NCBI GenBank assembly: GCA_964443675.1
Contig: CAYUDN010000001.1
Span: 10,862 to 74,861, forward strand
Direction of reading: 5' to 3'
Origin: an uncultured Candidatus Saccharibacteria bacterium
GTDB taxonomy: Bacteria; Patescibacteriota; Minisyncoccia; Phycocordibacterales; UBA5272
DNA length: 64,000 nt
Part shown: piece after piece, positions 1-64,000 of the stretch
Layout of the letters: each line of letters begins with the position of its first letter
How positions within the stretch are numbered: the first letter of the stretch is position 1
Program-made: the position numbers and the translations under genes
Notes under the pieces: model-generated
Seen by the model: only the letters and a program-made list of their open reading frames with translations
The model's database searches: none
What the model was told of the DNA's origin: nothing

Positions 1-291
1 CAGAAAAAACTTCATCTGCGTCAATACATATGAAGTGTGTTCCACCATGCTTACGTCCTTCTTCCAGAAGAAGCTTCCTTAATTCGTATTCCTGGTAACC
101 CTCAGTAATTTTGGTAGATTTTTCTGCAAAGAGAGCGCCTGCATCTTTAAGTATTTGTACGCTATTATCAGTTGAACCATTGTCGTACACTACCATGTGG
201 TTCGTAATTTTTTTGATAGCGTTGATGTATTCTTGTAAAACCCAGGACTCATTTTTAAAAGTTAACAAGGCGATTATTTTTGGAGATTTCA
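1..291 (-). CDS. Glycosyltransferase family 2 (partial; N-terminus in window, continues past position 1)
   Basis: Reverse-complement translation from the ATG at 291-289 gives MKSPKIIALLTFKNESWVLQEYINAIKKITNHMVVYDNGSTDNS...HFICIDADEVFS. It carries the GT-A 'DNGSTD' and DXD-like 'IDADE' motifs and stays in frame to the window edge. It is absent from the ORF track because it is truncated. Confidence 0.7.
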
Positions 292-294
292 TAG

Positions 295-1203
295 CTATAT
301 CCATGCGTAGAGTGTTTTATTATCAAGAATAATAGTATATTCCGGAACGTATGTTTTTACTAATGTTGAAAGAACCTCTTTATCGTCAGGGAGATGGTAT
401 GTCCTGAGTGCAAGTTTTGGCTTAAAGTGTTTAATGGTGTTTTCTGCTCCTTTGAGCAAATCTCGTTCCGCTCCCTCGATATCTGCTTTAATAAAATCAA
501 TTTTTGGAATATTGTTTTTTGTAACGTAGTCATCTAAAGTAATTTGTTCTAGTTGCACAACTTTATCTCCGGTGTGTTGTATTGTTTTTGAAGAAGCATT
601 GTAGTTTGAATCGAGATTGTAAAAAAAGTTAACAAGTTGACTTTTTTCTCCTAAGATTTTATTTTCTACACAAACATTAGTACAGTTGTTTTTTTCAAGG
701 TTCTCCGTTAAAATTCTACTAATTTCTTGTAAGGGTTCAAATCCAAAAACTTTCCCTTTTTCTCCTACTGCATCGCTTGCAACCACAGAAAACATCCCAA
801 CATTTGCTCCAGCGTCAACAACATAGTCTCCTCGGGATAAGGTAACTCCAAATTTCTCATAAGAACCTTCCGAGACGTAGAACGGATTATCGTAGACAAT
901 CTTTTCTATTGATGTATCTTTGAGGTTTAGTCTTGGGTACAGTATGTCGAAAAAATCAGTTTCGTAAAAACAGCCTTTCGGAAACCGTAAAGAGAATTTT
1001 CCTGCTTTAAGAAGCATGTCTTCAGATCTTTGTAGATGGATATGTTTACTGTTTTTTGTGAGGGCTCTAAAAAAAGTATTCTCCCCAAAGAACTTTTCTC
1101 GAAGTGATCCTGGTAGTAAAAAGAGAAAACTGAAACCATGTTTATAGTTTTTGATATAAAAAATTCTTTGCAGGATTCCATTTTTTATGTTCTTTATCTT
1201 CAT
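295..1203 (-). CDS. FkbM-family SAM-dependent methyltransferase
   Basis: The 302-aa ORF has the 'VVDAGANVGMFSVVAS' glycine-rich SAM-binding motif and a C-terminal region typical of FkbM-domain methyltransferases. It lies in a glycan operon on the minus strand. Confidence 0.65.
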   Translation of the reverse strand: MKIKNIKNGILQRIFYIKNYKHGFSFLFLLPGSLREKFFGENTFFRALTKNSKHIHLQRSEDMLLKAGKFSLRFPKGCFYETDFFDILYPRLNLKDTSIEKIVYDNPFYVSEGSYEKFGVTLSRGDYVVDAGANVGMFSVVASDAVGEKGKVFGFEPLQEISRILTENLEKNNCTNVCVENKILGEKSQLVNFFYNLDSNYNASSKTIQHTGDKVVQLEQITLDDYVTKNNIPKIDFIKADIEGAERDLLKGAENTIKHFKPKLALRTYHLPDDKEVLSTLVKTYVPEYTIILDNKTLYAWI

Positions 1204-1314
1204 TATATCGAGTTAAGATTGGTTAGTAATTATGTGCACGGCTTCTGTAGAGTGTATCATGATTCTGTAGAGTACTTCACTAAGTACAAAAAAGAATGAA
1301 ATTAAACAACTGAT

Positions 1315-2295
1315 TTACTTTTTTGGAAAGAGTAAATCAAGTTCTGTGATGATTGCTTCTAGTGACGTCTGTGTTGGTTTGTATCCAAGTAGTTTTGTAG
1401 CTTTTTTACTTCTGGAAAAATAAGAGCTTTTTGTTATTATTTTTTGAGTATTAGGCATTACCTGGTTAACCTTGTAGCTCATAGTATACTTTTTTGACAA
1501 AGCTTCAATTAAATCGAATTTAGAAATTGGTTTTTTACTGTAAATATCAAAGTAGTCATTAATCTTCTTCTTTTTTGCGATACGTTTAATAAGAGCTATA
1601 ATATCTTTTGCATTTACGTAGTCACGAACAATATTGTCTTTGTTGGTAATGAAGACACTTTTTTCAAGTATTGCTTTGACAATTTCAGACATGAGAAACG
1701 GGGAGTTTGTGTTGACAAGAGATCCAAAAAAACCAAATACACGTATATCGACAATGTTAAAGGTAGAGAGCGCGCGATGTTTTGCTTCTGCATTTATCTT
1801 TGTAATAGCATAAGGTTCTCCTATTTTTAAAAATCCAGAAGGTAGAGTTGTTGTTGTTTCTTCTGTTACAGAAGTTTTAAAATTGTCTCCATATACAACA
1901 CCGCTACTTATGTTGATGTAGAGCGTTTTTGGGTGAAGAAAAAGATTGTTAATAATAAGAGAATCTACTTCTTCTGCAACTTTAAATAGTTCGTAAGGGT
2001 TTTTTTGTGTATCTGGGTTACTACTTACCCCCGTACAATTAAGAACAATATCGTACTCTCCTTGTTTAAAATTACGAAGTGGAAGAGCTTTGTACTTTGT
2101 CTTTTTTTCCATATCTGCAATACAAGAGTATAAAGTCTTTTTTGAGCGATAAAATAAGAAAAGTTCGTAGTTTTCTTTTTCTAAAAAGAGCTCACGCAAA
2201 AGAGATCTTCCGACATACCCAGTAGAGCCAAGTATCGCTATTTTCTTCATAGATTCTAGTATAATAGTTTTACTAGTGTTTTCAAGACTAGACAT
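1315..2295 (-). CDS. NAD(P)-dependent epimerase/reductase (SDR family); paralog of the 13255-14190 gene
   Basis: N-terminal Rossmann motif 'ILGSTGYVGRSLL'. It aligns along its whole length, by eye about 40% identical, with the +strand ORF at 13255-14190 (shared blocks 'YD.V.NCTG...LQKNP', 'NIVD.RVF.FF', 'VRDY'). Confidence 0.65.
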   Translation of the reverse strand: MSSLENTSKTIILESMKKIAILGSTGYVGRSLLRELFLEKENYELFLFYRSKKTLYSCIADMEKKTKYKALPLRNFKQGEYDIVLNCTGVSSNPDTQKNPYELFKVAEEVDSLIINNLFLHPKTLYINISSGVVYGDNFKTSVTEETTTTLPSGFLKIGEPYAITKINAEAKHRALSTFNIVDIRVFGFFGSLVNTNSPFLMSEIVKAILEKSVFITNKDNIVRDYVNAKDIIALIKRIAKKKKINDYFDIYSKKPISKFDLIEALSKKYTMSYKVNQVMPNTQKIITKSSYFSRSKKATKLLGYKPTQTSLEAIITELDLLFPKK

Positions 2296-2420
2296 TATTA
2301 TAAAGTAATGTCAAGTTTATCTGGGGTGAGTTCAAGAAATAAAAAACACATTCATTTTTTTTAACATAGTATAAACATTTTTGGAAATGATTACTGATTC
2401 CATGCTGACGGTTTTACTTT

Positions 2421-3392
2421 TTAGTGTGCCGCTATCTTTTTTTTGAAATCTCTTATCAACACGATGAGTTTGTTAGGAATAAAGAACACAATAGTTAGCA
2501 GAGAGAGATGTACAACACCGAGACTTTTGAGGTTTTTTAACATGAACCATAAATTTTTTTTATTTATTTTTAGGCCGTGTCCTTTTGCGCGAAGCAGAAT
2601 AATGAGAATTTGCTTTCTGTTTTTTGATAACTCTTTTTCTATGGGTTCTTTTTTAAAGCCAAAATACATCATTCGCTCCAGAAGTAAATTTGAGTTAATG
2701 AATGTTGTAAGCTCTGCACCATTTTCTGACCATCTACAGTCTTGCCCAGTGTAAATGAGTGTTTGGAGAATATTAAGCATCTTTTTGTCTGTTTTTAAGA
2801 ACATTTTAAGAGGTGTTTCTGAATAAAGCCAGTACTCTAAATAGTCGGTGAGGTCTACACACTTCATCCAAAGATCTCGATTGAAAATGAGTGTACTAAA
2901 ACCACCAAGGTTGTGATTATTGTGATAAAAAGCATTACCATCTTTTGTTTCAAAAAGATCTTTTTCGTTGTATTCTTTTTTAGTTGCGTAGCTAGTGTTG
3001 CCTACAGATTGAGATCCGACGGAGATAAGGTCATAGAGATTTGTTTCTAATTTTTTTATAACAAAGTCTATAGATCCGTTTACAAGAGTGTCGTCATCAC
3101 CGAGATACCAGCAGTATGTTCCGTGTGCATGAGACACTACATTATATACATTTCGATCAAATCCTATGTTTTGCTCGTTTGCTGTATATACAAAGTGCGT
3201 AAATAGCGAAGAAAAGGATTGAGCGACTTCCTTGGTTGTGTCTGTGCTTGCGTTATCTGAAATAACAACCTCTACAAGGGGGCGGAGATGAGGGTTTTCT
3301 CTGAGCTGTACTTCGATACTTGTTATACAATCTTTGAGATAGTGTGCCCGGTTGTAAGTTGGAATACAGATACTAAGTAATGGTTTTTCCAT
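2421..3392 (-). CDS. Glycosyltransferase family 2
   Basis: Carries 'LSICIPTYNRAHYLKDCITSIEVQ' and 'VVISDNASTDTT', the typical GT2 N-terminal signature. Confidence 0.75.
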   Translation of the reverse strand: MEKPLLSICIPTYNRAHYLKDCITSIEVQLRENPHLRPLVEVVISDNASTDTTKEVAQSFSSLFTHFVYTANEQNIGFDRNVYNVVSHAHGTYCWYLGDDDTLVNGSIDFVIKKLETNLYDLISVGSQSVGNTSYATKKEYNEKDLFETKDGNAFYHNNHNLGGFSTLIFNRDLWMKCVDLTDYLEYWLYSETPLKMFLKTDKKMLNILQTLIYTGQDCRWSENGAELTTFINSNLLLERMMYFGFKKEPIEKELSKNRKQILIILLRAKGHGLKINKKNLWFMLKNLKSLGVVHLSLLTIVFFIPNKLIVLIRDFKKKIAAH

Positions 3393-3460
3393 AAGTAAAA
3401 AGTTTAGGAATCTATAAGAAAAGATCTTTTCAGTATATCGATTTTGTGATTTTGATGCAA

Positions 3461-4384
3461 TTACAGAATATTCTTTTTTCTTTTTAGAATATACCTTTTT
3501 ATGTCATCTCGTATAAAACCAAGAAGAGGAATAAGTCCTTTGTAATACCAGATAATTACCAAAAGAACATGGAAAGCTTTAAGGATATTGCCTACTTTTA
3601 CGTTTGCTTTTGCAATAGCATAATAACTTCCCGGACAATTTTTGTAGTATGTTGCCAAAAACTCCTGGCGTAATGCTTCTGTTGGGTAGTGTGTTGAGAT
3701 GGTCTGATATAAGTTGTCCCAGTCTTTTTTAATTTCCATCACATTACGTTTGATAAGTCCTTCAAAACCGGTAGAGGTTTTACTTATGTGATAAATAACC
3801 GTCGGCTCATCAATAAAACCGACATCATGTTGACTTGCAATGCGAGACCACATTTCAGCGTCAGAAGACAAAGATTCAATAAAGAGACCGAGTTTATCAT
3901 ACACATTCTTTTTCACTAGTACCGCAGAGCAGACACCGTAGTGGCACTTCATTGCTTCTAATCCTGCATTCCAAAAAGGAGCTTGATTTTTTTTATGGTA
4001 TTCCTTAGTCGTATAGCTTCCTTCATTTACAGAGTAAGAGTTGGCATGGATAAGTGCAACGCTAGGATATTTTTTGGAAAAAGTTTCGTAGTGAGAAAGT
4101 GCCCCAGGAACCATCTCATCGTCCGCATGGAATATCATTAACCATTCTGTGTCACAAAGCTCAATACAACGGTTCCAGTTGTTAGCCATTCCGAGGTTGG
4201 TTTCATTTTGATAGCATGTTATTTGTGGTTCATATGCTTTCGCTATTGTGTAGGTTGTATCTGTTGACTTATTGTCAACAAGAATTACCTTTGTAGAGAT
4301 ATCTTTTTCAGCAAGGATACTTTGTAGGCATCGTTGTATAGTCTTTTCTTTATTGTAAGAAGGGATAGCAATAGTAAGGTTCAT
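3461..4384 (-). CDS. Glycosyltransferase family 2
   Basis: Carries 'LTIAIPSYNKEKTIQRCLQSILAE' and 'VILVDNKSTDTT', the GT2 signature. Its stop abuts the next gene's start. Confidence 0.75.
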   Translation of the reverse strand: MNLTIAIPSYNKEKTIQRCLQSILAEKDISTKVILVDNKSTDTTYTIAKAYEPQITCYQNETNLGMANNWNRCIELCDTEWLMIFHADDEMVPGALSHYETFSKKYPSVALIHANSYSVNEGSYTTKEYHKKNQAPFWNAGLEAMKCHYGVCSAVLVKKNVYDKLGLFIESLSSDAEMWSRIASQHDVGFIDEPTVIYHISKTSTGFEGLIKRNVMEIKKDWDNLYQTISTHYPTEALRQEFLATYYKNCPGSYYAIAKANVKVGNILKAFHVLLVIIWYYKGLIPLLGFIRDDIKRYILKRKKNIL

Positions 4385-4386
4385 GG

Positions 4387-5721
4387 TTAGGCTCGTAGTA
4401 TAGCAAGAATTAAAGTTCGTAGTTTTTTAGTAAAAAACATAGAAAAGAACGGAATGGCATATGAGACAAGGCTTGCAAAGGCTGCTCCTTCCATACCGTA
4501 TTTTGGAATCAGAAAGATGTTAAGAGCTACGTTTATTAGCATTCCAAAAAAAAGAGTAAAAGAAATATGTTTTGTGAGGTTCTCAGTGATAAGAATTTGT
4601 TGTGTGAATAGATTTAAAGCTGTACCAATATTACTCCATACATAGATTTTCAAAACACTTACCGCTCCTAGAAATGAAACACCGTAAATAATGAGTGTTA
4701 TATATTTTGCCAAGATAGTTGTTCCTACTGCAACAGCGCCAGAAATAAGTATAAGAAGGATGAGAAGTTTTTTTACTCGTTTAAGGTAGAGTACTTCTGA
4801 GGTGTTTTTTGCATTGACGATTGCAGGGAACAGTCCGGCAACAATTAAATTAGGAATAAAATATGATATCTCTGACATGCGGACCGCTGCATCGTAGAGT
4901 CCAACAGATTGGGTGTCGATCATATTTTTAATCATAATTTGATCGATTCTTGCGTAAATCATAAAAAAAGCAGAAGCAAACATAAGAGGAAATGAATCTT
5001 TGAATAAGTTTTTGGCAATGTCAGCATTAAAACGAAGCTGAGAAAGGGGGCCATACAGAGTGATATGTATGTAGATGTACATTATTGAATAGAGCACTGG
5101 TTCTAGTAAGATAATTGAAGCAAGGTAGATAACACCTTTGTCAAAAAAGATAACAATAATTTTTAATGCATTTAAAAGGAGGGTAATAAGTATTGAAAAT
5201 ATGGAAGGGAGTTTTGACTTTAAGTCGGCCTGAAGTTCATAACTTATAAGTGTAAAAGTGCTTACCACTGGAGATAGTCCTACTATTAAAATAAGATATA
5301 AGGAAACATCTTTTGGAGAAAAAAGAAAAGCAATCAAAGAGCACGCAGTAAAAGAAACGACAGATGCAAGGAACTTTAAAGTGAGCGCACTCCCTAAGTA
5401 TTCATTTCTTTTCTCTGGGTGTTTTACTAGTTCTCTACAAAGAATTTGCTCAATTCCTAAATTTGCAAAAAAAGAAATAACTCCAACAAAACTGATTGCA
5501 TAACTTAACTCCCCATAGTTTTTCGGCCCAAGATTTCTTGCTGTGTACGCAGTTGCTACCAGTGCAATAATCATGGTAGAAATTCTTGCAAAAAACATCC
5601 AGCCTATATTTGAGGCGTATCTTTGAAAACCTTTATTGTGAAGCTTGTTTACAAAAAGACGAAAAATGTCAGAAAAAGAAACCCAGGAGTCTTGTTTTTC
5701 TTTATGTTGCTCATTATTCAT
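4387..5721 (-). CDS. wzx: Wzx-type polysaccharide flippase (multi-pass membrane protein)
   Basis: About 12 predicted TM helices and a polysaccharide-biosynthesis (MOP) family look. The ORF track start at 5781 is upstream of a more plausible ATG (MNNEQHKEK...) at 5721. Confidence 0.65.
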   Translation of the reverse strand: MNNEQHKEKQDSWVSFSDIFRLFVNKLHNKGFQRYASNIGWMFFARISTMIIALVATAYTARNLGPKNYGELSYAISFVGVISFFANLGIEQILCRELVKHPEKRNEYLGSALTLKFLASVVSFTACSLIAFLFSPKDVSLYLILIVGLSPVVSTFTLISYELQADLKSKLPSIFSILITLLLNALKIIVIFFDKGVIYLASIILLEPVLYSIMYIYIHITLYGPLSQLRFNADIAKNLFKDSFPLMFASAFFMIYARIDQIMIKNMIDTQSVGLYDAAVRMSEISYFIPNLIVAGLFPAIVNAKNTSEVLYLKRVKKLLILLILISGAVAVGTTILAKYITLIIYGVSFLGAVSVLKIYVWSNIGTALNLFTQQILITENLTKHISFTLFFGMLINVALNIFLIPKYGMEGAAFASLVSYAIPFFSMFFTKKLRTLILAILRA

Positions 5722-5791
5722 TGTCTTATAGTAGCATTGTTTTTTGCTATAGACTACTTTTCTTTCTTGGCTATGGTACACTTTAGTACAT

Positions 5792-6706
5792 ATGAAGACA
5801 TCATCATACAGTATCGGTATTGTAACCTATCACGCTCGTTTTGAGTCGTATTTTATTCCTCTTATAAAAAATTTATCAAGAATTTTTCCGGATAAAGAAA
5901 TTATTTGTGTAATCAACGGTCACAGTGATAAGACTTTGCAGATTTCTTACTTGGATAAGGTGACAAAATTCATGAAGCAATATCCAAATGTAAGATACCT
6001 CACTTATGATGTCGGACAGTCTCTCTCGAAATGTTGGAATCAATTAATTATTTTGTCTCACACAGAGAAGACCGTCGTGCTTAGTGATGATGTTTTTATC
6101 GGTGATTTTTTTAGAGAGCAATTAGAAGAAAATATTTCTAAGTATGATTTTTTTGCGATTAATCGATCATTCGCCCACTTTGTTATTTCTAAAGATATTG
6201 TACGTAAAGTTGGGTGGTTTGAAGAAAGACTTCCAAGAATTGGTTGGGAAGATACTGACTACCAGTTTAGACTTTTTATGGAAAAGGTTCCGTATCCGAA
6301 TGTGAAGATTCTTGGTTCTCTTAATTTACACACAGATACAGAAGGTTCTGACTGGGTTAATGATCCAACAAAACCAAAGAGTAAATACACATACGCTAAT
6401 GAAGATTTCTTTAAAACTAAATGGGTAACCAAACATTATAATCCAGAAATAAAAGAATTTGATTACAGGGATGGTGATGATTACCATACCTTCTCCTTGC
6501 GAGAAGGTATGGAGACACCTTGTTTTTACGATCTTGAAGTGCTTAATTTTGATACTACAACTGAAGTAGCTGGTGTCTATGAAAAAGACTCAGCTCGTTA
6601 TTTTATTCAAAAGACACTCTTTTTACTCTCTGATTTTATTTTTACTAATTTACGTAAACTTAAGCGTTTTTTGAAGAAAATAAAAGAAACACACCACCCG
6701 ATTTAG
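5792..6706 (+). CDS. Putative glycosyltransferase (GT-A-like), family uncertain
   Basis: A 304-aa ORF divergent from the wzx operon. It has 'IGIVTYHARFESYFIPLIKN' and acidic 'WEDTDY'-type motifs but no strong family signature. Confidence 0.4.
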   Translation: MKTSSYSIGIVTYHARFESYFIPLIKNLSRIFPDKEIICVINGHSDKTLQISYLDKVTKFMKQYPNVRYLTYDVGQSLSKCWNQLIILSHTEKTVVLSDDVFIGDFFREQLEENISKYDFFAINRSFAHFVISKDIVRKVGWFEERLPRIGWEDTDYQFRLFMEKVPYPNVKILGSLNLHTDTEGSDWVNDPTKPKSKYTYANEDFFKTKWVTKHYNPEIKEFDYRDGDDYHTFSLREGMETPCFYDLEVLNFDTTTEVAGVYEKDSARYFIQKTLFLLSDFIFTNLRKLKRFLKKIKETHHPI

Positions 6707-6729
6707 TTTGTCATTTGAAGCAAAAGATA

Positions 6730-7626
6730 TTACTTTTTTTCCTCACCAGCTAACATTTTTTTGAGTGCTTTTTTGATAGTTGTTTTTGGTTTCCATCCGG
6801 GTACAAGAGAATCTTTGTTCCAAGGCTTCATTATTTCTTTATTTCGATAAGGTCTTCCACCCCACACAATAGGAAGCGATTTCTTTGTTACTGATTCATA
6901 GAGTTTTGCAAGTTCTTGCAGTGTCATTCGTTCCCCTGAGCTTACCAGATATGATTTTCCGTTATAAAGATAACCTTTTTTGGTGGTGAGAAGTTTTGCC
7001 ATGTGGATGTATGCATCTACAACATTCCCAACGTAGTTCATATCAAGTATCTGTTTTCCAGGAGACATAGGGAATGGTTCTTTTGTGTTACCGATAGAGG
7101 ACCAGAGATTAAAAATTTTTGGGCGGGTATCTCCTTCACCAAAAGTGTCGAAGAGTTTAAGAGTGACTAGTATAATATCAGATGATTCTCGGTAATAGGT
7201 TGCTATATCTTCAAAGGCTTGTTTTGTTGCAGAGTAAAGGTTGAAAGGGGAATAACGCTTATTGTTACAATGTTGTGTAAAAGTTCCAGTATTGATAAAC
7301 CACTTTGTCTTACTCTTTGTGGTTGCTTCAAGGAGTGTACTTGCAAATAATATATTGGACTGAATAAGAGGTTCTACATCTGTTTCTTTATGTGAAACAA
7401 GAAAAAGAGAGGCGAGGTGTATCACCCCGTCAAATTTTTCTGTATTCATAAACGTTATAAGAGAGCTAACCGAGGTGTACACATGCACTTTTTTTAGGGG
7501 AACAGGAAATTCTTTTTCTAGGGACGTTTCTCGAACAATGATATGTACAGCATTACCCTCTTCAACCAACTTCTTCACGAGATGTTTTCCTATAAAACCA
7601 GTAGCTCCACTAATAAGAATTTTCAT
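6730..7626 (-). CDS. CDP-3,6-dideoxyhexose synthase-like SDR reductase (RfbJ/RfbS family)
   Basis: 'MKILISGATGFIGKHLVKKL' Rossmann motif, 'IHLAS', and a YxxxK-containing core. Its length and blocks resemble the Salmonella RfbJ/RfbS reductases. Confidence 0.55.
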   Translation of the reverse strand: MKILISGATGFIGKHLVKKLVEEGNAVHIIVRETSLEKEFPVPLKKVHVYTSVSSLITFMNTEKFDGVIHLASLFLVSHKETDVEPLIQSNILFASTLLEATTKSKTKWFINTGTFTQHCNNKRYSPFNLYSATKQAFEDIATYYRESSDIILVTLKLFDTFGEGDTRPKIFNLWSSIGNTKEPFPMSPGKQILDMNYVGNVVDAYIHMAKLLTTKKGYLYNGKSYLVSSGERMTLQELAKLYESVTKKSLPIVWGGRPYRNKEIMKPWNKDSLVPGWKPKTTIKKALKKMLAGEEKK

Positions 7627-7632
7627 AGTCGA

Positions 7633-8169
7633 TCAAAAAGGAGAGTTAAACTTTGCAAAAGGAGGCAGAGTGAGGTCTTTTTCTGAAACAATATACTCGT
7701 TAAGTGTGATAGAGAGATCAAAAGAATCGACACGAATACCCGCGTCATGTTCTTTTGAAAACTGTCCTGATTGCAAGTAAAAGGTGCAAGTATTATCTTC
7801 ATGAGTGATAAAGCCGTGCGCGCATCCTTTTGGAATATAGACCATCTTTCCATTGCTTTGACTGAGTTCGACGGTTATATGTTTACCATATGTGGTAGAG
7901 TTTTTTCGTAGATCAAGAATAATGTCAGTAACAGACCCAGAAGAAACACCTATGATTTTGATGTGATCTTTTGGAGGAAGGTGAAAATGCATTCCCCGTA
8001 CTACGTTTTTTTGAGAAACAGAATAAAAACATTCCTCGATGGTAACCCCAAGGTCCATTTTTTCAAAAGCGTCTTTATTAAATGTTTTAACAAAAGTTCC
8101 TCGATGGTCTTTAAAAACAGTTGGTTCTAAAATAAAGACACCCGCTATTTCTGTTTCTGTTTGCTTCAT
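7633..8169 (-). CDS. RmlC-fold (cupin) sugar-nucleotide 3,5/5-epimerase
   Basis: A 178-aa ORF with 'FKDHRGTFVKTF' and 'RGMHFH' blocks, characteristic of dTDP-4-dehydrorhamnose 3,5-epimerase and AscE-type epimerases. Confidence 0.7.
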   Translation of the reverse strand: MKQTETEIAGVFILEPTVFKDHRGTFVKTFNKDAFEKMDLGVTIEECFYSVSQKNVVRGMHFHLPPKDHIKIIGVSSGSVTDIILDLRKNSTTYGKHITVELSQSNGKMVYIPKGCAHGFITHEDNTCTFYLQSGQFSKEHDAGIRVDSFDLSITLNEYIVSEKDLTLPPFAKFNSPF

Positions 8170-9416
8170 TACTTTTTCTTTTTTTCCGATTTTATTTTTT
8201 GTTGTGAAAGAAATTCGTCAAATTTTGATTTAAGATATTCAATCTGCTCATCGTTAAGACCATGGTGACAAGCAACGACAAAGCCATTTTTCATGATCCT
8301 GTCAGTGTTAGGGAAGGCTGTACTGATTTTTCTGTTTTCAATTTTTCTGAACCCTGGTTGCTTAAGAATATTTCCAGCAAAAACTGGCCTTGTTTGAATG
8401 TTGTTGTCTTCAAGGAAGGTGATGATTTCGAGACGGGTAAATGAAGCTTTTGGTTTAATGATAAGAGGGAAGGCAAGCCACGCTGTTTCGGTGTCAGGTG
8501 TTTGTGTTGGAAGGTCAAAGAACTCACTTTTAGTTTTCATAAAAGCAATTAAGGTTTCAAAGTTCTTTTTTCTTTGCTCTAGGAAACCAGGAAGTCTTTT
8601 CATTTGAGCAAGCGCAAAAGCAGAAGAGATTTCGAGGGGAAGGAAGTTATAACCAACTTCACTAAAAATAAATTTGTTATCGTAAGGAATACCTCCAAGT
8701 TTGAAGTTAAAACGATTCTTAAGAAGTTCGGAATTTGCTTTTTCTCCATAAAGAGATGATTGACGTCCCCAACCACGAAGCACTTTGAGACGATTTACCC
8801 ATTTAGGGTCATTAACCATAATCATTCCTCCTCCTCCTGCACCGTTAATTATGTGAGATCCGTAGAAGCTTGTCGTGGTGATATGAGAATAGGTACCTGT
8901 TGGCTTATTGTAGAGCTTGCCTCCAAGAGTGTCACAAGAATCTTCGATAAGGAAAAGCTTGTGTTTTTTTGCAATATCAGCAAGAGCTTTGAGATCAGGA
9001 ATGTTTCCCATAAGAGAAGGGATCATCAAAGCTTTCGTCTTTTTTGTGATTGCTTTTTTAACTTGCTCAATATTTACAATATATGTTGTCGGATCAACGT
9101 CAACAAATACTGGAACAAGTCCTTTCTGAACAATTGGAGCAACCACGGTTGCAAAAGTGAGTGCCGGGGTTATCACCTCAGATCCTTTTGGAAGATTGAG
9201 AAGCTCAAATGCAAGAAGATTTGCTGAAGATCCAGAATTAACCATTGTACCGTATGCCTTACCGAACATTTTTGCAATTTTTGCTTCGAACTCTGTAGTT
9301 TTGTCTCCAAGAGCAGTGTTCCCTTTGAGGACTTCTACCACTGCGTCAATTTCTTCTTGTCCGTGTACAGAGAATCCGTAAGGTACTCGTAATTTTTGTT
9401 CAGTTTTTTTACTCAT
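8169..9416 (-). CDS. DegT/DnrJ/EryC1-family PLP/PMP enzyme, likely CDP-4-keto-6-deoxyglucose 3-dehydrase (RfbH/DdhC, E1-like)
   Basis: The 415-aa ORF is divergent from rfbG-rfbF. It shows the DegT fold blocks 'GSSANLLAFELL' and 'LFLIEDSCDTLG'. Position beside ddhA/ddhB suggests the E1 role rather than an aminotransferase. Confidence 0.65.
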   Translation of the reverse strand: MSKKTEQKLRVPYGFSVHGQEEIDAVVEVLKGNTALGDKTTEFEAKIAKMFGKAYGTMVNSGSSANLLAFELLNLPKGSEVITPALTFATVVAPIVQKGLVPVFVDVDPTTYIVNIEQVKKAITKKTKALMIPSLMGNIPDLKALADIAKKHKLFLIEDSCDTLGGKLYNKPTGTYSHITTTSFYGSHIINGAGGGGMIMVNDPKWVNRLKVLRGWGRQSSLYGEKANSELLKNRFNFKLGGIPYDNKFIFSEVGYNFLPLEISSAFALAQMKRLPGFLEQRKKNFETLIAFMKTKSEFFDLPTQTPDTETAWLAFPLIIKPKASFTRLEIITFLEDNNIQTRPVFAGNILKQPGFRKIENRKISTAFPNTDRIMKNGFVVACHHGLNDEQIEYLKSKFDEFLSQQKIKSEKKKK

Positions 9417-9593
9417 AAAATATATTAAAGTTTAGTGTGACACTACTATTTATAATGTTCTAGTATCCATGATAACAAAGTTTTACGAAAAAGTAACTAG
9501 TTTTGACATTATCACAAATGAGTTGTATTTTGTTGAATTGTTTGCAGTCGTGTCAGTTCTTTATTATAATCGAAAAATAGTTTCCCTTTATTT

Positions 9594-10670
9594 ATGTCCC
9601 TCCACTCGTTTTATAAAAATAAAAAAGTTCTTATCACTGGACATACTGGGTTTAAGGGTTCTTGGTTTACAGAAATCCTCCTCCTTATGGGGGCGCACGT
9701 GTCTGGTATTTCTCTTGTGCCCACATCAACACCTAACCTTTTCACTCTTTTGGGGTTGGAAAAAAGATGTTCAAGTTATATTGCCGATATCCGCAACAGA
9801 GAGGAAATGCTTCGTATTATTAGTAAAGAAAAACCCGAAATCATTTTTCATCTTGCTGCACAACCTATTGTAAGAACAAGTTACGATGATCCTTTGGGTA
9901 CAATTTCGACAAATGTTAACGGTACGGCGAATATTCTTGATGTTGTTCGTGAGGTTGGATTTGTTAAGTCAGTAGTAATTATTACTACCGATAAAGTGTA
10001 CGAAAATAAAGAGTGGCATTATGCGTATCGTGAGAACGATCCTCTTGGTGGGCATGATCCATATAGTTCAAGTAAAGCAGCGGCAGATATTATTTCTTAT
10101 TCGTATATTCAATCTTTTTTCAATCCTGAGAATTTCGAAAAAACACATAACACTCTCGTTGCTATTGCCCGAGCAGGTAATGTTATCGGAGGAGGTGACT
10201 GGTCTGAGTACCGACTTATTCCTGATGTAATTCGTGCTACTTACCATCATGGGAAACATGTAGAAATACGTAACCCTGATTCAGTGAGACCGTGGCAGCA
10301 TGTTCTTGAACCTATTTCTGGATATTTAATGTTAGGAAAAGAATTGTATGAGAAAAAAACACTTGTATCTGGTGCATGGAATTTCGGTCCACACAATGAT
10401 AGCTTTGTAAGTGTGAGAGCTCTTGCAGAGGGTGCGCAGGAGATTCTTGGCAAGGGAGGGTTTATTATTACTCCAGATACCTCTAAACATGAAGCAAACC
10501 TTCTTAAACTCGATATTAATAAAGCCATTGCTCTTCTTGGATGGAAGCCGGTGCTTTCTTTTAAAGAAACGCTTGAGCTTACTTTTTTGTGGTATAAAGA
10601 GTATTATGAGAGTAAAGGGGATATGGTTGCCTTTACAAACAGACAAATTAAACATTTTTTTAAAATATAA
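9594..10670 (+). CDS. rfbG: CDP-glucose 4,6-dehydratase
   Basis: 'KVLITGHTGFKGSWFTEILLLMGAHV' is the hallmark N-terminus of RfbG/DdhB. The length is 358 aa. Confidence 0.8.
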   Translation: MSLHSFYKNKKVLITGHTGFKGSWFTEILLLMGAHVSGISLVPTSTPNLFTLLGLEKRCSSYIADIRNREEMLRIISKEKPEIIFHLAAQPIVRTSYDDPLGTISTNVNGTANILDVVREVGFVKSVVIITTDKVYENKEWHYAYRENDPLGGHDPYSSSKAAADIISYSYIQSFFNPENFEKTHNTLVAIARAGNVIGGGDWSEYRLIPDVIRATYHHGKHVEIRNPDSVRPWQHVLEPISGYLMLGKELYEKKTLVSGAWNFGPHNDSFVSVRALAEGAQEILGKGGFIITPDTSKHEANLLKLDINKAIALLGWKPVLSFKETLELTFLWYKEYYESKGDMVAFTNRQIKHFFKI

Positions 10671-10673
10671 CGT

Positions 10674-11459
10674 ATGAAGGTAGTTATTTTGGCGGGTGGT
10701 TTTGGGACAAGGATAAGTGAGGAAACTGTGGTTAAACCAAAACCAATGGTTGAAATTGGTGGTAAACCAATTCTTTGGCATATCATGAAGATCTACTCAC
10801 ATTACGGATTTAATGATTTTGTGATTTGTCTTGGGTATAAGAGTCATTATGTGAAAGAGTGGTTTAGTGATTATTTTCTACACTCAAGTGACTTTACTGT
10901 TGACTTATCTAAGAACACTATTACTCACCATCGTAACGGTGCAGAGAAATGGAAGGTAACCCTTGTTGATACTGGTGATACTACAATGACTGGTGGACGC
11001 ATCAAAAGAATTAAGAAGTACATCGGTAATAAACCTTTTATGGCTACGTATGGTGATGGTGTTGCAGATATTGATGTTAAAAAACTTGTTGACTTTCATA
11101 AGAAACATAAGAAGATTGCAACGGTTACTTCTGTCTATCCGGAAGGAAGGTTCGGTACTATTTTTATTGATGAAAAGTCTTCAGTAACTGCATTTGGTGA
11201 GAAAAAAGATAATAAAAACAGAGTCAATGGTGGTTTTTTTGTATTTCAACCAGAAGTATTTGATTACATCGAAGGAGATGATACTGTTTTTGAAAAATAC
11301 CCACTTGAAACATTGGCGAAAGAAGGGCAGCTAAAAGCGTACCATCATGACGGTTTTTGGAAACCAATGGATACACTTAATGATAAAAATAAATTAGAGG
11401 AAATGTGGCACAATGATGCTCCGTGGGGTGTTTGGCTTCATTCTGCCAAGAAACGATAG
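10674..11459 (+). CDS. rfbF: Glucose-1-phosphate cytidylyltransferase
   Basis: 'MKVVILAGGFGTRISEETVVKPKPMVEIGGKPILWHIMK' is the classic RfbF/DdhA sequence. The length is 261 aa. Confidence 0.85.
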   Translation: MKVVILAGGFGTRISEETVVKPKPMVEIGGKPILWHIMKIYSHYGFNDFVICLGYKSHYVKEWFSDYFLHSSDFTVDLSKNTITHHRNGAEKWKVTLVDTGDTTMTGGRIKRIKKYIGNKPFMATYGDGVADIDVKKLVDFHKKHKKIATVTSVYPEGRFGTIFIDEKSSVTAFGEKKDNKNRVNGGFFVFQPEVFDYIEGDDTVFEKYPLETLAKEGQLKAYHHDGFWKPMDTLNDKNKLEEMWHNDAPWGVWLHSAKKR

Positions 11460-11463
11460 GTAT

Positions 11464-13251
11464 ATGAAAAAAAACAGTCAACTTCCCACTAAACGGTGTG
11501 CAAGTATTGTGGCTAGTTTTTTAGCAGAAAAAAAAGTTACTCATGTGTTTGATTTAACAGGAGGAATGATTGCGTACCTAGAAGATGCTATCAGCCTTAC
11601 TAAAGGAATCGAATGTCTTCCAATGCATCACGAACAAGCATCTGGGTTTGCTGCGGAGGGGTATGCTAGAAAAAATCAAAACTTTGGTGTTGCTATTGCT
11701 ACCAGTGGTCCAGGGGCAACAAATATGATTACTTCAATCGGGAGCTGTTTTTTTGATTCAGTGCCAACACTCTTTATTACTGGACAGGTGAATACAGAAA
11801 GTATTAAAAAGAATAACAAGGTGAGGCAGGAAGGTTTTCAGGAGACGGATATCGTTTCGATGGTCTCAGGTATTACTAAGTATGCAACGCTTGTGCGGCG
11901 TGCAGAAGATATTCTTTATGAGCTTGAAAAAGCTTGTTTTTTGATGAAAGAAGGGAGACCTGGTCCTGTTCTCCTCGACATTCCTATTGATGTGCAAAGA
12001 ACAGAAGTTTGTATTGCTTCTTGTCGTCATTTTATAGGATCAAAAGAATACCATCGTCTTGTTAAGAAGAGTGATGCGTATAAGAACGTTGCTACAAAAA
12101 AAGTAAAAGCTTTTGAGAAGATGCTCAGCTCTTCCCGTGCACCGCTTATTGTTCTTGGTAACGGTGCTCGTATTTCAGACGCAGGTAAAAAGATTCTCTC
12201 GTTTGCTTCTCGTAACCATATCCCTATCGTTTCTTCTCTTATGGGGTTAGATGTTATTGCTCATGATGAGCTTTTTGTTGGATACATTGGATCAAACGGT
12301 AACCGTGAAGCAAATATTACTTTTGCAAACGCTGATCTGATTATTGCTCTTGGGACACGACTTGATGTACGTCAAATCGGTACCCCAAAATACTTTACTA
12401 CACGAGCAAAGCTTGTGCATGTTGACATTGATAAGAGCTCTATTAACTATATGGTGCCCGCCACACTTGCTTTTGAGAACGATATTAGTGCATTTTTATC
12501 TGCAGTTCTTCATTGTAAAAATTCTAAAAAAGAAACCTGGTTTAGTTTTATTACTTCAGTGAAGCAGTCATTTAAGCGAGAGTTTGTATATGATGGACCC
12601 TTTGTTGATCCGAATACCTTTTTTGACGAACTCTCTTCTTGTTCCAAAGAGAAAACAACCGTTGTTGTTGATGTTGGGCAGAATCAGATGTGGTGCGCTC
12701 AGTCATGGAAGGTAAAAGAAGGCCAAAGACTTCTTTTTTCCGGTGGAATGGGCGCGATGGGTTTTTCTCTTCCTGCCTCTGTTGGCGCATGGTGTGCAGA
12801 CACAAAGGCGCCTCTTGTGGTGATTACAGGGGATGGAGGACTTCAGATTAATATTCAAGAACTGGAAACAGTATCCAGAAATCAGATTCCACTTAAACTA
12901 TTTGTTATCAACAACAAGTCGCTTGGAATGGTACGCGAGTTTCAAGACCTGTATTTTAATAAAAACTACCAGTCCACTGTTCGTGGGTATGGTTGTCCTG
13001 ATCTTAAAAAAGTTGCAGAAGCATATAATTTTCATTATGAAAAAGTTTCTTCTGTTGCAAAAAATGATTTACATTTGAAAAAGATTATGGAAATGACGGT
13101 GCCGGTGCTTATCGAGGTTGATGTTGATATGCATGCACCGCTTCAGCCAAAGATTGTGTATGGTCATGCGCTTGATGATCAGGCTCCATATCTTGATACT
13201 ACACAAAAAGAATTTCTGGAAAATCTTAAGAAGCAACTTCATGAGTCGTAA
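11464..13251 (+). CDS. Thiamine-pyrophosphate-dependent enzyme (acetolactate-synthase-like), YerE-like
   Basis: Three-domain TPP enzyme architecture with a 'GDGGLQINIQELETV' TPP-binding motif. It sits directly after rfbF. The ATG at 11464 follows rfbF's stop; the ORF-track start at 11413 overlaps rfbF. Confidence 0.7.
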   Translation: MKKNSQLPTKRCASIVASFLAEKKVTHVFDLTGGMIAYLEDAISLTKGIECLPMHHEQASGFAAEGYARKNQNFGVAIATSGPGATNMITSIGSCFFDSVPTLFITGQVNTESIKKNNKVRQEGFQETDIVSMVSGITKYATLVRRAEDILYELEKACFLMKEGRPGPVLLDIPIDVQRTEVCIASCRHFIGSKEYHRLVKKSDAYKNVATKKVKAFEKMLSSSRAPLIVLGNGARISDAGKKILSFASRNHIPIVSSLMGLDVIAHDELFVGYIGSNGNREANITFANADLIIALGTRLDVRQIGTPKYFTTRAKLVHVDIDKSSINYMVPATLAFENDISAFLSAVLHCKNSKKETWFSFITSVKQSFKREFVYDGPFVDPNTFFDELSSCSKEKTTVVVDVGQNQMWCAQSWKVKEGQRLLFSGGMGAMGFSLPASVGAWCADTKAPLVVITGDGGLQINIQELETVSRNQIPLKLFVINNKSLGMVREFQDLYFNKNYQSTVRGYGCPDLKKVAEAYNFHYEKVSSVAKNDLHLKKIMEMTVPVLIEVDVDMHAPLQPKIVYGHALDDQAPYLDTTQKEFLENLKKQLHES

Positions 13252-13254
13252 GGT

Positions 13255-14190
13255 ATGAAAAAAGTCGCACTGCTCGGTGTTACAGGGTATATCGGAAAAT
13301 CCCTACTGAATGAATTCTGTGCACATCCGAAAAAGTATTCACTTTTTCTTTTTTCACGTTCAGTAGACGGTATAGCTAAGCACTTGCAAGGTGTTGATCT
13401 TTCGAAAATTCAGTACGCTATGTGTTCGCTTGATGACTTTGATATATATGAATATGACGTAGTTATCAACTGTACTGGTATAGGTGACCCTGGTCAGTTA
13501 CAAAAGAATCCAAGTGCAATTTTCTCTGTAACTGAGAGTGTGGACGAGATGGTGATTAGTTACCTTATGAAGCATAAAAAGTGTCTCTACCTTGCCATGA
13601 GTAGTGGTGCTGTGTATGGTAACGCTTTTACAAAACCAGTTACCAGTGCAACAAAAGTTGTACTTCCTTCTGTTGCGACTACACCGCATGACTTTTATAC
13701 AATTTCTAAAATACACACAGAAGCAAAACATCGTGCATTGAAGGATCTTAATATTGTCGATTTACGAGTTTTTGCGTTTTTTAGCAGATTCGTTGATGGT
13801 AAGGCTGGTTTTTTCATGTCACAAGTTGTTGATTGTTTGCAAAAGAAGAAAGTTTTTAAAACAAGCACTCATGATATGGTTCGAGACTATTGTGTACCGT
13901 CTGATTTGTTTGCACTAGTACAAATGGTTATGAAGAAAAAGAAAGTTAACAATTCTTTTGATGTGTATAGTAAACGGTCAATAACAAAGAAGAAGTTATT
14001 AGCATTCTTAAAAAAGCATTACGGCCTACGTTATGAATATACAAGCGAGCAGGTAATTGGAAAACGTGCCACTGAAAAGAATGCGTATTGTTCTCTTGAT
14101 AAAAAAGCGGAAGAAATCGGGTATACACCAAAATTCACCTCGCTAGAGGGAATTTCGAGTGAGCTCAGCCTATTTTTTAAGCCTAAGTAG
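13255..14190 (+). CDS. NAD(P)-dependent epimerase/reductase (SDR), paralog of the 1315-2295 gene
   Basis: 'MKKVALLGVTGYIGKSLL'. It is collinear with the minus-strand paralog at 1315-2295 and is a YerF-like reductase candidate. Confidence 0.65.
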   Translation: MKKVALLGVTGYIGKSLLNEFCAHPKKYSLFLFSRSVDGIAKHLQGVDLSKIQYAMCSLDDFDIYEYDVVINCTGIGDPGQLQKNPSAIFSVTESVDEMVISYLMKHKKCLYLAMSSGAVYGNAFTKPVTSATKVVLPSVATTPHDFYTISKIHTEAKHRALKDLNIVDLRVFAFFSRFVDGKAGFFMSQVVDCLQKKKVFKTSTHDMVRDYCVPSDLFALVQMVMKKKKVNNSFDVYSKRSITKKKLLAFLKKHYGLRYEYTSEQVIGKRATEKNAYCSLDKKAEEIGYTPKFTSLEGISSELSLFFKPK

Positions 14191-15043
14191 TCTCTTTTTT
14201 GAAGTATCTAGCAGAGTCTGCTTTCATTGCATTAACAATTTCTTTAATGCCGTCTTCTAGCGTTGTGGTTGCTTTCCAGTAGGTATGAATAAATGGGTCT
14301 GGTTCATTTCTTTTATCTTTTTGAACATCATCTTTTGAACTTGCTGGCACAACTGTTGAGCCAGGGAAGTGTGAAGCAATAATCGAAGCAACGTTAAGAA
14401 TGTTAGTCCACTCAAAGTTAGTAATATGCAGCTCTTTGTCACGTGGAATTTCGTTATATTTTTCTGCAAGTGTTAGCAGTGCTTCACAGCAATCATCTGC
14501 ATACAAGAACTGACGCTCTTCTTCACCATTTGTAAGGAGATCAATGGTGCCTGTATCATGAGCCTTAATGATAAGGTCGGTGATTACGTGAGATTTATCG
14601 AGGTCGTGCTCTATACCGTATACGTTCCAAAATTTAACAACAAGCCCGCCAAGAATAGAGGTGTACGATTCGCCAACAGATTTTAGTCGACCGTAGCTAG
14701 AGTATGTCATGTTCGCCATTTGGCTCGATGCAAAAAGAAATGGTTTTTTGGTGGTGTGAAGTACATCAAACGTGTGTGTCATAAGCTTCATATTGTTGCT
14801 TATGAAATCAGGGGTTTGCTGATAAAGTTTTAGGTAACGAGAACCTCCGACATCAAATGCAAGGAAAAATACGAAATCAGCTTCTTTGATATAACGTTCA
14901 AGAAGAGGATTTTTGTAGATTCGAAGATCTTGTTCATCGCTGTTAACGATATCAAATTCCAAAACAGTATGACCTGCTTTTTTTAAAAAACTGGTCAACG
15001 CGGCACCAATTTGCCCTTCAGAACCCAAAACAAGGTATTTCAT
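14183..15043 (-). CDS. NAD-dependent epimerase/dehydratase family protein
   Basis: 'MKYLVLGSEGQIGAALTSFLKKAGHTV' Rossmann motif. The 286-aa ORF is convergent with, and overlaps by 8 nt, the stop of the previous gene. Confidence 0.6.
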   Translation of the reverse strand: MKYLVLGSEGQIGAALTSFLKKAGHTVLEFDIVNSDEQDLRIYKNPLLERYIKEADFVFFLAFDVGGSRYLKLYQQTPDFISNNMKLMTHTFDVLHTTKKPFLFASSQMANMTYSSYGRLKSVGESYTSILGGLVVKFWNVYGIEHDLDKSHVITDLIIKAHDTGTIDLLTNGEEERQFLYADDCCEALLTLAEKYNEIPRDKELHITNFEWTNILNVASIIASHFPGSTVVPASSKDDVQKDKRNEPDPFIHTYWKATTTLEDGIKEIVNAMKADSARYFKKETT

Positions 15044-15246
15044 GTAAAAGTAAAGTTAATGAATATATAAGTAAATGTACAGTACTTTTAATTCTTTGTA
15101 AATGTATTTCACTTAGTAAGATTATAGACACAATGGTTTATATATAAGTCAATATTTTCAAGTCTTTTTTATAATGATAGAGTAAGTTTAGGTTCCTTAT
15201 AGAGACTATATGTCTTATAAGGTTGTTTGTTTTTTTGGGGCAAAAT

Positions 15247-16251
15247 ATGAAGACTGCGCTTGTGCTTGGTGCTGGTGGCTTCATCGGTCATCACATGGTT
15301 AATCAACTGAAGTCGGAAGGGTTCTGGGTCCGCGGTGTTGACATCAAGGATCCAGAATTCGAGCCGACGAAGGCTGATGATTTTCAGATCTTCGACCTTC
15401 GTAACTACTATGGTCTGAATCAGATCATGACGACTCCGCAAGGGGATGTGTTTGATCAGATCTACCAATTTGCTGCCGACATGGGCGGTGCTGGGTATGT
15501 GTTTTCAGGTCATCATGATTACGACATCATGCATAACTCTGGGCAAATCAACCTGAATGTGTCCCGTGTTCAGCTTGCGCTTAATCAGGTTCACAAGACA
15601 AACAAGACTGTTATCTTTTACAGTAGCAGTGCTTGCATGTATCCTGAGTACAACCAACTGGATCCGGATAATCCGAATTGCAGCGAAGACTCAGCATACC
15701 CTGCTAACCCTGATAGCGAGTACGGTTGGGAGAAGCTCTTCAGTGAGCGGATGTATCTCTCTCTTCTGCGTTGCTATGGGGTTCAGGTCCGTATTGCTCG
15801 TTTCCACAACATCTTCGGACCTCTTGGTACCTGGGAAGGTGGCAAGGAAAAGGCTCCAGCTGCCTTCTGTCGCAAGCTTGCGATGGCAAATAACGGTGAC
15901 ACGATTGAAGTGTGGGGAGATGGAATGCAAACGCGTTCTTTCCTCTACATTGATGAGTGCATCAAGGCGGTAAGGCTTTTGGTTGAATCTGACTTCGTTG
16001 GTCCGGTGAATATCGGTTCTGACGAAATGGTTTCGATCAACCAGCTTATCGATATGGTTTCCAAGATCTCCGGTAAGGATGTTGGAAGGAATCACATCCC
16101 TGGTCCTCTTGGTGTTCGTGGTCGCAATTCTGATAACAGGCTGTATCAAGAAAAGATCGGATGGTCTGTCTCTCAACCGCTTGAAGTTGGCCTTCGAGAG
16201 ACCTATAAGTGGATTGCCGAGCAGGTTGCCATGAAGCACTCGACAAAGTGA
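15247..16251 (+). CDS. GDP-mannose 3,5-epimerase-like NAD-dependent epimerase
   Basis: Long blocks almost identical to plant and bacterial GME: 'SSSACMYPE', 'RIARFHNI(F/Y)GP(L/F)GTW.GG.EKAPAAFCRK', 'WGDG.QTRSF..IDEC', 'NIGSDEMVS', 'HIPGP.GVRGRNSDN'. The start is moved to ATG 15247 (MKTALVLGAGGFIGHH). Visibly G+C-rich relative to its neighbours. Confidence 0.75.
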   Translation: MKTALVLGAGGFIGHHMVNQLKSEGFWVRGVDIKDPEFEPTKADDFQIFDLRNYYGLNQIMTTPQGDVFDQIYQFAADMGGAGYVFSGHHDYDIMHNSGQINLNVSRVQLALNQVHKTNKTVIFYSSSACMYPEYNQLDPDNPNCSEDSAYPANPDSEYGWEKLFSERMYLSLLRCYGVQVRIARFHNIFGPLGTWEGGKEKAPAAFCRKLAMANNGDTIEVWGDGMQTRSFLYIDECIKAVRLLVESDFVGPVNIGSDEMVSINQLIDMVSKISGKDVGRNHIPGPLGVRGRNSDNRLYQEKIGWSVSQPLEVGLRETYKWIAEQVAMKHSTK

Positions 16252-16278
16252 TTATGACTCAGTGATGGGTTGTAACAA

Positions 16279-16308
16279 AACCGTAGCACAGCTACGGTTT
16301 TTCTTTTG
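16279..16308 (+). terminator. Rho-independent terminator after the GME-like gene
   Basis: Hairpin ccgtagc-aca-gctacgg followed by a TTTTTCTTTT run. Confidence 0.6.
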
Positions 16309-16311
16309 TTA

Positions 16312-16347
16312 TCAATAATAAATAAAACCCCCGGTATACGCCAGGGG
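16312..16347 (-). terminator. Putative terminator of the NUDIX gene (minus strand)
   Basis: Hairpin cccccgg/ccagggg (6 of 7 bp) followed on the minus strand by TTTTATTTATT. Confidence 0.45.
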
Positions 16348-16361
16348 TTGTTGAACTTCAT

Positions 16362-17096
16362 CTATTCAAACGTGAGTCTTCCAAGTTTTCGGAATGCTAC
16401 GTATGTCGATGCGCGTGCGCAATCCTCGAGACCGAAGTCTGGATTGTCATCAAAGAGCGAATTATCTTCAAGAAGCTTGAGCCATTCATTGCATGGAAAG
16501 AGTACTACAGCAAGATGTTCGGTGCTGTCGAATTTTGCAACACCTCGCTTTGTATACGGTTTTACTTTTCCAAGAAATGCAAAGCAACGCGCTTCACTGT
16601 TGCGCACAGAATGAAACGTGCCATTTTTTGAAGAAAGAGGGGTAACACTTTCGAGTTCAAGCCCTGTTTCTTCATGCCATTCACGTATCGCTGTTGCTTC
16701 CATTTTTTCTGCAAGTGTTGGTAAGTGTGACTCTTCACGACCTGCAACACCACAGACTGGAACAATGGCAATATGATTGTTGCCGTGCTTCCATTCTGCT
16801 GTTACAGCAACATATTTGTCATCGATAAGTGCAATAACAAGAGCGTATGGCTTGAATTCAACACGGAACGCATCGAATACAGAATCATCGAATGGGTTCC
16901 TGTGCTCAATTGCAAACGACTTCGGTGCAAATTTTCGATATGCCGCAAGTTGCCCCTCTTTGGCATTTTTGAGAAAATCTTCAATCGGCACTTGTTCGCT
17001 AATCTTTGGCCATAATTGTATCCCTGTATCACGAATCACTTGGAAACAGTTTTTGGCGGTCACAATCGGCCACCCAAGAACTGGGTGTTTGTTCAT
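16362..17096 (-). CDS. NUDIX hydrolase (possible nucleotide-sugar hydrolase)
   Basis: Nudix box 'REWHEETGLE' within GX5EX7REUXEEXGU. An AAGGA SD sits 7 nt upstream of the ATG at 17096. It is adjacent to the GME-like gene, so GDP-mannose hydrolase is a candidate role. Confidence 0.7.
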   Translation of the reverse strand: MNKHPVLGWPIVTAKNCFQVIRDTGIQLWPKISEQVPIEDFLKNAKEGQLAAYRKFAPKSFAIEHRNPFDDSVFDAFRVEFKPYALVIALIDDKYVAVTAEWKHGNNHIAIVPVCGVAGREESHLPTLAEKMEATAIREWHEETGLELESVTPLSSKNGTFHSVRNSEARCFAFLGKVKPYTKRGVAKFDSTEHLAVVLFPCNEWLKLLEDNSLFDDNPDFGLEDCARASTYVAFRKLGRLTFE

Positions 17097-17235
17097 GTAT
17101 ATTCCTTTACTGGTTTTGTTACAAGTTTAAAGATCTTTTGTAATTATGCCACCATGCTACAGAAATGTCAACACTCTTTTCAGTAGTTCTGCACCATGTT
17201 CGCAAAACGTACTATGCTGTACTATAATTATATAT

Positions 17236-17736
17236 ATGATTATTCAATATAACGATTTACAAAGTATCCGAAAGCAGTTTGAGGATAAAAAAATAGTTTT
17301 CTGTTCAGGAAGTTTTGACCTGCTTCACGCAGGACATGTTCTTTTTTTTGAGGATTGTAAAAAGTATGGTGATGTTCTTGTTGTTGCTATAGGTGATGAT
17401 ACAATCTTGCGAATTAAGGGGCCTGATAGACCAATTCAAAATCAACATATTAGAATAAAAATGGTTGATTCAATAAAAGCAGTTGATTATTGTTTTATCC
17501 ATAAAAATGTCGAAGGTCCATTTCTTAACACCTTTATGGATGAAGTGCTTAGCTTACTTAAGCCTGATGTGTGGGTAGTTAATGGAGATGCCTCTGAGAT
17601 TCCGTATCGAGAGGAGTTGGCAAAAAAACACGCAACCACATTTCATATTCTTGATAGAGAATGTCCACCTGAGTTTGAAGGTATTTCCACTTCAAGTATT
17701 ATTAAAAAGATCCGAAGTGGTATCACAGTTATGTAA
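17236..17736 (+). CDS. Cytidylyltransferase-like nucleotidyltransferase (TagD / RfaE domain II family)
   Basis: 'FCSGSFDLLHAGHVLFFEDCKKYGDVLVVAIGDD' gives the HxGH nucleotidyltransferase motif with TagD-like spacing. The start is placed at an internal ATG (MIIQYN...); the track's longer N-terminus lies in an AT-rich promoter-like region. Confidence 0.6.
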   Translation: MIIQYNDLQSIRKQFEDKKIVFCSGSFDLLHAGHVLFFEDCKKYGDVLVVAIGDDTILRIKGPDRPIQNQHIRIKMVDSIKAVDYCFIHKNVEGPFLNTFMDEVLSLLKPDVWVVNGDASEIPYREELAKKHATTFHILDRECPPEFEGISTSSIIKKIRSGITVM

Positions 17737-17751
17737 TCAAATAAAAATATA

Positions 17752-18540
17752 TTACTTCATGTATCTTTTAAAAGACATTAATTTAATAAGGCGTAACAGT
17801 AGATATAAAGAAAATGTTGCTTTATAGGTTAAAGATTTTGATACCCCTTCATAAAAAAGTTTTGTAAGAGTTTCTATTTGCTCACTTAAGGTTCGTGTAC
17901 GAAAATTAAGACCGTGTGCTGCATCGTACCCATCTGAGATTGTACTATTGTGATCATAATAGTACATACCAGAAAGTAGCCCAAGCTGGTAGAAAAAGAA
18001 CCATTCCTCTCCTTGTTTTACTAACTGAGAAAAAAGGATTTTTTTGGTAGTAATAAGTTTAGATTCGATACAGTGTGTGGCGTCACCTTTACATCGTTTA
18101 AGAAGTAAGTACGACCAAGCATAAGAATATACGTGTTCGTCATGTGGAAATGTGGTCAATGAAGTTCCGTTTGAAAGTGCTCGATTGGTGACGAACCATT
18201 TTTGTTCAGAGTGTTGATGAATAAGTTTTGCAAATGTGGCAAGACAGTCTGGTGCAAGATAATCATCATCATCTAAAAAAATAACCCATCGTGAGTCTGC
18301 TGAAAGAAGACTAAGTGCACGGTTGCGTGAATAGTTAACACCACGATTATCAGTGTTTACATAATAGCGAATTCTTTGATCTTGTATTGTTGCAGCAAAA
18401 AGTTGGTAGGCAGTATCAGTTGGAGAGTCGTTGATAATAATCATCTCCCAGTCTTTGTAGGTTTGTGCAAGTACAGAAGCAACAGCTCGTTCGAGTTTCT
18501 CTTTTCTTCTAAAGGTTGGGGTGATGATGCTAAATTTCAT
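17752..18540 (-). CDS. Glycosyltransferase family 2
   Basis: 'MKFSIITPTFRRKEKLERAVASVLAQTYKDWEMIIINDSPTD' is the GT2 signature. The start is moved to ATG 18540 to avoid overlap with the upstream gene. Confidence 0.7.
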   Translation of the reverse strand: MKFSIITPTFRRKEKLERAVASVLAQTYKDWEMIIINDSPTDTAYQLFAATIQDQRIRYYVNTDNRGVNYSRNRALSLLSADSRWVIFLDDDDYLAPDCLATFAKLIHQHSEQKWFVTNRALSNGTSLTTFPHDEHVYSYAWSYLLLKRCKGDATHCIESKLITTKKILFSQLVKQGEEWFFFYQLGLLSGMYYYDHNSTISDGYDAAHGLNFRTRTLSEQIETLTKLFYEGVSKSLTYKATFSLYLLLRLIKLMSFKRYMK

Positions 18541-18547
18541 AGTATGA

Positions 18548-19240
18548 CTATACAAAACCAAGAATTTTTTTGAGCACTTTTTTAATGCCAAGGGTTTCTG
18601 CAATGTTTGTACCTATGCGATGGATTCCAAGTTTTTTGAATAGTCTGTTAAGTGGATGCCCCCATGAGTAGTTCCATAGATGAACTCCATACACGTCATG
18701 AGGGAGTGTTTGCCCTTTATAGTTTTTGATGGAATGAGCATCGAATGGGTAAAAAGCATGAGGTGGTGTTACCAAGGTGTCTTCAGGTTGTAACTCTTTA
18801 TAAAGTCTTGTCATGATGACTGGGTTAGGGGAAAGAGTGGTCATCGTGTCATATTCTTTTCGCATAGCTTCAATGAATGGGTGGTTTTTTGTTGCGCCGA
18901 TCATTCCACAACTGACGTAGGTATCAGATTCTTTTCCAAGAAGAAGAGAATGGTCGATAAGTGGGGTGAGCGACTGAAGAAGGAGCATGTCTGTATCAAG
19001 ATATATGCCTCCTTCTTGAAGAAGTGCAACAAGGCGTACGTAATCGGCCACAAAGGCATATTTCTTTTCTCCATACATTTTTTTTGTGAAGGGGTGGCTT
19101 GTTACATCAAAAGTTTCTTCATTCCACTCTTGCAAAGAGTAGTCTGGGCATGTTTTTTGCCAACTTTCAATGCAGCGAGTAATTAGTTCGCTCTTAGGTT
19201 TTTTGCCGAACCAGCAATAGTGGATTTTTTTAGGAATCAT
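18548..19240 (-). CDS. Glycosyltransferase (GT32/capsule-type DXD family, tentative)
   Basis: 'MIPKKIHYCWFGKKPKSELITRCIESWQK' resembles the Gly_transf_sug N-terminal motif of mannosyl/capsular transferases. The start codon is ambiguous between 19273 and 19240. Confidence 0.5.
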   Translation of the reverse strand: MIPKKIHYCWFGKKPKSELITRCIESWQKTCPDYSLQEWNEETFDVTSHPFTKKMYGEKKYAFVADYVRLVALLQEGGIYLDTDMLLLQSLTPLIDHSLLLGKESDTYVSCGMIGATKNHPFIEAMRKEYDTMTTLSPNPVIMTRLYKELQPEDTLVTPPHAFYPFDAHSIKNYKGQTLPHDVYGVHLWNYSWGHPLNRLFKKLGIHRIGTNIAETLGIKKVLKKILGFV

Positions 19241-19353
19241 AATGAGTTTGTGAGGATGTATATAGTATAACATTCCTGGGGTCTGTCACTCTAGGATACG
19301 ATACCCACTCTATGGTACACTTTGCCTATTATTCTTGGTAAAAGAAGTATTGT

Positions 19354-21570
19354 ATGCAAAATATCATTAAAAAAGTAGTCTGGGGCTGTTTGCTTATTAT
19401 CCCGTTCATCGCTCTTCATGTGGGAGATATGGGTCTTATTGATGTGTTTAAGTGGTTTGGTTCTTCCGGAATGTTTTTCCCATTTATTTCTGGTAAGAAT
19501 CTTTTGTTTAGAATTTTGGTTGAGGTTGCTTTTGCTGGTTGGGCTGTTCTTGCACTTCATGATTCATCGTATCGTGTAAAAGTGCTTAAATCGCCAATTA
19601 TGATTGCTTACGGTCTCTTTATGATCGTGCTCTTTTTTGCTGACATGTTCGGCGTTGATCGTGAGAAGAGTATGTGGAGTAACTTTGAAAGAATGGAAGG
19701 TTTTGTCGGACATATTCATCTTTTCGCATACTTTTTCGTTCTTACGGTAATGGTTCGTTCTCTTGATGAGTGGAGAAAAGTATGGAAAGTTTTTTTGGCT
19801 GCAGATATTCTCATGCTTATTGTTGGAGCTTTTCAGTTGATTGGCGCAAGAGGTCTCTATTTTTCTAAGCACGCACCTGCTCTTTCTGATTGGTTTAACG
19901 AAAGGTTCCCGATCCATCAGAGTGCTATTCGTGTGGACGGAACTATTGGTAACTCTGCATACTTTGGTGTCTTTTGTCTTATCTATATTTTTATTACGGC
20001 AATGCTTTGGTCACAAGAACGTCAGTTCAAGAAGCATTACGGATATCTTGCGCTTATCATTGCAAACGTGATTGGCGTTCTCTATTCAGGTACTCGTGGA
20101 ACAATGGTTGGTCTTGTGGTTGCAACGTTTATTACCTTGGGTATTTTGGCCTTCAAAGAAAGAGGAGTTCTGCGTAAGCGGTTTATTATTGGTACTGTCA
20201 TTTTTGCGGTACTTATTGGTTCATTGTTTGTGTTTAAGAATACAACTTTTGTACAGTCATACCCGGTACTTGCTCGTATTGCAAGTATTTCCCCAAACGA
20301 TATTACTGGTATGAGTCGTCTCTCTATGTGGAAAATTAGTTACAAGGCATGGTTGGAGAGGCCGATTCTTGGGTATGGCCAAGATAACTTCAGTCATATC
20401 TTTGCACGTAAATTTATCTCAGATAAGATGTGTAATCTTGAGCCTTGGTATGACAGGTCTCATGATGTGTTCTTTGATTGGCTTGTTGCGGCTGGAGCGC
20501 TTGGGTTGCTTACCTACCTCTCTTTGTACGGCGTTACTCTTTGGTTTATGTGGAAGAAGAAAGGGCACGATATGTCTCTTGAAGAAAAGTCTATTCTCAC
20601 CGGACTTATTGCCGGATACTTTGTCCATAATATCTTTGTATTTGATAACCTTACAAGTTACATCCTTTTCTTCGCTATTCTTGCGTACATTACTGTACGT
20701 ACCAGGGAAGCATTTCCTGATAAGAAGCAGCCTCTTTTTGATAACGATCAAATGAATCTTCTTATTGTTCCGTTGATCGCGATCGCTCTTGTGGTGACAC
20801 AATATTTTGTCAATGTGCGACCACTTATTGTTAATAACTTGATTATTAAGGCAATGACTTTAAGCCAGTACATGAAGACAATGCCATTCTCAGATGCGCT
20901 CAAGATGAGTCAGACAGCGTTTACTGATGCTATTGCAATGAATACTCTCGGAAGTATTGAGGCTAGAGAGCAGTTTATGCAAATGTCGGTCCATGTCGGG
21001 CAAATCAAACTGCCAGAATCTCTTGCAGTGGGTGAGAAACAGATTGCGGCTCAGGCAATTAATAATTATCTTCTTGCTGCAAAAGACGAGGTTGAAAAGT
21101 CTCTCCCTCGATACCAAGAAGATGTGAGAATGCTTTCTATCTATGGACTCTTTTTCTTAGGTTTTGGTGACGGTGCTACAGGAGAAAAAATCTTAGGAGA
21201 CGCACATCGTCTTGCTCCGGGTAAGCAGTTAATTTCTTATGACCTTATACGTGCAATGTTACTACAACGAAAAACTGTAGAAGCATATACACTTGCAAAG
21301 GAAACATATGAACTCTCGGATGTATGTCATGATGCTGATCGCTGGCTTTTGATTGGTGCTGCGTATGCAGGGAAATATAAAGAAGGTGAGGCAATGATCC
21401 TTGCAAAAGGAAAAGTCCCTCCTCTTGATGTTGATATTGTTGCAGGGGTGCTCGCGTCTAATCAAACAGGTGTCGCGATTGAACTTCTTAATAAGTTGAA
21501 AGCAAAAGACCCAAGTCTTGCGCCTCAAATTGATCAGTATATTAAGCAGCTCCTTGCAGGAAAGAAATAG
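19354..21570 (+). CDS. O-antigen ligase/polymerase-like (Wzy/WaaL family) membrane protein with C-terminal soluble TPR-like domain
   Basis: More than 10 TM helices. The 'SRLSMWKISYKAWLERPILGYGQDNF' periplasmic loop motif is typical of O-antigen ligase-like proteins. The roughly 250-aa C-terminal helical domain is repeat-like. Confidence 0.6.
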   Translation: MQNIIKKVVWGCLLIIPFIALHVGDMGLIDVFKWFGSSGMFFPFISGKNLLFRILVEVAFAGWAVLALHDSSYRVKVLKSPIMIAYGLFMIVLFFADMFGVDREKSMWSNFERMEGFVGHIHLFAYFFVLTVMVRSLDEWRKVWKVFLAADILMLIVGAFQLIGARGLYFSKHAPALSDWFNERFPIHQSAIRVDGTIGNSAYFGVFCLIYIFITAMLWSQERQFKKHYGYLALIIANVIGVLYSGTRGTMVGLVVATFITLGILAFKERGVLRKRFIIGTVIFAVLIGSLFVFKNTTFVQSYPVLARIASISPNDITGMSRLSMWKISYKAWLERPILGYGQDNFSHIFARKFISDKMCNLEPWYDRSHDVFFDWLVAAGALGLLTYLSLYGVTLWFMWKKKGHDMSLEEKSILTGLIAGYFVHNIFVFDNLTSYILFFAILAYITVRTREAFPDKKQPLFDNDQMNLLIVPLIAIALVVTQYFVNVRPLIVNNLIIKAMTLSQYMKTMPFSDALKMSQTAFTDAIAMNTLGSIEAREQFMQMSVHVGQIKLPESLAVGEKQIAAQAINNYLLAAKDEVEKSLPRYQEDVRMLSIYGLFFLGFGDGATGEKILGDAHRLAPGKQLISYDLIRAMLLQRKTVEAYTLAKETYELSDVCHDADRWLLIGAAYAGKYKEGEAMILAKGKVPPLDVDIVAGVLASNQTGVAIELLNKLKAKDPSLAPQIDQYIKQLLAGKK

Positions 21571-21633
21571 TCTTGCTACACTATACCTTGTGAGCGCACC
21601 ATAAGGTGTGCCCTACAAGATAAATAAATGCCT

Positions 21634-21690
21634 AACGTAAATGAGTCACCTAAAAAGTGACTCTTTACGTTTTGTGGAAAAGTCGTAGTT
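21634..21690 (+). terminator. Rho-independent terminator of the Wzy-like gene
   Basis: 15-bp stem aacgtaaatgagtcac / gtgactctttacgtt with a 7-nt loop, followed by a T-rich run. Confidence 0.55.
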
Positions 21691-21695
21691 TTTTC

Positions 21696-21724
21696 TTGAA
21701 AAATATTTTTATACCTTGTACAAT
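21696..21724 (+). promoter_or_regulatory. Consensus-like sigma70 promoter (TTGAAA-N17-TACAAT) in the intergenic region
   Basis: TTGAAA at 21696-21701, a 17-nt spacer, and TACAAT at 21719-21724. There is no protein-coding ORF downstream before the hairpin at 21826-21870. Confidence 0.4.
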
Positions 21725-21730
21725 AGAGTG

Positions 21731-21872
21731 GTGGTTCTCATCGCGCATAGTTGCGGTGAGCGACTGCGCTCACATAAGGCATTTATCTTTGGAGCATGCC
21801 ACGCTCACCACAACTGGGCGGGAGGCAAAATAAATGACGCATAATTGCATCGCAATTATGCGTCATTTATTT
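21731..21872 (+). ncRNA. Candidate small non-coding RNA (about 140 nt), unknown family
   Basis: Bounded by the promoter above and a perfect 21-bp palindrome with a 3-nt loop at 21826-21870. It contains the internal hairpin gtgagcg-actg-cgctcac. No match to tmRNA, SRP or RNase P motifs was recognised. Confidence 0.25.
21826..21870. terminator. Perfect 21-bp inverted repeat (aaataaatgacgcataattgc-atc-gcaattatgcgtcatttattt), bidirectional terminator-like
   Basis: Read directly from the sequence. It lies between the convergent Wzy-like/sRNA region and the tsaD 3' end. Confidence 0.5.
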
Positions 21873-21924
21873 TATCTCTCGCTTCTAATGTCTGTTACGT
21901 AGCGTCTAACACTTAGTACTCACT

Positions 21925-23106
21925 CTAGCACTCTCCTACAGACCAGCTTCCTTTTGCTTGCAACTTTGCTCTTGGGGTTTCATCGTGTGCGAGATGAAGC
22001 AACCCAGTCGATGCAATCATGAGACCGTTATCAGTAGAGAGGTTACGATTAGGAATGAAGAGACTGAAGCCTTCTGCTTCTGCAAGATTCTTAAGTGCAA
22101 AGCGCAAATGGCTGTTAGCACTTACTCCACCACCAACAATAAGAGTGCTTGCTCGTGTTTCGTACATTGCTTGTTTTACTTTTGCAATAAGTACATCGGT
22201 GACCGCGTTTTCAAATTCAAGGGCAAGCATACGCCTAGTTCTATCGTTAAGAGGGGTTACTTTTTTGGTACGTACAAGCACAGCAGTTTTTAGTCCGCTA
22301 AAAGAAAAGTGAAGATCGCCACTATGAATCATCGGACGAGGAAGGCGAAGCATTTCATCAACCACAAGACCTTCTTTGCGTGCATGTTCTGCAAGACGAG
22401 AAATCTCTGGCCCTCCAGGGTAGGGGAGGTCAAGCATTCGTGCTGCTTTGTCGAAGGCTTCTCCTACGGCGTCATCTTTAGTCTTGCCGATAACTTTGTA
22501 GCTACGAAGTTTTGGGATGTACACGAGTTCAGTGTGTCCACCTGAAACAAGGAGTGCACACGCAGGAAGTTCCGCATCTGATATTTCGTAGACATCGTCA
22601 GAGGCAGAAATAAGCCCCGCAATAATATGACCTTCCATGTGATTAACTGGATAAAGAGGAATATCCCAGATAAGATGCATGGCATGAGCAGCGTTGATAC
22701 CAACCCAGAGTGCTGGCTCAAGACCAGGGCCTTCGGTGACGGCAATAGCGTCCACAAGAGGTTTTTGTATTCCTCCAAAGAGTACTTTCATTGCACTTAA
22801 CATTTCAGGTTCTCGCTCAAGAAGGGTTTCTAGTTTTTTGCGCTCCGCTGCAGGGATATGATAGGTGTTTGTGCGTTCAACAAGGAGTCCTGCTTCTTCG
22901 AGTGCTTCTGCAATAAGTTGGGTAATTGCTTTAGTGTGTTCTCGTTTAGCAAGCGCAGGAAAGACACCCCCATACTCTTTGTGAAGATCAATTTGAGAAA
23001 GCACTTTATGAGAAAGTACTTCGAAGCGAACTTGTTTGCCACGAACACGCTTTACAACCGCTATTGCGGTTTCGTCACAACTGGTTTCGATAGCAAGAAG
23101 AATCAT
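21925..23106 (-). CDS. tsaD: tRNA N6-adenosine threonylcarbamoyltransferase TsaD (Kae1/TsaD family)
   Basis: 'LAIETSCDETAIAVV' N-terminal motif, HxxH metal-binding region and C-terminal 'GGVSAN' block. The ORF-track start at 23139 is a TTG, and the ATG at 23106 (MILLAIETSCDE) is preferred. Longer than typical TsaD because of internal and C-terminal insertions. Confidence 0.85.
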   Translation of the reverse strand: MILLAIETSCDETAIAVVKRVRGKQVRFEVLSHKVLSQIDLHKEYGGVFPALAKREHTKAITQLIAEALEEAGLLVERTNTYHIPAAERKKLETLLEREPEMLSAMKVLFGGIQKPLVDAIAVTEGPGLEPALWVGINAAHAMHLIWDIPLYPVNHMEGHIIAGLISASDDVYEISDAELPACALLVSGGHTELVYIPKLRSYKVIGKTKDDAVGEAFDKAARMLDLPYPGGPEISRLAEHARKEGLVVDEMLRLPRPMIHSGDLHFSFSGLKTAVLVRTKKVTPLNDRTRRMLALEFENAVTDVLIAKVKQAMYETRASTLIVGGGVSANSHLRFALKNLAEAEGFSLFIPNRNLSTDNGLMIASTGLLHLAHDETPRAKLQAKGSWSVGEC

Positions 23107-23215
23107 AAGGGTTAGATAGTAGACGTTAGAGTGTAACAAATACAGGCATTTAGAAGTATACTATTAGTTTTTACAATATACCATATTGCTTATTCTCTAA
23201 TAGTTCGGTAGAGTA

Positions 23216-23671
23216 ATGGGTATGAAAATAGTTGTGGTTACTGTAGGTAAAGAAAAGGATGAAGCAAGTAAAGAACTGCTTAGCTACTATCAAGTGAAAT
23301 TACTCCGTTTCCTCCCCGTCGAGTGGGTGTATATTGAGCATGCTCACACCAAAGAAAAAGAGGCTGAAAAAATTCTCGAGTATATAAAGAAAGAAGACTA
23401 TGTAGTGCTTCTTGACGAAAAGGGGAAAGAGATGAAAAGTGAAATGGTGGCAGAGCTTATCGAGAATAGAATGGTGGACTCTGTAAGAAGAATGGTTTTT
23501 GTGATTGGTGGTGCATACGGTGTATCTGAAAAGGTGTTCGAAAGAGCAAATCATGTATGGAAACTTTCTTTGCTGGTATTCCCTCATATGCTTGTACGTG
23601 TCATTCTTATAGAGCAACTCTATCGCGCGATGACTATACTAAAAGGGGAGAAGTATCATCATGCCGAGTAG
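23216..23671 (+). CDS. rlmH: 23S rRNA (pseudouridine1915-N3)-methyltransferase RlmH (SPOUT)
   Basis: The 151-aa ORF has 'KIVVVTVGKEKD', 'VVLLDEKGKEMKSE' and 'FVIGGAYGVSEKV' blocks typical of RlmH. Confidence 0.85.
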   Translation: MGMKIVVVTVGKEKDEASKELLSYYQVKLLRFLPVEWVYIEHAHTKEKEAEKILEYIKKEDYVVLLDEKGKEMKSEMVAELIENRMVDSVRRMVFVIGGAYGVSEKVFERANHVWKLSLLVFPHMLVRVILIEQLYRAMTILKGEKYHHAE

Positions 23672-23878
23672 CTTGACTACGAAGATATTCGTAAACAGCT
23701 GTTGTAGGAGGTAAATAATTAACCTGAGATATTTTGTGGACTACGGGAACGAGGTTTGGAAATAAGTTGTGAGAGAGATTGAATGTTTGTATGAGATCTT
23801 AAAACAAAAACACGGTGAAGTGGGAAAATGAAAAGGCCGCCACATCGTGACAACCTTTTCGGTTGTTGATGGGCGACA

Positions 23879-24391
23879 CTAGTTGGTACGTGGCTTGTGA
23901 AGGCCTTCATACTGCAGACGAGGAAAAGGATACCGGCCAACAGACTTGGTTGCAACCCTGATGACTTGCTCGAAATTGCCGTCGGCAACCTGGGCTTCGT
24001 CGTAGAGCACTGTCGGGCCGAGCATTTCGATGAAGTCACCAAGGCGGACAACCAGTCTGTATTCGGCAGGCTTGCGCCAGAACCAGAAACCACGACCTTT
24101 GGCGGGATTGCGCCAGAACAGCAGTACTGCGCCCTCACCGATCTGGAAGCCATCCACACGCTCGTGCTCGCTAGAGCCGTCGTTGAACTGCTTTCGCACT
24201 TCCGTTTCGGTCAAGGTTCGCACCTGTTCCAAAGAGGCGAACTCATGACGAACTGTCAGGCCGGTAGCGTGACGAATCTCGATACCTTCCTCGTTGATGG
24301 TGATCTGAATCTCACCCATTGCAATTTTGGATTCATCTGTCGGTGAAAGACCTGTGAAGGTTCCAAAGTAACGCTGAATGCCGTGTTCCAT
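23879..24391 (-). CDS. Hypothetical protein (170 aa) on G+C-rich foreign-looking DNA
   Basis: The ATG at 24391 is preceded by a GGAG SD about 8 nt upstream. Codon third positions are strongly G/C-biased, unlike most genes in the window. It contains the tandem motif 'FWRNPAKGRGFWFWRKPAE'. No family was recognised. Overlapping opposite-strand ORFs (23897-24346, 23719-24159) are judged to be GC-driven artefacts. Confidence 0.5.
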   Translation of the reverse strand: MEHGIQRYFGTFTGLSPTDESKIAMGEIQITINEEGIEIRHATGLTVRHEFASLEQVRTLTETEVRKQFNDGSSEHERVDGFQIGEGAVLLFWRNPAKGRGFWFWRKPAEYRLVVRLGDFIEMLGPTVLYDEAQVADGNFEQVIRVATKSVGRYPFPRLQYEGLHKPRTN

Positions 24392-24460
24392 AGCTGATCT
24401 CCGTGTGTATAAAGAACAAAAGCATTATACAACATATATACTGTATTTGTCAATATATGT

Positions 24461-24481
24461 GGACAGTAGAGGATTCGACGA
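24461..24481 (-). repeat. Exact 20-21 nt copy of the tRNA-Val 3' end (att-like partial tRNA duplication)
   Basis: Plus strand gtggacagtagaggattcga is the reverse complement of TCGAATCCTCTACTGTCCAC, identical to the 3' T-arm and acceptor segment of the tRNA-Val at 24835-24906. No upstream tRNA body is present. Confidence 0.6.
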
Positions 24482-24658
24482 TTGTTAAGGGTTTTCTTTT
24501 TCGTGTTGCACACTCAAACAAAAACTCTTAACTTTCGCCTAAGCTTCGTCGCCACAACTTTTGATTACAAAAGTTGGCTTCGCTTGCGGCTCAGTTCGAA
24601 TCCTCTACATGTCGCACAAAACATAATCACCCGAAGCCTTCGCTTCAGGTTCATTGTT

Positions 24659-24680
24659 TTGTGGACAGTAGAGGTTCGGT
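24659..24680 (-). repeat. Degenerate copy of the tRNA-Val 3' end (att-like scar)
   Basis: Plus strand gtggacagtagaggttcggtcc matches the acceptor 3' strand exactly, but its T-loop is degraded (ACCGAAC in place of TTCGAAT). Confidence 0.4.
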
Positions 24681-24795
24681 CCCAAATCTGCCTCGCTTTG
24701 CCTGCCTAAAGGCAAGGCAGACTCGAAGCAGATTCCTGACCTGTATTCGAATCCTCACGAACATGAAGCAGTTCATGTTCTTACTATCCACGAAC

Positions 24796-24826
24796 AAAAA
24801 CGGCACGGATTACCGTGCTCATTTTT
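24796..24826. terminator. Bidirectional intrinsic terminator downstream of tRNA-Val
   Basis: aaaaa-cggcacgg-atta-ccgtgc-tcattttt: hairpin gcacgg/ccgtgc flanked by an A-run and a T-run. Confidence 0.6.
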
Positions 24827-24834
24827 GTACTCGT

Positions 24835-24906
24835 GGACAGTAGAGGATTCGAACCTCTGACATCTACAACGTCAATGTAGCGCTCTACCAACTGAGCTAA
24901 CCGTCC
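24835..24906 (-). tRNA. tRNA-Val (anticodon GAC)
   Basis: Manual fold of the reverse complement: acceptor GGACGGT/ACTGTCC, D-arm GCTC-AGTTGGTA-GAGC, anticodon stem CTACA/TGTAG with loop TTGACGT (GAC), T-arm AGAGG-TTCGAAT-CCTCT and discriminator A. Confidence 0.85.
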
Positions 24907-25016
24907 CTATGATCTACTAGTATACTATATAACACCAATTTTGAAAAAGTAAAATAATATGGTATTATATCGCGTACCGGTGATACTTTTTATTAAAAGG
25001 GTTTCACTATAAAGAC

Positions 25017-25091
25017 GGCCCCATCGTCTATCGGTTAGGACATCGGCTTTTCATGCCGGTAAGCGGAGTTCGACTCTCCGTAGGGTCACCA
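25017..25091 (+). tRNA. tRNA-Glu (anticodon UUC), CCA encoded
   Basis: Collinear with E. coli tRNA-Glu: acceptor GGCCCCA/TAGGGTC (one C-A mismatch, one G-U), D-stem GTCT/GGAC, anticodon stem TCGGC/GCCGG with loop TTTTCAT (TTC), T-arm CGGAG-TTCGACT-CTCCG and encoded CCA. Confidence 0.75.
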
Positions 25092-25212
25092 ACGAAGATT
25101 TATCTTCACCACATTCGGTTGTTTTTACGTTGTTATAACAACGTAAAAGTAGTTGCAATATTTGCGTCATTTTATCTGTTATTTCTCTGATATAACAGAT
25201 AATGTTAGATAA

Positions 25213-25260
25213 CAAAAAAGACCCCCGCTTCGCATGACAATGTCATTTGATTTGGGGGTC
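25213..25260 (-). terminator. Rho-independent terminator of the SPFH gene
   Basis: gaccccc...gggggtc stem with an internal atgacaatgtcat palindrome, followed on the minus strand by TTTTTTGTT. Confidence 0.6.
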
Positions 25261-25278
25261 TGACCAGCACTGGTCTGG

Positions 25279-26217
25279 TTACTTGAGAGGGACTGTCGCC
25301 GGCACAGCCAGTTCGCCGATGATGGCCGTGCAGTTGGCTTTCGCTCCGCACTTCTCCACCGCTTCGACTTGCTTCTTGGCAACTTCCAGCTTGAGGAACT
25401 GCTCCGGCGTAAAGCCGACGCTGTTGCGGTAGGCGTTGTCCGCATTGGCGCGTTCGGTTTCAGCGCCCTTGCGATTGATTTCCGCTTTCCGGCGCTCGTC
25501 TTCAGTCTTTGCACGCTGTTGTTGCGAAGCAGTTTCAGCGAGAGCTTCGAGAACCTTGCTGGGAGGAGTTGCTTTGCCGACGATGACTTCCATCACTTCG
25601 ACATCGATGCCCTTGGCCTTCACGAACTCGCGCATCTCGGTGAGAACGACACGCTGGATTTCTCCGAGAATGTCTTTCCCTTCCTTGTTGAGCTGGCGGG
25701 TTGTGAGGGCTGTCATCGGCGTCTTGGCCACTTCATCGCGCACCGAGGTACGAAACAGTTCCTTAAGGTTCTGCTTGTACCAGTCAGGGCCGAAAGACGC
25801 ATGCAGTTTCGGGGTCTTGCCGGGGATCGGCCGGACCTTGATGTATGCATTGAAGTCGATCGGGATGTTGTCGACGGTGATCGTGCCATCCTTGACGTCA
25901 TCGAACCCTTCCGTAAACTGGAAAGGGCGCGTGTCGTACATGACGACGTTCGTCGTGTAGAAGAGCCACTTCGAGCCGGTGACATGGGGTTCTTGACGAA
26001 CACCGCCGTCACCGAACATCGTGAAGAACGGCTTGTCGATGAGGACGGCCTCGTGACCGGCCTCGACTTGCACCCGTTGCGTGACCATCACCATGAAGGC
26101 GATGAACAGGACGAACGAGATTGCGCCGATGATGCGCTTCTTGTATTGAGTCCAGAAACTGAACTCGTTTTCATGGCCGTAGCTCATGGGATTTCCTTTC
26201 GTGGGTTGTGTTGTCAA
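25279..26217 (-). CDS. SPFH/band-7 (stomatin/prohibitin-like) membrane protein
   Basis: N-terminal TM helix (IIGAISFVLFIAFMVMV) followed by an SPFH-type domain and an Ala/Glu/Lys-rich coiled-coil tail. An AGGAA SD precedes the ATG at 26217. Strongly G+C-rich codon usage. The three +strand ORFs overlapping it are rejected as antisense artefacts. Confidence 0.75.
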   Translation of the reverse strand: MTTQPTKGNPMSYGHENEFSFWTQYKKRIIGAISFVLFIAFMVMVTQRVQVEAGHEAVLIDKPFFTMFGDGGVRQEPHVTGSKWLFYTTNVVMYDTRPFQFTEGFDDVKDGTITVDNIPIDFNAYIKVRPIPGKTPKLHASFGPDWYKQNLKELFRTSVRDEVAKTPMTALTTRQLNKEGKDILGEIQRVVLTEMREFVKAKGIDVEVMEVIVGKATPPSKVLEALAETASQQQRAKTEDERRKAEINRKGAETERANADNAYRNSVGFTPEQFLKLEVAKKQVEAVEKCGAKANCTAIIGELAVPATVPLK

Positions 26218-26584
26218 AAAAACAGAAAATGTATCAGGAACATATATATCATATTATGATTATTATATTTTGTCAAGGCCGAAATTTTGCTTGATTTTAC
26301 TCACTAATACATAGTTCTATACCAGATACGGTATATAAACTAGAAGAGTTTTTGATGGTTTTTCTATGGAAAGATTGTAAAATATAGATATTATTCATAA
26401 TTAGTTAGTGCTAAAAGTCGATTTGGATACTTATTGAAAACTGTTTTCCATTTTATAATCTCATTTTCAATGGTGTTCCACCCTAGATAGTACTGGCTCA
26501 CCTTCAACAGCTAGCACTAGAAGGGTGCTTAAAGTAGTAAAAACAGTGTCTAAAAAACGCTGTTTTTACTATGCTTTTTTACCT

Positions 26585-26613
26585 TGACTTTTTACTACTT
26601 TCATGCTATTATT
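26585..26613 (+). promoter_or_regulatory. Candidate sigma70 promoter for the 26689 gene (TTGACT-N17-TATTAT)
   Basis: Read from the AT-rich 470-bp spacer between the two G+C-rich genes. A 10-bp hairpin gtaaaaacag...ctgtttttac lies just upstream at 26531-26563. Confidence 0.4.
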
Positions 26614-26688
26614 GTAGGAGTCACAATCTGTGGCAAATTGTTTCGGCAATGTAAACCGAGTTTGAACATTTACAAGGAGAGATAACCC

Positions 26689-27582
26689 ATGAACGGGATT
26701 ACTCAAGTCGTTCCTGCAACCGCAGGTCAACTCAAGCAGATCAATCGCATCATCGCTGATGCCGTCGAAAAGATCGTAACTGAACTCGGTCTCGACAAGG
26801 ACGGTGCACAGCGGGTCATCGAACATGGTGACGAACTCGTTGGCAACATCGGCGAGGTCACCCTGGCGACGCTCAAGGACTTGTCGGTCTCCGACAAGTA
26901 CAAGGACGAAGAAGTGAAGTCGAACTACGGCTACCTGTCGGGCTACAAGAAGCCGAAGGGTATCACTGAGCAGACCAACATCCTCCGTCAGCTGTTCCCT
27001 GGCATCGGCTTCGCTGACGAAAAGCTCGTCGAGCATGAAGTACCGAAGAATGCCGACGGATGGTTCGCCATTCCGAAGTGGCAGTCGCTCGCACCGACCT
27101 ATGGTGAAGCGGTGGAACTGGTGCTGAAGAAGCTGAGCGAAACCCGCAACGGTCGTTTCCAAAACTACCGTGAAAGCGAACTCGGTCCTGATCAGCTCCG
27201 CCAATCGGCGAAAACGGCAAGCGTGTTCCAGGAGCTCGCCGAAGAGCAGAACGGCTACGACATCCTCGTGGTCGCAGCCCAATTTGGTCTGCGTCACCGT
27301 GGTCGCTCAGTTCGCCGTGTGCGTGAGATCCTGCTCGGCAACGAGTTCGGACTCGGAGCGTTTGCTGTCGGCATCATGCTCCTCACCCACCCTGAACGAC
27401 TTGCCCACTACGACGATCTCTGGATCGACTGTGCTGGTGACGAGTTCGCTCCGGATGCGGATGGCGACTTCTGGAGGTCTCCGATCTTCATCTTCAGTGG
27501 CGTCAGGCTCAGGTTCGGCACCGACGGTGTGTCGGATGCGGACGGCTGCTGCGGTTCCGTCTCGGGGTTTCTTCCGCTGTGA
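26689..27582 (+). CDS. Hypothetical protein (297 aa), G+C-rich, unknown family
   Basis: A strong SD (caAGGAGAgataaccc) precedes the ATG. G/C-biased third positions. Acidic Gly/Asp-rich C-terminus. No motif was recognised. Confidence 0.55.
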   Translation: MNGITQVVPATAGQLKQINRIIADAVEKIVTELGLDKDGAQRVIEHGDELVGNIGEVTLATLKDLSVSDKYKDEEVKSNYGYLSGYKKPKGITEQTNILRQLFPGIGFADEKLVEHEVPKNADGWFAIPKWQSLAPTYGEAVELVLKKLSETRNGRFQNYRESELGPDQLRQSAKTASVFQELAEEQNGYDILVVAAQFGLRHRGRSVRRVREILLGNEFGLGAFAVGIMLLTHPERLAHYDDLWIDCAGDEFAPDADGDFWRSPIFIFSGVRLRFGTDGVSDADGCCGSVSGFLPL

Positions 27583-27638
27583 TCCTTGGATCTTGGGAAC
27601 TTGATTCTTTTGTTCCCTTGATTCTTGAATCCTTGAAC

Positions 27639-27666
27639 GGCTCGCTTGCGAGCCCTTTTTCTTTTG
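27639..27666 (+). terminator. Rho-independent terminator of the 297-aa gene
   Basis: ggctcgc-tt-gcgagcc hairpin followed by CTTTTTCTTTT. Confidence 0.55.
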
Positions 27667-28292
27667 GTCGAAGACCTCCGTATATTTTTTATATTTGATA
27701 TACTTTCCCTTGAGTCTAGGTTAGTGCATAGTAGTTCACGGATTACTATCACCGAACTCTTTCTCTATGAGAAATTGTAATCAGTATCATGGTGATCACG
27801 GTTACTATGACAGTGTTGTTGCTCTAGAGATACTGCTTACTACTTTTCAAGACAAATGAGCAATCATGTTGTCAGATAAAATACAGAATTATGAAGAAGA
27901 ACCTAAAAGGCTTTATGAGGCTTGGCCAGAAAAAGACTAGGCTGCCAATGAACATGAATACCCACACAGCCTTGAGCGGCCAAGGGGTTTCTGTGCTAGA
28001 ATTAGACATCTCACTTACTCTCTATGGTTGAGATTAATAAAATGAACAGAAAGTCTCCTTCTCAATTAGTGCCTGTGTTACTATACAACAAAACTATCAG
28101 TTTATCAAACCAATAAAAGACGAACCCAGTTTTGGGGTGAGATACTTAAAACCTTTTAAAACTCATTAAATTCCATTATCTCCTCCACTAACAATTCTCA
28201 ATTCTTTAGCCTCAGGGTTATATTGGTAGAGAGTTTCTACTCACACTTTACCCACATCTGCTTCTTCTGTATTCCATATATACTCTATCAAT

Positions 28293-28475
28293 ATGAAACT
28301 TTTATTTAAATTAATTGGGGTTGTTTTTATTGGTCTTGGGGTATTAGTTAATATGGTCTCAGTAATTGCTATTTTCAAAGGCCAGGAAACCGTTGCTGGT
28401 GTACTTGCTGCTGCTCTTTTTGTAGCACTCGGTGTTGCTATTATTGTTATTAATAAAAAGGGCTACACTTGGTAG
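28293..28475 (+). CDS. Small two-TM membrane protein (60 aa), tentative
   Basis: Two hydrophobic helices (LIGVVFIGLGVLVNMVSVIAIF and VLAAALFVALGVAIIVI). No SD is present. Confidence 0.35.
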   Translation: MKLLFKLIGVVFIGLGVLVNMVSVIAIFKGQETVAGVLAAALFVALGVAIIVINKKGYTW

Positions 28476-28479
28476 CTTA

Positions 28480-28773
28480 CTACACTTCTTGTCCTACTTG
28501 CTCCATTACACGGAGTACTTTTTTTAGACGAAGACCTTTTTTGGTTAGTGAATAGAAAGAATCTTCTTTGGTAAGTATTCCTTCTTGGGTTAGTGTGGTA
28601 AGTTTAAGGGTCAGGGTTCTTGTGCTAATCCCTTGAAGAGATCTTTCTAGTTCACAAAAACGTTTTTTGTGAACAATAAGATCTCGTATGATAAGCATTG
28701 TCCATACATCAGATAAAAGGAGTGCAAGTTTTTGAACTGGACAAAGGCTTTTGTCAGTAAGGGATGGTTTCAT
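28480..28773 (-). CDS. HxlR-family (MarR-like wHTH) transcriptional regulator
   Basis: 'CPVQKLALLLSDVWTMLIIRDL...RFCELERSLQGISTRTLTLKLTTLTQEGIL' follows the HxlR consensus. Confidence 0.75.
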   Translation of the reverse strand: MKPSLTDKSLCPVQKLALLLSDVWTMLIIRDLIVHKKRFCELERSLQGISTRTLTLKLTTLTQEGILTKEDSFYSLTKKGLRLKKVLRVMEQVGQEV

Positions 28774-28867
28774 GAAGACAATCTACCACATTTTTTGTTT
28801 TTTACAATACTTTACAAAGTAAAGTGTTTGCTTTATACTTTATTACTATAGTAATAACAATATAAGT

Positions 28868-29290
28868 ATGATCATCAATTTTCATCCAAAAGAATTAGAA
28901 AGTAAGAAAGGTAAAGAAGTGATTGCTTCTCTTAACCAAGGGGGCGCACATCAAGTGTTCCATTCAACTGATAAGAGCGCAGAGGAGTGGAAGGATGTTA
29001 TTAAGGGAGATGAAAAGCTTGTTCTCGTTGCTCCAACCTACTGGTGGGGGCTTAGTTATGAATTCGATAAGTGGGCGCAAAATGTTCTTAGTTATGGCTT
29101 CGCATATGAGTATAATGCTGAAGGATTCCCGGTTGGTTTACTTAATGGGAGAGAGTTCGAAGTACATACTACACAAGGGACACCTGAAGTGTATGCGTCT
29201 GAACTTCGTGAAAACATGAAGAAGCGTCTTGAAAAAGGAATCTTTGGATTCTGTGGCGGAAAGGTGACAGTACACTTCTATGTGGCGTAG
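28868..29290 (+). CDS. Flavodoxin-like NAD(P)H-dependent oxidoreductase (YwrO/MdaB/NQO-like)
   Basis: A 140-aa ORF with 'LVLVAPTYWWGLSYEFDKWAQNVL' typical of NAD(P)H dehydrogenase (quinone)-family proteins. It is divergent from the HxlR regulator, the usual pairing. Confidence 0.6.
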   Translation: MIINFHPKELESKKGKEVIASLNQGGAHQVFHSTDKSAEEWKDVIKGDEKLVLVAPTYWWGLSYEFDKWAQNVLSYGFAYEYNAEGFPVGLLNGREFEVHTTQGTPEVYASELRENMKKRLEKGIFGFCGGKVTVHFYVA

Positions 29291-29448
29291 AGGGTGGGTA
29301 TTAGAGATTAGACGTTAGACGTTAGACTTTAGAAAATGCAAGATAGAGGCGGCCGCGAAGCGGCTGCCCTCTGTATTTATCTGTTGCCTGAGAGCGCAGG
29401 GATCTGTAGTCCATACTCTAGTGTCTGTCTCTGTGCTATACTTTTTGT
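29291..29448. repeat. Member R1 of the long-hairpin intergenic repeat family (core gaggcggccgc-gaa-gcggctgccctc)
   Basis: Tandem tagacgt motifs on the left and atctgt/gtctgt motifs on the right around a GC-rich GAA-loop hairpin. Related copies are listed below. Confidence 0.55.
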
Positions 29449-29892
29449 ATGCTTATGTATTTAACACCAAGTAATATTATTGTCGCTGCTTTAGTTGCTT
29501 TTGCATATGGTGCACTTTGGTATTCACCAATTCTTTTTATTAACGTGTGGATGAAAGGGGAGGGTATGACAAAAGAAACACTCCCTAAGAGAACGCCTCT
29601 TTATCTTTTGCAAACTAACCTCTATTCTCTTATTTCTTTAGGGGCAATGGCTTCTGTGCTTGCCATTATTTTTGATCTTCTTGCAGTCCCTACGCTTAAA
29701 GCCGCTATTGCTCTTGCGCTTTTGCTTGGTTTTGGTCTTGTGGTAACGACACGTTTTATGGATATGATATATACCGTACATGGCAAGCATTATGAAGCTC
29801 GTTCGCAGATACGCTTCCTCCTCTCTTCTTCCTATTATCTTGGAACTATTGTAGTGCTCACCGTGGTGCTTTTTGCGATGGCTCACAGGTAA
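29449..29892 (+). CDS. Hypothetical membrane protein (147 aa, four TM)
   Basis: Hydrophobicity pattern only. Confidence 0.45.
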   Translation: MLMYLTPSNIIVAALVAFAYGALWYSPILFINVWMKGEGMTKETLPKRTPLYLLQTNLYSLISLGAMASVLAIIFDLLAVPTLKAAIALALLLGFGLVVTTRFMDMIYTVHGKHYEARSQIRFLLSSSYYLGTIVVLTVVLFAMAHR

Positions 29893-29976
29893 TTGTGTAA
29901 AGGGTATATTACTATAGGTTTTTTGGGTATATTGGTATACACTGATAGATATTGAGAGATAATTTCTGTACGTCTA

Positions 29977-30357
29977 ATGAAAGAAATGACACCAAAAAGA
30001 ATTTTGATTATTGAAGATGAAAAGCCGTTAGCGCACGCGCTTTCACTTAAGCTTTCTCATGAAGGTTTTGAAGTTGTTACTGCACTTACTGGAGATGAAG
30101 GGGTGGAGTATCTTTCAAAAGAAAAGTTTGATATGGTGCTCACTGATCTTATTATTCCAGGAGCTGACGGATTCAAGGTACTTGAGTTGATTAAAGAGAA
30201 AAAGATTAAGACACACGTTATTGTTATTACTAATCTTAATCAAGAAGAAGATAAGAAGAGGGTCTTTGATCTTGGTGCAGCAGAGTTTTTTGTGAAGTCG
30301 AATACGCCAATATCCTCTATTGTTGAAAGTGTGAAGAAAAAAATACAATCTTCCTGA
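29977..30357 (+). CDS. Single-domain response regulator (CheY-like receiver)
   Basis: 'ILIIEDEKPLA...DMVLTDLIIPGADGF...' gives the receiver-domain D-D-K pattern. It lies immediately upstream of pilB. Confidence 0.8.
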   Translation: MKEMTPKRILIIEDEKPLAHALSLKLSHEGFEVVTALTGDEGVEYLSKEKFDMVLTDLIIPGADGFKVLELIKEKKIKTHVIVITNLNQEEDKKRVFDLGAAEFFVKSNTPISSIVESVKKKIQSS

Positions 30358-30386
30358 TATACTAAAGGTATCGTTATTTATTTTGT

Positions 30387-32072
30387 ATGAACATTGACAC
30401 TAACAACATAAAAGAAATACTCATCACTGGTAACTACATTAGTGAGGACGACGCAAAGAAAGCAGAAGATATTGCTAAGAAAAGTAATATTAGTTTTATT
30501 GAAGCACTTCGTCGTGATGGTATTGTAAATAGTGACATTGTTGGCCAGGCAACAGCAGAGAGCTTTGGTGTTCCTTATGCTGATCTTAACTCTGCTTCTA
30601 TTAGTGCAGACCAGGTGCGTAAGATTGACGAAGATACTGCTAAGAAACTACGAGTGGTTCTTTTTAACGAAGAGGAAGAAGGGTCAGTTACAGTAACTAC
30701 TGATAACCCAAAACAAGAAGGTCTTGCTAAGGAACTCGGAGCTATTTTTAAAGGAAAGAAAGTAGTGATTACCTATTCTTTGTCTGAAGACATTGATGCA
30801 TTTTTTATTTTTTATGAAAAACCACTTGATACAAGATTTTCAAAAATTATCGAAGAGTCAAGTGATCAAGTTGCTCCAGAAATTCTCGAAGAGATTTTTG
30901 ATGATGCGATTACCTACAAAGCTTCTGATGTGCACTTCGAACCACAAGCACGAGTAGTGGTAATTAGATTCCGTGTTGATGGAGTGCTTCATGAAGCAGG
31001 AAGATTACCAAAAGAATACTATGAGAATGTTCTTAATCGTATCAAAGTTAAGAGTGCTCTTCGTATTGATGAGCACTACGCGGCACAAGATGGTTCGCTT
31101 CATTACGATAGCAAACGAAATGGTGTGGCAGTTGATATGCGTACTTCCATTGTACCTATCGTGGAAGGGGAGAAGGTGGTACTTCGTATTCTTGGTTCGT
31201 ATGTACAAGGACTTACTTTTAATGATCTTGGGTTAACGCCTAAGAATCAAGAGCTTCTTCGAGAAGCTGCGGACAAACCTTTTGGTATGATCCTTGTCGT
31301 TGGACCAACAGGGTCTGGTAAGACCACGACACTGTATTCTTTGCTTAAGATGCTTAATACACCAGATACGAATATTACTACTATTGAAGATCCTGTGGAG
31401 TATAAGGTGCAAGGACTTAATCAAATACAGGTAACACAAGCTACAGGGTTAACGTTTGCGCGAGGACTTCGTGCAATTGTGCGACAAGACCCAGATATTA
31501 TTCTTGTGGGAGAGATTCGCGACTTAGAGACCGTAGAAATATCAGTGAATGCTGCGCTCACTGGACACTTACTTCTTTCTACTTTTCATGCTAATGATGC
31601 TGCAACTGCTATTCCTCGTCTTCTTGATATGGGGACAGAGCCATTTCTTCTTGCGTCAACAATGAATCTTATTATTGCACAACGTCTTGTGCGTAAAATT
31701 TGTGATCACTGTAAAGTAAGTAGCATCAAAAAACCTTCTGACTTCGACACTCCACAATTAAAAGGAGTTATGAAGTTTTTGCCATCCAAAAATCTTACTC
31801 TGTATGAAGGGAAGAAATGCGAGGCATGCGGATTCACTGGGTATAAAGGGAGAACTTCTATTTATGAAGTAATTAAGATCACACCAACTATGCAAGATCT
31901 TATAGTAAAGCGCCCCTCTGCTCAAGAAATTTGGAAACTTGCACGAAAGGAAGGTGCGTTGTCGGTGTTTGAAGATGGTCTCGAAAAAGTAAAGAACGGT
32001 CTTACGACTATTGATGAACTAGTGCGTATTGCACCACCACCAGATAAGCTTTTTGATGAAAAAGAAAAATAA
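30387..32072 (+). CDS. pilB: Type IV pilus assembly ATPase PilB (GspE family)
   Basis: Walker A 'VGPTGSGKTTT', 'ILVGEIRD' and a tetracysteine motif (CDHC...CEAC). Confidence 0.9.
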   Translation: MNIDTNNIKEILITGNYISEDDAKKAEDIAKKSNISFIEALRRDGIVNSDIVGQATAESFGVPYADLNSASISADQVRKIDEDTAKKLRVVLFNEEEEGSVTVTTDNPKQEGLAKELGAIFKGKKVVITYSLSEDIDAFFIFYEKPLDTRFSKIIEESSDQVAPEILEEIFDDAITYKASDVHFEPQARVVVIRFRVDGVLHEAGRLPKEYYENVLNRIKVKSALRIDEHYAAQDGSLHYDSKRNGVAVDMRTSIVPIVEGEKVVLRILGSYVQGLTFNDLGLTPKNQELLREAADKPFGMILVVGPTGSGKTTTLYSLLKMLNTPDTNITTIEDPVEYKVQGLNQIQVTQATGLTFARGLRAIVRQDPDIILVGEIRDLETVEISVNAALTGHLLLSTFHANDAATAIPRLLDMGTEPFLLASTMNLIIAQRLVRKICDHCKVSSIKKPSDFDTPQLKGVMKFLPSKNLTLYEGKKCEACGFTGYKGRTSIYEVIKITPTMQDLIVKRPSAQEIWKLARKEGALSVFEDGLEKVKNGLTTIDELVRIAPPPDKLFDEKEK

Positions 32073-32074
32073 AT

Positions 32075-33496
32075 ATGCCATCCGCTGCTCTTACAAAAAA
32101 GAATAGTGCTAAAGCAACCAAGAAAGTAAGTAAGACTGCCAAGGAAGTACAAGAAGAAAAGAAAGAAGAAAATGTAGCAACACCAAAGACGACACCTAAA
32201 GAAGTGGCGGTATTACAAAGCGTCACACAAGAACACAAAGAAAAAGAGAATGCACAAGAAAAGAAATCATTCTTTTCTTTTTTGAAACGCTACAAAGAGA
32301 CAAAAGAAAAGAAAGAGGATACAAAAGAACCTAACAACTCCCAAGGTGTCACTTCTTTAGAATCAAAAGTTTCTATTTCTGAGCCTGTGCGCGCAACTCC
32401 TGCACCTGAGAGAAAGATTGCAGCACGAGAACACCTATCGACATTTGGTCTTGGGAAAGAAAGAGATCAGTTCATTGAAAACTTAAGTATGCTTGTGCTT
32501 TCTGGAATGACTATTGTTGATGCGCTCACCTCTATCATTAAGCAGACAAAAAATGGAGGAATGAAAAAAATTCTTGAAAGAATGCTTCTTGAGATTGAGT
32601 CTGGATCGACGGTGTGGAAAGCTTTTCTTGCAACAGACCTTTTTAAGGGGTATACTATTTCGCTTATTCGTCTTGGGGAAGAATCTGGTAATTTTGCTGA
32701 GAACTTAAAAGTTGTCGCGCTTGAAGAGGAAAAGGATCGTGAGTTTAAGTCAAAGATTCGTTCAGCACTGATGTATCCAGTGTTTGTGCTTACTCTTACA
32801 GCGGTTGTCGGTATTGGTATTTCTTGGTTTATTCTCCCTAAACTTGCTAAGATTTTTGAGGATCTTAAGCTTACTCTCCCTTTTATTACACGAGTACTTA
32901 TTGGCTTTGGAATGTTTCTTAATAAGCACGGACTTATTGCTGTCCCACTTGGGGTTTTTGTGGTAGGGCTTATCGGGTATGTAGTATTTTTCTACAAAAA
33001 AACAAAATATGTAGGAGAAGTTATTATTTTTTCTATTCCAGGTATTAAGACACTTCTTATGGAGGTTGAGGTTGCTAGGTTCGGGTATCTTCTTGGAACA
33101 TTGCTTGATGCAGGGCTTCCTGTGACAAAAGCTATTGATTCTTTGGCGGGTGCGTCAGATGTGGTACGTTACAAGAGGTTTTATCTTCATTTACGGGAAT
33201 CAATCGAGCTTGGTAACTCTTTTGAAAAAAGTTTTGCGAGTTACAAAAAAATAAACGTACTTATCCCCGAACCAATACAGCAACTCATCGTATCAGGAGA
33301 AAAGTCAGGGAATTTGAACAAGACACTTGTGAAGGTTGGACAAGTACTTGAAGCAAAATCAGACACTACTACGAAAAACCTTACTATTATCATGGAGCCG
33401 ATACTTCTTGTGATTGTGTGGGCAGGTGTGGTATCAGTTGCGTTTGCGGTGATCTTGCCAATTTATAGTTTGGTTGGAGGACTTAATAATGTATAA
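32075..33496 (+). CDS. pilC: Type IV pilus platform protein PilC (GspF family) with about 110-aa Lys/Glu-rich N-terminal extension
   Basis: Two GspF repeats and three TM segments. Residues 1 to about 110 are low-complexity K/E-rich. Confidence 0.85.
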   Translation: MPSAALTKKNSAKATKKVSKTAKEVQEEKKEENVATPKTTPKEVAVLQSVTQEHKEKENAQEKKSFFSFLKRYKETKEKKEDTKEPNNSQGVTSLESKVSISEPVRATPAPERKIAAREHLSTFGLGKERDQFIENLSMLVLSGMTIVDALTSIIKQTKNGGMKKILERMLLEIESGSTVWKAFLATDLFKGYTISLIRLGEESGNFAENLKVVALEEEKDREFKSKIRSALMYPVFVLTLTAVVGIGISWFILPKLAKIFEDLKLTLPFITRVLIGFGMFLNKHGLIAVPLGVFVVGLIGYVVFFYKKTKYVGEVIIFSIPGIKTLLMEVEVARFGYLLGTLLDAGLPVTKAIDSLAGASDVVRYKRFYLHLRESIELGNSFEKSFASYKKINVLIPEPIQQLIVSGEKSGNLNKTLVKVGQVLEAKSDTTTKNLTIIMEPILLVIVWAGVVSVAFAVILPIYSLVGGLNNV

Positions 33497-33956
33497 CTTT
33501 TTTTTGAAAATTACTAAGAGTAGGTCAGTACGAGGGTTCACTCTTCAGGAGATTCTTCTTTCTGTTGCGCTTGTTGCTATTATCGCAGGCATGTCACTGC
33601 CAATGTATCGCACTTTTATTACAAGAGATGATTTAGATACAGCAGTTACTTCATTTGCATACGCCTCACGTCGGGCACAGGCACTTTCATTTTCTTCAGA
33701 TGGGGATACTGGATGGGGTGTACATGTGGGGGTTGGAGGTATACTACTCTTTAAGGGTGCAAGTTATGTCGGAAGAGATGCATCATTTGATGAGGTGACT
33801 TCTATACCAACTACAATTACCATCTCAGGACTTACTGATATTACTTTTGCAAAAGTAACTGGTGAGCCATACGCGACAGGAACAGTGAGCTTTACTTCAC
33901 AAGATAATGAAACACGCACTGCAACAATTAATGAAAAAGGAACAATTGACTACTAG
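33489..33956 (+). CDS. Prepilin-type pseudopilin / minor pilin
   Basis: 'RGFTLQEILLSVALVAIIAGMSLPMY' is a class III signal with G|FTLxE. The start ATG at 33489 overlaps the pilC stop by 8 nt. Confidence 0.7.
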   Translation: MYNFFLKITKSRSVRGFTLQEILLSVALVAIIAGMSLPMYRTFITRDDLDTAVTSFAYASRRAQALSFSSDGDTGWGVHVGVGGILLFKGASYVGRDASFDEVTSIPTTITISGLTDITFAKVTGEPYATGTVSFTSQDNETRTATINEKGTIDY

Positions 33957-36228
33957 ATTAAGGAGAGGGTTTTTTCTAGTAGAGATGCTTCTTACGAGTG
34001 CTATTTTTGTGCTATTTTTGGCTGGATTTTCTGGAGCACTGTACTATGGGCTTCAGTCGTCTTCTCTAGCCGGGGAAAGAGGGAGAGCAATGTCGTATGC
34101 AGAAGAGGGGCAGGAAGCAGTAAGAAGTATTCGTAATGCGAACTTCGCTAACCTGGTCGATGGAACGTATGGATTGTCGTACTCATCAGGAGCTTGGAGT
34201 CTTACAGGGAGTCAAGATACCTCTGGTATTTTTACTAGAACCGTTACCGTAGCGAGTGTGGGGTCTAACAAGAAAAATGTTACCGTTACTGTAACGTGGA
34301 GACAAACACCTTCACGAACAGGAAGTGTGAGTATGGAATCTCGTTTTACTAATTGGAAAACTATTCCTAATCTTGGTGTTGGTATTACTGTCAATGCAAT
34401 TGTGATTAATCATGGTCTCAATAAAGTCGCTACTGATTTTGCTCCTTATAAAGTGGGAACTACTACAGTAACTTTGGCGACATCAACACTTTTTGCTCCT
34501 GGAACATACACGGTTACCGCCGTAACAGATCCAGATTACACAACAACATTTAGTGGTGACTGTAATGCAAGTGGTCAGATCACTGTTGCTACTGGAAGTG
34601 CTAAGTTATGTACTATTACTCATGAGGAGAAGTTGGCCTATGTCACTCTTACTAATACTGTGATTAATCACGGAGGTAATAAAACCGTTACGGACTTTGC
34701 TCCTTACAAAGTAGGTTCGACAACAGTGATACTTAATACTCCTACACCAATTAATTCAGGAAGCTATCAGATTACAGAAGCAACAAGCTCTAACTACACT
34801 CTTACGTTTACAGGGGATTGTTTTACTAACGGAACTATTACTCTTACTTCTAATTCAACAAAGTCATGTGCCCTTACTAATGAAGAAAATATACAAGGTG
34901 GAGGAGGAAGTCAGTCTCTTGCAGGTATTACTATTTATGGTGATGGGTCTAATGTGCCAAAGTATCGTACCTTTAATCAGAATACTAATCAATTTAGTGC
35001 CGAGACAGGAACCTTTACTGCAACCGTTGGCCCAACATGGATTATTCGTGCTTCTCCAACACAACATATTGCACTTGCTGGGTATTACGACAACTCAGCA
35101 ACGTTAACCATTATGTGTTTTGATGGAACTAACTGGACTAAAGAGTTCGCTGCGCAGTCCGGAGGTGTTGGTAATAGGCATCGTTTTGATATTGCATTCG
35201 AGAAGACTTCTGGTAAAGCTATGGTGGTATTCAGTAAAGGAAGTTATGTGTTTGGTGACTTAGGCTACAGAACTAAAACGGGGGGCACAGGGTGTGGTCA
35301 AGGGTGGTCAAATGAAAGTATTCTTGCTCCGACAAGAACTTCTAACGATATTATGTATGTAAAACTTGCACAAGATCGTCGGATTGGGTCTAATCTTTTG
35401 GCGCTTACGTGGGTGGATACAAGTGAGGATATTTCTGCGCGTATATGGGACGGAAGTTCGTGGATGAATGAACCAACCGCAGTTACAGATAATAATCTTG
35501 AGCGAATTACCTCCTCCCATGATATAGAGAATATGGATATAGAGTATGAGTCTCTTTCTGGGGATCTTATGTTGGTGTGGTCTAATGCACTTGGTAACAA
35601 TGGAACAAACGGAGTTCGTTATCGAACATGTACAGGCGGTATTGCGGCGTGTACATGGAATCCGGTAACAACACCACCTTCTTTCCTTGATGATGCAACA
35701 AGCCTAGATATTTCCGCTAATCCAGCTTCTGATGAGATAGTATTTGCATCTATCGGAAACGCAGGCGGTGACCTTCAACTTGGTTATTGGAGTGGTAACG
35801 CATGGACAGATACACCAAATGCAGACACTTCATGCACGGTACCGTACACCGCTTCTAAGTTAGTAACAACGGGATGGCTTATTCTTGGAAGCACTACTCG
35901 TTCTGTTGTTGTGTATTCTGATCTTAATTCAACCAATATTAACTGGTATACCGGTAACGGTGGAGTGTTTACACGTCAATCAGACTTTACTCCTTCAACA
36001 CCGATAGCAAGTCCAAGAGGGTATATGGATATCTATATGAACCCAAGAGATTACGCACAGCTAATGTATTACACTTCGGATAACAATAGTGACTTTTTTG
36101 CGAAACGTCTCATGATGACAGGTACCTCTACACTCACCTGGACTAATTCAGACGGCGGCCCTCCTCTTGAAACAACTCTCCCACAAATCATCTCGTCTCC
36201 TTTTTCGTTTACTTTTTGGCAACAGTAA
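33907..36228 (+). CDS. Large prepilin-type protein (773 aa), candidate tip adhesin with tandem about 85-aa repeats
   Basis: N-terminal 'RRGFFLVEMLLTSAIFVLFLAGF'. Two tandem repeats 'VINHG.NK..TDFAPYKVG.TTV.L.T...GDC...G.IT...S.K.C..T.EE' lie at about nt 34400-34890. The start is ambiguous between 33907 and 33931; both overlap the previous gene. Confidence 0.7.
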   Translation: MKHALQQLMKKEQLTTRLRRGFFLVEMLLTSAIFVLFLAGFSGALYYGLQSSSLAGERGRAMSYAEEGQEAVRSIRNANFANLVDGTYGLSYSSGAWSLTGSQDTSGIFTRTVTVASVGSNKKNVTVTVTWRQTPSRTGSVSMESRFTNWKTIPNLGVGITVNAIVINHGLNKVATDFAPYKVGTTTVTLATSTLFAPGTYTVTAVTDPDYTTTFSGDCNASGQITVATGSAKLCTITHEEKLAYVTLTNTVINHGGNKTVTDFAPYKVGSTTVILNTPTPINSGSYQITEATSSNYTLTFTGDCFTNGTITLTSNSTKSCALTNEENIQGGGGSQSLAGITIYGDGSNVPKYRTFNQNTNQFSAETGTFTATVGPTWIIRASPTQHIALAGYYDNSATLTIMCFDGTNWTKEFAAQSGGVGNRHRFDIAFEKTSGKAMVVFSKGSYVFGDLGYRTKTGGTGCGQGWSNESILAPTRTSNDIMYVKLAQDRRIGSNLLALTWVDTSEDISARIWDGSSWMNEPTAVTDNNLERITSSHDIENMDIEYESLSGDLMLVWSNALGNNGTNGVRYRTCTGGIAACTWNPVTTPPSFLDDATSLDISANPASDEIVFASIGNAGGDLQLGYWSGNAWTDTPNADTSCTVPYTASKLVTTGWLILGSTTRSVVVYSDLNSTNINWYTGNGGVFTRQSDFTPSTPIASPRGYMDIYMNPRDYAQLMYYTSDNNSDFFAKRLMMTGTSTLTWTNSDGGPPLETTLPQIISSPFSFTFWQQ

Positions 36229-36232
36229 TTCT

Positions 36233-36748
36233 ATGCAACACTTTTCTTCACAAAAAGGATTTACTTTAGTTGAAATGGTGCTATATGTTGCTATTTGCTC
36301 ATTGTTTTTGGTTTCCAGTTCTTACTTTTTGTCATTTCTTATGGAGTCCAAAGTTCGTTCTCAGGTGATGAATGAAGTAAATCAACAAGGGGTACAAATA
36401 ACCACACTGCTGACAAGAACTATTCGTGGTGCACGAAGCATCGATGTGCCTCTGGTCGGCACTGCCTCTACTACGCTTTCCTTGACCGTGGTAGATGGTA
36501 CTCGTAGCCCAACGGTATTTACTTCCAGTTCTTCTGTGTTTACAATTCGAGAAGGGGGTAAGAGTTCTGTAGCCCTTACAAATCACCGTATTGTGGTAAC
36601 CGATCTTCTTTTCCAAAATGTATCAGCATCTTCTTCGCTTGAAAAAATAGTACGCTTTTCTTTTGTGCTTCGATACGCAACCACAAGTAGTAGTAATGCT
36701 ACGTATGAATATTCTAAAACATTTTCTGGAAGCGCAATTGTGCGTTAA
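36233..36748 (+). CDS. Prepilin-type pseudopilin
   Basis: 'MQHFSSQKGFTLVEMVLYVAICSLFLV'. The ATG at 36233 directly follows the previous stop. Confidence 0.7.
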   Translation: MQHFSSQKGFTLVEMVLYVAICSLFLVSSSYFLSFLMESKVRSQVMNEVNQQGVQITTLLTRTIRGARSIDVPLVGTASTTLSLTVVDGTRSPTVFTSSSSVFTIREGGKSSVALTNHRIVVTDLLFQNVSASSSLEKIVRFSFVLRYATTSSSNATYEYSKTFSGSAIVR

Positions 36749-36757
36749 TATACTAAT

Positions 36758-37171
36758 ATGAATCTACGTCCTCATGTACAACAACTTACTCGTGGTTACA
36801 TTGCCATGCTCTCCGTTATCCTCATTGCTGCAATAGGTACTGTGGTAATGATGTCTGTCGTTGCTTCTGGTGTTGATTCTGGTAAAACTAATCTTTCTCT
36901 TCAGCTTTCTGGCACAGCAAGGATGATGGCAACTTCTTGTGTTGAAGAAGCGCTTCAAGAGATCATTGATACCGGCACTACTTCTAAAAGGGGCATGTTG
37001 ACACTTGGCTCTAATTCATGTGATTACACAATCAGCACCTCTTCTGGGCAAACAATTCTTGTTAAAGCAACAGGCACAGCAATGACGGTAGTCTCAAAAA
37101 TCCTTGTAATTATAGCTTCTACCACCCCCTCTCTTACGTTATCCTCATGGCAAGAGGTTTCTGACTTCTAA
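36758..37171 (+). CDS. Minor pilin-like protein (PilX-like), tentative
   Basis: N-terminal 'QQLTRGYIAMLSVILIAAIGTVVMM' hydrophobic segment resembling the PilX/minor-pilin leader. No canonical GFxxxE motif. Confidence 0.45.
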   Translation: MNLRPHVQQLTRGYIAMLSVILIAAIGTVVMMSVVASGVDSGKTNLSLQLSGTARMMATSCVEEALQEIIDTGTTSKRGMLTLGSNSCDYTISTSSGQTILVKATGTAMTVVSKILVIIASTTPSLTLSSWQEVSDF

Positions 37172-37339
37172 AGCCTTTTTTGTCTGTTATACTTATATAC
37201 ATAGGTTAGTAAAGGTTATTCCTGTTGTCCGACGGGACAGCAAAATCTTTACAGAGGTTTTTCTTTTTTTAAGAAAAGCTCTATTTAAAAAGTTTAATTA
37301 GTTTCGAATACATTTTTGTGTATTCATAAAATATATTTT

Positions 37340-37795
37340 ATGAAAAACTTTACTCGTAACCAGAAAGGATTTACTCTTATTGAAATCCTTCTCGTGGTTG
37401 CTGCTATTGCTATTCTTGCCGGTATTGTGATCGTTGCTATTAACCCAGCTAAGCAGCTTGGTGATACTCGTAACGCAGACCGTCGTTCCGCAGTTAACAC
37501 TATTCTTAACGCGGTTACTCAGTACGCAATTGATAACAACGGTGTTCTTCCAACTGGTATCTCAACTACCACTACAGAAATCTGTTCTTCATCTGTTGCA
37601 ACAACTTCATGTACAGGTCTTGTAGATCTTTCAGTGCTTACTCTTAATGGTAAGTATCTTGGGGCTGTTCCAGATGAACCTCAGAAGACTAATGCAAATG
37701 GCGCAGGGTATATGATCTCTAAGAATTCTAATGGTCGTGTTACTGTAGCTGCACAGTTCGCAGAGCAGGGGGCAACTATCTCTGTAACCCGCTAA
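37340..37795 (+). CDS. pilA: Type IV major pilin (PilA-like)
   Basis: 'MKNFTRNQKGFTLIEILLVVAAIAILAGIV' is a canonical class III signal and N-methyl-Phe pilin N-terminus. The start is moved to ATG 37340. Confidence 0.75.
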   Translation: MKNFTRNQKGFTLIEILLVVAAIAILAGIVIVAINPAKQLGDTRNADRRSAVNTILNAVTQYAIDNNGVLPTGISTTTTEICSSSVATTSCTGLVDLSVLTLNGKYLGAVPDEPQKTNANGAGYMISKNSNGRVTVAAQFAEQGATISVTR

Positions 37796-37799
37796 TTGT

Positions 37800-38576
37800 A
37801 TGACGCTCTGGTTCCTGCGTAAGGAAGAGAAAAAAGGGAAGAATGATTTTATTTCTATTGCTTCCCACGAACTCCGTTCACCTCTTTCTATTATCAAGTG
37901 GTATACCGAAATATTGCTTGATGGTGATGCAGGGCCACTTACCGAGGATCAGCGTAAGTATCTTACGCTTATTGAATCAAGTAATCAAAGAGCAATAGAC
38001 CTTGTAAGGTCATTACTTAACGTATCCAGGCTCGACCTGGATACGTTTGGTATTTCACCAGAGGTTGTTAGCCTTTCTTCTTGTATCGAGGAAGCGATTT
38101 CTTCTATACAAGAAACCGCTTCACAACATTCTGTCGAAATTGTTACTAAAAGCGTTACTGATAGCACGCTCTCGCTTGATCGTCACTTAACAGTGATGAT
38201 GCTTAGACAGCTTCTTCTTAATGCGGTACTGTACTCTTCTTCTGGTGGCAAGGTTACTCTTGTTGCTCAAGAAGAAAAGAAACATGACAACGAACATCTT
38301 CTTAGTGACAGTGTGGTAATTACTGTTACCGATCAAGGGATGGGGATACCTCTTTCTGAACAGGAACATATATTCGAAAAAATGTTCCGTGCGAAGAATG
38401 TGAAGGATTCTGAGATTCCTGGATCCGGCTTTGCATTGTATGTGATTAAGGAATTACTTACACGTATTGGCGGAGCTATTTGGTTTTCTTCTAGAGAGGG
38501 TGAAGGTTCTACTTTTTCTATTGCTATTCCTCGTACAGGGATGCCAAAGAAAGTAGGAAGAACGACTCTCGATTAA
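37800..38576 (+). CDS. Cytoplasmic sensor histidine kinase (HisKA+HATPase_c only, no TM or sensor domain)
   Basis: H-box 'ISIASHELRSPLSIIKWYTE' and G-boxes 'DQGMGIP' and 'GSGFALYVIK'. It is only 258 aa and starts 5 nt after the pilA stop. Confidence 0.75.
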   Translation: MTLWFLRKEEKKGKNDFISIASHELRSPLSIIKWYTEILLDGDAGPLTEDQRKYLTLIESSNQRAIDLVRSLLNVSRLDLDTFGISPEVVSLSSCIEEAISSIQETASQHSVEIVTKSVTDSTLSLDRHLTVMMLRQLLLNAVLYSSSGGKVTLVAQEEKKHDNEHLLSDSVVITVTDQGMGIPLSEQEHIFEKMFRAKNVKDSEIPGSGFALYVIKELLTRIGGAIWFSSREGEGSTFSIAIPRTGMPKKVGRTTLD

Positions 38577-38609
38577 GAAGGAAGAAACAAGAGAGAAGAT
38601 TCAATGGTC

Positions 38610-38658
38610 AAGAAAAGATGACGACACCTACGGTGTCGTCATCTTTCTTTTGTTTTTC
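38610..38658. terminator. Bidirectional intrinsic terminator (14-bp stem aagatgacgacacc-tac-ggtgtcgtcatctt)
   Basis: Lies between the convergent histidine-kinase and HTH-murA genes, with T-runs on both sides. Confidence 0.6.
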
Positions 38659-38674
38659 AATTTGCGCTGTATTG

Positions 38675-40189
38675 CTATACTCCTCGCACCACAGTGATGC
38701 GCGCACCGATACTGTTGAGGCGTTCTGCGATATCAGCGTAGCCTCGTTTGATGGAATACACATTACGAAGCATTGAGGTTCCTTCTGCTGCAAGCATGGC
38801 AATAAGAATGATTGCAGTAGGACGAAGTGCTGGAGGGGAGACGATTTGAGCGCCACGAAGTTTTTTTACACCATTTATAAGAGCTCGGTGAGGGTCGAGT
38901 AGTTTAATTTCAGCACCAAGACGATTAAGTTCTGTAAAGTAGATCGCGCGATTTTCCCATGTCCAATCATGAATAAGTGTTTGCCCTTCTGCAAAACAGG
39001 TAATCGGTACGAAGAAGGGGAGATTGTCATTGTTAATACCAGGGAATGGTTGTGTATGTATCTTGTCATGAGGTGCAACAAGAGAAGAAGGAAGTACGGT
39101 AATATCGACGAGTTTGGTTTTGGCATTCTTCGAAAGATATTCTTTTGAAGTTTTGTATACAAGTCCCATACGTTTCAATTTTTCGAGTTCAAGGGTGAGG
39201 AATTCAACAGGACATCTTTCTACGGTGAGTTTTGATTTGGTTACGATACCAGCTGCAATAAAGAACATACTCTCGATAGGGTCTTCACTGTTGTAGTGCT
39301 CAACATTACAGGTAATTTCTTTTTTACCGTGGATGGTAAGAGTGGTGGTTCCGATACCCTCGATCTCTACTCCAAAGGATTGAAGTAAAAAACAGACGTC
39401 TTGTACTTGGTAATTAGGTGGAGCAAACTTAATAATCGTTGTTCCTTCGATACGAGACGCAGCAATGAGTGCAGTAATCGCACCAGTGTCAGAGGACTCA
39501 TAAAGAGGGATGATACCAGGGTGGAGTTTTTTGTGGGAGATTTCATAGTAGTGTTCTTTGGTTACGACCGAAGCACCAAGGTATTCAAGTGCGTACTTAT
39601 GGGAAGCAACTGTTCTTTCTCCCATTTTGCAACCACCAGAGTGAGGGAGGGTGCATGATTCTGCGAAGTGGATGAATGCACCAGCAAAGGTGAAGGAGCG
39701 TATCTTTTCTGCAACACTTTTGTTCATTTTGGAAAAGGTGAGCTTCTTTGGTGGAGTAATTTCAAGTGCCGTATCGTTGTGGGTCCATTTGATTTTGACG
39801 CCAAGACTCTCTAAGAGTTCTTTGTAACGGTATACTTCTTCTATATGAGGAATGTCACGAAGCACGGTAGTGCCAGCGTTGACAAGAGAAGCAACCATCA
39901 TATTGATTGCACCGTTTTTGGAAGTGTTTGTTACAATCTTACCGTGTAGTTTGTGTCCACCTTCTACCTTAAAATCAATCGTATCTTGAATACTCACGAT
40001 GTTATGCTTAAGCACACTACTCATTTTGAGGAGTTGTTCTATGGTGACATTTTGGTTACCGGACTCAATGCGAGCCACTGCAGATTGTGAGGTTTTTAGC
40101 TTTTTTGCGAACTCTTCTTGAGTTAATCCTTGTTCTTCACGTAACTTTTTAATAAAAATACCTATTTTTTGCTGATCATTTGGTTCCAT
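38675..40189 (-). CDS. murA: XRE-family HTH domain fused to UDP-N-acetylglucosamine 1-carboxyvinyltransferase (MurA)
   Basis: Residues 1-65 carry 'IGIFIKKLREEQGLTQEEFAKKLKTSQSAVARIESG', an XRE helix-turn-helix. The remainder is MurA: 'SKNGAINMMVASL', a Cys loop 'HSGGCKMGERTVASH', and C-terminal 'IKRGYADIAERLNSIGARI'. It is one uninterrupted 504-aa frame. Confidence 0.75.
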   Translation of the reverse strand: MEPNDQQKIGIFIKKLREEQGLTQEEFAKKLKTSQSAVARIESGNQNVTIEQLLKMSSVLKHNIVSIQDTIDFKVEGGHKLHGKIVTNTSKNGAINMMVASLVNAGTTVLRDIPHIEEVYRYKELLESLGVKIKWTHNDTALEITPPKKLTFSKMNKSVAEKIRSFTFAGAFIHFAESCTLPHSGGCKMGERTVASHKYALEYLGASVVTKEHYYEISHKKLHPGIIPLYESSDTGAITALIAASRIEGTTIIKFAPPNYQVQDVCFLLQSFGVEIEGIGTTTLTIHGKKEITCNVEHYNSEDPIESMFFIAAGIVTKSKLTVERCPVEFLTLELEKLKRMGLVYKTSKEYLSKNAKTKLVDITVLPSSLVAPHDKIHTQPFPGINNDNLPFFVPITCFAEGQTLIHDWTWENRAIYFTELNRLGAEIKLLDPHRALINGVKKLRGAQIVSPPALRPTAIILIAMLAAEGTSMLRNVYSIKRGYADIAERLNSIGARITVVRGV

Positions 40190-40277
40190 ATCTTAATAGT
40201 ATATCACATGTGATATAAAGTACGGTGGAAAACCTGGTATGAGTATGGTAGTAGTATAGTAGACTTTAGGAGAGATC

Positions 40278-40427
40278 ATGAAAGTTCGAACTCATTCCAA
40301 GCGACGTAAGTGGTTTTTGTTTGCAACTACTCCTTCACGGGCACGGTTTTATCTGAACTTCCTGTATAAGCCAGCTCATTTCACTGTCGATCAGATAAGA
40401 AAAGCAGTTCGTTCTGCTACTTGATGA
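40278..40427 (+). CDS. Small basic hypothetical protein (49 aa)
   Basis: A strong SD (ttAGGAGAGatcATG) precedes MKVRTHSKRRKWFLFATTPSRARFYLNFLYKPAHFTVDQIRKAVRSAT. It is below the ORF-track size cutoff. Confidence 0.4.
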
Positions 40428-40476
40428 ACTTATTTGTATACCTTGTACACTTCACTTTTTGTGAGGTGTTCTTGTA

Positions 40477-41739
40477 TTACTGTATCAGTGATTCTATAGT
40501 AAAGAGAGATATAGCCCCCATAAGAACAGTGGTAAGAATAACGAGCATGTTACTTACTCGAGAGTTTACTTTGTCGCCAAGAATTTTTTTGTTATTCGCT
40601 ACAAAAAGAATAATGACAAGCAGTGGTGCTGCTAGTACGCCGTTTACTGCTGCGGCATAATAGAGCATAAGTACAGGGTCAATATGTAAAAAGTTAAGTA
40701 ATACTCCCATCAAAATTGCGATAGTGATCACCAAATAAAAGCGAACTGCTTGAGTGAATGTTTTGTTAAGTCCAAGAGGGAATGAGAACATTTCTGCAAC
40801 TGAGTAGGCAACAGATCCAGCGAGCACAGGGATTGCAAGTAGACCTGTTCCTAATATTCCAAAAGAAAAGAGGTATACCGCAAAGTCTCCAGCAAGAGGG
40901 CGGAGCGATTCTGCAAATTGCGCAGCAGAAGTAATCGCGGTACCTGAGCCACCAATAGTTCCATGAGCTGTGATAATGATAAAGAAAGCAATAAGATTAG
41001 AAAGGAACATTCCAATCACCGTGTCGATGCGCATTTGAACAAGGTCATTCTTGGTAATAGCCGGAGTTCCTTTACCAAAAGCAGTAAGTTTTTTGTGTTC
41101 GATTTCTTCCTCTACTTCTTCATCTGCTTGCCAGAAAAAAAGATATGGGGAGATGGTGGTTCCTAAAAATGCTGTAATATTAAGGAGATATTCTTTGTTC
41201 CATTCAAAATGGGGTGCAAATGTAGCAAAAGTAATGGCTTGCCAGTCTTGGGTAATAAAAAATGCAGTAACGATATATGCAAGTACTGTTGCAGCAAAAT
41301 ATTTCAAAATTTTTGCATATTTATGGTAAGGGATATAGATAACTGAAAATATAGTAAAGAGGGTGATAATTATTATCCCCACCCCAGAAGGAACAGAAGG
41401 AGTCATTAAGGTAATAGCTTGACCCATTGCACCAAGGTCAGCTCCGATGTTGATTACATTTGCAAGAGTAAGGAGTGTTACCGCGATAACGAGTACATAA
41501 TGGGGATAGTGACCTTTGATGACACCAGCAATTCCTTTTCCAGTAACAATACCAATGCGAGCACACATTTCTTGTACTGCGACCATTAATGGAAAGGAGT
41601 AGAGTGTCATCCATAACTGTGAAAGCCCAAATATAGCGCCTGTTTGTGCGTAGGTTGCAATTCCTGAAGGGTCATCATCAGCAATACCTGTAACAATTCC
41701 TGGTCCAAGCGACTTTTTGATTTTTTTAAAAAGTGTCAT
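40477..41739 (-). CDS. mntH: NRAMP-family divalent metal (Mn2+/Fe2+) transporter
   Basis: 'GPGIVTGIADDDPSGIATYAQTGAIFGLSQLW...MVAVQEMCARIGIVTGKG' is the NRAMP consensus. The start is chosen at MTLFKK (41739); the track start at 41913 is far upstream. Confidence 0.8.
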   Translation of the reverse strand: MTLFKKIKKSLGPGIVTGIADDDPSGIATYAQTGAIFGLSQLWMTLYSFPLMVAVQEMCARIGIVTGKGIAGVIKGHYPHYVLVIAVTLLTLANVINIGADLGAMGQAITLMTPSVPSGVGIIIITLFTIFSVIYIPYHKYAKILKYFAATVLAYIVTAFFITQDWQAITFATFAPHFEWNKEYLLNITAFLGTTISPYLFFWQADEEVEEEIEHKKLTAFGKGTPAITKNDLVQMRIDTVIGMFLSNLIAFFIIITAHGTIGGSGTAITSAAQFAESLRPLAGDFAVYLFSFGILGTGLLAIPVLAGSVAYSVAEMFSFPLGLNKTFTQAVRFYLVITIAILMGVLLNFLHIDPVLMLYYAAAVNGVLAAPLLVIILFVANNKKILGDKVNSRVSNMLVILTTVLMGAISLFTIESLIQ

Positions 41740-41799
41740 ATGGGAAAAGTATAGCATGAAGAAGGTTGACGGCTTCTTGGTAGAGAGTGGAAAGTTGCG

Positions 41800-42168
41800 A
41801 TGAGAAAAGTGTATACTTTCTGTATGAAAACAACACCCTTTCTTGAATATGTGCTTTATGATATATTCGGTGAACAAGAGCCAATCACTGCAAGGTATAT
41901 GATGGGCGCACACATGCTTTACTATGAAGGGAAGCCTTTTGCGATTGTTGAAAATGATGAACTCTACTTCAAAGGATCAAAAGAGGTAGCAGGGTGGTAT
42001 CTATATCGTGGAAGCAAACAGTTCACCTACACTAAGGAGGGAAAGGAGGCACATCTTTATTACTTTTTTGTTCCACCTGAAGTGTATGAAGAAAGAGAGA
42101 GTCGTGAGGAGTGGTTAGAGGTAGCACTTAGTGTTTCAAAGAAGAAACAAGTAAAAAGCAATAAGTAA
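41800..42168 (+). CDS. TfoX N-terminal-domain-like protein (tentative)
   Basis: 'ARYMMGAHMLYYEGKPFAIVENDELYFKGSKE' resembles the TfoX_N (Sxy) domain pattern. Weak call. Confidence 0.35.
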   Translation: MRKVYTFCMKTTPFLEYVLYDIFGEQEPITARYMMGAHMLYYEGKPFAIVENDELYFKGSKEVAGWYLYRGSKQFTYTKEGKEAHLYYFFVPPEVYEERESREEWLEVALSVSKKKQVKSNK

Positions 42169-42312
42169 AAAGTAACAAGGAAGAGATATAGAGCGCAGAC
42201 AACAGATAACAGACAATGGGCACATACAATACCCATTACTTATTGCTAGTTGCTGTTTGCTCGCGTTTTCTCCGCGTTTGTTCTGCAACTGTCCGCGTCC
42301 AGTCTGTGTCTG
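42169..42312. repeat. Member R2 of the intergenic hairpin repeat family (gcagacaacagataacagacaa ... tccgcgt/ctgtccgcgtcc motifs)
   Basis: Shares the acagataacagac arm with R4 and R6, and the 'ttctgc...tccgcgt...ctgtccgcgtcc' segment with R3 (45110-45163). Confidence 0.5.
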
Positions 42313-44055
42313 TCAGACTTGGTGTGCCACCAAATTCTTATACACCTCATTATTTTCCATGAGCTCGTCATGAGTACCTTCGCCAACAATATGCCCTTTA
42401 TCCATGACAATAATTTTGTCGGCATCTTTTACTGTAGAGAGTCGGTGAGCAATAATAATGGTGGTTTTCCCCTGAGAGACTTCATTAATTGCTTCCATCA
42501 CTTTTGCTTCATTTTCGGTATCAAGAGAAGCGGTTGCTTCATCGAAGATGAGGATATCCGGGTCTTTGATAATCGCACGTGCAATACCGATGCGTTGTCG
42601 TTCACCACCGGAGAGCTTCACACCACGTTCTCCAATAAAGGTGTCTAACTTTGTCTCTCCGAGACGGTGGTAAAATTCTGTAATACGTGCATGACGTGCT
42701 ACTTCTTCAAGTTTTTTCTCAGCCTCTTTCTTTTCTTTTGTGTTAAGACCTATCAATATGTTTTCTCGTATTGTTTCATCAAAAAGATCAACATGTTGCT
42801 CGACATATCCAACTTTTTTTCTTAAAAAAGTACTGTCGATACTGTTTAGTTCAGCGCCGTTAATAGTTATTGTTCCTTGTGTGTAGGTGTACATACGAAG
42901 AAGAAGTTTGACAATAGAAGATTTCCCTGACCCGGAAGCGCCGACGAAGGCAGTTTTTTTGCCGTAAGGAATAACTGTTGAAATGTTTTCAAAAAGTGGT
43001 TTTATCCCGTGTGGGTAACGGAAGGTAAGGTTGGTAATGAGGATGTCGCCAAGAAAAGAAGACTGTACTCCCTTTTCGCTAAAGTTCGGTTCTTTGTCGA
43101 TGATGTTAAGATACTTTTCAAGTTCACTGAAGCGAAGTGGCATTTGTCGTATTGTGTGAATAATAGAAAATATCTGATTGTTTGCTTCATTAATGTAGGA
43201 CCAGATTGCATAAATTGCTCCCACAGTAAGAGAACCAAGTGATGCAAAATAGATAATTGCAAGCGAGCTTATTGCTCGAGAGGTGGTAAATGAAGCGTAT
43301 CGTTTGTGGCCATGACGAGCTGCTTTATTCCAGACGAACTTTTTATAGTCCATGAACTTTTGTCTATTTTTAAGGTATTTATCAAGATAAAAGTGTTCAG
43401 CGCCAAGTGTGCGAATAAGACTTAGATGTTGAAATGATTCTGCCCGTATCCTTTTTTGTTTGTCACTGTTATCAATATCTTGCTTAATAAATGGTCGGTG
43501 ATATTTTGCAAACCGATTACTCCACCAAATAACGGTGACGAGAGTAGCAAAAGACCAAAGTGCAATTGCTTTTGAATAGAAAGCAATTGCGGTAAGGGCA
43601 AAAAGTATTTGTAGTATCGTTGGAAGCATGGTGAGAACAATATTTGAAATAATGTTTTCAACAGCATTTTCTCCACGATTAATTACCTGTTCTTTGATTG
43701 CGGAGTGGTCTTCTGTATATTGAGAAATATTAAGCGCGAAGATCTTTTTAAAAGAATATTCTTCTAGATGTTGCTGTATCGCATATCCTATATTATTTTG
43801 AGCATGAATTTCTGTGTAGTAGCTAATTACGACCTTTGTGAGGAGAATTCCAAGGTTGTAAAGAATAAAAGTAGTTGCTTGATGGTAATTTTGATGAATA
43901 ACAGAATCAAGAATTTTTGCCGATAGATAAATACTTGCAATGGTTATACCTTGTTGTACGACAGAAGAAAGAAGTTGTAAGTAGAAATCTTTATGGAAAG
44001 GTTTAAGAATTTTCCAAAGTCGGAAAATGAGAGAGAAATATTTGAGCATACTCAT
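42313..44055 (-). CDS. ABC transporter, fused permease/ATPase (MsbA-like exporter)
   Basis: Six-TM N-terminal half, Walker A 'GASGSGKSS' and signature 'LSGGERQRIGIARAI'. The start is moved to MSMLKYF (44055). Confidence 0.8.
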   Translation of the reverse strand: MSMLKYFSLIFRLWKILKPFHKDFYLQLLSSVVQQGITIASIYLSAKILDSVIHQNYHQATTFILYNLGILLTKVVISYYTEIHAQNNIGYAIQQHLEEYSFKKIFALNISQYTEDHSAIKEQVINRGENAVENIISNIVLTMLPTILQILFALTAIAFYSKAIALWSFATLVTVIWWSNRFAKYHRPFIKQDIDNSDKQKRIRAESFQHLSLIRTLGAEHFYLDKYLKNRQKFMDYKKFVWNKAARHGHKRYASFTTSRAISSLAIIYFASLGSLTVGAIYAIWSYINEANNQIFSIIHTIRQMPLRFSELEKYLNIIDKEPNFSEKGVQSSFLGDILITNLTFRYPHGIKPLFENISTVIPYGKKTAFVGASGSGKSSIVKLLLRMYTYTQGTITINGAELNSIDSTFLRKKVGYVEQHVDLFDETIRENILIGLNTKEKKEAEKKLEEVARHARITEFYHRLGETKLDTFIGERGVKLSGGERQRIGIARAIIKDPDILIFDEATASLDTENEAKVMEAINEVSQGKTTIIIAHRLSTVKDADKIIVMDKGHIVGEGTHDELMENNEVYKNLVAHQV

Positions 44056-44215
44056 AATTGTATCATTTTTATGAGAGTGAAGGAACGAAAGTCTAAAAGG
44101 GTACGTTAGAAAAAGTGAAGAGTAGGGGGTGTGATAATCAATACAGCGGGGCGGAACTGAAGGTTTCGTCCCTGTATTTTGTATTTTCTTCACCGTCTTT
44201 TTCTTCTCCTTGTAA

Positions 44216-45109
44216 CTACACCTTTTCTTCTTGGTAAATCGATGCTAGAAGAGGAAAGTTATTCTTTACTTCAGAAAGTATAAAACGTTTCTCTTCTTCC
44301 GGAAGAAGAGAATCTCTAACAATATCTTCGTAGTGCTTCATATAGGTTTCTTTAGAAAGTGATGAAGGTAAGTAACGGAGAGCAAGCTTAAGCATCCTTA
44401 TAATACACCCTTCTCTTGTTGCGCACACGGCAAGCAATGAGTCTTCCGGCAAAGAATCAAGTTTTGTGGAGTAGGTTTTCCAAGAACCTTCCGGTGTAAG
44501 TTCTTTAGGCTCAAAGAAATCGACAAAGTGTAGTTCGCCTCGAGCGTCTAAAATAATGTTTGCTAGCTTAAGATCTATGCCATAAGGAAGTGAAGAAAGC
44601 GTAACAGCGCCATATTTCTTTCGTACAAGAGACTGATGCTTGTTGTTAGTAAGTGTTGCGACAACTTTTTGAAGTACTGCAAGTCGTTCGAAATGAGCAG
44701 TGTTTTCATCTTTAAACATTCTCTCCGCAGCGATGGCCTCGACAAGTTCTTCGTAGGAAAAAATAACATGCCCACTATCAAAATGGACTACATGAGAGTA
44801 AAAAATTGAAGGAACATTCCAGCCAAATTGTTGCAGTGATTCTCGGTAGTGTGGAATGTGTTTTGCAAGAAGTGTTGCCTCTTCTTTTGTGAGACCTTTT
44901 TCTACACCGCAGCGCTTCCATATTACTTTTCTTGTTGAGTCAGCTTTAATAATTTCAAGGGCGCTTACTCGAGATTGTCTACCTTCTCCGAAAGTAATCT
45001 TAGGGGTTGCAAAGCGAATTCCTGGGTTTTCTTGTATAAAAACAAGTTTTTCTTCTTCACGTATATCATTACGCTCTAGAGTAGTGTGAAGTTTAAATTC
45101 TTGTTGCAT
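44216..45109 (-). CDS. Hypothetical protein with protein-kinase-like (PKL/APH) catalytic motifs
   Basis: 'YGIDLKLANIILDARGELHFVDFFEP' resembles the kinase catalytic loop (D-L-K-x-x-N) followed by a DFG-like 'VDF'. Otherwise unrecognised. Confidence 0.45.
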   Translation of the reverse strand: MQQEFKLHTTLERNDIREEEKLVFIQENPGIRFATPKITFGEGRQSRVSALEIIKADSTRKVIWKRCGVEKGLTKEEATLLAKHIPHYRESLQQFGWNVPSIFYSHVVHFDSGHVIFSYEELVEAIAAERMFKDENTAHFERLAVLQKVVATLTNNKHQSLVRKKYGAVTLSSLPYGIDLKLANIILDARGELHFVDFFEPKELTPEGSWKTYSTKLDSLPEDSLLAVCATREGCIIRMLKLALRYLPSSLSKETYMKHYEDIVRDSLLPEEEKRFILSEVKNNFPLLASIYQEEKV

Positions 45110-45163
45110 AGTGGGTTTACTTTCTGCGATCTTCCGCGTCTATTCCGCATCTGTCCGCGTCCC
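45110..45163. repeat. Member R3 (short) of the intergenic repeat family
   Basis: cttccgcgtctattccgcatctgtccgcgtcc is near-identical in motif content to the right arm of R2. Confidence 0.45.
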
Positions 45164-46072
45164 TTAGGCATGGAGATGAAGATAAATATCTTCTAGTGCT
45201 CGAACCGCATCGCCTGCTGCAATGTTGTTCTGATGATAGAGCACATCGGTACAGTCTCCTGCTGCCCAGACACCCTTTACTGATGTCTCTTGGGTGCGAG
45301 GATTGGTAACGATATTGTTAGTAGGGGTCATTTCTACGAATCCATTCGCAAATCCCGTTGCTGGAAGTTGGCCGATTTCGACGAAGACAGCAGAGACTGG
45401 AAGGGTGATTTCTTCACCGGAATCTTTTTTATAGGAAAGTGACTCAACGAATACTTGTCCTTCCACTTTAGTTGGAAGTACGTTTTCGATGAGGGTGAAC
45501 TTCGGATTTTGTTTTAGTTTTTCGACAGTGATTGCGTCTGCTCTTGGTGCACTTCGTGACAAAAGGGTAACATGACTACAGTATGCAAGAAGCTGTGCTG
45601 CGGACTCAAAACCAGCATTACCTCCACCAACTACCACTACATCCATTCCAGAGAAGAGTGGTCCATCACATGATGCACAATAGGTGAGCCCTTTGTGTTC
45701 GAGTGTATCTGCTCCAGGAACATCAAGTCTTCTTCTGGCTGATCCTGTGCCAATAAGAACGGTTTTCGAAGTGTGTGCTCCCTTGTTGGTGGTGACAGTG
45801 AAGTCTCCTTCAGTTCCCGCAAGCGAAGTCACTTCTTCTTCAAGAATAGTGAGGTTATCTCCTTTATATTCTTCTACGTGAGCACGAAATGACTGAGCAA
45901 GATGTGCACCGCTAATATGAGGGGTGCCGATCCAGTTCTGAATATCTTCAGAAACAATTGATTGCCCACCCCATTCTTTTACAAGAAGAAGTGTCTTTAA
46001 TTGCTTGCGTGCAGCATAGACTGCTGCTGCTGATCCTGCTGGTCCTCCGCCGATGATGATAAGGTCGTACAT
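45164..46072 (-). CDS. trxB: Thioredoxin-disulfide reductase
   Basis: 'MYDLIIIGGGPAGSAAAVYAARK' FAD motif, 'CASCDG' redox-active disulfide and a second GxGxxG for NADPH. Confidence 0.85.
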   Translation of the reverse strand: MYDLIIIGGGPAGSAAAVYAARKQLKTLLLVKEWGGQSIVSEDIQNWIGTPHISGAHLAQSFRAHVEEYKGDNLTILEEEVTSLAGTEGDFTVTTNKGAHTSKTVLIGTGSARRRLDVPGADTLEHKGLTYCASCDGPLFSGMDVVVVGGGNAGFESAAQLLAYCSHVTLLSRSAPRADAITVEKLKQNPKFTLIENVLPTKVEGQVFVESLSYKKDSGEEITLPVSAVFVEIGQLPATGFANGFVEMTPTNNIVTNPRTQETSVKGVWAAGDCTDVLYHQNNIAAGDAVRALEDIYLHLHA

Positions 46073-46181
46073 AAATAGTGTATAGTAGTTAGATGTTAGT
46101 AATGACTAAGATGAAAAAAGTATACCATAGTGAGTGATATATAAAGACACACTACAAAGTCGGCACCGTAGTGCCGACTTT

Positions 46182-46691
46182 TTAATGAGAGAGTACAAAC
46201 TTCTTTGGGTTTCTTTTAATCATTAAAATCCCAAGAATATAAGGAACTACTGACCAGACGACACTGAGAAGTGTCATCCCTACTTCTAGGAAGTGGTTCA
46301 AGAATTGATGTTCTGGTAACGATGTCCAGTAATACCATCCAGCAGTAACCACCACACCACCAAGAAGAGAGGGGAAGAAAAGTATTTTAAATTTATCTCC
46401 TTTTGTCCATTCTTGTGTGTGAAGTGCAAGTGTTCCAAATCCTGTGACAATTCCAAAGGTTAAGAAAGTAATACCAAGCATTACAAGAAAAAGAATTTCA
46501 ATGACAAAGTGAAGTATCTTTTCTGGGTAGAAGGTGTCGATTTTGAGAAAAAAACACACTACCGAAAAAAGAAATCCAGTAAACAAGCTGAAAACATAGA
46601 TTGACTTGAGCTCATTTCCATTTACTACCCCTGTTTTGTTTTCTTTTGGAGTGTTCTTTATCACTGTTTCTTTTCTTTGGTAAGTAAACAT
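46182..46691 (-). CDS. Hypothetical membrane protein (169 aa, 4 TM)
   Basis: Hydrophobicity only. Confidence 0.45.
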   Translation of the reverse strand: MFTYQRKETVIKNTPKENKTGVVNGNELKSIYVFSLFTGFLFSVVCFFLKIDTFYPEKILHFVIEILFLVMLGITFLTFGIVTGFGTLALHTQEWTKGDKFKILFFPSLLGGVVVTAGWYYWTSLPEHQFLNHFLEVGMTLLSVVWSVVPYILGILMIKRNPKKFVLSH

Positions 46692-46799
46692 TTGTTGCCT
46701 TTCTTTGGCGAAGTGCGTCTTTGCTTATCCTACACGAATTTATGTACTTTGTAAAAACACCCGCACTACTTACTAGTGTGGGCGTTTTTGTAAAGATTA

Positions 46800-48095
46800 C
46801 TATTTCTTTCTTCTTAGGAATGGTGGAAGTGCCTCCCAATCATCATCGTCATCTTCATCTTCAAATTTAAAAACAGGTTTTTTTGTAGCTGGAAGAGGTT
46901 GAGTTTTTTTCACATCTTCTATCACTTTAGTTTCTCCTTCTTGAAGTTCGTGATCGATACGTTTGTCTTCTTTTGTTTCCGTGACTGATTCACGAACGGT
47001 TTCTGTTTTTTCTGTGCGAGGTTCTGGTTTTGTATGTTCTTCTCTATAGTGAACTTTTGGTGTAGGAATTTCTTCTTCCTCTTCCTTTTCAATGCGTGAA
47101 GGTGAAGAAAGGGAAGCGCCTGCTTTTAGTTGAGTGTAGCCACTTGGAAAGCCTGTTGCGATAACAGTAACTTTGATTTCATCTTTTTTGAGTGAGGAGT
47201 CTGTAGCGATACCAAAAATAATTTTTGCATCTTTGTCCACTGATTCAGTGATGATCTTCGCAGCTTCTTGTACTTCAAACATTCCAAGATCTTCTGCACC
47301 GTAAATTGCAAAGAGTACTCCTTTTGCTCCATGAATAGATACATCAAGAAGAGGGGAATTAACTGCAGATGTCGCCGCTTCTCTTGCGCGATTTTCTCCC
47401 ATACCACGACCGACACCCATAAGTGCCGTTCCTGAGTCTTTGAGGATTCTCTTGATATCTGCGAAGTCGAGGTTAATTGTTCCTGCGGTTCGGATAATAT
47501 CCGAAATACCTTCAACTGCTTGCTTGAGTACTTCGTCACACATTTCAAATGCTTGCTTAACGGTGGTATTCTTATCAATCACTGATAGAAGTCTATCGTT
47601 AGGAATAACGATGAGTGCGTCGACTTCCTTCTCAAGCTCTTCGAGACCTTTTTCTGCGAGCTTCATGCGAGATGCTCCTTCGAAGAAGAATGGCTTTGTT
47701 ACTACACCGATTGTAAGTATTCCTTCATTCTTTGCAATCGACGCAACAATAGGAGCAGCGCCTGTGCCTGTACCTCCACCCATTCCTCCCGCGATAAACA
47801 CCATGTCAGCCCCTTTGATGACATCTTGAATTTCTTCGCGAGTTTCTTCTGCGGAACGCTTGCCTACTTCTGGATCCATTCCTGCTCCTAGACCTTTGGT
47901 GAGATTTTTTCCAATGTGGATTTTTTTCTCTGCAAGTGAATGATGAAGATCTTGTGTGTCGGTATTCATTGCAACGAACTCAACTCCTTGCAACTTGGAG
48001 TTGATCATGTGATTAAGTGCACCTTTTCCTGATCCTCCAATTCCGATTACTTTAATGCGTGCGAAACTTTCGATTTCTGGGTTTACTTTTGCCAT
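46800..48095 (-). CDS. ftsZ: Cell division GTPase FtsZ
   Basis: 'GIGGSGKGALNHM' and tubulin signature 'FIAGGMGGGTGTGAAP'. It has a long acidic C-terminal linker. Confidence 0.9.
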   Translation of the reverse strand: MAKVNPEIESFARIKVIGIGGSGKGALNHMINSKLQGVEFVAMNTDTQDLHHSLAEKKIHIGKNLTKGLGAGMDPEVGKRSAEETREEIQDVIKGADMVFIAGGMGGGTGTGAAPIVASIAKNEGILTIGVVTKPFFFEGASRMKLAEKGLEELEKEVDALIVIPNDRLLSVIDKNTTVKQAFEMCDEVLKQAVEGISDIIRTAGTINLDFADIKRILKDSGTALMGVGRGMGENRAREAATSAVNSPLLDVSIHGAKGVLFAIYGAEDLGMFEVQEAAKIITESVDKDAKIIFGIATDSSLKKDEIKVTVIATGFPSGYTQLKAGASLSSPSRIEKEEEEEIPTPKVHYREEHTKPEPRTEKTETVRESVTETKEDKRIDHELQEGETKVIEDVKKTQPLPATKKPVFKFEDEDDDDDWEALPPFLRRKK

Positions 48096-48203
48096 AAAGG
48101 GTGTAAGGGGTTACCTGGTTATTAGTACTAGTACTATACCAACTTGGAGACATTTTTGCAAAGGCAATAAAAGTGACTAGAAATAGGAAAAAAGTATTGA
48201 AAA

Positions 48204-49352
48204 TTAAGGCAAAAAACGAACTACCATCTTTTTGACATGAGCAAAAAAAGATGTTACAAGTTCTTTAAGAACATCTTTTTCTGTATCAAATGGTGCAAGG
48301 AAAGTAAGGCCGTAACTTCTTGCCCATCCACTATCACGTAACACATCACCGGTGATGCGTACTAGTTCTCCAGATGCAATCTTTACAGGAAGACGTAGTT
48401 CGTTACGAAATACAAACTCAAGACGTGGTACAAGTGAAGTAGATCCACAGACTACGATCCCTGCTGGAAGAAGTTCTGCACGTTGTATACGAGTGAGTTC
48501 TTTTGTAATTTTTTGGCAAAGGTCTTCTAGTCTTGCTTCGATGATTTCTTCCACCCTTCTTTTTGAGTAAGGAGACAGTGTGCGCCCACATTTTATTTCT
48601 TCTGCTTCTTCGAGGGTGACTTTCATTCCAAGTGCGATATCTTTGGTAATGTCTTCTCCTCCAACAGGGATAGTAGAGACAAGAAGTGGTGTATTTTTTT
48701 CATACACAAGAAGAGAGGTTACCGCTTGTCCAATGTTAACAAGAGCAACGCCTGCAACTTTTTGTTTTTTGGTGAGAAGGGGAATGCTTTCTGCAATTGG
48801 GCCAGCAACAATATCAGTAACACGTACACCGGCCTGGTCGAGGGTTTTTCGGAGTGTGTTCATACACTGTAGTGGGTAGGTCACAAAGAGAGTTCTTGCT
48901 TCAAGTTTGTTGCCACGTACTCCTACGACTGTGCCTTGCACTTTTCCTCCATCAACTTTGTAATCAATAGGGATTGCATGAATAATAGATTTGTTACGAA
49001 CATCAGGAATAGTTCGATTACCGTCTTTGATTGCATTTTCTATATCAAGATCAGTAACAGAAGCATCACCTCTTGAAACCTGTGCATATCCAACAGTATG
49101 ATTCGATGAGAGGCCGATCGCTCCAATAGAGATAAGCGTATGAAGTGTTCCACACCCAGATTCTTCCTCAAGAGAAAGAATAGCATCGGTAATAGCATGA
49201 GCAACTTCCTTTTCATCGGTAATGGTGCCGCGATCCATCCCGTCAAGCGATTTTTTGTAGGTAGCTACTACGACAGGATATTTAGAATCTTCATGTCGAA
49301 TTGCACCGACCGCACGCAAGTTGCCGGATCCTAAGTCTATTCCCACAATCAT
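48204..49352 (-). CDS. ftsA: Cell division protein FtsA (actin-like ATPase)
   Basis: 'MIVGIDLGSGNLRAVG' phosphate-1 motif and an FtsA domain pattern. The start at 49352 is chosen to avoid a 62-nt overlap with ybeY; 49424 (with an AAAGG SD) is an alternative. Confidence 0.8.
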   Translation of the reverse strand: MIVGIDLGSGNLRAVGAIRHEDSKYPVVVATYKKSLDGMDRGTITDEKEVAHAITDAILSLEEESGCGTLHTLISIGAIGLSSNHTVGYAQVSRGDASVTDLDIENAIKDGNRTIPDVRNKSIIHAIPIDYKVDGGKVQGTVVGVRGNKLEARTLFVTYPLQCMNTLRKTLDQAGVRVTDIVAGPIAESIPLLTKKQKVAGVALVNIGQAVTSLLVYEKNTPLLVSTIPVGGEDITKDIALGMKVTLEEAEEIKCGRTLSPYSKRRVEEIIEARLEDLCQKITKELTRIQRAELLPAGIVVCGSTSLVPRLEFVFRNELRLPVKIASGELVRITGDVLRDSGWARSYGLTFLAPFDTEKDVLKELVTSFFAHVKKMVVRFLP

Positions 49353-49362
49353 GTCTTTTCTG

Positions 49363-49761
49363 TTATTTGCCACGGAAAAATTGTTTATGATATTTTGTTT
49401 CCAATGATTCCATTGTACTCCCATGATCGTAACCTTTCAAATGGAGACATCCATGAATAAAAAGAAGATAAAGGAAAGAAAGGTAGGACATGTTGAAATT
49501 CTTTGCGTCGTTGCGTGCAGTTGCAAGAGAAATATAAATTTCTCCTTCTTTTTCGGAAAGAGGAAAAGAAAGAATATTGGTCGGATAGTCTTTTCCTCTG
49601 TAGGCGTTGTTTCGTTCTTTAGACTCTTGAGGTGTACAGAAAATAACAGTCAAGTTGTATCTTGTGCCTAAGATTTTTTCTTTGATAGAAATAAAAGGAA
49701 TTTCTGGAAGTTTCCCATTTTTTCGAATAACGGTAAGGTTGTGTGTTTCGGAGAGTGTCAT
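49363..49761 (-). CDS. ybeY: Endoribonuclease YbeY (rRNA maturation factor)
   Basis: Zinc-binding 'FIHGCLHLKGYDH' (H..H.....H) motif. The alternative start at 49794 would lie inside the hairpin at 49795-49822. Confidence 0.7.
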   Translation of the reverse strand: MTLSETHNLTVIRKNGKLPEIPFISIKEKILGTRYNLTVIFCTPQESKERNNAYRGKDYPTNILSFPLSEKEGEIYISLATARNDAKNFNMSYLSFLYLLFIHGCLHLKGYDHGSTMESLETKYHKQFFRGK

Positions 49762-49826
49762 ACTCTTGTTGTCTTTTTCTAAAGAAGCGCTCACCGGGTT
49801 ACGGTGAGCGCTTCTTGATCGTACTT

Positions 49827-50072
49827 TTAGCGACGCTTCTTTCGCTCAACTACTTTGCCCATACGTTTATCTTCTTCGTACTTTGCGATGTTGGCAAGCT
49901 TCTTTAATTTTGCTCGCTTAGTCTTTAGTACGGAGAGTGGTCGTTCGTTGTAACGAATACCTCGAACACGAGGGAGTACACCTGATTCCTGAACACGCTT
50001 CTGGAAACGGCGGACAAGCGAGAGTGCGTTCTCACTTCCATTTTTCTTGACTTCTACATTTACGTTTGACAT
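49827..50072 (-). CDS. rpsU: 30S ribosomal protein S21
   Basis: Small basic protein with 'ALSLVRRFQKRVQESGVLPRVRGIRYNERP' and a KR-rich tail, the bS21 pattern. The start is ATG 50072 (MSNVNVEV). Confidence 0.75.
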   Translation of the reverse strand: MSNVNVEVKKNGSENALSLVRRFQKRVQESGVLPRVRGIRYNERPLSVLKTKRAKLKKLANIAKYEEDKRMGKVVERKKRR

Positions 50073-50228
50073 ATATAGGCGCAATTATAGCACAAGAGAA
50101 AGCGATTAGCAACTAGTAAAAGTAGCCAAGAATACCTATTGCCTACAGAAAACGGTTATAAAAATATAACCACTTTCGTAACGATAATTTGGTTACTACG
50201 AGTATATAGGTTGCTAAGTTTTTAGAGA

Positions 50229-50256
50229 TTAAAAAAGCTCGCCGGAGTGGCGAGCT
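50229..50256 (-). terminator. Rho-independent terminator of the 50284-50631 gene
   Basis: gctcgcc-ggagt-ggcgagc hairpin followed on the minus strand by TTTTTT. Confidence 0.6.
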
Positions 50257-50283
50257 CCCCCTAGGGAAGTGTTGACTGACCAG

Positions 50284-50631
50284 TTAGTCAACAGGAAGCA
50301 AACTTTTGAAGTAGTCAGATAATGCTGTCCCGAGCGCTTCTGCACCGTTGTCTCGTGCATAGTCCCACAGATCAACAAAAGTGCTATTAGTCTTGATGCG
50401 GATGAGTCTGGCATACAGGTCGTTAAAGACGAATGGAATCATCCCGGAGCCATGTCCGTGGTCGGTAAGAGGTTTTGAATTCCGTAGAAGAGTTTCTGCC
50501 TCTTTGATACTCATTACATGACCAGGTCGCTCTCCAATACGACCAAGCGAACATGCTGTTGCATTATTATATAGTGCAGCAAGCAGATTTGGTCGTGACT
50601 TGAAAGGGACATTAAAAACTAGTCTGTGCAT
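50284..50631 (-). CDS. Orphan hypothetical protein (115 aa) with its own consensus promoter and terminator
   Basis: An AAGGAG SD sits 6 nt upstream of the ATG at 50631. Protein MHRLVFNVPFKSRPNLL...HGHGSGMIPFVFNDLY...; no family recognised. Moderately G+C-enriched. Confidence 0.5.
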   Translation of the reverse strand: MHRLVFNVPFKSRPNLLAALYNNATACSLGRIGERPGHVMSIKEAETLLRNSKPLTDHGHGSGMIPFVFNDLYARLIRIKTNSTFVDLWDYARDNGAEALGTALSDYFKSLLPVD

Positions 50632-50682
50632 GACATGCTCCTTGCAAATATCTAACACTGCAGTGGGTCAGACGCAGGACTT

Positions 50683-50711
50683 ACTATACTATAATACTGT
50701 ATACATGTCAA
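50683..50711 (-). promoter_or_regulatory. Sigma70-type promoter TTGACA-N17-TATAGT (minus strand)
   Basis: -35 at 50706-50711 and -10 at 50683-50688, both read as reverse complements. It drives the orphan gene. Confidence 0.45.
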
Positions 50712-50908
50712 CAACTTTTTTTGGGGTGGATAATTTGGTTTTGGTGCTAGCCTTTACACAGGTCACTATCAAGCTTTTCATGAGAAAAAGCTCACCGCAG
50801 GCTGACGAGCCGAGGTGGAGGAAAATTTTTAGCAAAAAATTATTCCGTCTTTTTCGATGAAAAGCTTAAAAAAGAAAACTTTATTGAAAAAATGGCCTGT
50901 AGTATCAA

Positions 50909-52216
50909 TTACTTCAAATGCTTAATATAATCCGTAAGCGCATCAATCTTTACTGTATCTTGCGAACGTGTTGCCATTGTTCGTACAATCACTGTATTGT
51001 CCATTGCTTCTTTTTGGCCGAAGATGATTACATAAGGAACGTCCATCTTTTCTGCTTGAGAAAGTTGTGTTGCGAGGGAGTCTTTTGAAATTGATTGATA
51101 CACAGGAATGCGGTTCTTACGAAGTGTTTCCATAATGCAGAGACTCTTTAGTTTTGCTTCAAAACCAAGTTGAATGAAGTACACTTTAGGGGTCTTCATA
51201 ATGCGAGGACTAAGAGACTTACATTCAGGGAACATCATGATGCGTTCCATGCTAAGTCCTGTACCTACTGCGTGTACATCTTTTTTGCTCCCCATCATTT
51301 TTGCGAGATTATCATAACGACCTCCTCCAGTAATAGTTATTTCTTTTTCTTTACCATTTTCGTCAACATCAACTTTTATTACTTCGAAAACAGTTCTTGT
51401 GTAGTAACTTTGACCACGAACAAGTGCGTTGTTAACTCGATACGGAATACCCATTTCTTCGAGATATTGGAGTACTTCTTTGAAGTGTGTGCGAGCATCA
51501 TTAGAAAGATAGGAAAGAGAAGAAGGTGCACCTTCTTTATACGGCTGACAACTTTCTTGTTTGCAATCAAGAAGACGAAGAGGATTATTTTTGAGTCGCT
51601 CTACACAATCCTTACAAAGAGAGTCGATGTGTTTTTTGTAATAATTGGTGAGGTCTTTTATAAATGCGGGACGGGTTTCTTTGTCTCCCATGGAGTTAAG
51701 ATCAACAATAAGATCTTTGAAGCCGTACTCTTCAAGTATTGTGGTGAGTGTTCGAATGATAAGCGCATCAGCAATAGATTTGCTTGTTCCGAGAATTTCC
51801 ATATTAAATTGACGGAACTGTCGCCAACGTCCACGTTGTGGTTTGTCATGACGGAATGTTTGACCATAGGAGTAGAGCATTACTGGCTGAGGAAGTGTTT
51901 GCATGCCGTGTTCAAGATATGCACGCATCACACTTGCGGTGTATTCTGGACGAAGTGCAAGTTTGTCACCTCCTTTTGTTCGAAGTGTGTACATTTCTTT
52001 ATCGATAATATCCGTACCTTCACCAATTGCAGACACGAATACTTCTTCATGTTCAAGAACAGGGGTTTCGATCGGCTTGAACCCATAGTACACCGCAACC
52101 TCTTGAGCTTTTTCAAAGAGACCCTGGAAAGAGTAATAGGTGTCTCCTATAAGATCATCCATTCCTTTGAGAGAGGTTGGGGTTTCTTTTTTTGGTTGTT
52201 TTTCATTTTCATTCAT
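50909..52216 (-). CDS. hisS: Histidine--tRNA ligase
   Basis: Class II aaRS motifs ('LRPEYTASVMRAY', 'FRHDKPQRGRWRQFRQFNMEILG', 'GGGRYD') and a C-terminal anticodon-binding domain. Confidence 0.9.
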   Translation of the reverse strand: MNENEKQPKKETPTSLKGMDDLIGDTYYSFQGLFEKAQEVAVYYGFKPIETPVLEHEEVFVSAIGEGTDIIDKEMYTLRTKGGDKLALRPEYTASVMRAYLEHGMQTLPQPVMLYSYGQTFRHDKPQRGRWRQFRQFNMEILGTSKSIADALIIRTLTTILEEYGFKDLIVDLNSMGDKETRPAFIKDLTNYYKKHIDSLCKDCVERLKNNPLRLLDCKQESCQPYKEGAPSSLSYLSNDARTHFKEVLQYLEEMGIPYRVNNALVRGQSYYTRTVFEVIKVDVDENGKEKEITITGGGRYDNLAKMMGSKKDVHAVGTGLSMERIMMFPECKSLSPRIMKTPKVYFIQLGFEAKLKSLCIMETLRKNRIPVYQSISKDSLATQLSQAEKMDVPYVIIFGQKEAMDNTVIVRTMATRSQDTVKIDALTDYIKHLK

Positions 52217-52257
52217 ACTAGTGTGGTGAAGGCTATGTAATATACTATTACGTGATG

Positions 52258-52986
52258 TTATTTACTAAAGGTGTACTTGCCTGGTTCATACCCGATTTGT
52301 TTGAAGGGGTAGATACGGAAAAGCACTTGTCCTCGTATGTGTAGTTGATCAAGCGCGCCCCAATCTCGACTATCATAACTTTGTGCGCGGTTGTCTCCCA
52401 TCACAAAATAGTGGTGATCGTCTAAAGTAATGTCGACATCTTTATTTTCATCTTTGTAGATCACATAAGGTTCATCAAGGATAAAGCCTTCTCGATTATC
52501 AACATTGTAAATAGTGGTGACACCGTTATGAACTACTACTCTCTCCCCAGGAAGCCCAATTACTCGCTTAATGAGATGCTTCCCTTCATAGGGGTTATTG
52601 TTGTTTTCATAGAGTTTAAAAATCATAACATCTCCACGTTCTGGTTTTACAAGATGGTAGCTAAGTTTGTCCACAAGAAGAAAATCTTGATTGTGGTAGG
52701 TATTAAGCATTGATGCTCCATCAACAATGAATGGTTGAATCAAGAATCCTTGTACAAGCTTCACTAAAATAATGATACCAATAATCCAAAGAAGAAGTGA
52801 TGCAGGAGCTTCATCTTCTTCGAGAAGTTTGATACGCACAAGGAGGTCGCGCATTCGTGGAGAAAGAATGGCAATACTTAGACAAATAATAATGAGCGTA
52901 AGAATTCCAAAGATAGTTATCGAAACTGGATTTTGTGTCATGTCTGAAATGGAATTCAAGACAACATCAGTGATAGAAGAAAACAT
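52258..52986 (-). CDS. lepB: Signal peptidase I
   Basis: N-terminal TM, catalytic Ser box 'IVDGASMLNTY', Lys box 'KRVIGLPGE' and 'GDNRAQSYDSRDWG'. Confidence 0.85.
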   Translation of the reverse strand: MFSSITDVVLNSISDMTQNPVSITIFGILTLIIICLSIAILSPRMRDLLVRIKLLEEDEAPASLLLWIIGIIILVKLVQGFLIQPFIVDGASMLNTYHNQDFLLVDKLSYHLVKPERGDVMIFKLYENNNNPYEGKHLIKRVIGLPGERVVVHNGVTTIYNVDNREGFILDEPYVIYKDENKDVDITLDDHHYFVMGDNRAQSYDSRDWGALDQLHIRGQVLFRIYPFKQIGYEPGKYTFSK

Positions 52987-53155
52987 TGTGACTCTCAGTA
53001 TATAGATTCATAATGAGTTGCGCAACTTTTTGGAATACAATGATGGTCACTGTCTTGTGCGATACGGTGCGCGACGCCTACGGCGTCGCGCACACCTCTT
53101 TACTCATCATCTTTTGCACCCCATTTTTCATATATATTCATGCTACACTTACTGT

Positions 53156-53689
53156 ATGTACACACTTGTTCCGCTCGGTAATCCTGGGAGTAGATATGCT
53201 CACACTCGTCACAATGTTGCTCGAGTGTTGCTTGCGATGATCAAAGATGAAGTGATGAATCTTCCGTCTTGTGAGATTATGACGCCGTCAACATTTATGA
53301 ATGAAAGTGGTCTTGCAGTGAAAGAATACCTTCGTTATCACGAAGGGAGAGAGTTGATTGTGATGTATGATGACAAAGATTTACCATATGGAACTTTTCG
53401 TATTTCGTATGATAGAGGAGATGGTGGGCACAACGGAGTAAAGAGTATTATCGATACACTTGGCACCAAAGAGTTCATCCGTATTCGTATCGGTATTGCC
53501 CCAAAAGATGTTGATGGTAAAGAAGTAAAAGCACCTCACGGCACCCTTGTGCACAAATATGTACTTGATCCTATTTTGGAAGAGGAGGAGGAATTGTTGC
53601 GAACGATCGCATCTCGAGTGCTCGGCGCACTCCAAACGATCGTCAAAGATGGTTACATAAAAGCCATGGAGGTGTATAATGGAAAGTAA
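53156..53689 (+). CDS. pth: Peptidyl-tRNA hydrolase
   Basis: 'LVPLGNPGSRYAHTRHNVARVLL' is the Pth signature. The start is moved to ATG 53156; the track's extra 46 aa upstream are unlikely to be coding. Confidence 0.85.
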   Translation: MYTLVPLGNPGSRYAHTRHNVARVLLAMIKDEVMNLPSCEIMTPSTFMNESGLAVKEYLRYHEGRELIVMYDDKDLPYGTFRISYDRGDGGHNGVKSIIDTLGTKEFIRIRIGIAPKDVDGKEVKAPHGTLVHKYVLDPILEEEEELLRTIASRVLGALQTIVKDGYIKAMEVYNGK

Positions 53690-53709
53690 TTAACTTAAAA
53701 GAACTATAT

Positions 53710-54603
53710 ATGCCACCGTCATCAGACAAAAGAATTATCAATCCAAATCCACAAGAAGTTAAAGGGGTAGATCCTGTACCCCAGGTGGTTCATTCGCGTA
53801 TTGAGATTCCTGATCTTCATCCAGTGTTTCAACAGGCATATGAGCGTGCGGTGGCTATTTTTAGTGAACGTATACAAATGGATCTTTTTACGGACAGGCG
53901 TTCGTATATCACGGATGTTGCTCGTGTTAATGAGAGATTAAAACAAATTTCCAACGAATGTAAAAGTGGCGGACCAGACAGACAGATGGCGTACGTGCAA
54001 TCAGATGTATTTGAGGCAATGCTGTTTGATTATGTTTCAGTTGGAAAGTGGTTTGGTGATAAAGTTACCGGAATATTACCATCAATCTACGATGATCTTT
54101 TTAATGGTGTTGATCTTATTTTGGAACAGGATCTTGGTCCTGGAGCATTCTCGTATGCTGCGCTTGCAATTGATGCTACATTTAGCTCAGAAGGTGCAGT
54201 TAAAAAAATTGCTAAAGATAAAGCTTTCATTGCAGAAGGAAGATTGAGTCGTATTAAATATTTTTCTTCAGAACAAGCTAATTTTAGGGGGAACGTTGAC
54301 CAGATACCTCATTTTGTTGTTGGTGTGGATCGCCCTACACTATTTTCTTCGGCCCTTGAATACGTTCAAAAAGGTCCTGAAGAGAAGGGTTGTGCTTCAC
54401 TACGTCGATTGGTTCTTGAACAAATATGCAAACAAGCTATTTACTACAACAAACTTCTTTCTGAAAAAGGGTTTGTTGATGAAGCCTTTCAGTATGAAAG
54501 AGTTTTGTCAGTACTTAAACCTGTTCTTGATTCACTTCCACCAATTGATGCAAGGTATGCCAGTGATCAGGTGCATGCACTTATTATGCAAAACCTAAGA
54601 TAG
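53710..54603 (+). CDS. Hypothetical protein (297 aa)
   Basis: Long ORF with ordinary codon usage. No motif recognised. Confidence 0.5.
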   Translation: MPPSSDKRIINPNPQEVKGVDPVPQVVHSRIEIPDLHPVFQQAYERAVAIFSERIQMDLFTDRRSYITDVARVNERLKQISNECKSGGPDRQMAYVQSDVFEAMLFDYVSVGKWFGDKVTGILPSIYDDLFNGVDLILEQDLGPGAFSYAALAIDATFSSEGAVKKIAKDKAFIAEGRLSRIKYFSSEQANFRGNVDQIPHFVVGVDRPTLFSSALEYVQKGPEEKGCASLRRLVLEQICKQAIYYNKLLSEKGFVDEAFQYERVLSVLKPVLDSLPPIDARYASDQVHALIMQNLR

Positions 54604-54621
54604 TTTTAAGTCACTGAACAA

Positions 54622-54668
54622 AAAACAAAGAGCGGGACGCCGAAGGCGTCCCGCTCTTATCTTATTTG
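54622..54668. terminator. Bidirectional intrinsic terminator (aagagcgggacgcc-gaa-ggcgtcccgctctt)
   Basis: 14-bp GC stem with a GAA loop and T-runs on both strands. It lies between convergent genes. Confidence 0.6.
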
Positions 54669-54696
54669 CTTATCGCTCACTGCAATCTGCTCTTCT

Positions 54697-55779
54697 TTAC
54701 GCCTTCTTCTCTCCAAACGAAAGTGTCATGCGTTCTTCTTGTGCGTCGAAGAGAGTGATCGCGAACTTGTAACTCTTTCCAAGAGAAAGGGTGTCACGAA
54801 GCTTTGCTTCATCACCAAATTCAGATACATGTACAAGTCCCGCAACTCCTTCTTCAATAGAAACGAGTGCGCCGTGCTTGTTGAACTTGATCACGACACC
54901 TTGTACTTCATCACCCTTTTTATACTTCTTCGCAGCTTCTTTCCAAGGATTCTCCTTGAGCGCCTTAAGAGAAAGGGAGATCTTGTTGTCCTTCACTTCG
55001 ATTACCTTAGCGCGAACCTTATCACCAACACGAGCGTGAGCCTTAGTGTCTTCTACGAGACCCCAATCAATTTCACTCTTGTGAACGAGTCCTTCAACGC
55101 CGTCGTTTAGCTTCACGAAGATACCGAACTCAACTACACCGGTTACAGTTCCTTCTACTTCGTCACCAACACTGTAGGTGCCAAGAGAAACTTCTTTAAC
55201 TTCCTTGTGAGATCCTCCACCATCCTTGTCTGAGAAAGTAAGTTTGCCTGCCTTAGGAATAGCAGAAATGATAGTAACGGAAATACGCTTACCGATAAGC
55301 TTCTTGAGTTCACGAAGAATCTTATCCTTGTCACCATCTTCAATACGTGGATATTTGTCTTCCTTAAGTTGTGAAGCAGGAAGGAATCCAGACATACCTT
55401 GCCATTCGATGATAAGGCCACCTTTGTTAGCGTCTTTGACCACAAGGTCCATAATACGCTTTTCTTTAATTGCTTGTTCTGCATCATTCCACATGAGTGC
55501 CTGACGAGCTTCTTTAAGAGAAAGTTCGACATAGCCATTCTTGTTCTCACGAAGTACAATCTTTGCAGAGATAGTGTCACCAATATTGATACGTTTGATT
55601 ACGTCACGTGCATTCATGAACTCGATACCATAAATGATACCGGTTCCTGCGATACCAAGGTCAACATAGAGTGCTGACTTCTCGATCGCAACGATGATAC
55701 CTTCTACGATATCTTCTTCTTTAAATATAACTGCATCTTTAGCAAAAGGTGCAATCACTTCTGTAGTAGTTGTTGTCAT
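54697..55779 (-). CDS. rpsA: 30S ribosomal protein S1 (four S1 domains)
   Basis: Repeated S1 motifs ('GDEVEGTVTGVVEFGIFVKL', 'DGVEGLVHKSEI', 'GLVHVSEF'). The start is moved to ATG 55779 (MTTTTTEV). Confidence 0.8.
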   Translation of the reverse strand: MTTTTTEVIAPFAKDAVIFKEEDIVEGIIVAIEKSALYVDLGIAGTGIIYGIEFMNARDVIKRINIGDTISAKIVLRENKNGYVELSLKEARQALMWNDAEQAIKEKRIMDLVVKDANKGGLIIEWQGMSGFLPASQLKEDKYPRIEDGDKDKILRELKKLIGKRISVTIISAIPKAGKLTFSDKDGGGSHKEVKEVSLGTYSVGDEVEGTVTGVVEFGIFVKLNDGVEGLVHKSEIDWGLVEDTKAHARVGDKVRAKVIEVKDNKISLSLKALKENPWKEAAKKYKKGDEVQGVVIKFNKHGALVSIEEGVAGLVHVSEFGDEAKLRDTLSLGKSYKFAITLFDAQEERMTLSFGEKKA

Positions 55780-56012
55780 AAAAATAATAATGCTCCAACA
55801 CGAAAGTGGGGGAGCTGCCACATCGGTCTGGTTTCTTACGAGCACTATCACTAAGCGGATAGATCTTTCGAAAGGGTTACGCCAGAACGGTATCTATTAA
55901 ATAGATGGTTGCTATTCTACAATACAAACGTTTCTAATGCAAGAATTGTGAGTAGTAGCTGGAGGGTAAAAAGTAGAAAGAGATGCGAAGGAGGAAGAGA
56001 AGAGGAGAACGG

Positions 56013-56041
56013 TGAGGAACTGAAAAAGCCACAACAGGTGT
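56013..56041. terminator. Bidirectional terminator hairpin aaagccaca-acag-gtgtggcttt
   Basis: T-run on the plus strand (TTTTG) and T-run on the minus strand. It likely ends the minus-strand transcript of the 56170-56358 gene. Confidence 0.5.
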
Positions 56042-56169
56042 GGCTTTTGTCAGGATATGACCTGACCCCGGCTAAGCGGGCTTACACAATCGAGCAACAA
56101 AGATCGGTTACTCAAAACTGTGCGTACTGATGTCTTACTTCTTCAGTATCCTATGGGGTGGCATGCTGT

Positions 56170-56358
56170 TTAGTTGATGCCGTACTCCTTCAGAAGTTGG
56201 TTGATTTCCTCGTCGTCATTGTATCCAATATCCTCTTTGATAAGAGGGTCCAGATACGTATCGAACGAGAACGGTTGTCCAGGTGGAATTTCTTCCACTC
56301 TGGTCACTACTCCCCGGAAGGGGAATGCCCTCATGTGGGCGTCGACTGATATGATCAT
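56170..56358 (-). CDS. Small acidic hypothetical protein (62 aa)
   Basis: An AAAGGA SD sits 5 nt before the ATG. Protein MIISVDAHMRAFPFRGVVTRVEEIPPGQPFSFDTYLDPLIKEDIGYNDDEEINQLLKEYGIN. A promoter-like TATACT and a 5' UTR hairpin gtgagac/gtctcac lie upstream. Confidence 0.4.
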   Translation of the reverse strand: MIISVDAHMRAFPFRGVVTRVEEIPPGQPFSFDTYLDPLIKEDIGYNDDEEINQLLKEYGIN

Positions 56359-56693
56359 CAGAAGTATCCTTTCAAAAAAAGTTGAAGAACAGTGTGAGAC
56401 CCTTCTGTCTCACAGGTATTAGTATAGCACGGGTAGTGTGATTGTGGAAGGTGAAAGGTGGGCCACTTCGCTTGTAGAGAGTGGAAGGGAGGGAAGAATG
56501 AAGAGTGAAAAGGAAAACAAAAAACCGCGGCGACTCCCGTCGTAGCGGCTTCCTGATCAAGTTGTCTTTTTTTGACTTCGTACACACGCTGTGTACCAAG
56601 AGTCTTGATCGCGGAGTTGCGAGCTCCTACTCTTGTGACCTTCTCAGGTCTCTAGATCTTCAACTCAAGGGTTTCTCCTTGTTGAGGTTTTTC

Positions 56694-56861
56694 TTACCGT
56701 TGCCAGGGGGCAGCGGCTTGAGGGCGGCGGGGGATGAACTTCTGCCGGATGGTCTTCGACCGCGCAGTGTGGGTCTTCCGCAGCGCATCGAAGCGTTCCC
56801 GCTTCTTACGCCGCTCCTCTTCTGCGAAGAACTCGCAGAAAGTCTTGTCCCAGTCGGTCAA
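56694..56861 (-). CDS. Small Arg/Lys-rich protein (55 aa), TTG start, translationally coupled to the upstream gene
   Basis: The upstream gene's TAA stop is embedded in an SD (cTAAGGAGAacca), followed by TTG. Frame: (M)TDWDKTFCEFFAEEERRKKRERFDALRKTHTARSKTIRQKFIPRRPQAAAPWQR. G+C-rich. Not in the ORF track. Confidence 0.35.
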   Translation of the reverse strand: MTDWDKTFCEFFAEEERRKKRERFDALRKTHTARSKTIRQKFIPRRPQAAAPWQR

Positions 56862-56870
56862 TGGTTCTCC

Positions 56871-57476
56871 TTAGATGAGTTGTCCCATGAAGTAGAGAGG
56901 GGTCTTGTCGACCGCGCGGAATTGCGAGGAGCGAATGTCCTTATAGCGAGGCATCCGCGGGTCACGCTTTTGCATGCTCTTGTTGTGGTGACCCTTGCAC
57001 TCCAGGACTGTGGTTTGTTCACCGGTATTCGACCGGTAAACCAGCACAGGTTGTCGCTTGCCGATACCTGTGCGACGGTTGAGGTGCAAGCGGCGGCTAC
57101 CACTCCGGTCCTTGTCCTTCTCATTGAAGGTCTCCCGCTCGAACGAACCGGCAGTAGGCTGCCACAAGTCGTGGTCGAAGTGCCACAGTTGCTCGCGGAT
57201 CTTGTTGATCCGCTTGCGCTCTTCGGCGCGGGCGTGCGCGGCAGCGATCTTCTGGTTGATCTCGGCGCGACGCGCCTCGACCAGGGCCTGGTTGTCGGCG
57301 AGCCAGTCATCCATCGAAACCACGACATCTTTCCGCTGGACACGGTAGGCGAGCCAGCCAGGGCCGGATGCCAAGGAAGTCTTCGGCGCCTTCTGTTCCA
57401 TCATCATCCCGACGAAGCCGGGAACGAAGTCGAACGAAACGCGCGGAGAAACTTGTTCCGAAAAAGTCGCAAACAT
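56871..57476 (-). CDS. Hypothetical protein (201 aa) on a G+C-rich islet
   Basis: A perfect SD (tAAGGAGGgtttgaATG) precedes the ATG. G/C-biased codons. The longer +strand ORF 56505-57491 and the nested minus-strand ORF are rejected as GC artefacts. Confidence 0.55.
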   Translation of the reverse strand: MFATFSEQVSPRVSFDFVPGFVGMMMEQKAPKTSLASGPGWLAYRVQRKDVVVSMDDWLADNQALVEARRAEINQKIAAAHARAEERKRINKIREQLWHFDHDLWQPTAGSFERETFNEKDKDRSGSRRLHLNRRTGIGKRQPVLVYRSNTGEQTTVLECKGHHNKSMQKRDPRMPRYKDIRSSQFRAVDKTPLYFMGQLI

Positions 57477-57567
57477 TCAAACCCTCCTTAGGGTATTGCG
57501 TTGAAAGAAATTTGAGAGATCTAATACAACGAACTCTTAGGTATAAGCATAGCATATCTTAGTATTT

Positions 57568-57589
57568 TTGTCAAGTATTTACTTGACAA
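57568..57589. promoter_or_regulatory. Perfect 10-bp inverted repeat operator ttgtcaagta-ttt-acttgacaa overlapping divergent -35 elements
   Basis: Each arm contains TTGACA. Candidate -10 elements are TGaTATTAT downstream on the plus strand and TATGCT on the minus strand. Confidence 0.45.
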
Positions 57590-57646
57590 AGTAATTGTGA
57601 TATTATTAGATAAATTGTTGTTTTTAACCATGAAAGGAACCCTAAA

Positions 57647-57925
57647 ATGGCGTTGTTTGATGTTGCCATTGCAGAAGAAAAGAAGATGAAGATTGTGTTG
57701 CTCGGAGAAGATGAATATTTCCCTGGCATAGCTAGACCCGGAGACAAAGTTGTTGTCGGGGGTCGTGAGACTCCTATCGAAGTATTCAAAGAGTACGCTA
57801 TGAAGAATGGGGCAATGCTCAGAGATCTGGGTGAACGACCTTATTTTTTGATGGCATACCACAATCTTGGTCTCTTTGCTCGACAAGAGTTCTTTGGTTC
57901 TCCTTTGAAACATTTTCTGAACTGA
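57647..57925 (+). CDS. Hypothetical small protein (92 aa)
   Basis: An AAAGGAA SD sits 7 nt upstream. It lies downstream of the palindromic operator and is followed by a strong terminator. Confidence 0.5.
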   Translation: MALFDVAIAEEKKMKIVLLGEDEYFPGIARPGDKVVVGGRETPIEVFKEYAMKNGAMLRDLGERPYFLMAYHNLGLFARQEFFGSPLKHFLN

Positions 57926-57954
57926 TTTCAAGGGTAGGGTTTGGTTTTTTTGGG

Positions 57955-57987
57955 GCGGCGCACGAAGTGCGCCGCTTTTGCTTTTTT
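57955..57987 (+). terminator. Rho-independent terminator (ggcggcgcac-gaa-gtgcgccgc + TTTTGCTTTTTT)
   Basis: Read directly from the sequence. Confidence 0.6.
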
Positions 57988-58004
57988 AGAGGTTTGGTAC
58001 TGTT

Positions 58005-58712
58005 GTGGAAGTTTTGTTTCGTAGTGCTATTTTGTTGCGATGGAAAAATTACTTCTTTTTTGTTACACTAGGTGCCATGATTATTTCGTATTATGGACGG
58101 CAACATTTCAAATTACAAGTAGGTGACTTAACGGTCGCGGTTAACCCTGTTTCTAAGGATGGCAAGGGCAAGGTGTCTAAGTATGGGGCTGATATTACTC
58201 TTATCACTACTAACCATCCTGACTATAACGGTAGTGAACAAACAGAACTTGGTGCGAAGGTTCCTTTTGTGGTTCGTGGTGCAGGGGAGTATGAGGTGAA
58301 TAATATTTTTATTCGTGGATTTGCTACACCTGTTACTCTTAAAGAGGGGAAGACGGAGAAAACATATCAGAATACAAGCTATGTTTTTACTATCGACGGT
58401 ATTCGGGTTACGTTCCTTGGAGCCCTTCATGAAATGTTAAAACCTGAGCATAAGGAGATTATTGATGAGACTGATGTGCTTTTTGTTCCTGTGGGACGTG
58501 ATGGGTTCCTACTTAACCCTTACGAAGCTCATAAACTCGCAGTATCACTTGAGCCGAAACTTATTATTCCTATTGATTATGATGAGCAATCACTCCCAAT
58601 CTTTTTGAAAGAAGCTGGCTCTGAAAAGGTAGAACCAGTAGAAAAGCTTACCATTAAGAAAAAAGACATTGAAGGTAAGTTAGGAGAAGTGGTGCTTTTC
58701 CATGAGATGTAG
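58005..58712 (+). CDS. Hypothetical protein (235 aa; possible metallo-hydrolase-like fold)
   Basis: The GTG at 58005 is the track start; an in-frame ATG lies at 58077. 'ADITLITTNHPDYNG' is weakly reminiscent of an MBL-fold motif. Low-confidence function. Confidence 0.4.
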   Translation: MEVLFRSAILLRWKNYFFFVTLGAMIISYYGRQHFKLQVGDLTVAVNPVSKDGKGKVSKYGADITLITTNHPDYNGSEQTELGAKVPFVVRGAGEYEVNNIFIRGFATPVTLKEGKTEKTYQNTSYVFTIDGIRVTFLGALHEMLKPEHKEIIDETDVLFVPVGRDGFLLNPYEAHKLAVSLEPKLIIPIDYDEQSLPIFLKEAGSEKVEPVEKLTIKKKDIEGKLGEVVLFHEM

Positions 58713-58881
58713 GAAAAAAGAGATAAGACGACAGGATGCAGATAACAGAGTACAGACAACAGAACACAGACAGATAGATGACAGATAAATACAAGGGCGG
58801 CCGCGAAGCGGCCGCCCTTCTGTTATCTGTAAGCGGAGTGAATCTGCTATCTGTTATCTATTCTGTTGTATACTATCTTTA
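58713..58881. repeat. Member R4 of the hairpin repeat family (acagataaatacaagggcggccgc-gaa-gcggccgcccttctgttatctgt)
   Basis: A near-perfect imperfect palindrome of about 130 bp: the left arm has cagataacagagtacagacaacagaacacagacagatagatgacagataa, and the right arm has ctgttatctgt...ctgctatctgttatct. Confidence 0.6.
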
Positions 58882-59250
58882 ATGAAACATCATATCAGGA
58901 ACTACGAGAAGTATTTTAGTGTTTATCATTATATTGAAGTGCTTAAGAAGAAGCCTGTGCATGTTCGTCATATATATGCACTTGTTATTGCAGGGACAAT
59001 TACTGCTCTTATTGCTGCTTTTATTTTGTATGTTGATTATGGTTTTTGGCATGACCGTTACATACGAACAGAAGAGGTTGAGGTGACGACCGGAGAAGAA
59101 GATCAGATGATTACTGTGCGATCTCCTAGGGAGATGATAGACGGGTTCTTTGATGAGGCAAGAAAAAAGGTAAAAACAATTCAGTTTTCTAACCCTGCAC
59201 GTGTACTTGAAGGTAAAGAGAAGTATTCAAAAGATAGTGATGTACAGTAA
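58882..59250 (+). CDS. Hypothetical single-TM protein (122 aa)
   Basis: One TM helix (IYALVIAGTITALIAAFILYV) and a charged C-terminus. Confidence 0.45.
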   Translation: MKHHIRNYEKYFSVYHYIEVLKKKPVHVRHIYALVIAGTITALIAAFILYVDYGFWHDRYIRTEEVEVTTGEEDQMITVRSPREMIDGFFDEARKKVKTIQFSNPARVLEGKEKYSKDSDVQ

Positions 59251-59340
59251 GGATAAGTAAGAGAGATCTCCCCGCATCTTTTCCTGCAAAGATTCTCTTT
59301 TTGTGCTATACTGTAGACCTATTATATTTCTTTATAATGT

Positions 59341-61812
59341 ATGGCAAAAAAGACTATCGCACAAGAAGAACCAATCAAAGAGAATAGACCGTCAGGACTT
59401 TTTCCTGTGAGCATCGCAGAAGAAATGCGTACCGCATATCTTGACTATGCAATGAGTGTGATTACTGCTCGTGCGTTACCGGATGCACGCGATGGGCTTA
59501 AGCCAGTACATCGCCGTATTCTTTTTGCGATGAACAATATGGGGCTTACTGCTGGCGCGAAGTTCCGCAAGTCTGCAACAGTGGTTGGTGAAGTACTTGG
59601 TAACTATCACCCACACGGTGATGCGTCTGTGTATGATGCTATGGTAAAAGCTGCGCAGGACTTTTCTTTTAGGTATCCTCTTGTGCTTGGTCAAGGTAAC
59701 TTCGGATCAATTGATGGTGATGGTGCTGCGGCAATGCGTTATACCGAAGCAAAAATGAGTCGTGTATCGATGGAAATGCTTCGTGATATTGAGAAAGACA
59801 CTGTACAAATGGTGCCTAACTATGATGGGCGATTACGAGAACCAAGCGTGCTCCCTACTGCGGTACCTAATCTTCTTCTTAATGGAACACTTGGTATTGC
59901 GGTTGGTATGGCAACGAATATTCCACCACATAATCTTCGCGAAGTGGTTGATGCAACAGTACACTTAATTGATAACCCTCAAGCAACCACAGAAGAACTT
60001 TGTGAATATGTGAAAGGCCCCGACTTTCCACTTGGTGGTGTTGCGTTCGGTCAATCAGATATTCGTTCTGCATACGCAACAGGTCGCGGCGGTGTAGTGG
60101 TACGAGGAGAAGCAGAAATCGTCGAAAACAAGAATGGTCAATTCCAGATTATTATTACTTCTATTCCATTCCGTGTTCTCAAAAGCAACTTGATTGAAAA
60201 TATTGCGGATCTTGTTCGCGATAAGAAGATCGAAGGGATTAAAGGCCTCCGTGATGAATCAACCAAAGATATTCGTGTTGTGATTGATCTCAAGAGTAAT
60301 ACTCAACCTCAGAAGGTACTTAATTATCTTTATAAGCATACAGAACTCGAGTCTACATTCCACTATAACCTTGTTGCGCTTGTTGACGGTGTGCCACAAA
60401 CACTTGCTCTTAAAGGTGCGCTTGAATCATTCGTAGGACACCGAAGAGAAGTGGTACGCAGGAGGACAGAGTTTGATCTTGCTCGTGCACTTGAACGTGA
60501 ACATATTCTTCTTGGTCTCAAAAAAGCACTTGATCATATTGATGAAATTATTCAGACGATTAAGAAAAGTAAGGATACTTCTGATGCACACGCGCAACTC
60601 ATGAAGAAGTTTAAGTTCTCAGAGATTCAAGCAACTGCGATCCTCGAAATGAAGCTTCAGCGTTTGGCGGGGCTTGAGCGTAAGAAGATTGAAGATGATT
60701 TGAAGGCGGTACAAGCACTCATTGCGGAACTTCAGGCTATTCTTAAGTCAGAGAAGAAGATGCTTGCTATTATCAAAGGAGAACTTAATGATATTAGGGA
60801 ACGATACGGTGATGATCGTCGTACCAAGATCGTAAAGCATAAAGCAAAGGAGTTTAATCCTGAAGACTTGATTGCAGATACTGAGCAGGTGCTTGTGTAT
60901 ACATCAGGCGGATATGTGAAGCGAACCGATCCATCAGAGTTCCGAACACAGAAGCGTGGAGGGGTTGGTGTTGTGGATCTTTCTACCAAGGAAGAAGATT
61001 TTGTTACGATGTCACTTACGACATCTACACATTCTGATCTTCTTTTCTTCACTGACAAAGGTAAGGCGTATCAGATCAAGATGTATGATCTTCCAGAAGG
61101 GAAGCGTGCAACTCGTGGTAAGAGTATTATGAACTTCCTTCAGCTTAATGAAGGAGAGCGTGTAACCTCGATACTTCCAATGCCAAAGGATGTCAAAGAA
61201 ATGAAAGGTATGTCACTTATGATGATCACTAAAGATGGCACTACGAAGAAATCATCCGCAGAAAGCTTCAAGGATGTTCGTCGTAACGGCCTTATTGCTA
61301 TTAGACTCGAAGAAGGAGATGAGCTTCTTGCTGCGCTCTTTGTGTCAGGGGATGATACTGTGATTTTGACAACAGAACATGGTCAATCGATTAGATTCCA
61401 TCATGACGACGTTCGTGAGATGGGTCGTACTGCCGCAGGGGTGATTGGCATGAAGCTCGATAAGGGTGATGTGATCGTTGCTGCAGACAAAGTCCTTCAT
61501 GGGGTGAAAGGGCAGGAACTTCTCATTATGACTGCAAATGGCTATGGTAAGAAAACTAAGCTTACCGAATATAAGACGCAGAAGCGTGGTGGGTCAGGTA
61601 TCAAGACGGTAAAGGTGACCGAGAAGACCGGTAAGCTGATTGTTGCACGTGTAGTCACTGAAGAAAGTGAAGAACTTCTCGCGGTGTCTAAGGATTCTCA
61701 AGTGATTCGTACCGAAGTGTCATCAATTCCAACTCTTGGACGTGATACTCAAGGAGTGAGAATTATGAAGTTGAGGGATGGGGACTCGGTTGCATCCTTC
61801 AATCTTCTCTAA
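59341..61812 (+). CDS. gyrA: DNA gyrase subunit A
   Basis: '[26 protein letters not shown]', active-site region '[11 protein letters not shown]', a GyrA-box-containing C-terminal beta-pinwheel. The length is 823 aa. Confidence 0.95.
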
Positions 61813-62088
61813 AGACGCAGACCACGCAGACTAAAGCAGACCACGCAGACTAAGGATGCAGACGGCAGAACACAGATAGACAGACAACAGACAGATGCAG
61901 ATTGTAGATGTTAGAAATTAAGAAGAGCGGCGCCGTAGGCGCCGCTCTCTCGTATTTCTAACATCTAAAGTCTAACATCTAAAATCTGTGTTTGTTTGTA
62001 TTCCTTCCGCGATCTGTAGCGAAGCGGTCTGTGCTCTGTTGTCTGTTTTCCACTATTACCTGCCACCTATTACCTGTATACTATCTGT
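61813..62088. repeat. Member R5 (largest) of the hairpin repeat family with tandem 20-mer (gcagaccacgcagactaa x2) and core aagagcggcgcc-gtag-gcgccgctct
   Basis: The central palindrome gatgttagaaattaag...cttaatttctaacatc has flanking acagacaacagacag and ctgtgctctgttgtctgt arms, about 275 bp in total. Confidence 0.6.
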
Positions 62089-62613
62089 ATGTCATTCCTT
62101 ACCCCAGAACATCTTGTACGTGAGTTATATTTAAAAGCAGGTGACCGAGTTGCAGATATTGGATGTGGTACTGGTGTGTATACTATGGCCCTTGCTCATA
62201 ATGTTGGTGCGATGGGTATTGTATATGCGGTTGATGTACATCGTGAAGCATTGCATACTCTTGCAGGTACACTTGATAAGCGCGGTATCGTGAACGTCGA
62301 GATGCTCTGGGCTAACGCTGAAGAAAGAATCCCAATCGATGCCTATAGTCTTGATGCGGTGGTGCTTTCTAATGTGCTTTTCCAGTTTGAGGATCCTGAT
62401 AAAGCACTGTCTCTTGTTGCGAAGCTTATCAAGCCAGAAGGAATGCTTTTGGTGGTTGATTGGAGTGATTCGCACGGCGGAATAGGCCCACATACAAAGC
62501 ATGTTATCACTGAAGATAAAGCAATTTCGCTTGTACAATCGCATGGATTTAGAATCCAGAAAAGGCTTCCTGCGGGCGATTTTCATTATGCATTCCTAGC
62601 GATAAGTTCGTAG
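62089..62613 (+). CDS. Class I SAM-dependent methyltransferase
   Basis: Motif I 'VADIGCGTGVYTMALA' and acidic motif II 'VLSNVLFQFEDPD'. Confidence 0.75.
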   Translation: MSFLTPEHLVRELYLKAGDRVADIGCGTGVYTMALAHNVGAMGIVYAVDVHREALHTLAGTLDKRGIVNVEMLWANAEERIPIDAYSLDAVVLSNVLFQFEDPDKALSLVAKLIKPEGMLLVVDWSDSHGGIGPHTKHVITEDKAISLVQSHGFRIQKRLPAGDFHYAFLAISS

Positions 62614-62790
62614 GGGTGGAGGGGTAGAATACAGATAACAGACAACAGATGACAGATGAATACACAAGGGCGGCCGCGAAGCGGCCGCCCCCTTCGTCTA
62701 TCTGTAAATGAGGCGATCTGTCATTTGTACTCTTTTAGTTATCTTTTGTCCCTAGCGTCTCTCGTATAATCTTTATATACTTTCTGGTAT
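62614..62790. repeat. Member R6 of the hairpin repeat family (acagataacagacaacagatgacagatgaatacacaagggcggccgc-gaa-gcggccgccccctt...)
   Basis: Its core hairpin is identical to that of R4. Confidence 0.6.
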
Positions 62791-64000
62791 ATGGACTCGA
62801 ATATTCTTTCCCTTCGCAATATTATTTTAGGTGTAGGTATTTTTGCAACACTGGCTTCAGTAATTGTTTTTTCTCATCCAAGTAAAAAAACAGAATCAGG
62901 TGCGCAAGGTAATGTAACGATTTGGGGAACCGTTCCTCAAGAGATTATCAGTGATTCTTTGCAACGATTTAATCCAACTGCAAAAAATTACGGCCTTACC
63001 TATATCTACATACCTGAGGAAAAGTTTAACCAAAAACTTCTTGAAGGGTTGGCAAACAACAATGGACCTGATCTTATTCTTGCCCCGTATCAGATGATAC
63101 TTACACAAGCTCAAAGACTACAACCATTTCCAATTACTGCAACAGAGTACAAAAATATTTATGTTGATGGAGCAGGTGTTTTGTATGCAAAAGACGGAGC
63201 CCTTGCTCTTCCTGTATCTATTGAACCAATGGTTCTCTTTTATAACAGGTCTTTCCTCTCCAAACACTCGATTGTAAAACCTCCTGAGACTTGGGATGAA
63301 CTTAGTGATATAACATCAACACTTACTCTTCAAAAAGGGAACAAGATTGTCGAGTCTGCGATACCTCTTGGTACGCCTGACACCCCTTACGCAAAAGATA
63401 TTATCATGGCAATAGTAAGTCAGCTCGGACAAGTTCCTGTTCTTTTAGAAACAGGCAGAGACGGAAAGGTTGTCTACACTGTTACTGCAAACACTCCGGT
63501 TACTGAGGATAGTCAGGTCTTTCCTCTTGCCACTACAATGAGGTTTTTTACTCAGTTTTCTGACTCGGGGCAGTCCTCGTATACATGGAACACCTCTTTA
63601 GGAGATCCTATTACTGCATTTATTGCAGAGAAAGTTGCTATGTATATTGGATATGCGGGAGAGTATGAAGAACTTAAGGCAAGGAACCCTCGAGCTGACT
63701 TCGGAATGACATATTTTCCTCAAACAAAAGGATACAACACCTTCAAAACAGGTATGCGTATGTATGCTATCGCTTCACTTAAAGCAAGTAAAAATCCTAC
63801 CACTGCCTTTGTGGTTGAGTCACAGCTCGCTGGTGCAGATTTTGCTCCTGGAATCGCATCGACTTTAGGAGGTGTAGCACCACTTCGTTCAGTGCTTAAT
63901 TCATCGAACTTAGATCCAGTGCTTATGCGTAGCGCTCTTGTTGCTTATGGTTGGTATGACTCTCATCCAACAGAAACTTCGATGAGAACCACTTCTATGA
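62791..64000 (+). CDS. ABC transporter substrate-binding protein (family 1, sugar-type), partial; C-terminus beyond window
   Basis: ATG 62791. N-terminal signal/anchor 'ILGVGIFATLASVIVF' and SBP-like 'GNVTIWGTVPQE...GPDLILAPY' pattern. The frame stays open to the window end. Confidence 0.7.
   Translation, partial: MDSNILSLRNIILGVGIFATLASVIVFSHPSKKTESGAQGNVTIWGTVPQEIISDSLQRFNPTAKNYGLTYIYIPEEKFNQKLLEGLANNNGPDLILAPYQMILTQAQRLQPFPITATEYKNIYVDGAGVLYAKDGALALPVSIEPMVLFYNRSFLSKHSIVKPPETWDELSDITSTLTLQKGNKIVESAIPLGTPDTPYAKDIIMAIVSQLGQVPVLLETGRDGKVVYTVTANTPVTEDSQVFPLATTMRFFTQFSDSGQSSYTWNTSLGDPITAFIAEKVAMYIGYAGEYEELKARNPRADFGMTYFPQTKGYNTFKTGMRMYAIASLKASKNPTTAFVVESQLAGADFAPGIASTLGGVAPLRSVLNSSNLDPVLMRSALVAYGWYDSHPTETSMRTTSM

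Follow-up and report, generated by a model that had tools for sequence, protein, structure and literature searches.

A gene cluster for putative 3,6-dideoxy and branched CDP-sugars in a Parcubacteria-type CPR bacterium

Yersinia pseudotuberculosis makes yersiniose A with DdhA/B/C/D together with YerE and YerF; the genes run ddhDABC-yerEF, and the S modules of Yersinia place their tailoring genes after the core ones (PMC5399914, PMC9306805). The ascarylose pathway (AscA-F) offers a second comparison, and with it an operon on a Sphingomonas hengshuiensis plasmid (NZ_CP010837) with the order E3-rfbF-rfbG-rfbH-rmlC-like-SDR. The Sphingomonas and Yersinia dehydrases both carry the segment CYCAPGCDNTC and are accompanied by an adjacent E3. 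A histidine in place of the PLP lysine is common to all characterised sugar 3-dehydrases, of which a 2022 review names only E1 and SpnQ, both Fe-S enzymes, and ColD, the GDP-4-keto-6-deoxymannose 3-dehydratase, which has no Fe-S cluster and is driven by glutamate (PMC8987622). The C. jejuni HS:5/HS:11 heptose C3-dehydratases also have His for Lys and no Fe-S cluster, and glutamate/PLP-driven C3-dehydratases acting on GDP-heptoses have been demonstrated (PMC10440746). Among the carboligases, ErwE, JanthE and MMAR_2332 are further YerE-like lyases, and the donor specificity of this family ranges from C2 to C8.

The window, by which we mean the whole stretch of 64,000 nucleotides that was analysed, holds a surface-glycan locus spanning at least positions 295-21570, with an FkbM methyltransferase, GT2s, Wzx and a Wzy_C protein, and the CDP-sugar genes lie inside it (Table 1). 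Every gene named by an earlier sequence-only reading was found where that reading had placed it, and its main proposal, a CDP-hexose 3-deoxy/branched-sugar pathway within a surface-glycan locus, is supported. RfbF and RfbG both score above the NCBI curated cut-offs, and on these model scores their assignments are established at the family level. As in the yersiniose A pathway, there are rfbF/ddhA and rfbG/ddhB genes, a His-type PMP 3-dehydrase, and a YerE-clade ThDP carboligase with an adjacent SDR, and tailoring genes come after core genes; unlike it, the genes form two divergent operons. The minus-strand operon consists of the DegT-family, RmlC-fold and 298-aa SDR genes, repeating the dehydrase, epimerase, SDR order of the Sphingomonas operon, and the plus-strand operon of rfbG, rfbF, the TPP gene and the 311-aa SDR gene. 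Neighbouring genes within both operons are separated by 3-6 nt or overlap, the RmlC-fold ORF sharing its first base with the end of the upstream ORF. The gap between the operons contains the two top plus-strand promoter-like matches (9503-9531 and 9541-9570) as well as two on the minus strand (9556-9527 and 9536-9508), all of them consensus matches only. The host also differs from Yersinia in being a Parcubacteria-type CPR bacterium, presumed to lack LPS.

Table 1. Features of the CDP-sugar cluster and nearby genes, numbered by position in the window.
Feature	Position	Strand	Match or remark
Wzx-type flippase, same glycan locus	4387-5781	-	Pfam Polysacc_synt, 109 bits
Extended SDR (298 aa)	6730-7626	-	Pfam Epimerase
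RmlC-fold epimerase	7633-8169	-	Pfam dTDP_sugar_isom, 182 bits
E1-like sugar 3-dehydrase, DegT fold (predicted)	8169-9416	-	Pfam DegT, 269 bits
Divergent intergenic region	9417-9593		AT-rich, 177 bp
CDP-glucose 4,6-dehydratase (RfbG/DdhB)	9594-10670	+	TIGR02622, 464.3 bits (cut-off 278)
Glucose-1-phosphate cytidylyltransferase (RfbF/DdhA)	10674-11459	+	TIGR02623, 394.8 bits (cut-off 300)
YerE-like ThDP-dependent carboligase (predicted)	11464-13251	+	Three TPP_enzyme domains; alternative ATG 11413
SDR (311 aa), YerF position	13255-14190	+	Pfam Epimerase, 54.7 bits
Third SDR	14183-15043	-	Pfam Epimerase, 77 bits
Fourth nearby SDR, GDP-mannose 3,5-epimerase homolog	15223-16251		PDB 2c59, E=8e-90
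Wzy_C-domain membrane protein, locus end	19354-21570	+	Pfam Wzy_C, 65 bits

The DegT-family protein shares ~37% identity with E1/RfbH, and its top PDB matches are E1 (3bcx, 270 bits) and then ColD (183 bits). His188 stands at the site of the PLP lysine, aligned to His220 of E1 (in the ColD alignment the residue is read as part of an SH dipeptide), which rules out an ordinary aminotransferase, the doubt that the sequence-only reading had attached to its E1 assignment. Unlike the Yersinia and Sphingomonas dehydrases, the protein lacks the C-terminal Cys cluster: the [2Fe-2S] ligands C251, C253 and C261 of E1, and also C257, align with non-Cys residues, and C161 and C383 are its only cysteines. 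Because this cluster is missing and the RfbH NCBIfam score of 370 bits falls below the cut-off of 423, the protein is not a canonical E1/DdhC, and the canonical E1/E3 mechanism is not supported. No close homolog (72-94% identity) has a Cys after WGR (0 of 120), and SFYGSH was recognised in 108 of these 120 by the pattern used, which did not parse the remaining 12. In a wider sample, the 150 best representatives at 50% identity, 148 have His at the PLP-lysine position; loop cysteines are absent from 84, including all of the top 28, and number three or more in 58. A simple neighbour-joining distance tree, without bootstrap, puts the protein in a clade whose 38 representatives all lack the Fe-S motif, and leaves E1, RfbH and ColD all outside; we found no biochemically studied member of this Cys-less clade in the literature.

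The earlier remark that no E3 (DdhD) is visible in the window proved correct: genuine E3 proteins from Salmonella and S. hengshuiensis, used as tblastn queries, gave nothing at E<=1e-3, and a Fer2-motif scan that recognises both of these controls found no such ORF. Over the 7 kb to the left, the top E3 match had E=1.2, leaving ~71 kb of the 125.7-kb contig with no ddhD homolog, and there was no E3 match in 82 related loci. By itself this absence is a weak argument, because among eight plasmid-borne Fe-S-type rfbH loci just two have E3 within 7-10 kb, and the other six have none nearby. The DegT protein itself, however, has no [2Fe-2S] site and would therefore probably need no reductase partner, and the lack of an E3 most plausibly means that none is needed rather than that it lies elsewhere. 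We infer that a CDP-sugar is dehydrated at C3 in the manner of ColD, driven by glutamate and PLP and independently of E3. The parallels with ColD and the C. jejuni C3-dehydratases extend to the epimerase/reductase genes that come next; in contrast to ColD, to which its similarity is lower than to E1 and from which it is separated in the tree, the DegT protein is linked to CDP-glucose and not GDP-mannose genes. Its tie to CDP-sugars is supported by the loci of E1-like homologs, where rfbG is nearby in 59 of 80 and rfbF in 52 of 80.

Let us consider, instead, a 3-dehydrase that has no cluster of its own and takes electrons from an external reductant, such as an unlinked ferredoxin/flavodoxin or an SDR partner. 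SpnQ draws on general cellular reductases (PMC8987622), the lack of a nearby E3 in six of the eight Fe-S-type rfbH loci would be in line with such a supply, Cys-less E1-like domains frequently carry a fused SDR domain, and a thioredoxin-reductase-like gene lies at 45164-46072. We nevertheless consider this scenario unlikely: electrons enter E1 and SpnQ through their own [2Fe-2S] cluster, whose ligands are missing here, ColD turns over cluster-free without reductant, and the fused SDRs are most simply downstream 4-reductases.

An aminotransferase producing CDP-4-amino-4,6-dideoxyhexose, with the YerE-like enzyme branching undeoxygenated CDP-4-keto-6-deoxyglucose, appears quite improbable. Beyond the DegT fold and the RfbH score under its cut-off, it draws on the PGAP name of members from cultured organisms ('DegT/DnrJ/EryC1/StrS family aminotransferase') and on SpnQ, which acts as an aminotransferase without its reductase (PMC8987622), so that a non-reducible His enzyme could in principle aminate as well. 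Against it stand the histidine in the query and across the family, and the failure of E1 and ColD to aminate under the conditions where SpnQ does (PMC8987622). Cys-less E1-like domains are fused to RmlC-like and RmlD/SDR domains (P0127, P0141, P0165, P0172, P0121, P0122 and P0131), specifically to RmlC-like domains in P0127, P0141 and P0165; such fusions fit a set of dehydrase, epimerase and 4-reductase and argue for a dehydrase. A fused 3,5-epimerase and 4-reductase would also act on the very C4 carbonyl that amination requires, in competition with it. Moreover, conversion of ColD to an aminotransferase requires two mutations.

The best PDB match of the TPP enzyme is 5ahk (407 bits, E=1e-120, 37.7% identity), which we take to be PpYerE, the crystallised YerE of Pseudomonas protegens, compared with 285 bits for the best true AHAS. 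Its ThDP motif (GDG-X24-NN) is intact and the HEQ motif is present. In a neighbour-joining tree, again a simple distance tree, it shares a clade with PpYerE (99/100 bootstraps) apart from the ilvB clade (100/100), whose reference genes had ilvN neighbours, bearing out the earlier assignment as YerE-like. A true acetolactate synthase that serves branched-chain amino acid synthesis and merely neighbours sugar genes is very improbable and largely refuted: AHAS models are indeed its best NCBIfam matches and identity to true ilvB is 31-35%, but the score falls below every AHAS curated cut-off (441 bits against 538 for the equivalog), ilvN, ilvC and ilvE are all absent from the window, the gene lies just 3-4 nt from rfbF and from the next SDR, and the rfbF-TPP-SDR order is kept in L004, L005 and L011.

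These three loci and L007 belong to a set of related Patescibacteria loci in which one shared core is combined with two separable modules, an ascarylose-type pair of RmlC-like and SDR genes and a yersiniose-type pair of YerE-like and SDR genes. L004 has the core with YerE and the 311-aa SDR only, L007 the core with RmlC and the 298-aa SDR only, and L005, L011 and the window have both. The RmlC-fold protein scores 141.9 bits with TIGR01221 rmlC (cut-off 155.75), 148 bits (39% identity) against the rmlC-like product after rfbH in S. hengshuiensis and 102 bits against Salmonella RfbC; it would require a 4-keto substrate and is probably an AscE-like CDP-4-keto-3,6-dideoxyhexose 5-epimerase. The 298-aa SDR has intact GxxGxxG and YSATK motifs, and in L005, L007 and L011 its gene is found alongside the RmlC-like one. 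It does resemble RfbJ, as had been suggested (Salmonella CDP-abequose synthase, 27%, 95 bits, E=5e-23), and has a nearer match (38%, 212 bits) in the Sphingomonas SDR downstream of rfbH and the rmlC-like gene, the position of AscF; from these matches it is probably the AscF/RfbJ-like 4-reductase of the epimerised branch. The 311-aa SDR (GxxGxxG and YTISK motifs present, PDB matches weak only) always lies directly downstream of the YerE-like gene in L004, L005 and L011 and is missing from L007, where YerE is lacking too; its position, the one link to YerF, suggests that it is probably the branch-ketone reductase.

We propose that RfbF makes CDP-glucose and RfbG CDP-4-keto-6-deoxyglucose, from which the E1-like enzyme would remove the 3-OH via a PMP ketimine with His188 as base, the product being released by hydrolysis and PMP reloaded from L-glutamate, as by ColD on GDP-sugars. 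The resulting CDP-4-keto-3,6-dideoxy-D-glucose would then enter the two modules, perhaps in parallel or perhaps in series: the RmlC-like epimerase and 298-aa SDR might yield an ascarylose-type 3,6-dideoxy-L-hexose, and the YerE-like enzyme might place an acyl branch on C4, most likely acetyl from pyruvate, for the 311-aa SDR to reduce, giving a yersiniose-type sugar. No aldolase gene was found among the locus genes scanned, unlike in the ErwE cluster. The GT2s, Wzx and Wzy_C protein would build the glycan on the cell envelope. We hold this entire scenario with moderate confidence; the gene cluster itself is real, and it would give a CPR bacterium rare 3,6-dideoxy and two-carbon-branched CDP-sugars.

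Three reductases had been counted earlier; two non-dehydratase SDRs do lie inside 6730-14190, and the third merely overlaps its end by 8 nt. This third SDR weakly matches the GDP-L-fucose synthase C-terminus and has an ortholog in L004 (80% identical) and none in L005; its partners are possibly the neighbouring GDP-sugar genes. The fourth was rejected as a CDP-pathway reductase because of its homology to GDP-mannose 3,5-epimerase. The Wzx gene is syntenic in L004, L005 and L011. From its domain, the Wzy_C protein may be of the polymerase, ligase or O-oligosaccharyltransferase type, and a similar Wzy_C protein adjoins the related locus L002.

All seven genes that a sequence-only reading of this DNA had placed in a cluster for a CDP-linked 3,6-dideoxy or branched sugar were found where it had put them (see the table), and RfbF and RfbG (DdhA and DdhB) both exceed their curated equivalog cut-offs. 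The genes lie within a few bases of each other or overlap, and the minus- and plus-strand groups are separated by an AT-rich gap of 177 bp in which the best promoter-like matches are located. The pathway would work like the ddh/yer and asc systems of Yersinia (PMC5399914). The locus type is familiar; the parts worth experiment are the clade of Fe-S-free, CDP-linked dehydrases considered below and the CPR host. The proposed CDP-dideoxy/branched-sugar pathway is supported, but its dehydrase is not a canonical E1, the [2Fe-2S] CDP-sugar 3-dehydrase (RfbH, DdhC), as the cysteine ligands are absent and the cut-off of the curated RfbH model is missed (NF011936, 370.1 bits against 423).

Genes of the CDP-sugar cluster and the SDR genes that follow it, with positions in the window
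Feature	Position	Strand	Evidence or remark
Extended SDR (SDR298)	6730-7626	-	
RmlC-fold protein	7633-8169	-	Pfam 182 bits
DegT-family protein (E1-like dehydrase)	8169-9416	-	Pfam DegT 269 bits
rfbG	9594-10670	+	TIGR02622 464.3 bits, cut-off 278.45
rfbF	10674-11459	+	TIGR02623 394.8 bits, cut-off 300.25
ThDP enzyme, three-domain	11464-13251	+	directly after rfbF
Second SDR (SDR311)	13255-14190	+	
Third SDR	14183-15043	-	overlaps end of the 6730-14190 range, opposite strand
Fourth SDR, GDP-mannose 3,5-epimerase homolog	15223-16251	+	PDB 2c59, E=8e-90

The best PDB match of the E1-like dehydrase is E1 itself (3bcx, E=3e-79, 270 bits), with about 37% identity to RfbH. Alignment to the solved structures of E1 and of ColD, the Fe-S-free GDP-sugar counterpart, settles the residues at issue. 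His188, in the motif SFYGSH, aligns with His220 of E1 (3bcx), the residue found in place of the PLP lysine, as the E1 assignment made from the sequence alone had called for; the C-terminal cysteine cluster that would have completed this assignment is missing, the positions of C251, C253 and C261 of E1 (and also of C257) being occupied by other residues. The [2Fe-2S] motif C-X57-C-X1-C-X7-C (C193, C251, C253, C261) is present in all eight Fe-S-type control RfbH proteins, and the sole ligand kept here is the equivalent of C193, C161, one of only two cysteines in the protein (the other is C383) and present in ColD too. The dehydrase thus lacks a defining feature of E1. This pattern is not peculiar to a single sequence: none of the 120 homologs with 72-94% identity has a cysteine after WGR. 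Among the best 150 representatives from a library of 1.84 billion proteins, the His is found in 148, and the type without any loop cysteine outnumbers the textbook Fe-S type, with three or more, by 84 to 58; the top 28 are all Cys-less. The neighbor-joining (NJ) clade of the dehydrase comprises 38 representatives, of which 37 are without loop cysteines and none has the Fe-S motif, and all 58 Fe-S types, E1, three RfbH proteins and ColD fall outside it. The Cys-less type occurs in Patescibacteria, marine alphaproteobacteria, rhizobia, Bacteroidota and archaea, and the clade includes proteins of cultured Roseibium, Labrenzia, Leisingera, Ensifer and Sinorhizobium meliloti CCMM B554, labelled by PGAP as generic DegT aminotransferases.

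According to a 2022 review, the only 3-dehydratases characterised are E1 and SpnQ, both [2Fe-2S] enzymes dependent on a reductase, and ColD, which has no cluster and whose PMP is recycled from glutamate (PMC8987622); a more recent paper, on C. jejuni, demonstrates the glutamate/PLP type with GDP-heptoses (PMC10440746). With His for Lys and absent iron-sulfur ligands, our dehydrase matches the ColD type on both features. However, by sequence and by context it is no ortholog of ColD: its match to ColD (183 bits) is weaker than that to E1 (270 bits), ColD lies outside its NJ clade, and the context of ColD is GDP-4-keto-6-deoxymannose, whereas the neighbors here, rfbF and rfbG, are CDP-linked. Because the cysteine ligands are missing and there are the ColD and GDP-heptose precedents, we infer, by analogy rather than demonstration, that the enzyme would perform 3-dehydration of a CDP-sugar by a ColD-type, reductase-free mechanism, in which PMP would be regenerated from L-glutamate and the product freed by hydrolysis. 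The CDP link of the E1-like gene is general: of 80 genome loci, 59 have rfbG and 52 have rfbF in its vicinity. An ordinary aminotransferase is rejected by the His in place of the PLP lysine. Seven proteins (P0121, P0122, P0127, P0131, P0141, P0165 and P0172) have Cys-less E1-like domains fused to RmlC-like, RmlD-like or SDR domains, including an 868-aa triple fusion of RmlC, RmlD and E1-like domains in P0165, and to none of the seven is a ferredoxin/FNR module fused. This set is coherent with a dehydrase acting together with an epimerase and a 4-reductase and incoherent with a PLP enzyme using the C4 carbonyl, and therefore favors a dehydrase over an aminotransferase. Tentatively, and with slightly more doubt than confidence, we propose that the Cys-less, His-bearing E1-like proteins constitute a third class of nucleotide-sugar 3-dehydrases, as yet uncharacterised, for ColD-type, reductase-free C3-deoxygenation of CDP-sugars.

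The reductase partner of E1, E3 (DdhD), had not been seen by the sequence-only reading, and our searches over about 71 kb, including the left flank, agree. When authentic E3 proteins of Salmonella and Sphingomonas hengshuiensis served as tblastn queries, neither the window nor any of 82 related loci gave a match with E<=1e-3, the best match in the 7 kb to the left of the window had E=1.2, and a Fer2/FNR motif scan that recognises both control E3 proteins returned no E3 candidate. We do not take this absence as proof of independence from E3. In the control set of plasmid loci with Fe-S-type rfbH, E3 lies within 7-10 kb in only two of eight, and six are equally without it; the absence of a nearby E3 is thus uninformative, and the missing cysteine ligands carry the argument. 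The neighborhoods of the Fe-S-type representatives P0184, P0241, P0149 and P0200, on contigs of 1.6-4.7 kb, are likewise uninformative.

The ThDP enzyme belongs to the decarboxylase superfamily and has its GDG...NN motif and catalytic Glu intact. Its best solved relative is 5ahk (407 bits, compared to 285 for the best true acetohydroxyacid synthase, AHAS), deposited under the name ‘acetolactate synthase II’, which we take to be PpYerE of Pseudomonas protegens. In an NJ tree it groups with PpYerE and the enzymes of the related loci L004, L005 and L072 (bootstrap 99/100), apart from an ilvB clade (100/100) made of four outgroup genes with ilvN or ACT-domain neighbors; a search for YerE-like genes on plasmids had found only true ilvB genes, which then served as this outgroup. 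The alternative of an ilvB acetolactate synthase is rejected, as the enzyme is below all curated AHAS cut-offs, falls in the PpYerE clade, and has no ilvN, ilvC or ilvE in the window; the YerE-like identity suggested from the sequence alone is borne out. The gene is co-encoded with genes for a 4-keto-3,6-dideoxy CDP-sugar, without an AHAS small subunit, and use of a ketone (ketosugar) acceptor would be expected as a predicted property of the class. The class of YerE-like enzymes encoded in deoxysugar clusters is well established and widely predicted (PMC9306805; PMC12247030). We note that in several related loci (L002 at 5323-7022, L099 at 11274-13027 and L102 at 11226-13024; also L013, L014, L015, L019, L024 and L059) a split transketolase of N and C subunits replaces the YerE-like gene. 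In CPR its neighbor is a Cys-less E1-like gene, in Methylovirgula and Desulfobaculum it is an rfbH of the Fe-S type; the transketolase may offer another ThDP-dependent way to branched (hydroxyacetyl) 3,6-dideoxy sugars.

Comparison of the related loci resolves a shared core (E1-like, rfbG and rfbF) and two tailoring modules. In L004 (84% identity) the core is joined by the YerE-like gene and SDR311 only, L007 (74%) has an operon of E1-like, rfbF, rfbG, RmlC-like and SDR298 genes without YerE, and L005 and L011 have both modules, as in the window. The RmlC-like protein does not reach the equivalog cut-off of TIGR01221, the model for RmlC proper (dTDP-4-dehydrorhamnose 3,5-epimerase; 141.9 bits against 155.75), and more resembles the rmlC-like gene of a CDP operon in S. 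hengshuiensis. In that operon, E3-rfbF-rfbG-rfbH, the pair of genes after rfbH gives an ascarylose-type layout, and its products are 39% identical to the RmlC-like protein and 38% to SDR298. With the abequose synthase of Salmonella, SDR298 shares 27% identity. For SDR311, the YerF role is assigned from its position only. Most economically, one shared intermediate would feed an ascarylose-type and a yersiniose-type branch; a serial route, in which epimerisation precedes branching, might be used instead. In L097, on plasmid NZ_CP019631 of the cultured alphaproteobacterium Roseibium algicola, rfbF-rfbG and the Cys-less E1-like gene are followed by a 415-aa class I SAM methyltransferase and an oxidoreductase (6017-11614), which hints at a C-methyl-branched CDP-deoxysugar.

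The cluster is part of a glycan locus (295-21570) that also encodes an FkbM methyltransferase, GT2s, Wzx and a Wzy_C protein, and this locus extends at least 7 kb to the left of the window with GT-D, GT10 and GT11 glycosyltransferases and an acyltransferase. PDB searches with the four nearby SDRs gave a specific match only for the GDP-mannose 3,5-epimerase homolog, which belongs to a different sugar route. Together with the genes of the GT10 and GT11 fucosyltransferase families that lie a short way to the left of the window (L096 4041-5108 and 6104-6916), it suggests that this glycan also contains a sugar of the L-galactose/L-gulose or fucose type. A divergent pair, a NUDIX protein (16362-17096, minus strand) and an RfaE-domain-II-like nucleotidyltransferase (17146-17736, plus strand; 86 bits, below cut-off), is kept in L004 (52% and 70% identity) and may provide an additional nucleotide-sugar activation step. 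At the end of the locus stands the 738-aa Wzy_C-domain protein (19354-21570, plus strand), 9 kb from PilB/PilC-type pilus genes (30387-33496, plus strand). O-oligosaccharyltransferases also contain Wzy_C domains, and glycosylation of pilin or S-layer is conceivable.

Among surface sugars, 3,6-dideoxyhexoses and C4-branched sugars are rare and strongly immunogenic, and the textbook route to them relies on the unusual E1/E3 radical redox pair. A large Fe-S-free E1-like clade tied to CDP-glucose genes would mean a simpler, two-cofactor (PLP/glutamate) CDP route, would alter annotation and prediction of such loci, and would offer biocatalysis a reductase-free access to CDP-4-keto-3,6-dideoxyglucose, which YerE-type carboligases use as their acceptor. 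If the third class is real, many genomes annotated with ‘DegT aminotransferases’ would do without DdhD in making 3,6-dideoxy or branched sugars, and minimal-genome CPR cells would carry yersiniose- or ascarylose-like sugars on their envelope, possibly on pili or S-layer via the Wzy_C protein. This is among the few concrete, testable predictions on the envelope glycan chemistry of uncultured Patescibacteria, and the cultured carriers in Roseibium, Leisingera, Ensifer and S. meliloti CCMM B554 make testing practical.

Regarding the host, GyrA of the window is 86-91% identical to proteins labelled Candidatus Parcubacteria or Pacebacteria in the sources, and the nearest E1-like homologs, like the syntenic loci L004 and L005, come from Patescibacteria MAGs. 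The NCBI contig that holds the window is 125,748 bp long. The window also contains genes for FtsZ/FtsA, HisRS and type IV pili. GC content rises to 0.47-0.50 at 24001-28000 and 56001-58000, compared to about 0.38-0.42 elsewhere in the window. In the first of these regions long ORFs without Pfam matches (25369-26259, 26569-27297 and 26689-27582) overlap on both strands next to tRNA-Val and tRNA-Glu, and no Rfam families beyond tRNAs were found there. Lastly, a 504-aa protein (38675-40189, minus strand) shows the unusual pairing of an N-terminal HTH_3 domain with an EPSP_synthase-family (MurA/AroA-type) domain.

Follow-up and report, generated by a model that had tools for sequence, protein, structure and literature searches.

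Among the described GDP-mannose 3,5-epimerases (GME or GM35E), the Arabidopsis thaliana enzyme uses the triad Ser143/Tyr174/Lys178 for oxidation and reduction at C4, and the acid-base residue is a lysine in GME versus a histidine in GDP-fucose synthase (GMER) (PMC8787198). A bacterial GM35E has been characterised from Methylacidiphilum fumariolicum SolV, and 18 putative bacterial GM35Es were present in UniProt in 2019 (PMC6678494). Glycan synthesis has been proposed in the literature as the role of the bacterial enzymes. Two further systems bear on the locus described here. In O-antigen and capsule loci, conserved flanks drive the homologous exchange of serotype genes, and E. coli gmm/wcaH is a precedent for a Nudix gene within a GDP-sugar operon.

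We analysed a GME gene and its neighbours in a stretch of 64,000 nucleotides (the window), where they belong to a surface-glycan locus (approximately 0.3-21.6 kb) that also comprises a flippase, GT2 glycosyltransferases, a Wzy-like polymerase/ligase and a CDP-sugar pathway (Table 1). Judging from the names of syntenic relatives, the bacterium belongs to the Patescibacteria and is probably related to Saccharibacteria. All open reading frame positions of the original prediction hold, and identical gene calls were obtained on the independent identical contig L001. SDR280 is transcribed divergently from GME and has a native GC3 of 0.338; a specific equivalent was not found in PDB or NCBIfam searches. 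It adjoins GME in the same divergent arrangement in L002 and L082-L085 and lies one gene away in L003, with 69-75% identity; its association with GME is thus conserved across several relatives. A GDP-mannose-forming gene (manB or manC) was not found within the window.

Table 1 Features of the GME region, in positions of the window.
Feature	Position	Strand	Remarks
SDR280, NDP-sugar short-chain dehydrogenase/epimerase	14183-15043	-	286 aa; Pfam Epimerase E=1.5e-21
AT-rich spacer upstream of GME	15044-15246		GC 0.236; putative GME promoter
Extended -10-like TGATAGAGT	15175-15183		in the GME upstream spacer
GME	15247-16251	+	334 aa; GC3-rich, A3-poor; putative exchangeable unit
Intrinsic-terminator-like hairpin and T-run, GME 3' end	16277-16311	+	stem 16277-16301
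Intrinsic-terminator-like hairpin and T-run, NUDIX 3' end	16316-16349	-	stem 16349-16326
NUDIX hydrolase	16362-17096	-	244 aa
NUDIX-CT spacer, divergent promoter-like sites	17097-17235		consensus matches only
Cytidylyltransferase-like nucleotidyltransferase (CT)	17236-17736	+	166 aa; HxGH family

The assignment of the epimerase is borne out by a phmmer search against the PDB, in which four A. thaliana GME structures were matched with 295-302 bits (best: 2c59, E=3.9e-89, residues 6-329), while the next family, UDP-glucose 4-epimerase, reached only 75 bits. Identity to the A. thaliana enzyme is 48.9% over 309 aligned residues. The Pfam Epimerase domain spans residues 4-257 (E=5.6e-29), and the N-terminus carries the GxxGxxG NAD-binding motif of the extended-SDR Rossmann fold as GAGGFIG (residues 8-14). 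All eight GM35E-defining residues are kept, namely the catalytic triad S128, Y159 and K163 (A. thaliana Ser143, Tyr174 and Lys178), the acid-base pair C130/K202 (Cys145/Lys217) together with the Cys-acidifying R293 (Arg306), the diphosphate-binding R230 (Arg243) and the conserved N188 (Asn203). From its sequence, we regard this as an ordinary, intact and predicted functional GME gene, the product of which would convert GDP-mannose into GDP-L-galactose as well as GDP-L-gulose.

The gene had also been described as plant-type and rare in bacteria, which does not agree with its distribution. We found 496 confirmed matches in GTDB species genomes, 581 matches in metagenomes and 262 on viral contigs (IMG/VR), so that GME occurs widely among bacteria and archaea and on viral contigs; bacterial GMEs were once thought scarce, and present collections show a wide spread. 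The best 120 protein matches are all at least 63% identical to the window GME, and its nearest named relatives are from Patescibacteria (68-74%), as against 49% for the plant enzyme. A donor of the window allele was not found among 5.8 billion proteins, the closest of which is 74% identical, and the event discussed below can therefore be neither dated nor traced to its source.

GME appears to be an autonomous one-gene transcription unit with its own predicted promoter and terminator. The pattern T-G-n-T-A-G-n-G-T is invariant upstream of GME in eight related loci and would represent the promoter. At the 3' end, an 11-pair stem is followed by TCTTTTGTTA, and seven of the eight related loci that were aligned have a hairpin with a T-run here too, although its letters are not conserved. 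The terminator-like element of NUDIX (a 9-pair stem with six G-C pairs, followed by TTATTTATTA on the minus strand) converges with that of GME; the convergent terminators predicted at 16279-16347 agree with the hairpins that we identified. In the spacer between NUDIX and CT, promoter-like sites face both genes, i.e. TTGACA-17-CATAAT with a TG for NUDIX (17171-17143, minus strand; 11 of 12 consensus matches) and TTCGCA-18-TATAAT for CT (17199-17228, plus strand; 10 of 12).

If the block were a recent insertion, relatives should lack it, as had been proposed. However, GME occupies the corresponding slot in L002, L003, L058, L082-L085, L087, L090, L173 and L174, although these loci were mostly retrieved with GME as the query and the sample is biased accordingly. 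Orthologues at the same position in all relatives had been named beforehand as evidence against an acquisition, a case to which these loci correspond in part. L174 shows the order rfbG-rfbF-TPP-SDR-GME-NUDIX-CT-GT2-GT-(DUF268)-Wzy with 58-75% amino acid identity gene by gene, and the order GME-NUDIX-CT-GT2 is kept in L087/L088 at approximately 60-75% protein identity. Further versions are L003 (SDR280..GME-GT2-GT-Wzy-tsaD-rlmH), L058 (Wzy-GT-GT2-NUDIX-GME...SDR-TPP-rfbF-rfbG-DegT) and L173 (GME..CT-NUDIX..GT2-Wzy-tsaD). From this we conclude that the position of the GME slot is old, its neighbourhood recurring in several related loci, and that NUDIX and CT are native, long-resident genes which recur beside GME and make up a functional neighbourhood with it.

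The predicted deviation in base composition applies to GME, with a GC content of 0.485 versus 0.404 for the window and a GC3 of 0.525 versus a median of 0.329 for the genes of the window (robust z 3.65); the spread is widened by five further GC3-rich open reading frames, which keeps the ordinary z-score at just 1.76. It does not extend to its neighbours: GC3 is native in NUDIX (0.355) and CT (0.246), and the spacer upstream of GME is AT-rich, so that the anomaly is limited to the coding sequence. Within the latter, only the third codon positions deviate (GC1 and GC2 are ordinary), mainly through a loss of A-ending codons (A3 of 0.10, the lowest among 57 open reading frames), as is apparent from lysine, encoded 17 times by AAG and never by AAA, and from isoleucine, encoded by ATC in 16 of 20 cases. 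All alleles of the GME clade are G+C-richer than their hosts, also in cases without any visible recent replacement.

A replacement confined to a single gene is indicated by comparison with close relatives. Between the window and L090, its nearest sampled relative, NUDIX and CT are 90.3% and 91.2% identical in nucleotides, whereas the 3' part of GME reaches 72.6%. The corresponding dN/dS values are 0.031/0.435 for NUDIX, 0.028/0.425 for CT and 0.19/1.5-2.3 for GME, i.e. dN of GME is six-fold higher than that of its neighbours. L090 comprises just the last 134 codons of GME, so that this comparison does not extend to the breakpoint on the 5' side in the lineage of the window. The fragment carries an in-frame TGA 28 nt from the contig end and could thus be a decaying copy; it has no indels, this single stop and a dN/dS ratio of approximately 0.1. 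Its sequence is nearer to the alleles of L174 and L087 (79-80%) than to the window allele (72%), whereas for NUDIX the identity to the window is 94% in L090, approximately 70% in L174 and approximately 63% in L087. A second, independent pair, L084 and L002, shows flanks with 82-99% nucleotide identity, including a 99% identical intergenic stretch directly upstream of GME, and a drop to approximately 71% across exactly the GME coding sequence (dN 0.168 with dS saturated, compared with 0.057/0.87 for SDR280). In addition, the flanks of L058 match the window best (Wzy 63%, DegT 85%), but its GME, which is inverted, is just 65% identical and falls on a separate branch of the tree, a neighbour-joining tree without support values that was built from sequences chosen beforehand for their similarity to the query.

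Taken together, we consider it likely that the GME gene is subject to recurrent single-gene replacement at a fixed slot, with an imported GME allele and native NUDIX and CT genes. The coding sequence would have been exchanged repeatedly, gene by gene, for divergent alleles within the lineage, probably by recombination in the conserved flanks, and the window allele would most likely have been imported after the split from the nearest sampled relative. As for its direction and source, we infer a G+C-richer member of the same, largely Patescibacteria GME clade as the donor. The horizontal acquisition that had been predicted for the whole block is hence retained for the GME coding sequence, on the basis of its discordant dS (1.5-2.3 versus 0.43) and its GC3, and dropped for NUDIX and CT.

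The original prediction of a cassette, in which GME, NUDIX and CT (15.0-17.7 kb) were inserted as a unit from a distant donor with a plant-type enzyme, could draw on the adjacency of the three genes with spacers on both sides, on the recurrence of the trio in L087/L088, L090 and L174, and on L003 and L175, where GME and GT2 are not separated by NUDIX and CT, which marks this pair as an indel among relatives. We nevertheless consider it extremely improbable. Only GME deviates in composition, the gene order is conserved in L174 and L087/L088, and the discordance in dS between GME and its two neighbours means that the three genes did not arrive jointly. Neither integrase nor transposase genes were found at 10-23 kb, repeats flanking GME are short, imperfect and at chance level, and the closest tRNAs are located at 24.8-25.1 kb. 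A distant donor of a plant-type enzyme is also at odds with the wide distribution of GME and with its closer Patescibacteria relatives. Phage delivery, in which viruses carrying GME as an auxiliary glycan-modifying gene supply the slot, is very unlikely in our view. A 118-kb scaffold with the phage-type genes Phage_Hfq, Thy1, Cpn10, WhiB and SNF2 helicase encodes a 72% identical GME (P0015), the clade of which lies near that of the window in the tree, and relatives occur on the viral contigs mentioned above; however, none of these contigs is closer than 66% to the window GME, neither phage genes nor an integrase or att-like repeats are found near the latter, and the GC3 of the phage-like GME (0.41) is below that of the window allele.

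The clade-wide G+C excess leads to a different alternative, namely that GME was inherited vertically and that a force acting on this gene increases both its GC3 and its rate of divergence within the lineage, candidates being selection on codon usage or mRNA stability, as for a monocistronic gene with strong expression, and GC-biased gene conversion. Every syntenic allele of the clade exceeds its host in GC3 (+0.10 to +0.47, never negative), although synonymous sites are saturated between the alleles, and a plain model of a recent foreign gene does not predict this. Furthermore, GME retains T3 while losing A-ending codons, unlike the other GC-rich open reading frames of the window, which lose T3 too, and the preference for AAG is shared by rpsA and gyrA in the window. 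We regard this explanation as unlikely all the same, since in L084 and L002 the ribosomal genes for S12 and S7 show neither the A3 depletion nor the GC3 rise seen in GME, and since GME in other low-GC bacteria and archaea has a GC3 close to that of its host (median difference +0.027, approximately 90 loci). The drop in identity between close relatives is sharp-edged at the boundaries of the coding sequence, the L090 allele groups with those of L174 and L087 and not with that of the window, and dN and dS rise jointly with a dN/dS ratio near 0.1, which fits an imported functional allele and not an acceleration in place.

The NUDIX protein scores 29.6 bits against the Pfam model (cut-off 21.1) and belongs to a small family restricted to Patescibacteria, of which we found 28 homologues; a PDB sequence search gave a best E of 0.29 and an NCBIfam search no match. 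Invariant in 27 homologues are G116, E122, R138, E139, E142, E143 and G145 together with an EWKHG motif. The Nudix box reads G116-x5-E122 ... R138-E139-W-H-E142-E143-T-G145-L, with 15 residues instead of 7 from E122 to R138, a spacing that is missing from two family members without the insertion. An AlphaFold2 model (pLDDT 88.6, pTM 0.84) was searched with Foldseek, and the top matches were ADP-ribose diphosphatase, a Bdellovibrio NDP-sugar hydrolase and E. coli YffH (E 4e-9 to 8e-8). The top 50 contain ADPRases, 5c7q (Bdellovibrio) and YffH (3o6z/3o61) with a probability of 1.00 and TM-scores of 0.40-0.65, at an rmsd so large (8-13 A) that the domain arrangement may differ. We therefore predict an NDP-sugar pyrophosphatase with a fold of the ADPRase / NudK-YffH branch, which, judging from fold and neighbourhood, probably splits an NDP-sugar (a GDP-hexose being one possibility) into NMP and sugar-1-phosphate.

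As for CT, which had been annotated as TagD-like, membership in the HxGH superfamily is evident from CTP_transf_like (PF01467; 52.9 bits, cut-off 21, E=5.8e-14), from TIGR00125 (46.6 bits, cut-off 27.7) and from the motifs HAGH (in FDLLHAGH) and EGISTS. Identity as TagD proper (TIGR01518; 34.9 bits, cut-off 165.4) or as HldE domain II (TIGR02199, rfaE domain II; 87.2 bits, cut-off 181.5) is not borne out at the equivalog level, both scores being far below the cut-off, so that the label holds at the superfamily level only. In the PDB, ethanolamine-phosphate cytidylyltransferase scores best (3elb, E=2.6e-14), with TagD (1coz) at E=1.4e-7. CT would activate a phosphorylated substrate with an NTP.

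These predictions can be connected in a wider reading, which combines a swappable GME slot of Saccharibacteria-like Patescibacteria, fed by a G+C-richer pool, with an undescribed route of GDP-L-hexose cleavage and re-activation, and which, taken as a whole, appears improbable. The pool could consist of higher-GC relatives or of phages carrying GME, and a continual re-supply from it would explain why resident alleles lie well above the GC3 of their host. The GDP-L-hexose formed by GME could undergo cleavage to L-hexose-1-phosphate, followed by re-activation on another nucleotide. Alternatively, the L-hexose-1-phosphate could be trimmed by an inositol-monophosphatase-like phosphatase; a gene of this kind is present in L171 and L172.

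The enzyme as such adds one more routine member to a known family, but two leads emerge. A conserved sugar-nucleotide enzyme would be replaced gene by gene in episymbiotic, genome-reduced Patescibacteria, the surface glycans of which presumably mediate host attachment and phage recognition, and a small Nudix family that travels with GME and CT suggests an unstudied nucleotide step of L-hexoses.

Compared with the A. thaliana enzyme (2C54/2C59), the window GME is homologous over its full length and shares the complete set of motif and active-site residues with the characterised GMEs, but it is shorter (334 versus 377 aa), lacking the plant N- and C-terminal extensions, and its context is a Wzy-type glycan locus instead of ascorbate synthesis; unlike the characterised enzymes, the GMEs of Patescibacteria are known from sequence alone. 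The NUDIX protein resembles ADPRase and NudK (YffH GDP-mannose hydrolase) in its predicted fold and Nudix NDP-sugar pyrophosphatases in its intact catalytic helix RExxEExGU, and its gene adjoins one for a GDP-sugar enzyme, as in E. coli gmm/wcaH. It differs from the ADPRase/NudK branch by an N-terminal extension of approximately 85 residues and the invariant EWKHG motif, and from the canonical Nudix box by the longer spacing between the first Glu and Arg. CT shares the superfamily, HAGH, the EGISTS-type C-terminal motif and a size of approximately 165 aa with TagD and HldE domain II, but differs from them in that its best solved relative is ethanolamine-phosphate cytidylyltransferase. As in O-antigen and capsule replacement, conserved flanks enclose a sharp, block-limited drop in identity at GME, the G+C content of the putatively exchanged block is deviant, and the pattern recurs in independent lineage pairs. 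Unlike in those cases, the exchanged gene would be a single, highly conserved nucleotide-sugar enzyme and not a glycosyltransferase or wzx/wzy, the G+C content of the block exceeds that of the genome, whereas that of classical O-antigen clusters is lower, and the host is an ultra-small Patescibacteria bacterium.

The interval from 14.2 to 17.8 kb of the window contains four genes, encoding an NDP-sugar SDR (SDR280), a GDP-mannose 3,5-epimerase (GME), a NUDIX protein (NUDIX-244) and a cytidylyltransferase-like protein (CT). All were assigned by gene calling and family searches, which gave no specific assignment for the SDR, and the same calls were obtained on the identical contig L001 from another read set. 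The wider context is a surface-glycan locus, beyond which housekeeping genes are located (tsaD, rlmH, type IV pilus genes, ftsA/ftsZ, hisS and gyrA). A gene set within this locus forms a CDP-hexose pathway set, which is reminiscent of, and may resemble, the two-carbon branched-chain sugar (yersiniose-type) route.

Features of the window and of related loci (positions refer to the window unless a locus is named)
Feature	Position	Strand	Remarks
Surface-glycan locus	~0.3 to 21.6 kb		FkbM-type methyltransferase, GT2 glycosyltransferases, Wzx-like flippase, RmlC-like and DegT-like enzymes, glucose-1-phosphate cytidylyltransferase (TIGR02623, 394.8 bits, cut-off 300), CDP-glucose-dehydratase-like SDR, thiamine-pyrophosphate (TPP) enzyme, further SDRs, 738-aa Wzy_C protein
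CDP-hexose pathway set	8169-14190		DegT-like, rfbG-like, rfbF (above equivalog cut-off), TPP (acetolactate-synthase-like) enzyme, SDR
SDR280	14183-15043	-	286 aa
TGATAGAGT	15175-15183		in the 203-bp spacer 5' of GME
GME	15247-16251	+	334 aa
Terminator-like hairpin and T-run	16277-16301	+	
Terminator-like hairpin and T-run	16349-16326	-	
NUDIX-244	16362-17096	-	244 aa
CT	17236-17736	+	
GC3-rich ORF	23879-24391	-	GC3 0.60, no family
tRNA-Val	24833-24906	-	
tRNA-Glu	25017-25091	+	
Band_7/SPFH protein	25279-26217	-	GC3 0.72
GC3-rich ORF	26689-27582	+	GC3 0.70, no family
HTH_3-MurA-type protein	38675-40189	-	504 aa; unusual fusion of an N-terminal HTH_3 DNA-binding domain and an EPSP_synthase/MurA-type domain
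ORF	56505-57491	+	328 aa; GC 0.57, GC3 0.59; no Pfam/NCBIfam match
L003 GME	L003 7992-9005		GC 0.58, GC3 0.79-0.80
L058 NUDIX homologue	L058 7055-7804		GC 0.55, GC3 0.68
L084/L002 mosaic	L084 8032-16286; L002 6094-14962		identity 0.64-1.00 in 150-nt windows
L086 GME	L086 10001-10999		72% identical to that of the window
NUDIX-244 family gene with its neighbour	L171 5182-6738; L172 5032-6729		directly downstream of an inositol-monophosphatase-family gene

The original prediction regarded GME, NUDIX and CT as a GDP-sugar cassette inserted into the glycan locus. Among these three genes, a deviant G+C content is seen in GME only. Its GC is 0.485 (window 0.404) and its GC3, i.e. the G+C share at third codon positions, is 0.525 compared with a median gene GC3 of 0.329 (robust z-score 3.65); the ordinary z-score reaches only 1.76, because five other GC3-rich ORFs broaden the spread. 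Since GC3 is ordinary in NUDIX (0.355) and CT (0.246) and the spacers are AT-rich, we conclude that the anomaly comprises exactly one CDS instead of a 2.7-kb block. The shift mostly results from a depletion of A-ending codons (A3 0.10 vs 0.29 in the background) with T3 being kept, e.g. 17 AAG and no AAA codons for Lys and ATC in 16 of 20 Ile codons, and it is unlike that of other GC-rich ORFs of the window. Amino-acid composition could be ruled out as a source of the GC excess, since GC1 and GC2 of GME are ordinary. Elsewhere in the window, the region 23879-27582, in which three strongly GC3-rich ORFs flank two tRNA genes, represents a better candidate for a foreign island than GME, and the 328-aa ORF is a further compositional outlier.

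The position of GME in the locus appears to be old. The order rfbG-rfbF-TPP-SDR-GME-NUDIX-CT-GT2-GT-(DUF268)-Wzy is found in L174, with 58-75% protein identity gene by gene, and L087/L088 have rfbF-TPP-SDR-GME-NUDIX-CT-GT2 in common with the window. L003 carries SDR280..GME-GT2-GT-Wzy-tsaD-rlmH without NUDIX or CT, L173 carries GME..CT-NUDIX..GT2-Wzy-tsaD, and L002 and L082-L085 harbor a divergent SDR280/GME pair followed by murA; in L058 (Wzy-GT-GT2-NUDIX-GME ... SDR-TPP-rfbF-rfbG-DegT), GME is inverted. Among the syntenic relatives, the names given are Candidatus Saccharibacteria or Patescibacteria group, which makes a Patescibacteria bacterium the most likely host. These shared gene orders, most of which come from loci found by searching with GME itself, indicate that the GME slot predates the divergence of these lineages (tsaD about 68% identical), and that the NUDIX-CT pair is a variable yet recurrent companion of GME. 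The three genes do not make up a transferred cassette.

The GME coding sequence has a history of its own. L090, the nearest sampled relative of the window, was found via its NUDIX, which is 94% identical. At the nucleotide level, L090 matches the window by 90.3% in NUDIX and 91.2% in CT, but by only 72.6% in the last 405 nt of GME, and identity rises again at the GME stop codon. The corresponding dN/dS values (Nei-Gojobori) are 0.031/0.435, 0.028/0.425 and 0.19/1.5, respectively, and dS of GME is 2.3 by LWL85. The L090 GME fragment, which retains all GME motifs, is 79-80% identical to the L174/L087 alleles and 72% to the window allele, although its NUDIX is by far the closest to the window NUDIX. 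A new allele is therefore more likely to have been received by the lineage of the window. An in-frame TGA of L090, located 28 nt from the contig end and aligned to window 15868-15870 (TGT, Cys), reflects either a contig-end error or a recently inactivated copy. A neutral pseudogene is unlikely, given the lack of indels, the single stop, the kept motifs and a dN/dS near 0.1. The 98%-identical contig L089 is uninformative on GME, because it stops at window 15100 in the spacer just upstream.

An independent close pair, L084 and L002, shows 82-99% nucleotide identity along 8 kb (SDR280 90% at the amino-acid level), but about 71% across exactly the GME CDS, with 99% in the adjoining upstream spacer; dN/dS values are 0.168/saturated for GME and 0.057/0.87 and 0.080/1.42 for flanking genes. 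Their alignment is a mosaic with further dips within murA, which points to frequent recombination throughout the locus and not in GME alone. The best flank match to the window is L058 (Wzy 63%, DegT 85%), yet its inverted GME is just 65% identical and, in a neighbour-joining tree, falls on another branch. In L058, the roles are reversed in that the NUDIX homologue is GC3-rich compared with flanks of about 0.31, while GME has a native GC3 of 0.31. Taken together, the discordances in L090, L084/L002 and L058 indicate that, at a fixed slot, GME alleles have probably been replaced repeatedly, each time as a gene-sized unit. The original observation is confirmed and its interpretation is partly supported, with good evidence for horizontal allelic replacement of the GME coding sequence alone inside a conserved slot. 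When a donor or a closer allele was searched for, the best identities were 74% in the protein database, 73% in GTDB genomes, 68% in JGI metagenomes and 66% in IMG/VR.

The predicted convergent terminators downstream of GME are indeed present as two hairpin/T-run pairs. Upstream, a promoter-like pattern, T-G-n-T-A-G-n-G-T, is invariant in all eight related loci aligned, and a hairpin with T-run follows the stop codon in seven of them, from which we conclude that GME is a conserved monocistronic unit. The spacer alignments on both sides of these eight loci revealed only this pattern and non-homologous terminator hairpins, with no conserved sites for recombination where the CDS begins and ends. 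Insertion by a mobile element was rejected, as 14-18 kb contains neither direct nor inverted repeats of note, GME is not flanked by mobility genes, and no tRNA is nearby.

In about 80 unrelated genomes, including hosts with a GC3 of 0.19-0.26, GME GC3 equals host GC3 (median difference +0.027). In the clade nearest to the window, however, every allele lies above its host (allele/flank GC3: window 0.525/0.31, L174 0.49/~0.29, L087 0.42/0.28, L175 0.38/~0.28, L082 0.52/0.27, L084 0.51/0.32, L002 0.50/0.35, L003 0.80/0.32; L090 fragment 0.47). Between these alleles, four-fold degenerate sites are saturated, and a single old import should already have ameliorated. Expression-linked codon bias is unlikely, because ribosomal S12 and S7, and likewise SecY, have ordinary A3/GC3 in L084/L002 next to a deviant GME; that GME follows host GC3 in the other genomes also argues against translational selection. 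The excess may instead reflect one-way import from G+C-richer donors, in which case the L003 allele must be recent; with the other genes of its locus at GC3 of about 0.27-0.40, it resembles a very recent acquisition from a donor of high GC at the same slot. Alternatively, alleles may be delivered by phage vectors, considering that a 72%-identical allele is located on the phage-like 118-kb scaffold L086 (ENA ERZ28594315 scaffold_22), which encodes Phage_Hfq, Thy1, Cpn10, WhiB, a SNF2 helicase and several glycosyltransferases and methyltransferases. A third possibility is GC-biased conversion at a hot spot of recombination. A literature search on HGT, glycans and GC content in Saccharibacteria yielded nothing specific.

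The proposed enzyme identity was upheld. The product matches four Arabidopsis GME structures with E values of ~1e-88 to 4e-89 over residues 6-329 (overall identity 48.9%), while the second-best SDR subfamily reaches just 75 bits. The family-defining residues (S143/Y174/K178, the C145/K217 acid-base pair, R306, R243 and N203; PMC8787198), which set GM35E apart from GDP-fucose synthase and GalE, are all identical (S128, Y159, K163, C130, K202, R293, R230 and N188, eight of eight), so that by every sequence criterion available the product is a predicted GME. The assumed rarity in bacteria was reasonable when the literature was written, as the first bacterial GME was characterised in 2019 with 18 putative bacterial sequences listed (PMC6678494), but it is refuted here. 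Six exact 8-residue peptide patterns alone retrieved 496 confirmed loci in GTDB species-representative genomes (Alphaproteobacteria, Bacteroidota, Acidobacteriota, Chloroflexota, Nitrospirota, Patescibacteria and archaea), at least 581 in JGI metagenomes and 262 IMG/VR viral contigs with relatives of 60-66% identity. The best 120 protein-database matches are all 63-74% identical, and the closest named sequences come from Patescibacteria (Saccharibacteria 73%, Patescibacteria group 71%, Gracilibacteria 70%, Minisyncoccia 68%).

The NUDIX protein has no sequence relatives in the PDB and no NCBIfam match, only 28 homologues were found, the named ones all being Patescibacteria, and a metagenome scan with its peptides gave no confirmed match. 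In the family alignment, an EWKHG motif is invariant and the RExxEExG helix intact, and the Nudix-box spacer comprises 15 residues instead of the canonical 7. Since the confident structure model (pLDDT 88.6) is closest to ADP-ribose diphosphatases, a Bdellovibrio NDP-sugar hydrolase and the E. coli GDP-mannose hydrolase YffH, the protein is most likely an NDP-sugar pyrophosphatase. CT is "TagD-like" only as a member of the HxGH superfamily; its scores fall well short of the equivalog cut-offs of TagD and HldE-II, and among solved structures, ethanolamine-phosphate cytidylyltransferase is the closest. In the window, L090, L174, L087/88, L058, L173 and L172, NUDIX is a neighbour of GME and/or the transferase, which makes a functional GME-NUDIX-transferase module of putative chemistry plausible. 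In two distant Patescibacteria (L171 and L172), an inositol-monophosphatase-family gene is located immediately upstream of the family member; the surroundings in L172 further include a CTP_transf_like-WecG fusion, a GME-like SDR of 48% identity and a second small NUDIX. The persistent GC3 excess and this small uncharacterised Nudix family beside GME and the transferase are modestly interesting leads; the GME enzyme itself is a routine addition to a known family that is common in prokaryotes.

Follow-up and report, generated by a model that had tools for sequence, protein, structure and literature searches.

The spacer considered here separates two convergent genes by 354 bp and is unusually rich in inverted repeats. 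It was originally predicted to hold either a small regulatory RNA or a decayed miniature inverted-repeat element (MITE), and the question raised by the locus is which of these readings, if any, accounts for its promoter motifs, hairpins and repeats. The window, i.e. the whole stretch of DNA that was analysed, comprises 64 kb (64,000 nucleotides), and all positions refer to it. It belongs to a CPR bacterium resembling the Nomurabacteria/Paceibacterota.

The flanking genes were identified as proposed beforehand. On the + strand, positions 19354-21570 encode a membrane protein of 738 aa that contains a domain of the O-antigen-ligase type (Pfam Wzy_C, E = 7.3e-18), for which an exact-protein look-up gave no record. 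On the - strand, tsaD occupies positions 21925-23106 (393 aa; Pfam TsaD, E = 1.4e-75). The DNA between them folds far better than its shuffled versions (z = -10.4 for 21571-21924 and z = -10.2 for 21731-21882). Related loci were in all cases anchored by TsaD orthologues of 68-87% identity, and two covariance models, R1 and R2, were built for the RNA families found in the spacer. The comparison showed that the spacer consists of two predicted transcription units on the + strand, named herein sRNA-A and sRNA-B. We consider it probable, from the evidence set out below, that these are two tandem sRNA genes whose products form an sRNA/anti-sRNA pair.

Two predicted small RNA genes on one strand

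The promoter assigned to sRNA-A (21554-21582, + strand) consists of TTGCAG (21554-21559), a 17-nt spacer and TACACT (21577-21582). It overlaps the last codons of the Wzy-like gene, the stop codon of which, TAG (21568-21570), falls inside the promoter spacer. The motif escaped a simple promoter scan because its -35 hexamer agrees with the consensus at only 3 of 6 positions. The form TT[G/T]nnn-N16-18-TAnAnT was nonetheless recovered in 24 of 26 orthologous loci, always ending 6-7 nt upstream of a conserved GTGAG. Wzy-like orthologues precede sRNA-A in most of the related loci, and the promoter is kept where the upstream gene is a different one.

The predicted sRNA-A (21590-21674, + strand) is about 85 nt long, its ends being taken from these motifs. 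It is composed of a 5' hairpin (21590-21616; GUGAGCGCACC-AUAA-GGUGUGCCCUAC), an invariant single-stranded segment ACAAGAUAAAUAAAUGCCU (21615-21633), the initial two bases of which, AC, close the 5' hairpin, and an intrinsic terminator with arms at 21634-21649 and 21657-21671. A terminator hairpin had been proposed at 21634-21690; the hairpin is real, although its end had been placed too far downstream, since the run TTTT stands at 21670-21673. The alignment of 29 distinct orthologues yielded 17 consensus pairs. Compensatory double changes affect 10 of these pairs, most of which belong to the terminator, and the seed is unpaired in the consensus structure. Model R2 gave 70 bits for the sRNA-A site (E = 8e-11), which was its sole site in the 64-kb window. 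U:G pairs in the terminator stems of orthologues place sRNA-A on the + strand. Positions 21590-21674 appear to be more than the terminator of the Wzy-like gene and to form a further sRNA gene, equipped with a conserved promoter and a conserved terminator. The order of its elements, in which the 5' hairpin is followed by the invariant, unpaired and A/U-rich seed and a Rho-independent terminator closes the molecule, would be the classical one of base-pairing sRNAs.

The promoter of sRNA-B, TTGAAA (21696-21701), 17-nt spacer, TACAAT (21719-21724), was present exactly as originally predicted (21696-21724, + strand) and agrees with the consensus at 10 of 12 positions. The motif TTGnnn-N16-18-TAnAnT occurs in 25 of 30 orthologous loci, and the TAnAnT -10 box is aligned in every locus that has upstream sequence. 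The candidate RNA (21731-21875, + strand; about 145 nt, ends again deduced from motifs) starts with a short variable hairpin and continues into a long hairpin followed by a terminator. The outer stem of the long hairpin joins 21741-21754 with 21810-21823, the inner stem joins GGUGAGCG (21755-21762) with CGCUCACC (21802-21809), and the 17-nt apical loop AUAAGGCAUUUAUCUUU spans 21774-21790. A core of 57 nt (21755-21811) is near-invariant. A local hairpin gtgagcg-act-gcgctcac (21756-21773) had been suggested in this region and can indeed be drawn, but the comparative data favour the pairing of GGUGAGCG with CGCUCACC.

The structure of sRNA-B was examined in 30 sequences, in which 97.5% of the cells of 28 predicted pairs are paired and 10 pairs exhibit compensatory changes; none of 500 shuffles reached the observed values, and slid controls were paired at 37-50%. 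The inner stem contains a compensatory U:A to A:U change in locus L025 and an uncompensated G-to-A change in the proximal copy of its motif in locus L030. G:U pairs (23 of 30 sequences at columns 42/90 and 28 of 30 at columns 31/101) establish that the RNA is read from the + strand, opposite to tsaD, and the covariance scores of the two strands were 118.5 bits (+) and 25.4 bits (-).

Both RNA genes adjoin tsaD in the genomes of about 30 related species, one of each per locus; A precedes B, and both are oriented opposite to tsaD. The related genomes derive from lake water, groundwater and wastewater, among them MAGs from SRP278252, the LacPavin genomes and the nzgw genomes. The core region of B (window 21748-21834) is about 92% identical where the TsaD protein is only 68-87% identical, and the A block is likewise conserved among related genomes. 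In some genomes unrelated cargo genes sit between A and B, which shows that A and B are separate units, and B stays intact where cargo genes part it from A or from tsaD. Models R1 and R2 gave no credible match near tsaD in those searched loci whose TsaD is at most 53% identical. A and B would be RNA genes specific to one clade of Patescibacteria, the hosts probably being symbiotic CPR bacteria with reduced genomes. The small regulatory RNA alternative of the original prediction is upheld by a promoter, a structured body and a palindromic terminator that are conserved with compensatory changes across about 30 species. What the sequences show directly is how the two genes are built, that they are conserved, non-coding and single-copy, which strand they occupy, and that they have complementary parts which change in a coordinated way, as described below.

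Complementarity between the two RNAs

An imperfect inverted repeat relating 21585-21640 to 21765-21812 had been noticed, and proved to be real, if modest in a single sequence. Three blocks in colinear order make it up, measuring 10 nt (100%), 15 nt (87%) and 9 nt (100%); the score of the chained local alignment, 30, was reached by 12 of 1000 dinucleotide shuffles. The complementarity of A and B is reflected in the repeats I4, I6 and I10 of the inverted-repeat search. The loop segment AGGCAUUUAUCUU of sRNA-B (21777-21789, + strand) is complementary to the sRNA-A seed at 21617-21633 (I4 and I10), and the duplex of the accessible parts of seed and loop was calculated at -17.5 kcal/mol. The long inverted repeat appears to be a complementarity between two RNAs predicted from the same strand.

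In all 39 loci with both genes, B UAUCUU is matched by A AAGAUA, and B UAUUUU by A AAAAUA or AAAAUG, so that one A:B pair is C:G in some loci and U:A in the others, both partners having changed in every case. On a neighbour-joining tree of TsaD the C:G and U:A loci are intermingled, a pattern that suggests more than one switch, a single-protein tree of this kind being too weak for counting the switches. Among nine distinct haplotype pairs, 94.9% of the cells pair. The covariation score was reached by 2 of 500 shuffles and comes from a single covarying pair, with two G:U changes tolerated. One position is an A:C mismatch in four of the nine haplotype pairs, and the lineage of L027, L082 and L086 has an extra mismatch. 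The inner-stem change of L025 (CGCUCACC) is compensated in B and not in A, from which it follows that the GUGAGCG/CGCUCAC part probably makes no A:B contact.

Scans with 12-mers in about 45 related loci (about 0.9 Mb) showed that the only conserved partner of either seed is the other sRNA, and an RNAduplex scan of the window revealed no mRNA site that stands out. When the window was scanned for duplexes without constraint, the B loop had several equally good partners, the A site being only one of them. Cofolding of full-length A and B with RNAcofold gave a ddG of -4.4 kcal/mol, a value that shuffled seeds gave as well; the loop-seed contact is not chosen by this program because it would be a pseudoknot there, which cannot be represented.

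In the mechanism proposed, the A seed would pair with the apical loop of B through about 13 bp in two helices, by a contact between a loop and a single strand such as that known from antisense RNA pairs. One of the two RNAs may then titrate or antagonise the other, as sRNA and anti-sRNA (sponge), and the partner left free would act on mRNAs or on a protein. We infer transcription, the exact RNA ends, the A:B duplex in the cell and a downstream target from the DNA sequence, transcription and ends being read from promoter and terminator motifs only.

Such an arrangement has known counterparts. Loop contact is the initial step in the antisense systems CopA/CopT, RNAI/RNAII and Sok/hok, and the long hairpin of B similarly exposes an apical loop complementary to a partner RNA; an extended duplex, imperfect and about 45 nt in length, can also be drawn on paper. 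However, the RNAs of CopA/CopT, RNAI/RNAII and Sok/hok are cis-encoded on opposite strands and perfectly complementary, whereas A and B have distinct genes that share a strand and match each other in part, and neither a plasmid nor a toxin is involved. In EHEC, AgvB or AsxR against GcvB or FnrS have been described as sRNA/anti-sRNA (sponge) pairs (PMC4104026). A and B resemble sponge pairs in being two small RNAs with complementary accessible regions, a property by which one can titrate the other. Further pairs of this type are SroC-GcvB and RosA-RoxS. In contrast to these, A and B are neighbouring genes on the same strand, co-inherited in every genome of the clade, and their pairing is deduced from sequence and one coordinated change only.

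The invariant core and other explanations of the locus

One reason for looking beyond a sponge pair is the core of sRNA-B. Over the 30 species no change is seen in helix 2 or in seven pairs of helix 1, in contrast to the freely covarying outer stem. Such invariance, extending to paired positions over 57 nt, exceeds what pairing with a 17-nt seed needs, and hints at another ligand, e.g. a protein. It is conceivable, though we regard it as unlikely, that B is mainly a protein-binding or structural, "housekeeping-like" RNA of the clade, its complementarity to A being secondary, either a leftover of an inverted partial duplication or the mark of A as a dedicated antisense regulator of B, with B then not acting as a sponge. 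This would agree with the near-invariant core, with the motif GUGAGCG common to A and B, with a colinear A/B match of about 45 nt such as an inverted duplication gives, and with the finding of no third-party target among the related loci scanned. The narrow distribution speaks against it, the models having no credible match in the more distant loci searched, as does the lack of any match to the Rfam models of SRP, 6S, tmRNA, RNase P or Y RNA, even at E = 10. Moreover, no gene for an RNA-binding protein consistently adjoins the locus. It is tempting to go one step further and to imagine B as a clade-specific, important ribonucleoprotein or ligand-binding RNA, which would explain the near-invariant core, and A as its linked antisense regulator, derived from B by inverted partial duplication; the two would then form a self-contained two-RNA control module undescribed in any bacterium. 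To this more elaborate form we give a slightly smaller chance still.

It was also considered whether the structures are only terminators or 3'-UTR elements of the Wzy-like gene and of tsaD, with no independent RNAs at all. Here the palindrome has to be discussed. A perfect 21-bp inverted repeat with a 3-nt loop had been placed in this region and was found by the inverted-repeat search, 2 nt away from the proposed position (21828-21848 and 21852-21872, both strands). It extends to arms of 31 nt with 90% complementarity; 0.01 matches would be expected by chance, and two matches were seen in none of 100 shuffles. Its G+C-rich stem (21836-21848 with 21852-21864) is flanked by an A-tract (21828-21835) and a T-tract (21865-21875), which supply a U-tail on either strand, and a terminator scan gave matches on both strands (21829-21871 and 21851-21836). 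All orthologues have a differing hairpin sequence at the same position and keep the two tracts. With the tsaD stop codon 52 nt away, the palindrome is predicted to be a bidirectional intrinsic terminator, which would end sRNA-B when read on the + strand and tsaD when read on the - strand. Nothing in it is unusual compared with other bidirectional terminators between convergent genes, which likewise have a G+C-rich hairpin with A- and T-tract flanks, and a stem and U-tail on both strands; the perfect 21-bp symmetry is an extension of the stem by the A-tract and T-tract.

Shared terminators of this kind are common between convergent genes, and both hairpins with T-runs lie just 3' of stop codons, as expected if they belonged to the flanking genes. 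Yet the best-conserved sequence lies between the terminators, is conserved above the flanking coding DNA and has -35/-10 motifs of its own that are conserved as well. The G:U pairs put B on the strand opposite to tsaD, the promoter of A survives a change of the upstream gene, and B survives its separation by cargo genes. An origin of all these structures in 3'-UTRs and terminators alone is therefore improbable.

A cis-acting riboswitch or leader is suggested by the position of the conserved, aptamer-like core directly 5' of a terminator; in several species the long stem of this terminator shares nucleotides with the 3' strand of the outer helix. Nevertheless, no gene on the same strand lies downstream, tsaD being convergent in most genomes, and no riboswitch model of Rfam matched; a role of sRNA-B as such an element seems very unlikely.

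The second alternative of the original prediction, a decayed MITE or other mobile repeat, must be abandoned for practical purposes, its chance being minimal. MITEs and REP-type repeats are, like this locus, intergenic and rich in inverted repeats, among which the spacer has the perfect palindrome and the long imperfect repeat. The search covered the window, 92 loci and metagenome and viral collections (BLAST and pattern search), and no dispersed copies were found in it. In the 64-kb window a single copy was seen by BLAST, pattern search and models R1 and R2; in about 30 species each locus has a single copy, which keeps its syntenic site and its position relative to tsaD. A 25-nt core pattern was present in 12 metagenome stretches, once in each; one of these is the 775-kb contig JBAZJW010000001.1. 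Viral contigs gave no match to the B core. Each arm of the long repeat is a unit running from promoter to terminator, the arms lie 0.13-1.26 kb apart with varying content between them, and the sequence of the palindrome differs in every species, its terminator shape being retained.

Equally negligible is a small protein translated from a leaderless ORF of about 37 codons that would begin with GUG at 21731 within sRNA-B; this ORF is open in the window (in frame with a listed 42-aa ORF at 21716-21844) and would suit a genome many genes of which look leaderless, but the open frame differs between species, third positions show no excess of variation, the changes track base pairing, and 1-nt indels in the core (TTATCTTT against TTAT-TTT in 10 of 30 sequences; CACATAAGG against CACAT-AGG in 3 of 30), the flanking nucleotides of which remain invariant, shift the frame and thereby exclude it.

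Relation to known RNA families

Rfam 15 was searched at gathering thresholds with the whole window and four orthologous loci, and returned tRNAs only; the search that had been proposed as a check has thus yielded no known family. With E values up to 10 on 20500-23000, only artefacts of hairpin shape appeared, none at gathering score. The best of them, RF00766 mir-335 (34.2 bits, gathering 64) and RF02629 RmaA (23.9 bits, gathering 57), were rejected, as their matches cover the terminator palindrome only. The likeness to both lies in the shape of a long A/U-rich hairpin, and mir-335 is a eukaryotic miRNA family.

Housekeeping RNAs were dismissed on similar grounds. Inspection by eye set GGAGCAUGCC/AAGGCA beside the AGG/AGCA of helix 8 in SRP RNA; this identity was rejected because there is neither a GNAR-type apical stem nor a match to the covariance model. 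For 6S RNA, two-piece tmRNA and 5S RNA, size and shape were unsuitable and no ARAGORN or Rfam match was obtained; ARAGORN detected no tmRNA.

In general build A and B resemble trans-encoded base-pairing sRNAs with a Rho-independent terminator, i.e. enterobacterial sRNAs of the Hfq type such as RyhB and ChiX. Like them, A and B lie in an intergenic region, have promoters of the sigma-70 type, measure about 85-145 nt, carry 5' structure next to a seed or loop that is single-stranded and conserved, and end in an intrinsic terminator followed by a U-tail. There is no relationship to these RNAs in sequence or in Rfam, however, and the core of sRNA-B is far more invariant than the body of a typical sRNA. 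To our knowledge, neither an RNA chaperone nor a target is known in the uncultured CPR host. No new kind of mechanism is involved, as sRNAs, sRNA sponges and bidirectional terminators are already well known.

The CPR constitute a large share of bacterial diversity; they are mostly uncultured, their genomes are small and few regulators can be recognised in them. A literature search brought up no paper on regulatory RNAs in Patescibacteria or the CPR, sRNAs of Nomurabacteria included. The data herein presented provide two candidate sRNA families that match no Rfam model, each with a defined promoter, terminator and structure and with support from covariation, together with a testable hypothesis of their pairing. 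The locus may therefore serve as an entry point for the mining of metatranscriptomes and for the study of RNA-based regulation in the CPR.

As a side observation on transcription in this genome, many ORFs of the window have a -10 box of the TAYACT type immediately before their start, and many mRNAs appear to be leaderless.

Two conserved blocks between the Wzy-like gene and tsaD

The spacer at 21571-21924 lies between two convergent genes, with the gene of a Wzy_C/O-antigen-ligase-like membrane protein of 738 aa (19354-21570, + strand) upstream and tsaD (21925-23106, - strand) on the downstream side, in a window of 40% G+C. A tsaD-based scan with one genome per species gave 80 loci, the closest of which have a TsaD 68-87% identical and all belong to uncultured Patescibacteria that carry the labels Nomurabacteria, Paceibacterota or Parcubacteria. 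When the spacer was compared with these loci by BLAST, positions 21748-21834 proved about 92% identical across about 30 species, which exceeds the conservation of the adjoining coding DNA. A second conserved block appeared at about 21590-21673, its spacing from the first differing between loci. Motif mapping of the related loci found each block once per locus, in constant order and orientation, both 3' of tsaD and on the opposite strand to it. Some genomes carry 0.5-1.2 kb of unrelated cargo, for example ORFs resembling a restriction endonuclease or a histidine phosphatase and small membrane ORFs, either in the gap separating the blocks or in that from the block nearer tsaD to tsaD itself; the cargo that separates the two blocks marks them as separate units. 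The sequence elements originally noticed are all present and are more than chance would give; compared with dinucleotide shuffles, the region folds at z ≈ -10. The spacer very probably contains two independent conserved small RNA genes, sRNA-A and sRNA-B, and a shared bidirectional terminator, so that the small regulatory RNA of the original prediction is supported and widened to two genes with possible mutual pairing; their transcription is predicted from sequence motifs.

The spacers flanking both genes seem to be a favoured place of gene insertion. Between sRNA-A and sRNA-B, locus L008 carries a restriction-endonuclease-like ORF of 176 aa and a membrane ORF of 117 aa (2315-3202), and L005 a histidine-phosphatase-like ORF of 203 aa (11417-12028); L002 has a 150-aa ORF between sRNA-B and tsaD (11263-11715).

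Predicted structure of sRNA-A, sRNA-B and the terminator

sRNA-A (about 21590-21674, + strand, ends predicted) has its own putative promoter, TTGCAG-N17-TACACT (21554-21582, +), a pattern present in 24 of 26 loci and invariably ending 6-7 nt before a conserved GTGAG. The Wzy-like gene has its stop codon inside the spacer of this promoter, which is kept in loci with another upstream gene. The RNA opens with a 5' hairpin, continues with the invariant, single-stranded ACAAGAUAAAUAAAUGCCU, which includes the seed, and closes with a terminator hairpin bearing a U-run; this last is the terminator hairpin originally noticed, found with its T-run at 21634-21673. Compensatory changes occur in 10 of the 17 consensus pairs, mainly in the terminator, and U:G pairs in the orthologous stems indicate the + strand.

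sRNA-B (about 21731-21875, + strand, ends predicted) was aligned over 30 orthologues and comprises four parts: a conserved putative promoter, a 5' hairpin that is short and variable, a second, long hairpin, and a terminator. The promoter motif noticed at 21696-21724, TTGAAA-N17-TACAAT, is present and matches 10 of 12 consensus positions; among the orthologues its consensus is cTTGAAa-N17-TAyACT, and the strict search pattern TTGnnn-N16-18-TAnAnT occurs in 25 of the 30 loci. The RNAalifold consensus contains 28 pairs, 10 with compensatory double changes, all in the outer stem, where one pair is A:U in 19 sequences, C:G in 10 and U:A in one. In this structure 97.5% of cells are paired, the observed values being reached by 0 of 500 shuffles, and pairing falls to 37-50% in slid controls. 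G:U pairs at two positions (23/30 and 28/30 sequences) would be A:C mismatches on the opposite strand and thus place sRNA-B on the + strand, in agreement with its covariance model (118.5 bits on the + strand versus 25.4 on the - strand).

An almost invariant core of 57 nt (21755-21811, +) has the consensus GGUGrGCGACyGCGCUCACAUAAGGCAyUUAUcUUUGGAGCAUGCCmCGCUCACCAC, with the predicted apical loop AUAAGGCAUUUAUCUUU at 21774-21790 (+). The proposed local gtgagcg/cgctcac hairpin is possible insofar as GGTGAGCG is present with two complements downstream, but it is not the fold favoured by the orthologues, since in locus L025 a U-to-A change in GGUG is offset in the distal CGCUCACC and in L030 the proximal copy is changed without compensation. 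An overlapping ORF of 37-42 codons was excluded by 1-nt indels inside the core (10/30 and 3/30 sequences).

The palindrome is a perfect 21-bp repeat with a 3-nt loop, as described, at 21828-21848/21852-21872, 2 nt from the position first assigned; its arms can be extended to 31 nt at 90% complementarity, and 0.01 matches are expected by chance. Every orthologue has, after the sRNA-B hairpin, a stem-loop of differing sequence with an A-tract 5' and a T-tract 3'. This arrangement reads as a stem with a U-tail on either strand, which identifies the palindrome as a predicted bidirectional intrinsic terminator common to sRNA-B and tsaD, whose stop codon is 52 nt away; a terminator scan calls the site on both strands. 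As an element it is ordinary.

Complementarity of the two RNAs

The long imperfect inverted repeat was recovered as colinear inverted blocks linking 21585-21640 with 21765-21812; alone it is modestly significant (chained score reached in 12/1000 shuffles). It would represent mutual complementarity of two RNAs from one strand. The unpaired seed AAGAUAAAUAAAUGCCU of sRNA-A is complementary to the apical loop AGGCAUUUAUCUU of sRNA-B, the predicted contact comprising about 13 bp in a pair of short helices, with a bulge of 4 nt, and the accessible parts give -17.5 kcal/mol (RNAduplex). The 39 loci with both genes all show a coordinated switch from C:G to U:A, with no exceptions: UAUCUU of sRNA-B always occurs with AAGAUA of sRNA-A, and UAUUUU with AAAAUA or AAAAUG. 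The two states are interleaved in a TsaD neighbour-joining tree, which, weak as the tree is, suggests several switches. Pairing holds in 94.9% of cells over the nine different haplotype pairs; two A-to-G changes in sRNA-A yield G:U wobbles, and an A:C mismatch occurs at one position in four of the nine. The covariation score was reached by 2 of 500 shuffles. For the GUGAGCG/CGCUCAC portion an intermolecular contact is unlikely, since the change seen in L025 finds its compensation inside sRNA-B, not in sRNA-A.

The best reading is that the RNAs may act as an sRNA/anti-sRNA pair, the seed of sRNA-A meeting the loop of sRNA-B in a loop-to-single-strand contact; we consider the chances of functional pairing to be even. 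The main rival is that sRNA-B binds another partner, and the invariance of its entire core suggests that it also binds something besides sRNA-A. A scan of the window and related loci identified no mRNA target of either RNA.

In the lineage of loci L027, L082 and L086 the seed is AAUAAGAGCCU in place of AAUAAAUGCCU (L027 6300-6325; L082 2275-2300). The extra G could pair with C of the sRNA-B loop variant GGCAC, perhaps as a partial compensation, but an A:A mismatch arises beside it.

Distribution and neighbouring features

The alternative of a decayed miniature inverted-repeat element is refuted by single copies in the related loci, by the absence of a second copy of either RNA from the 64-kb window, and by a core pattern that matches just once on a contig whose 775 kb approach the size of a complete CPR genome. 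The 25-nt core pattern occurred in only 12 stretches of the metagenome collection, once in each, and had no match in viral contigs. The covariance models of both RNAs found no credible match in searched loci with TsaD identity ≤53%, and both therefore seem restricted to one clade. Rfam 15 at gathering thresholds matched neither RNA in the window or four orthologous loci; sub-threshold matches (mir-335, RmaA) covered the terminator hairpin only. A literature search on sRNAs of Patescibacteria, CPR or Nomurabacteria found nothing. The two sRNA families are new, belong to a well-known type and come from a little-studied phylum.

Two glycosyltransferase genes (one GT2, one of DXD sugar-binding type; 17752-19273, -) adjoin the Wzy_C-like gene and form with it a small surface-polysaccharide cluster ending at the sRNA-A promoter. 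TsaD has 393 aa, some 50 of which form an additional segment near residues 80-125 (...LEEAGLLVERTNTYHIPAAERKKLETLLEREPEMLSAMKVLF...) that is conserved in close relatives, and its Pfam match is split into two stretches. In the entire window Rfam gathering scores are reached solely by a divergent pair, tRNA-Val(GAC) (24833-24906, -) and tRNA-Glu(UUC) (25017-25091, +). Many long ORFs have a -10-like hexamer TAYACT/TACAAT 1-12 nt before the ATG, without a Shine-Dalgarno sequence, for example at 4384 (-), 5792 (+), 40189 (-), 44055 (-), 46072 (-), 53156 (+) and 62089 (+), which suggests that leaderless or very-short-leader mRNAs are widespread in this genome; the box is of the type used by both sRNA promoters.
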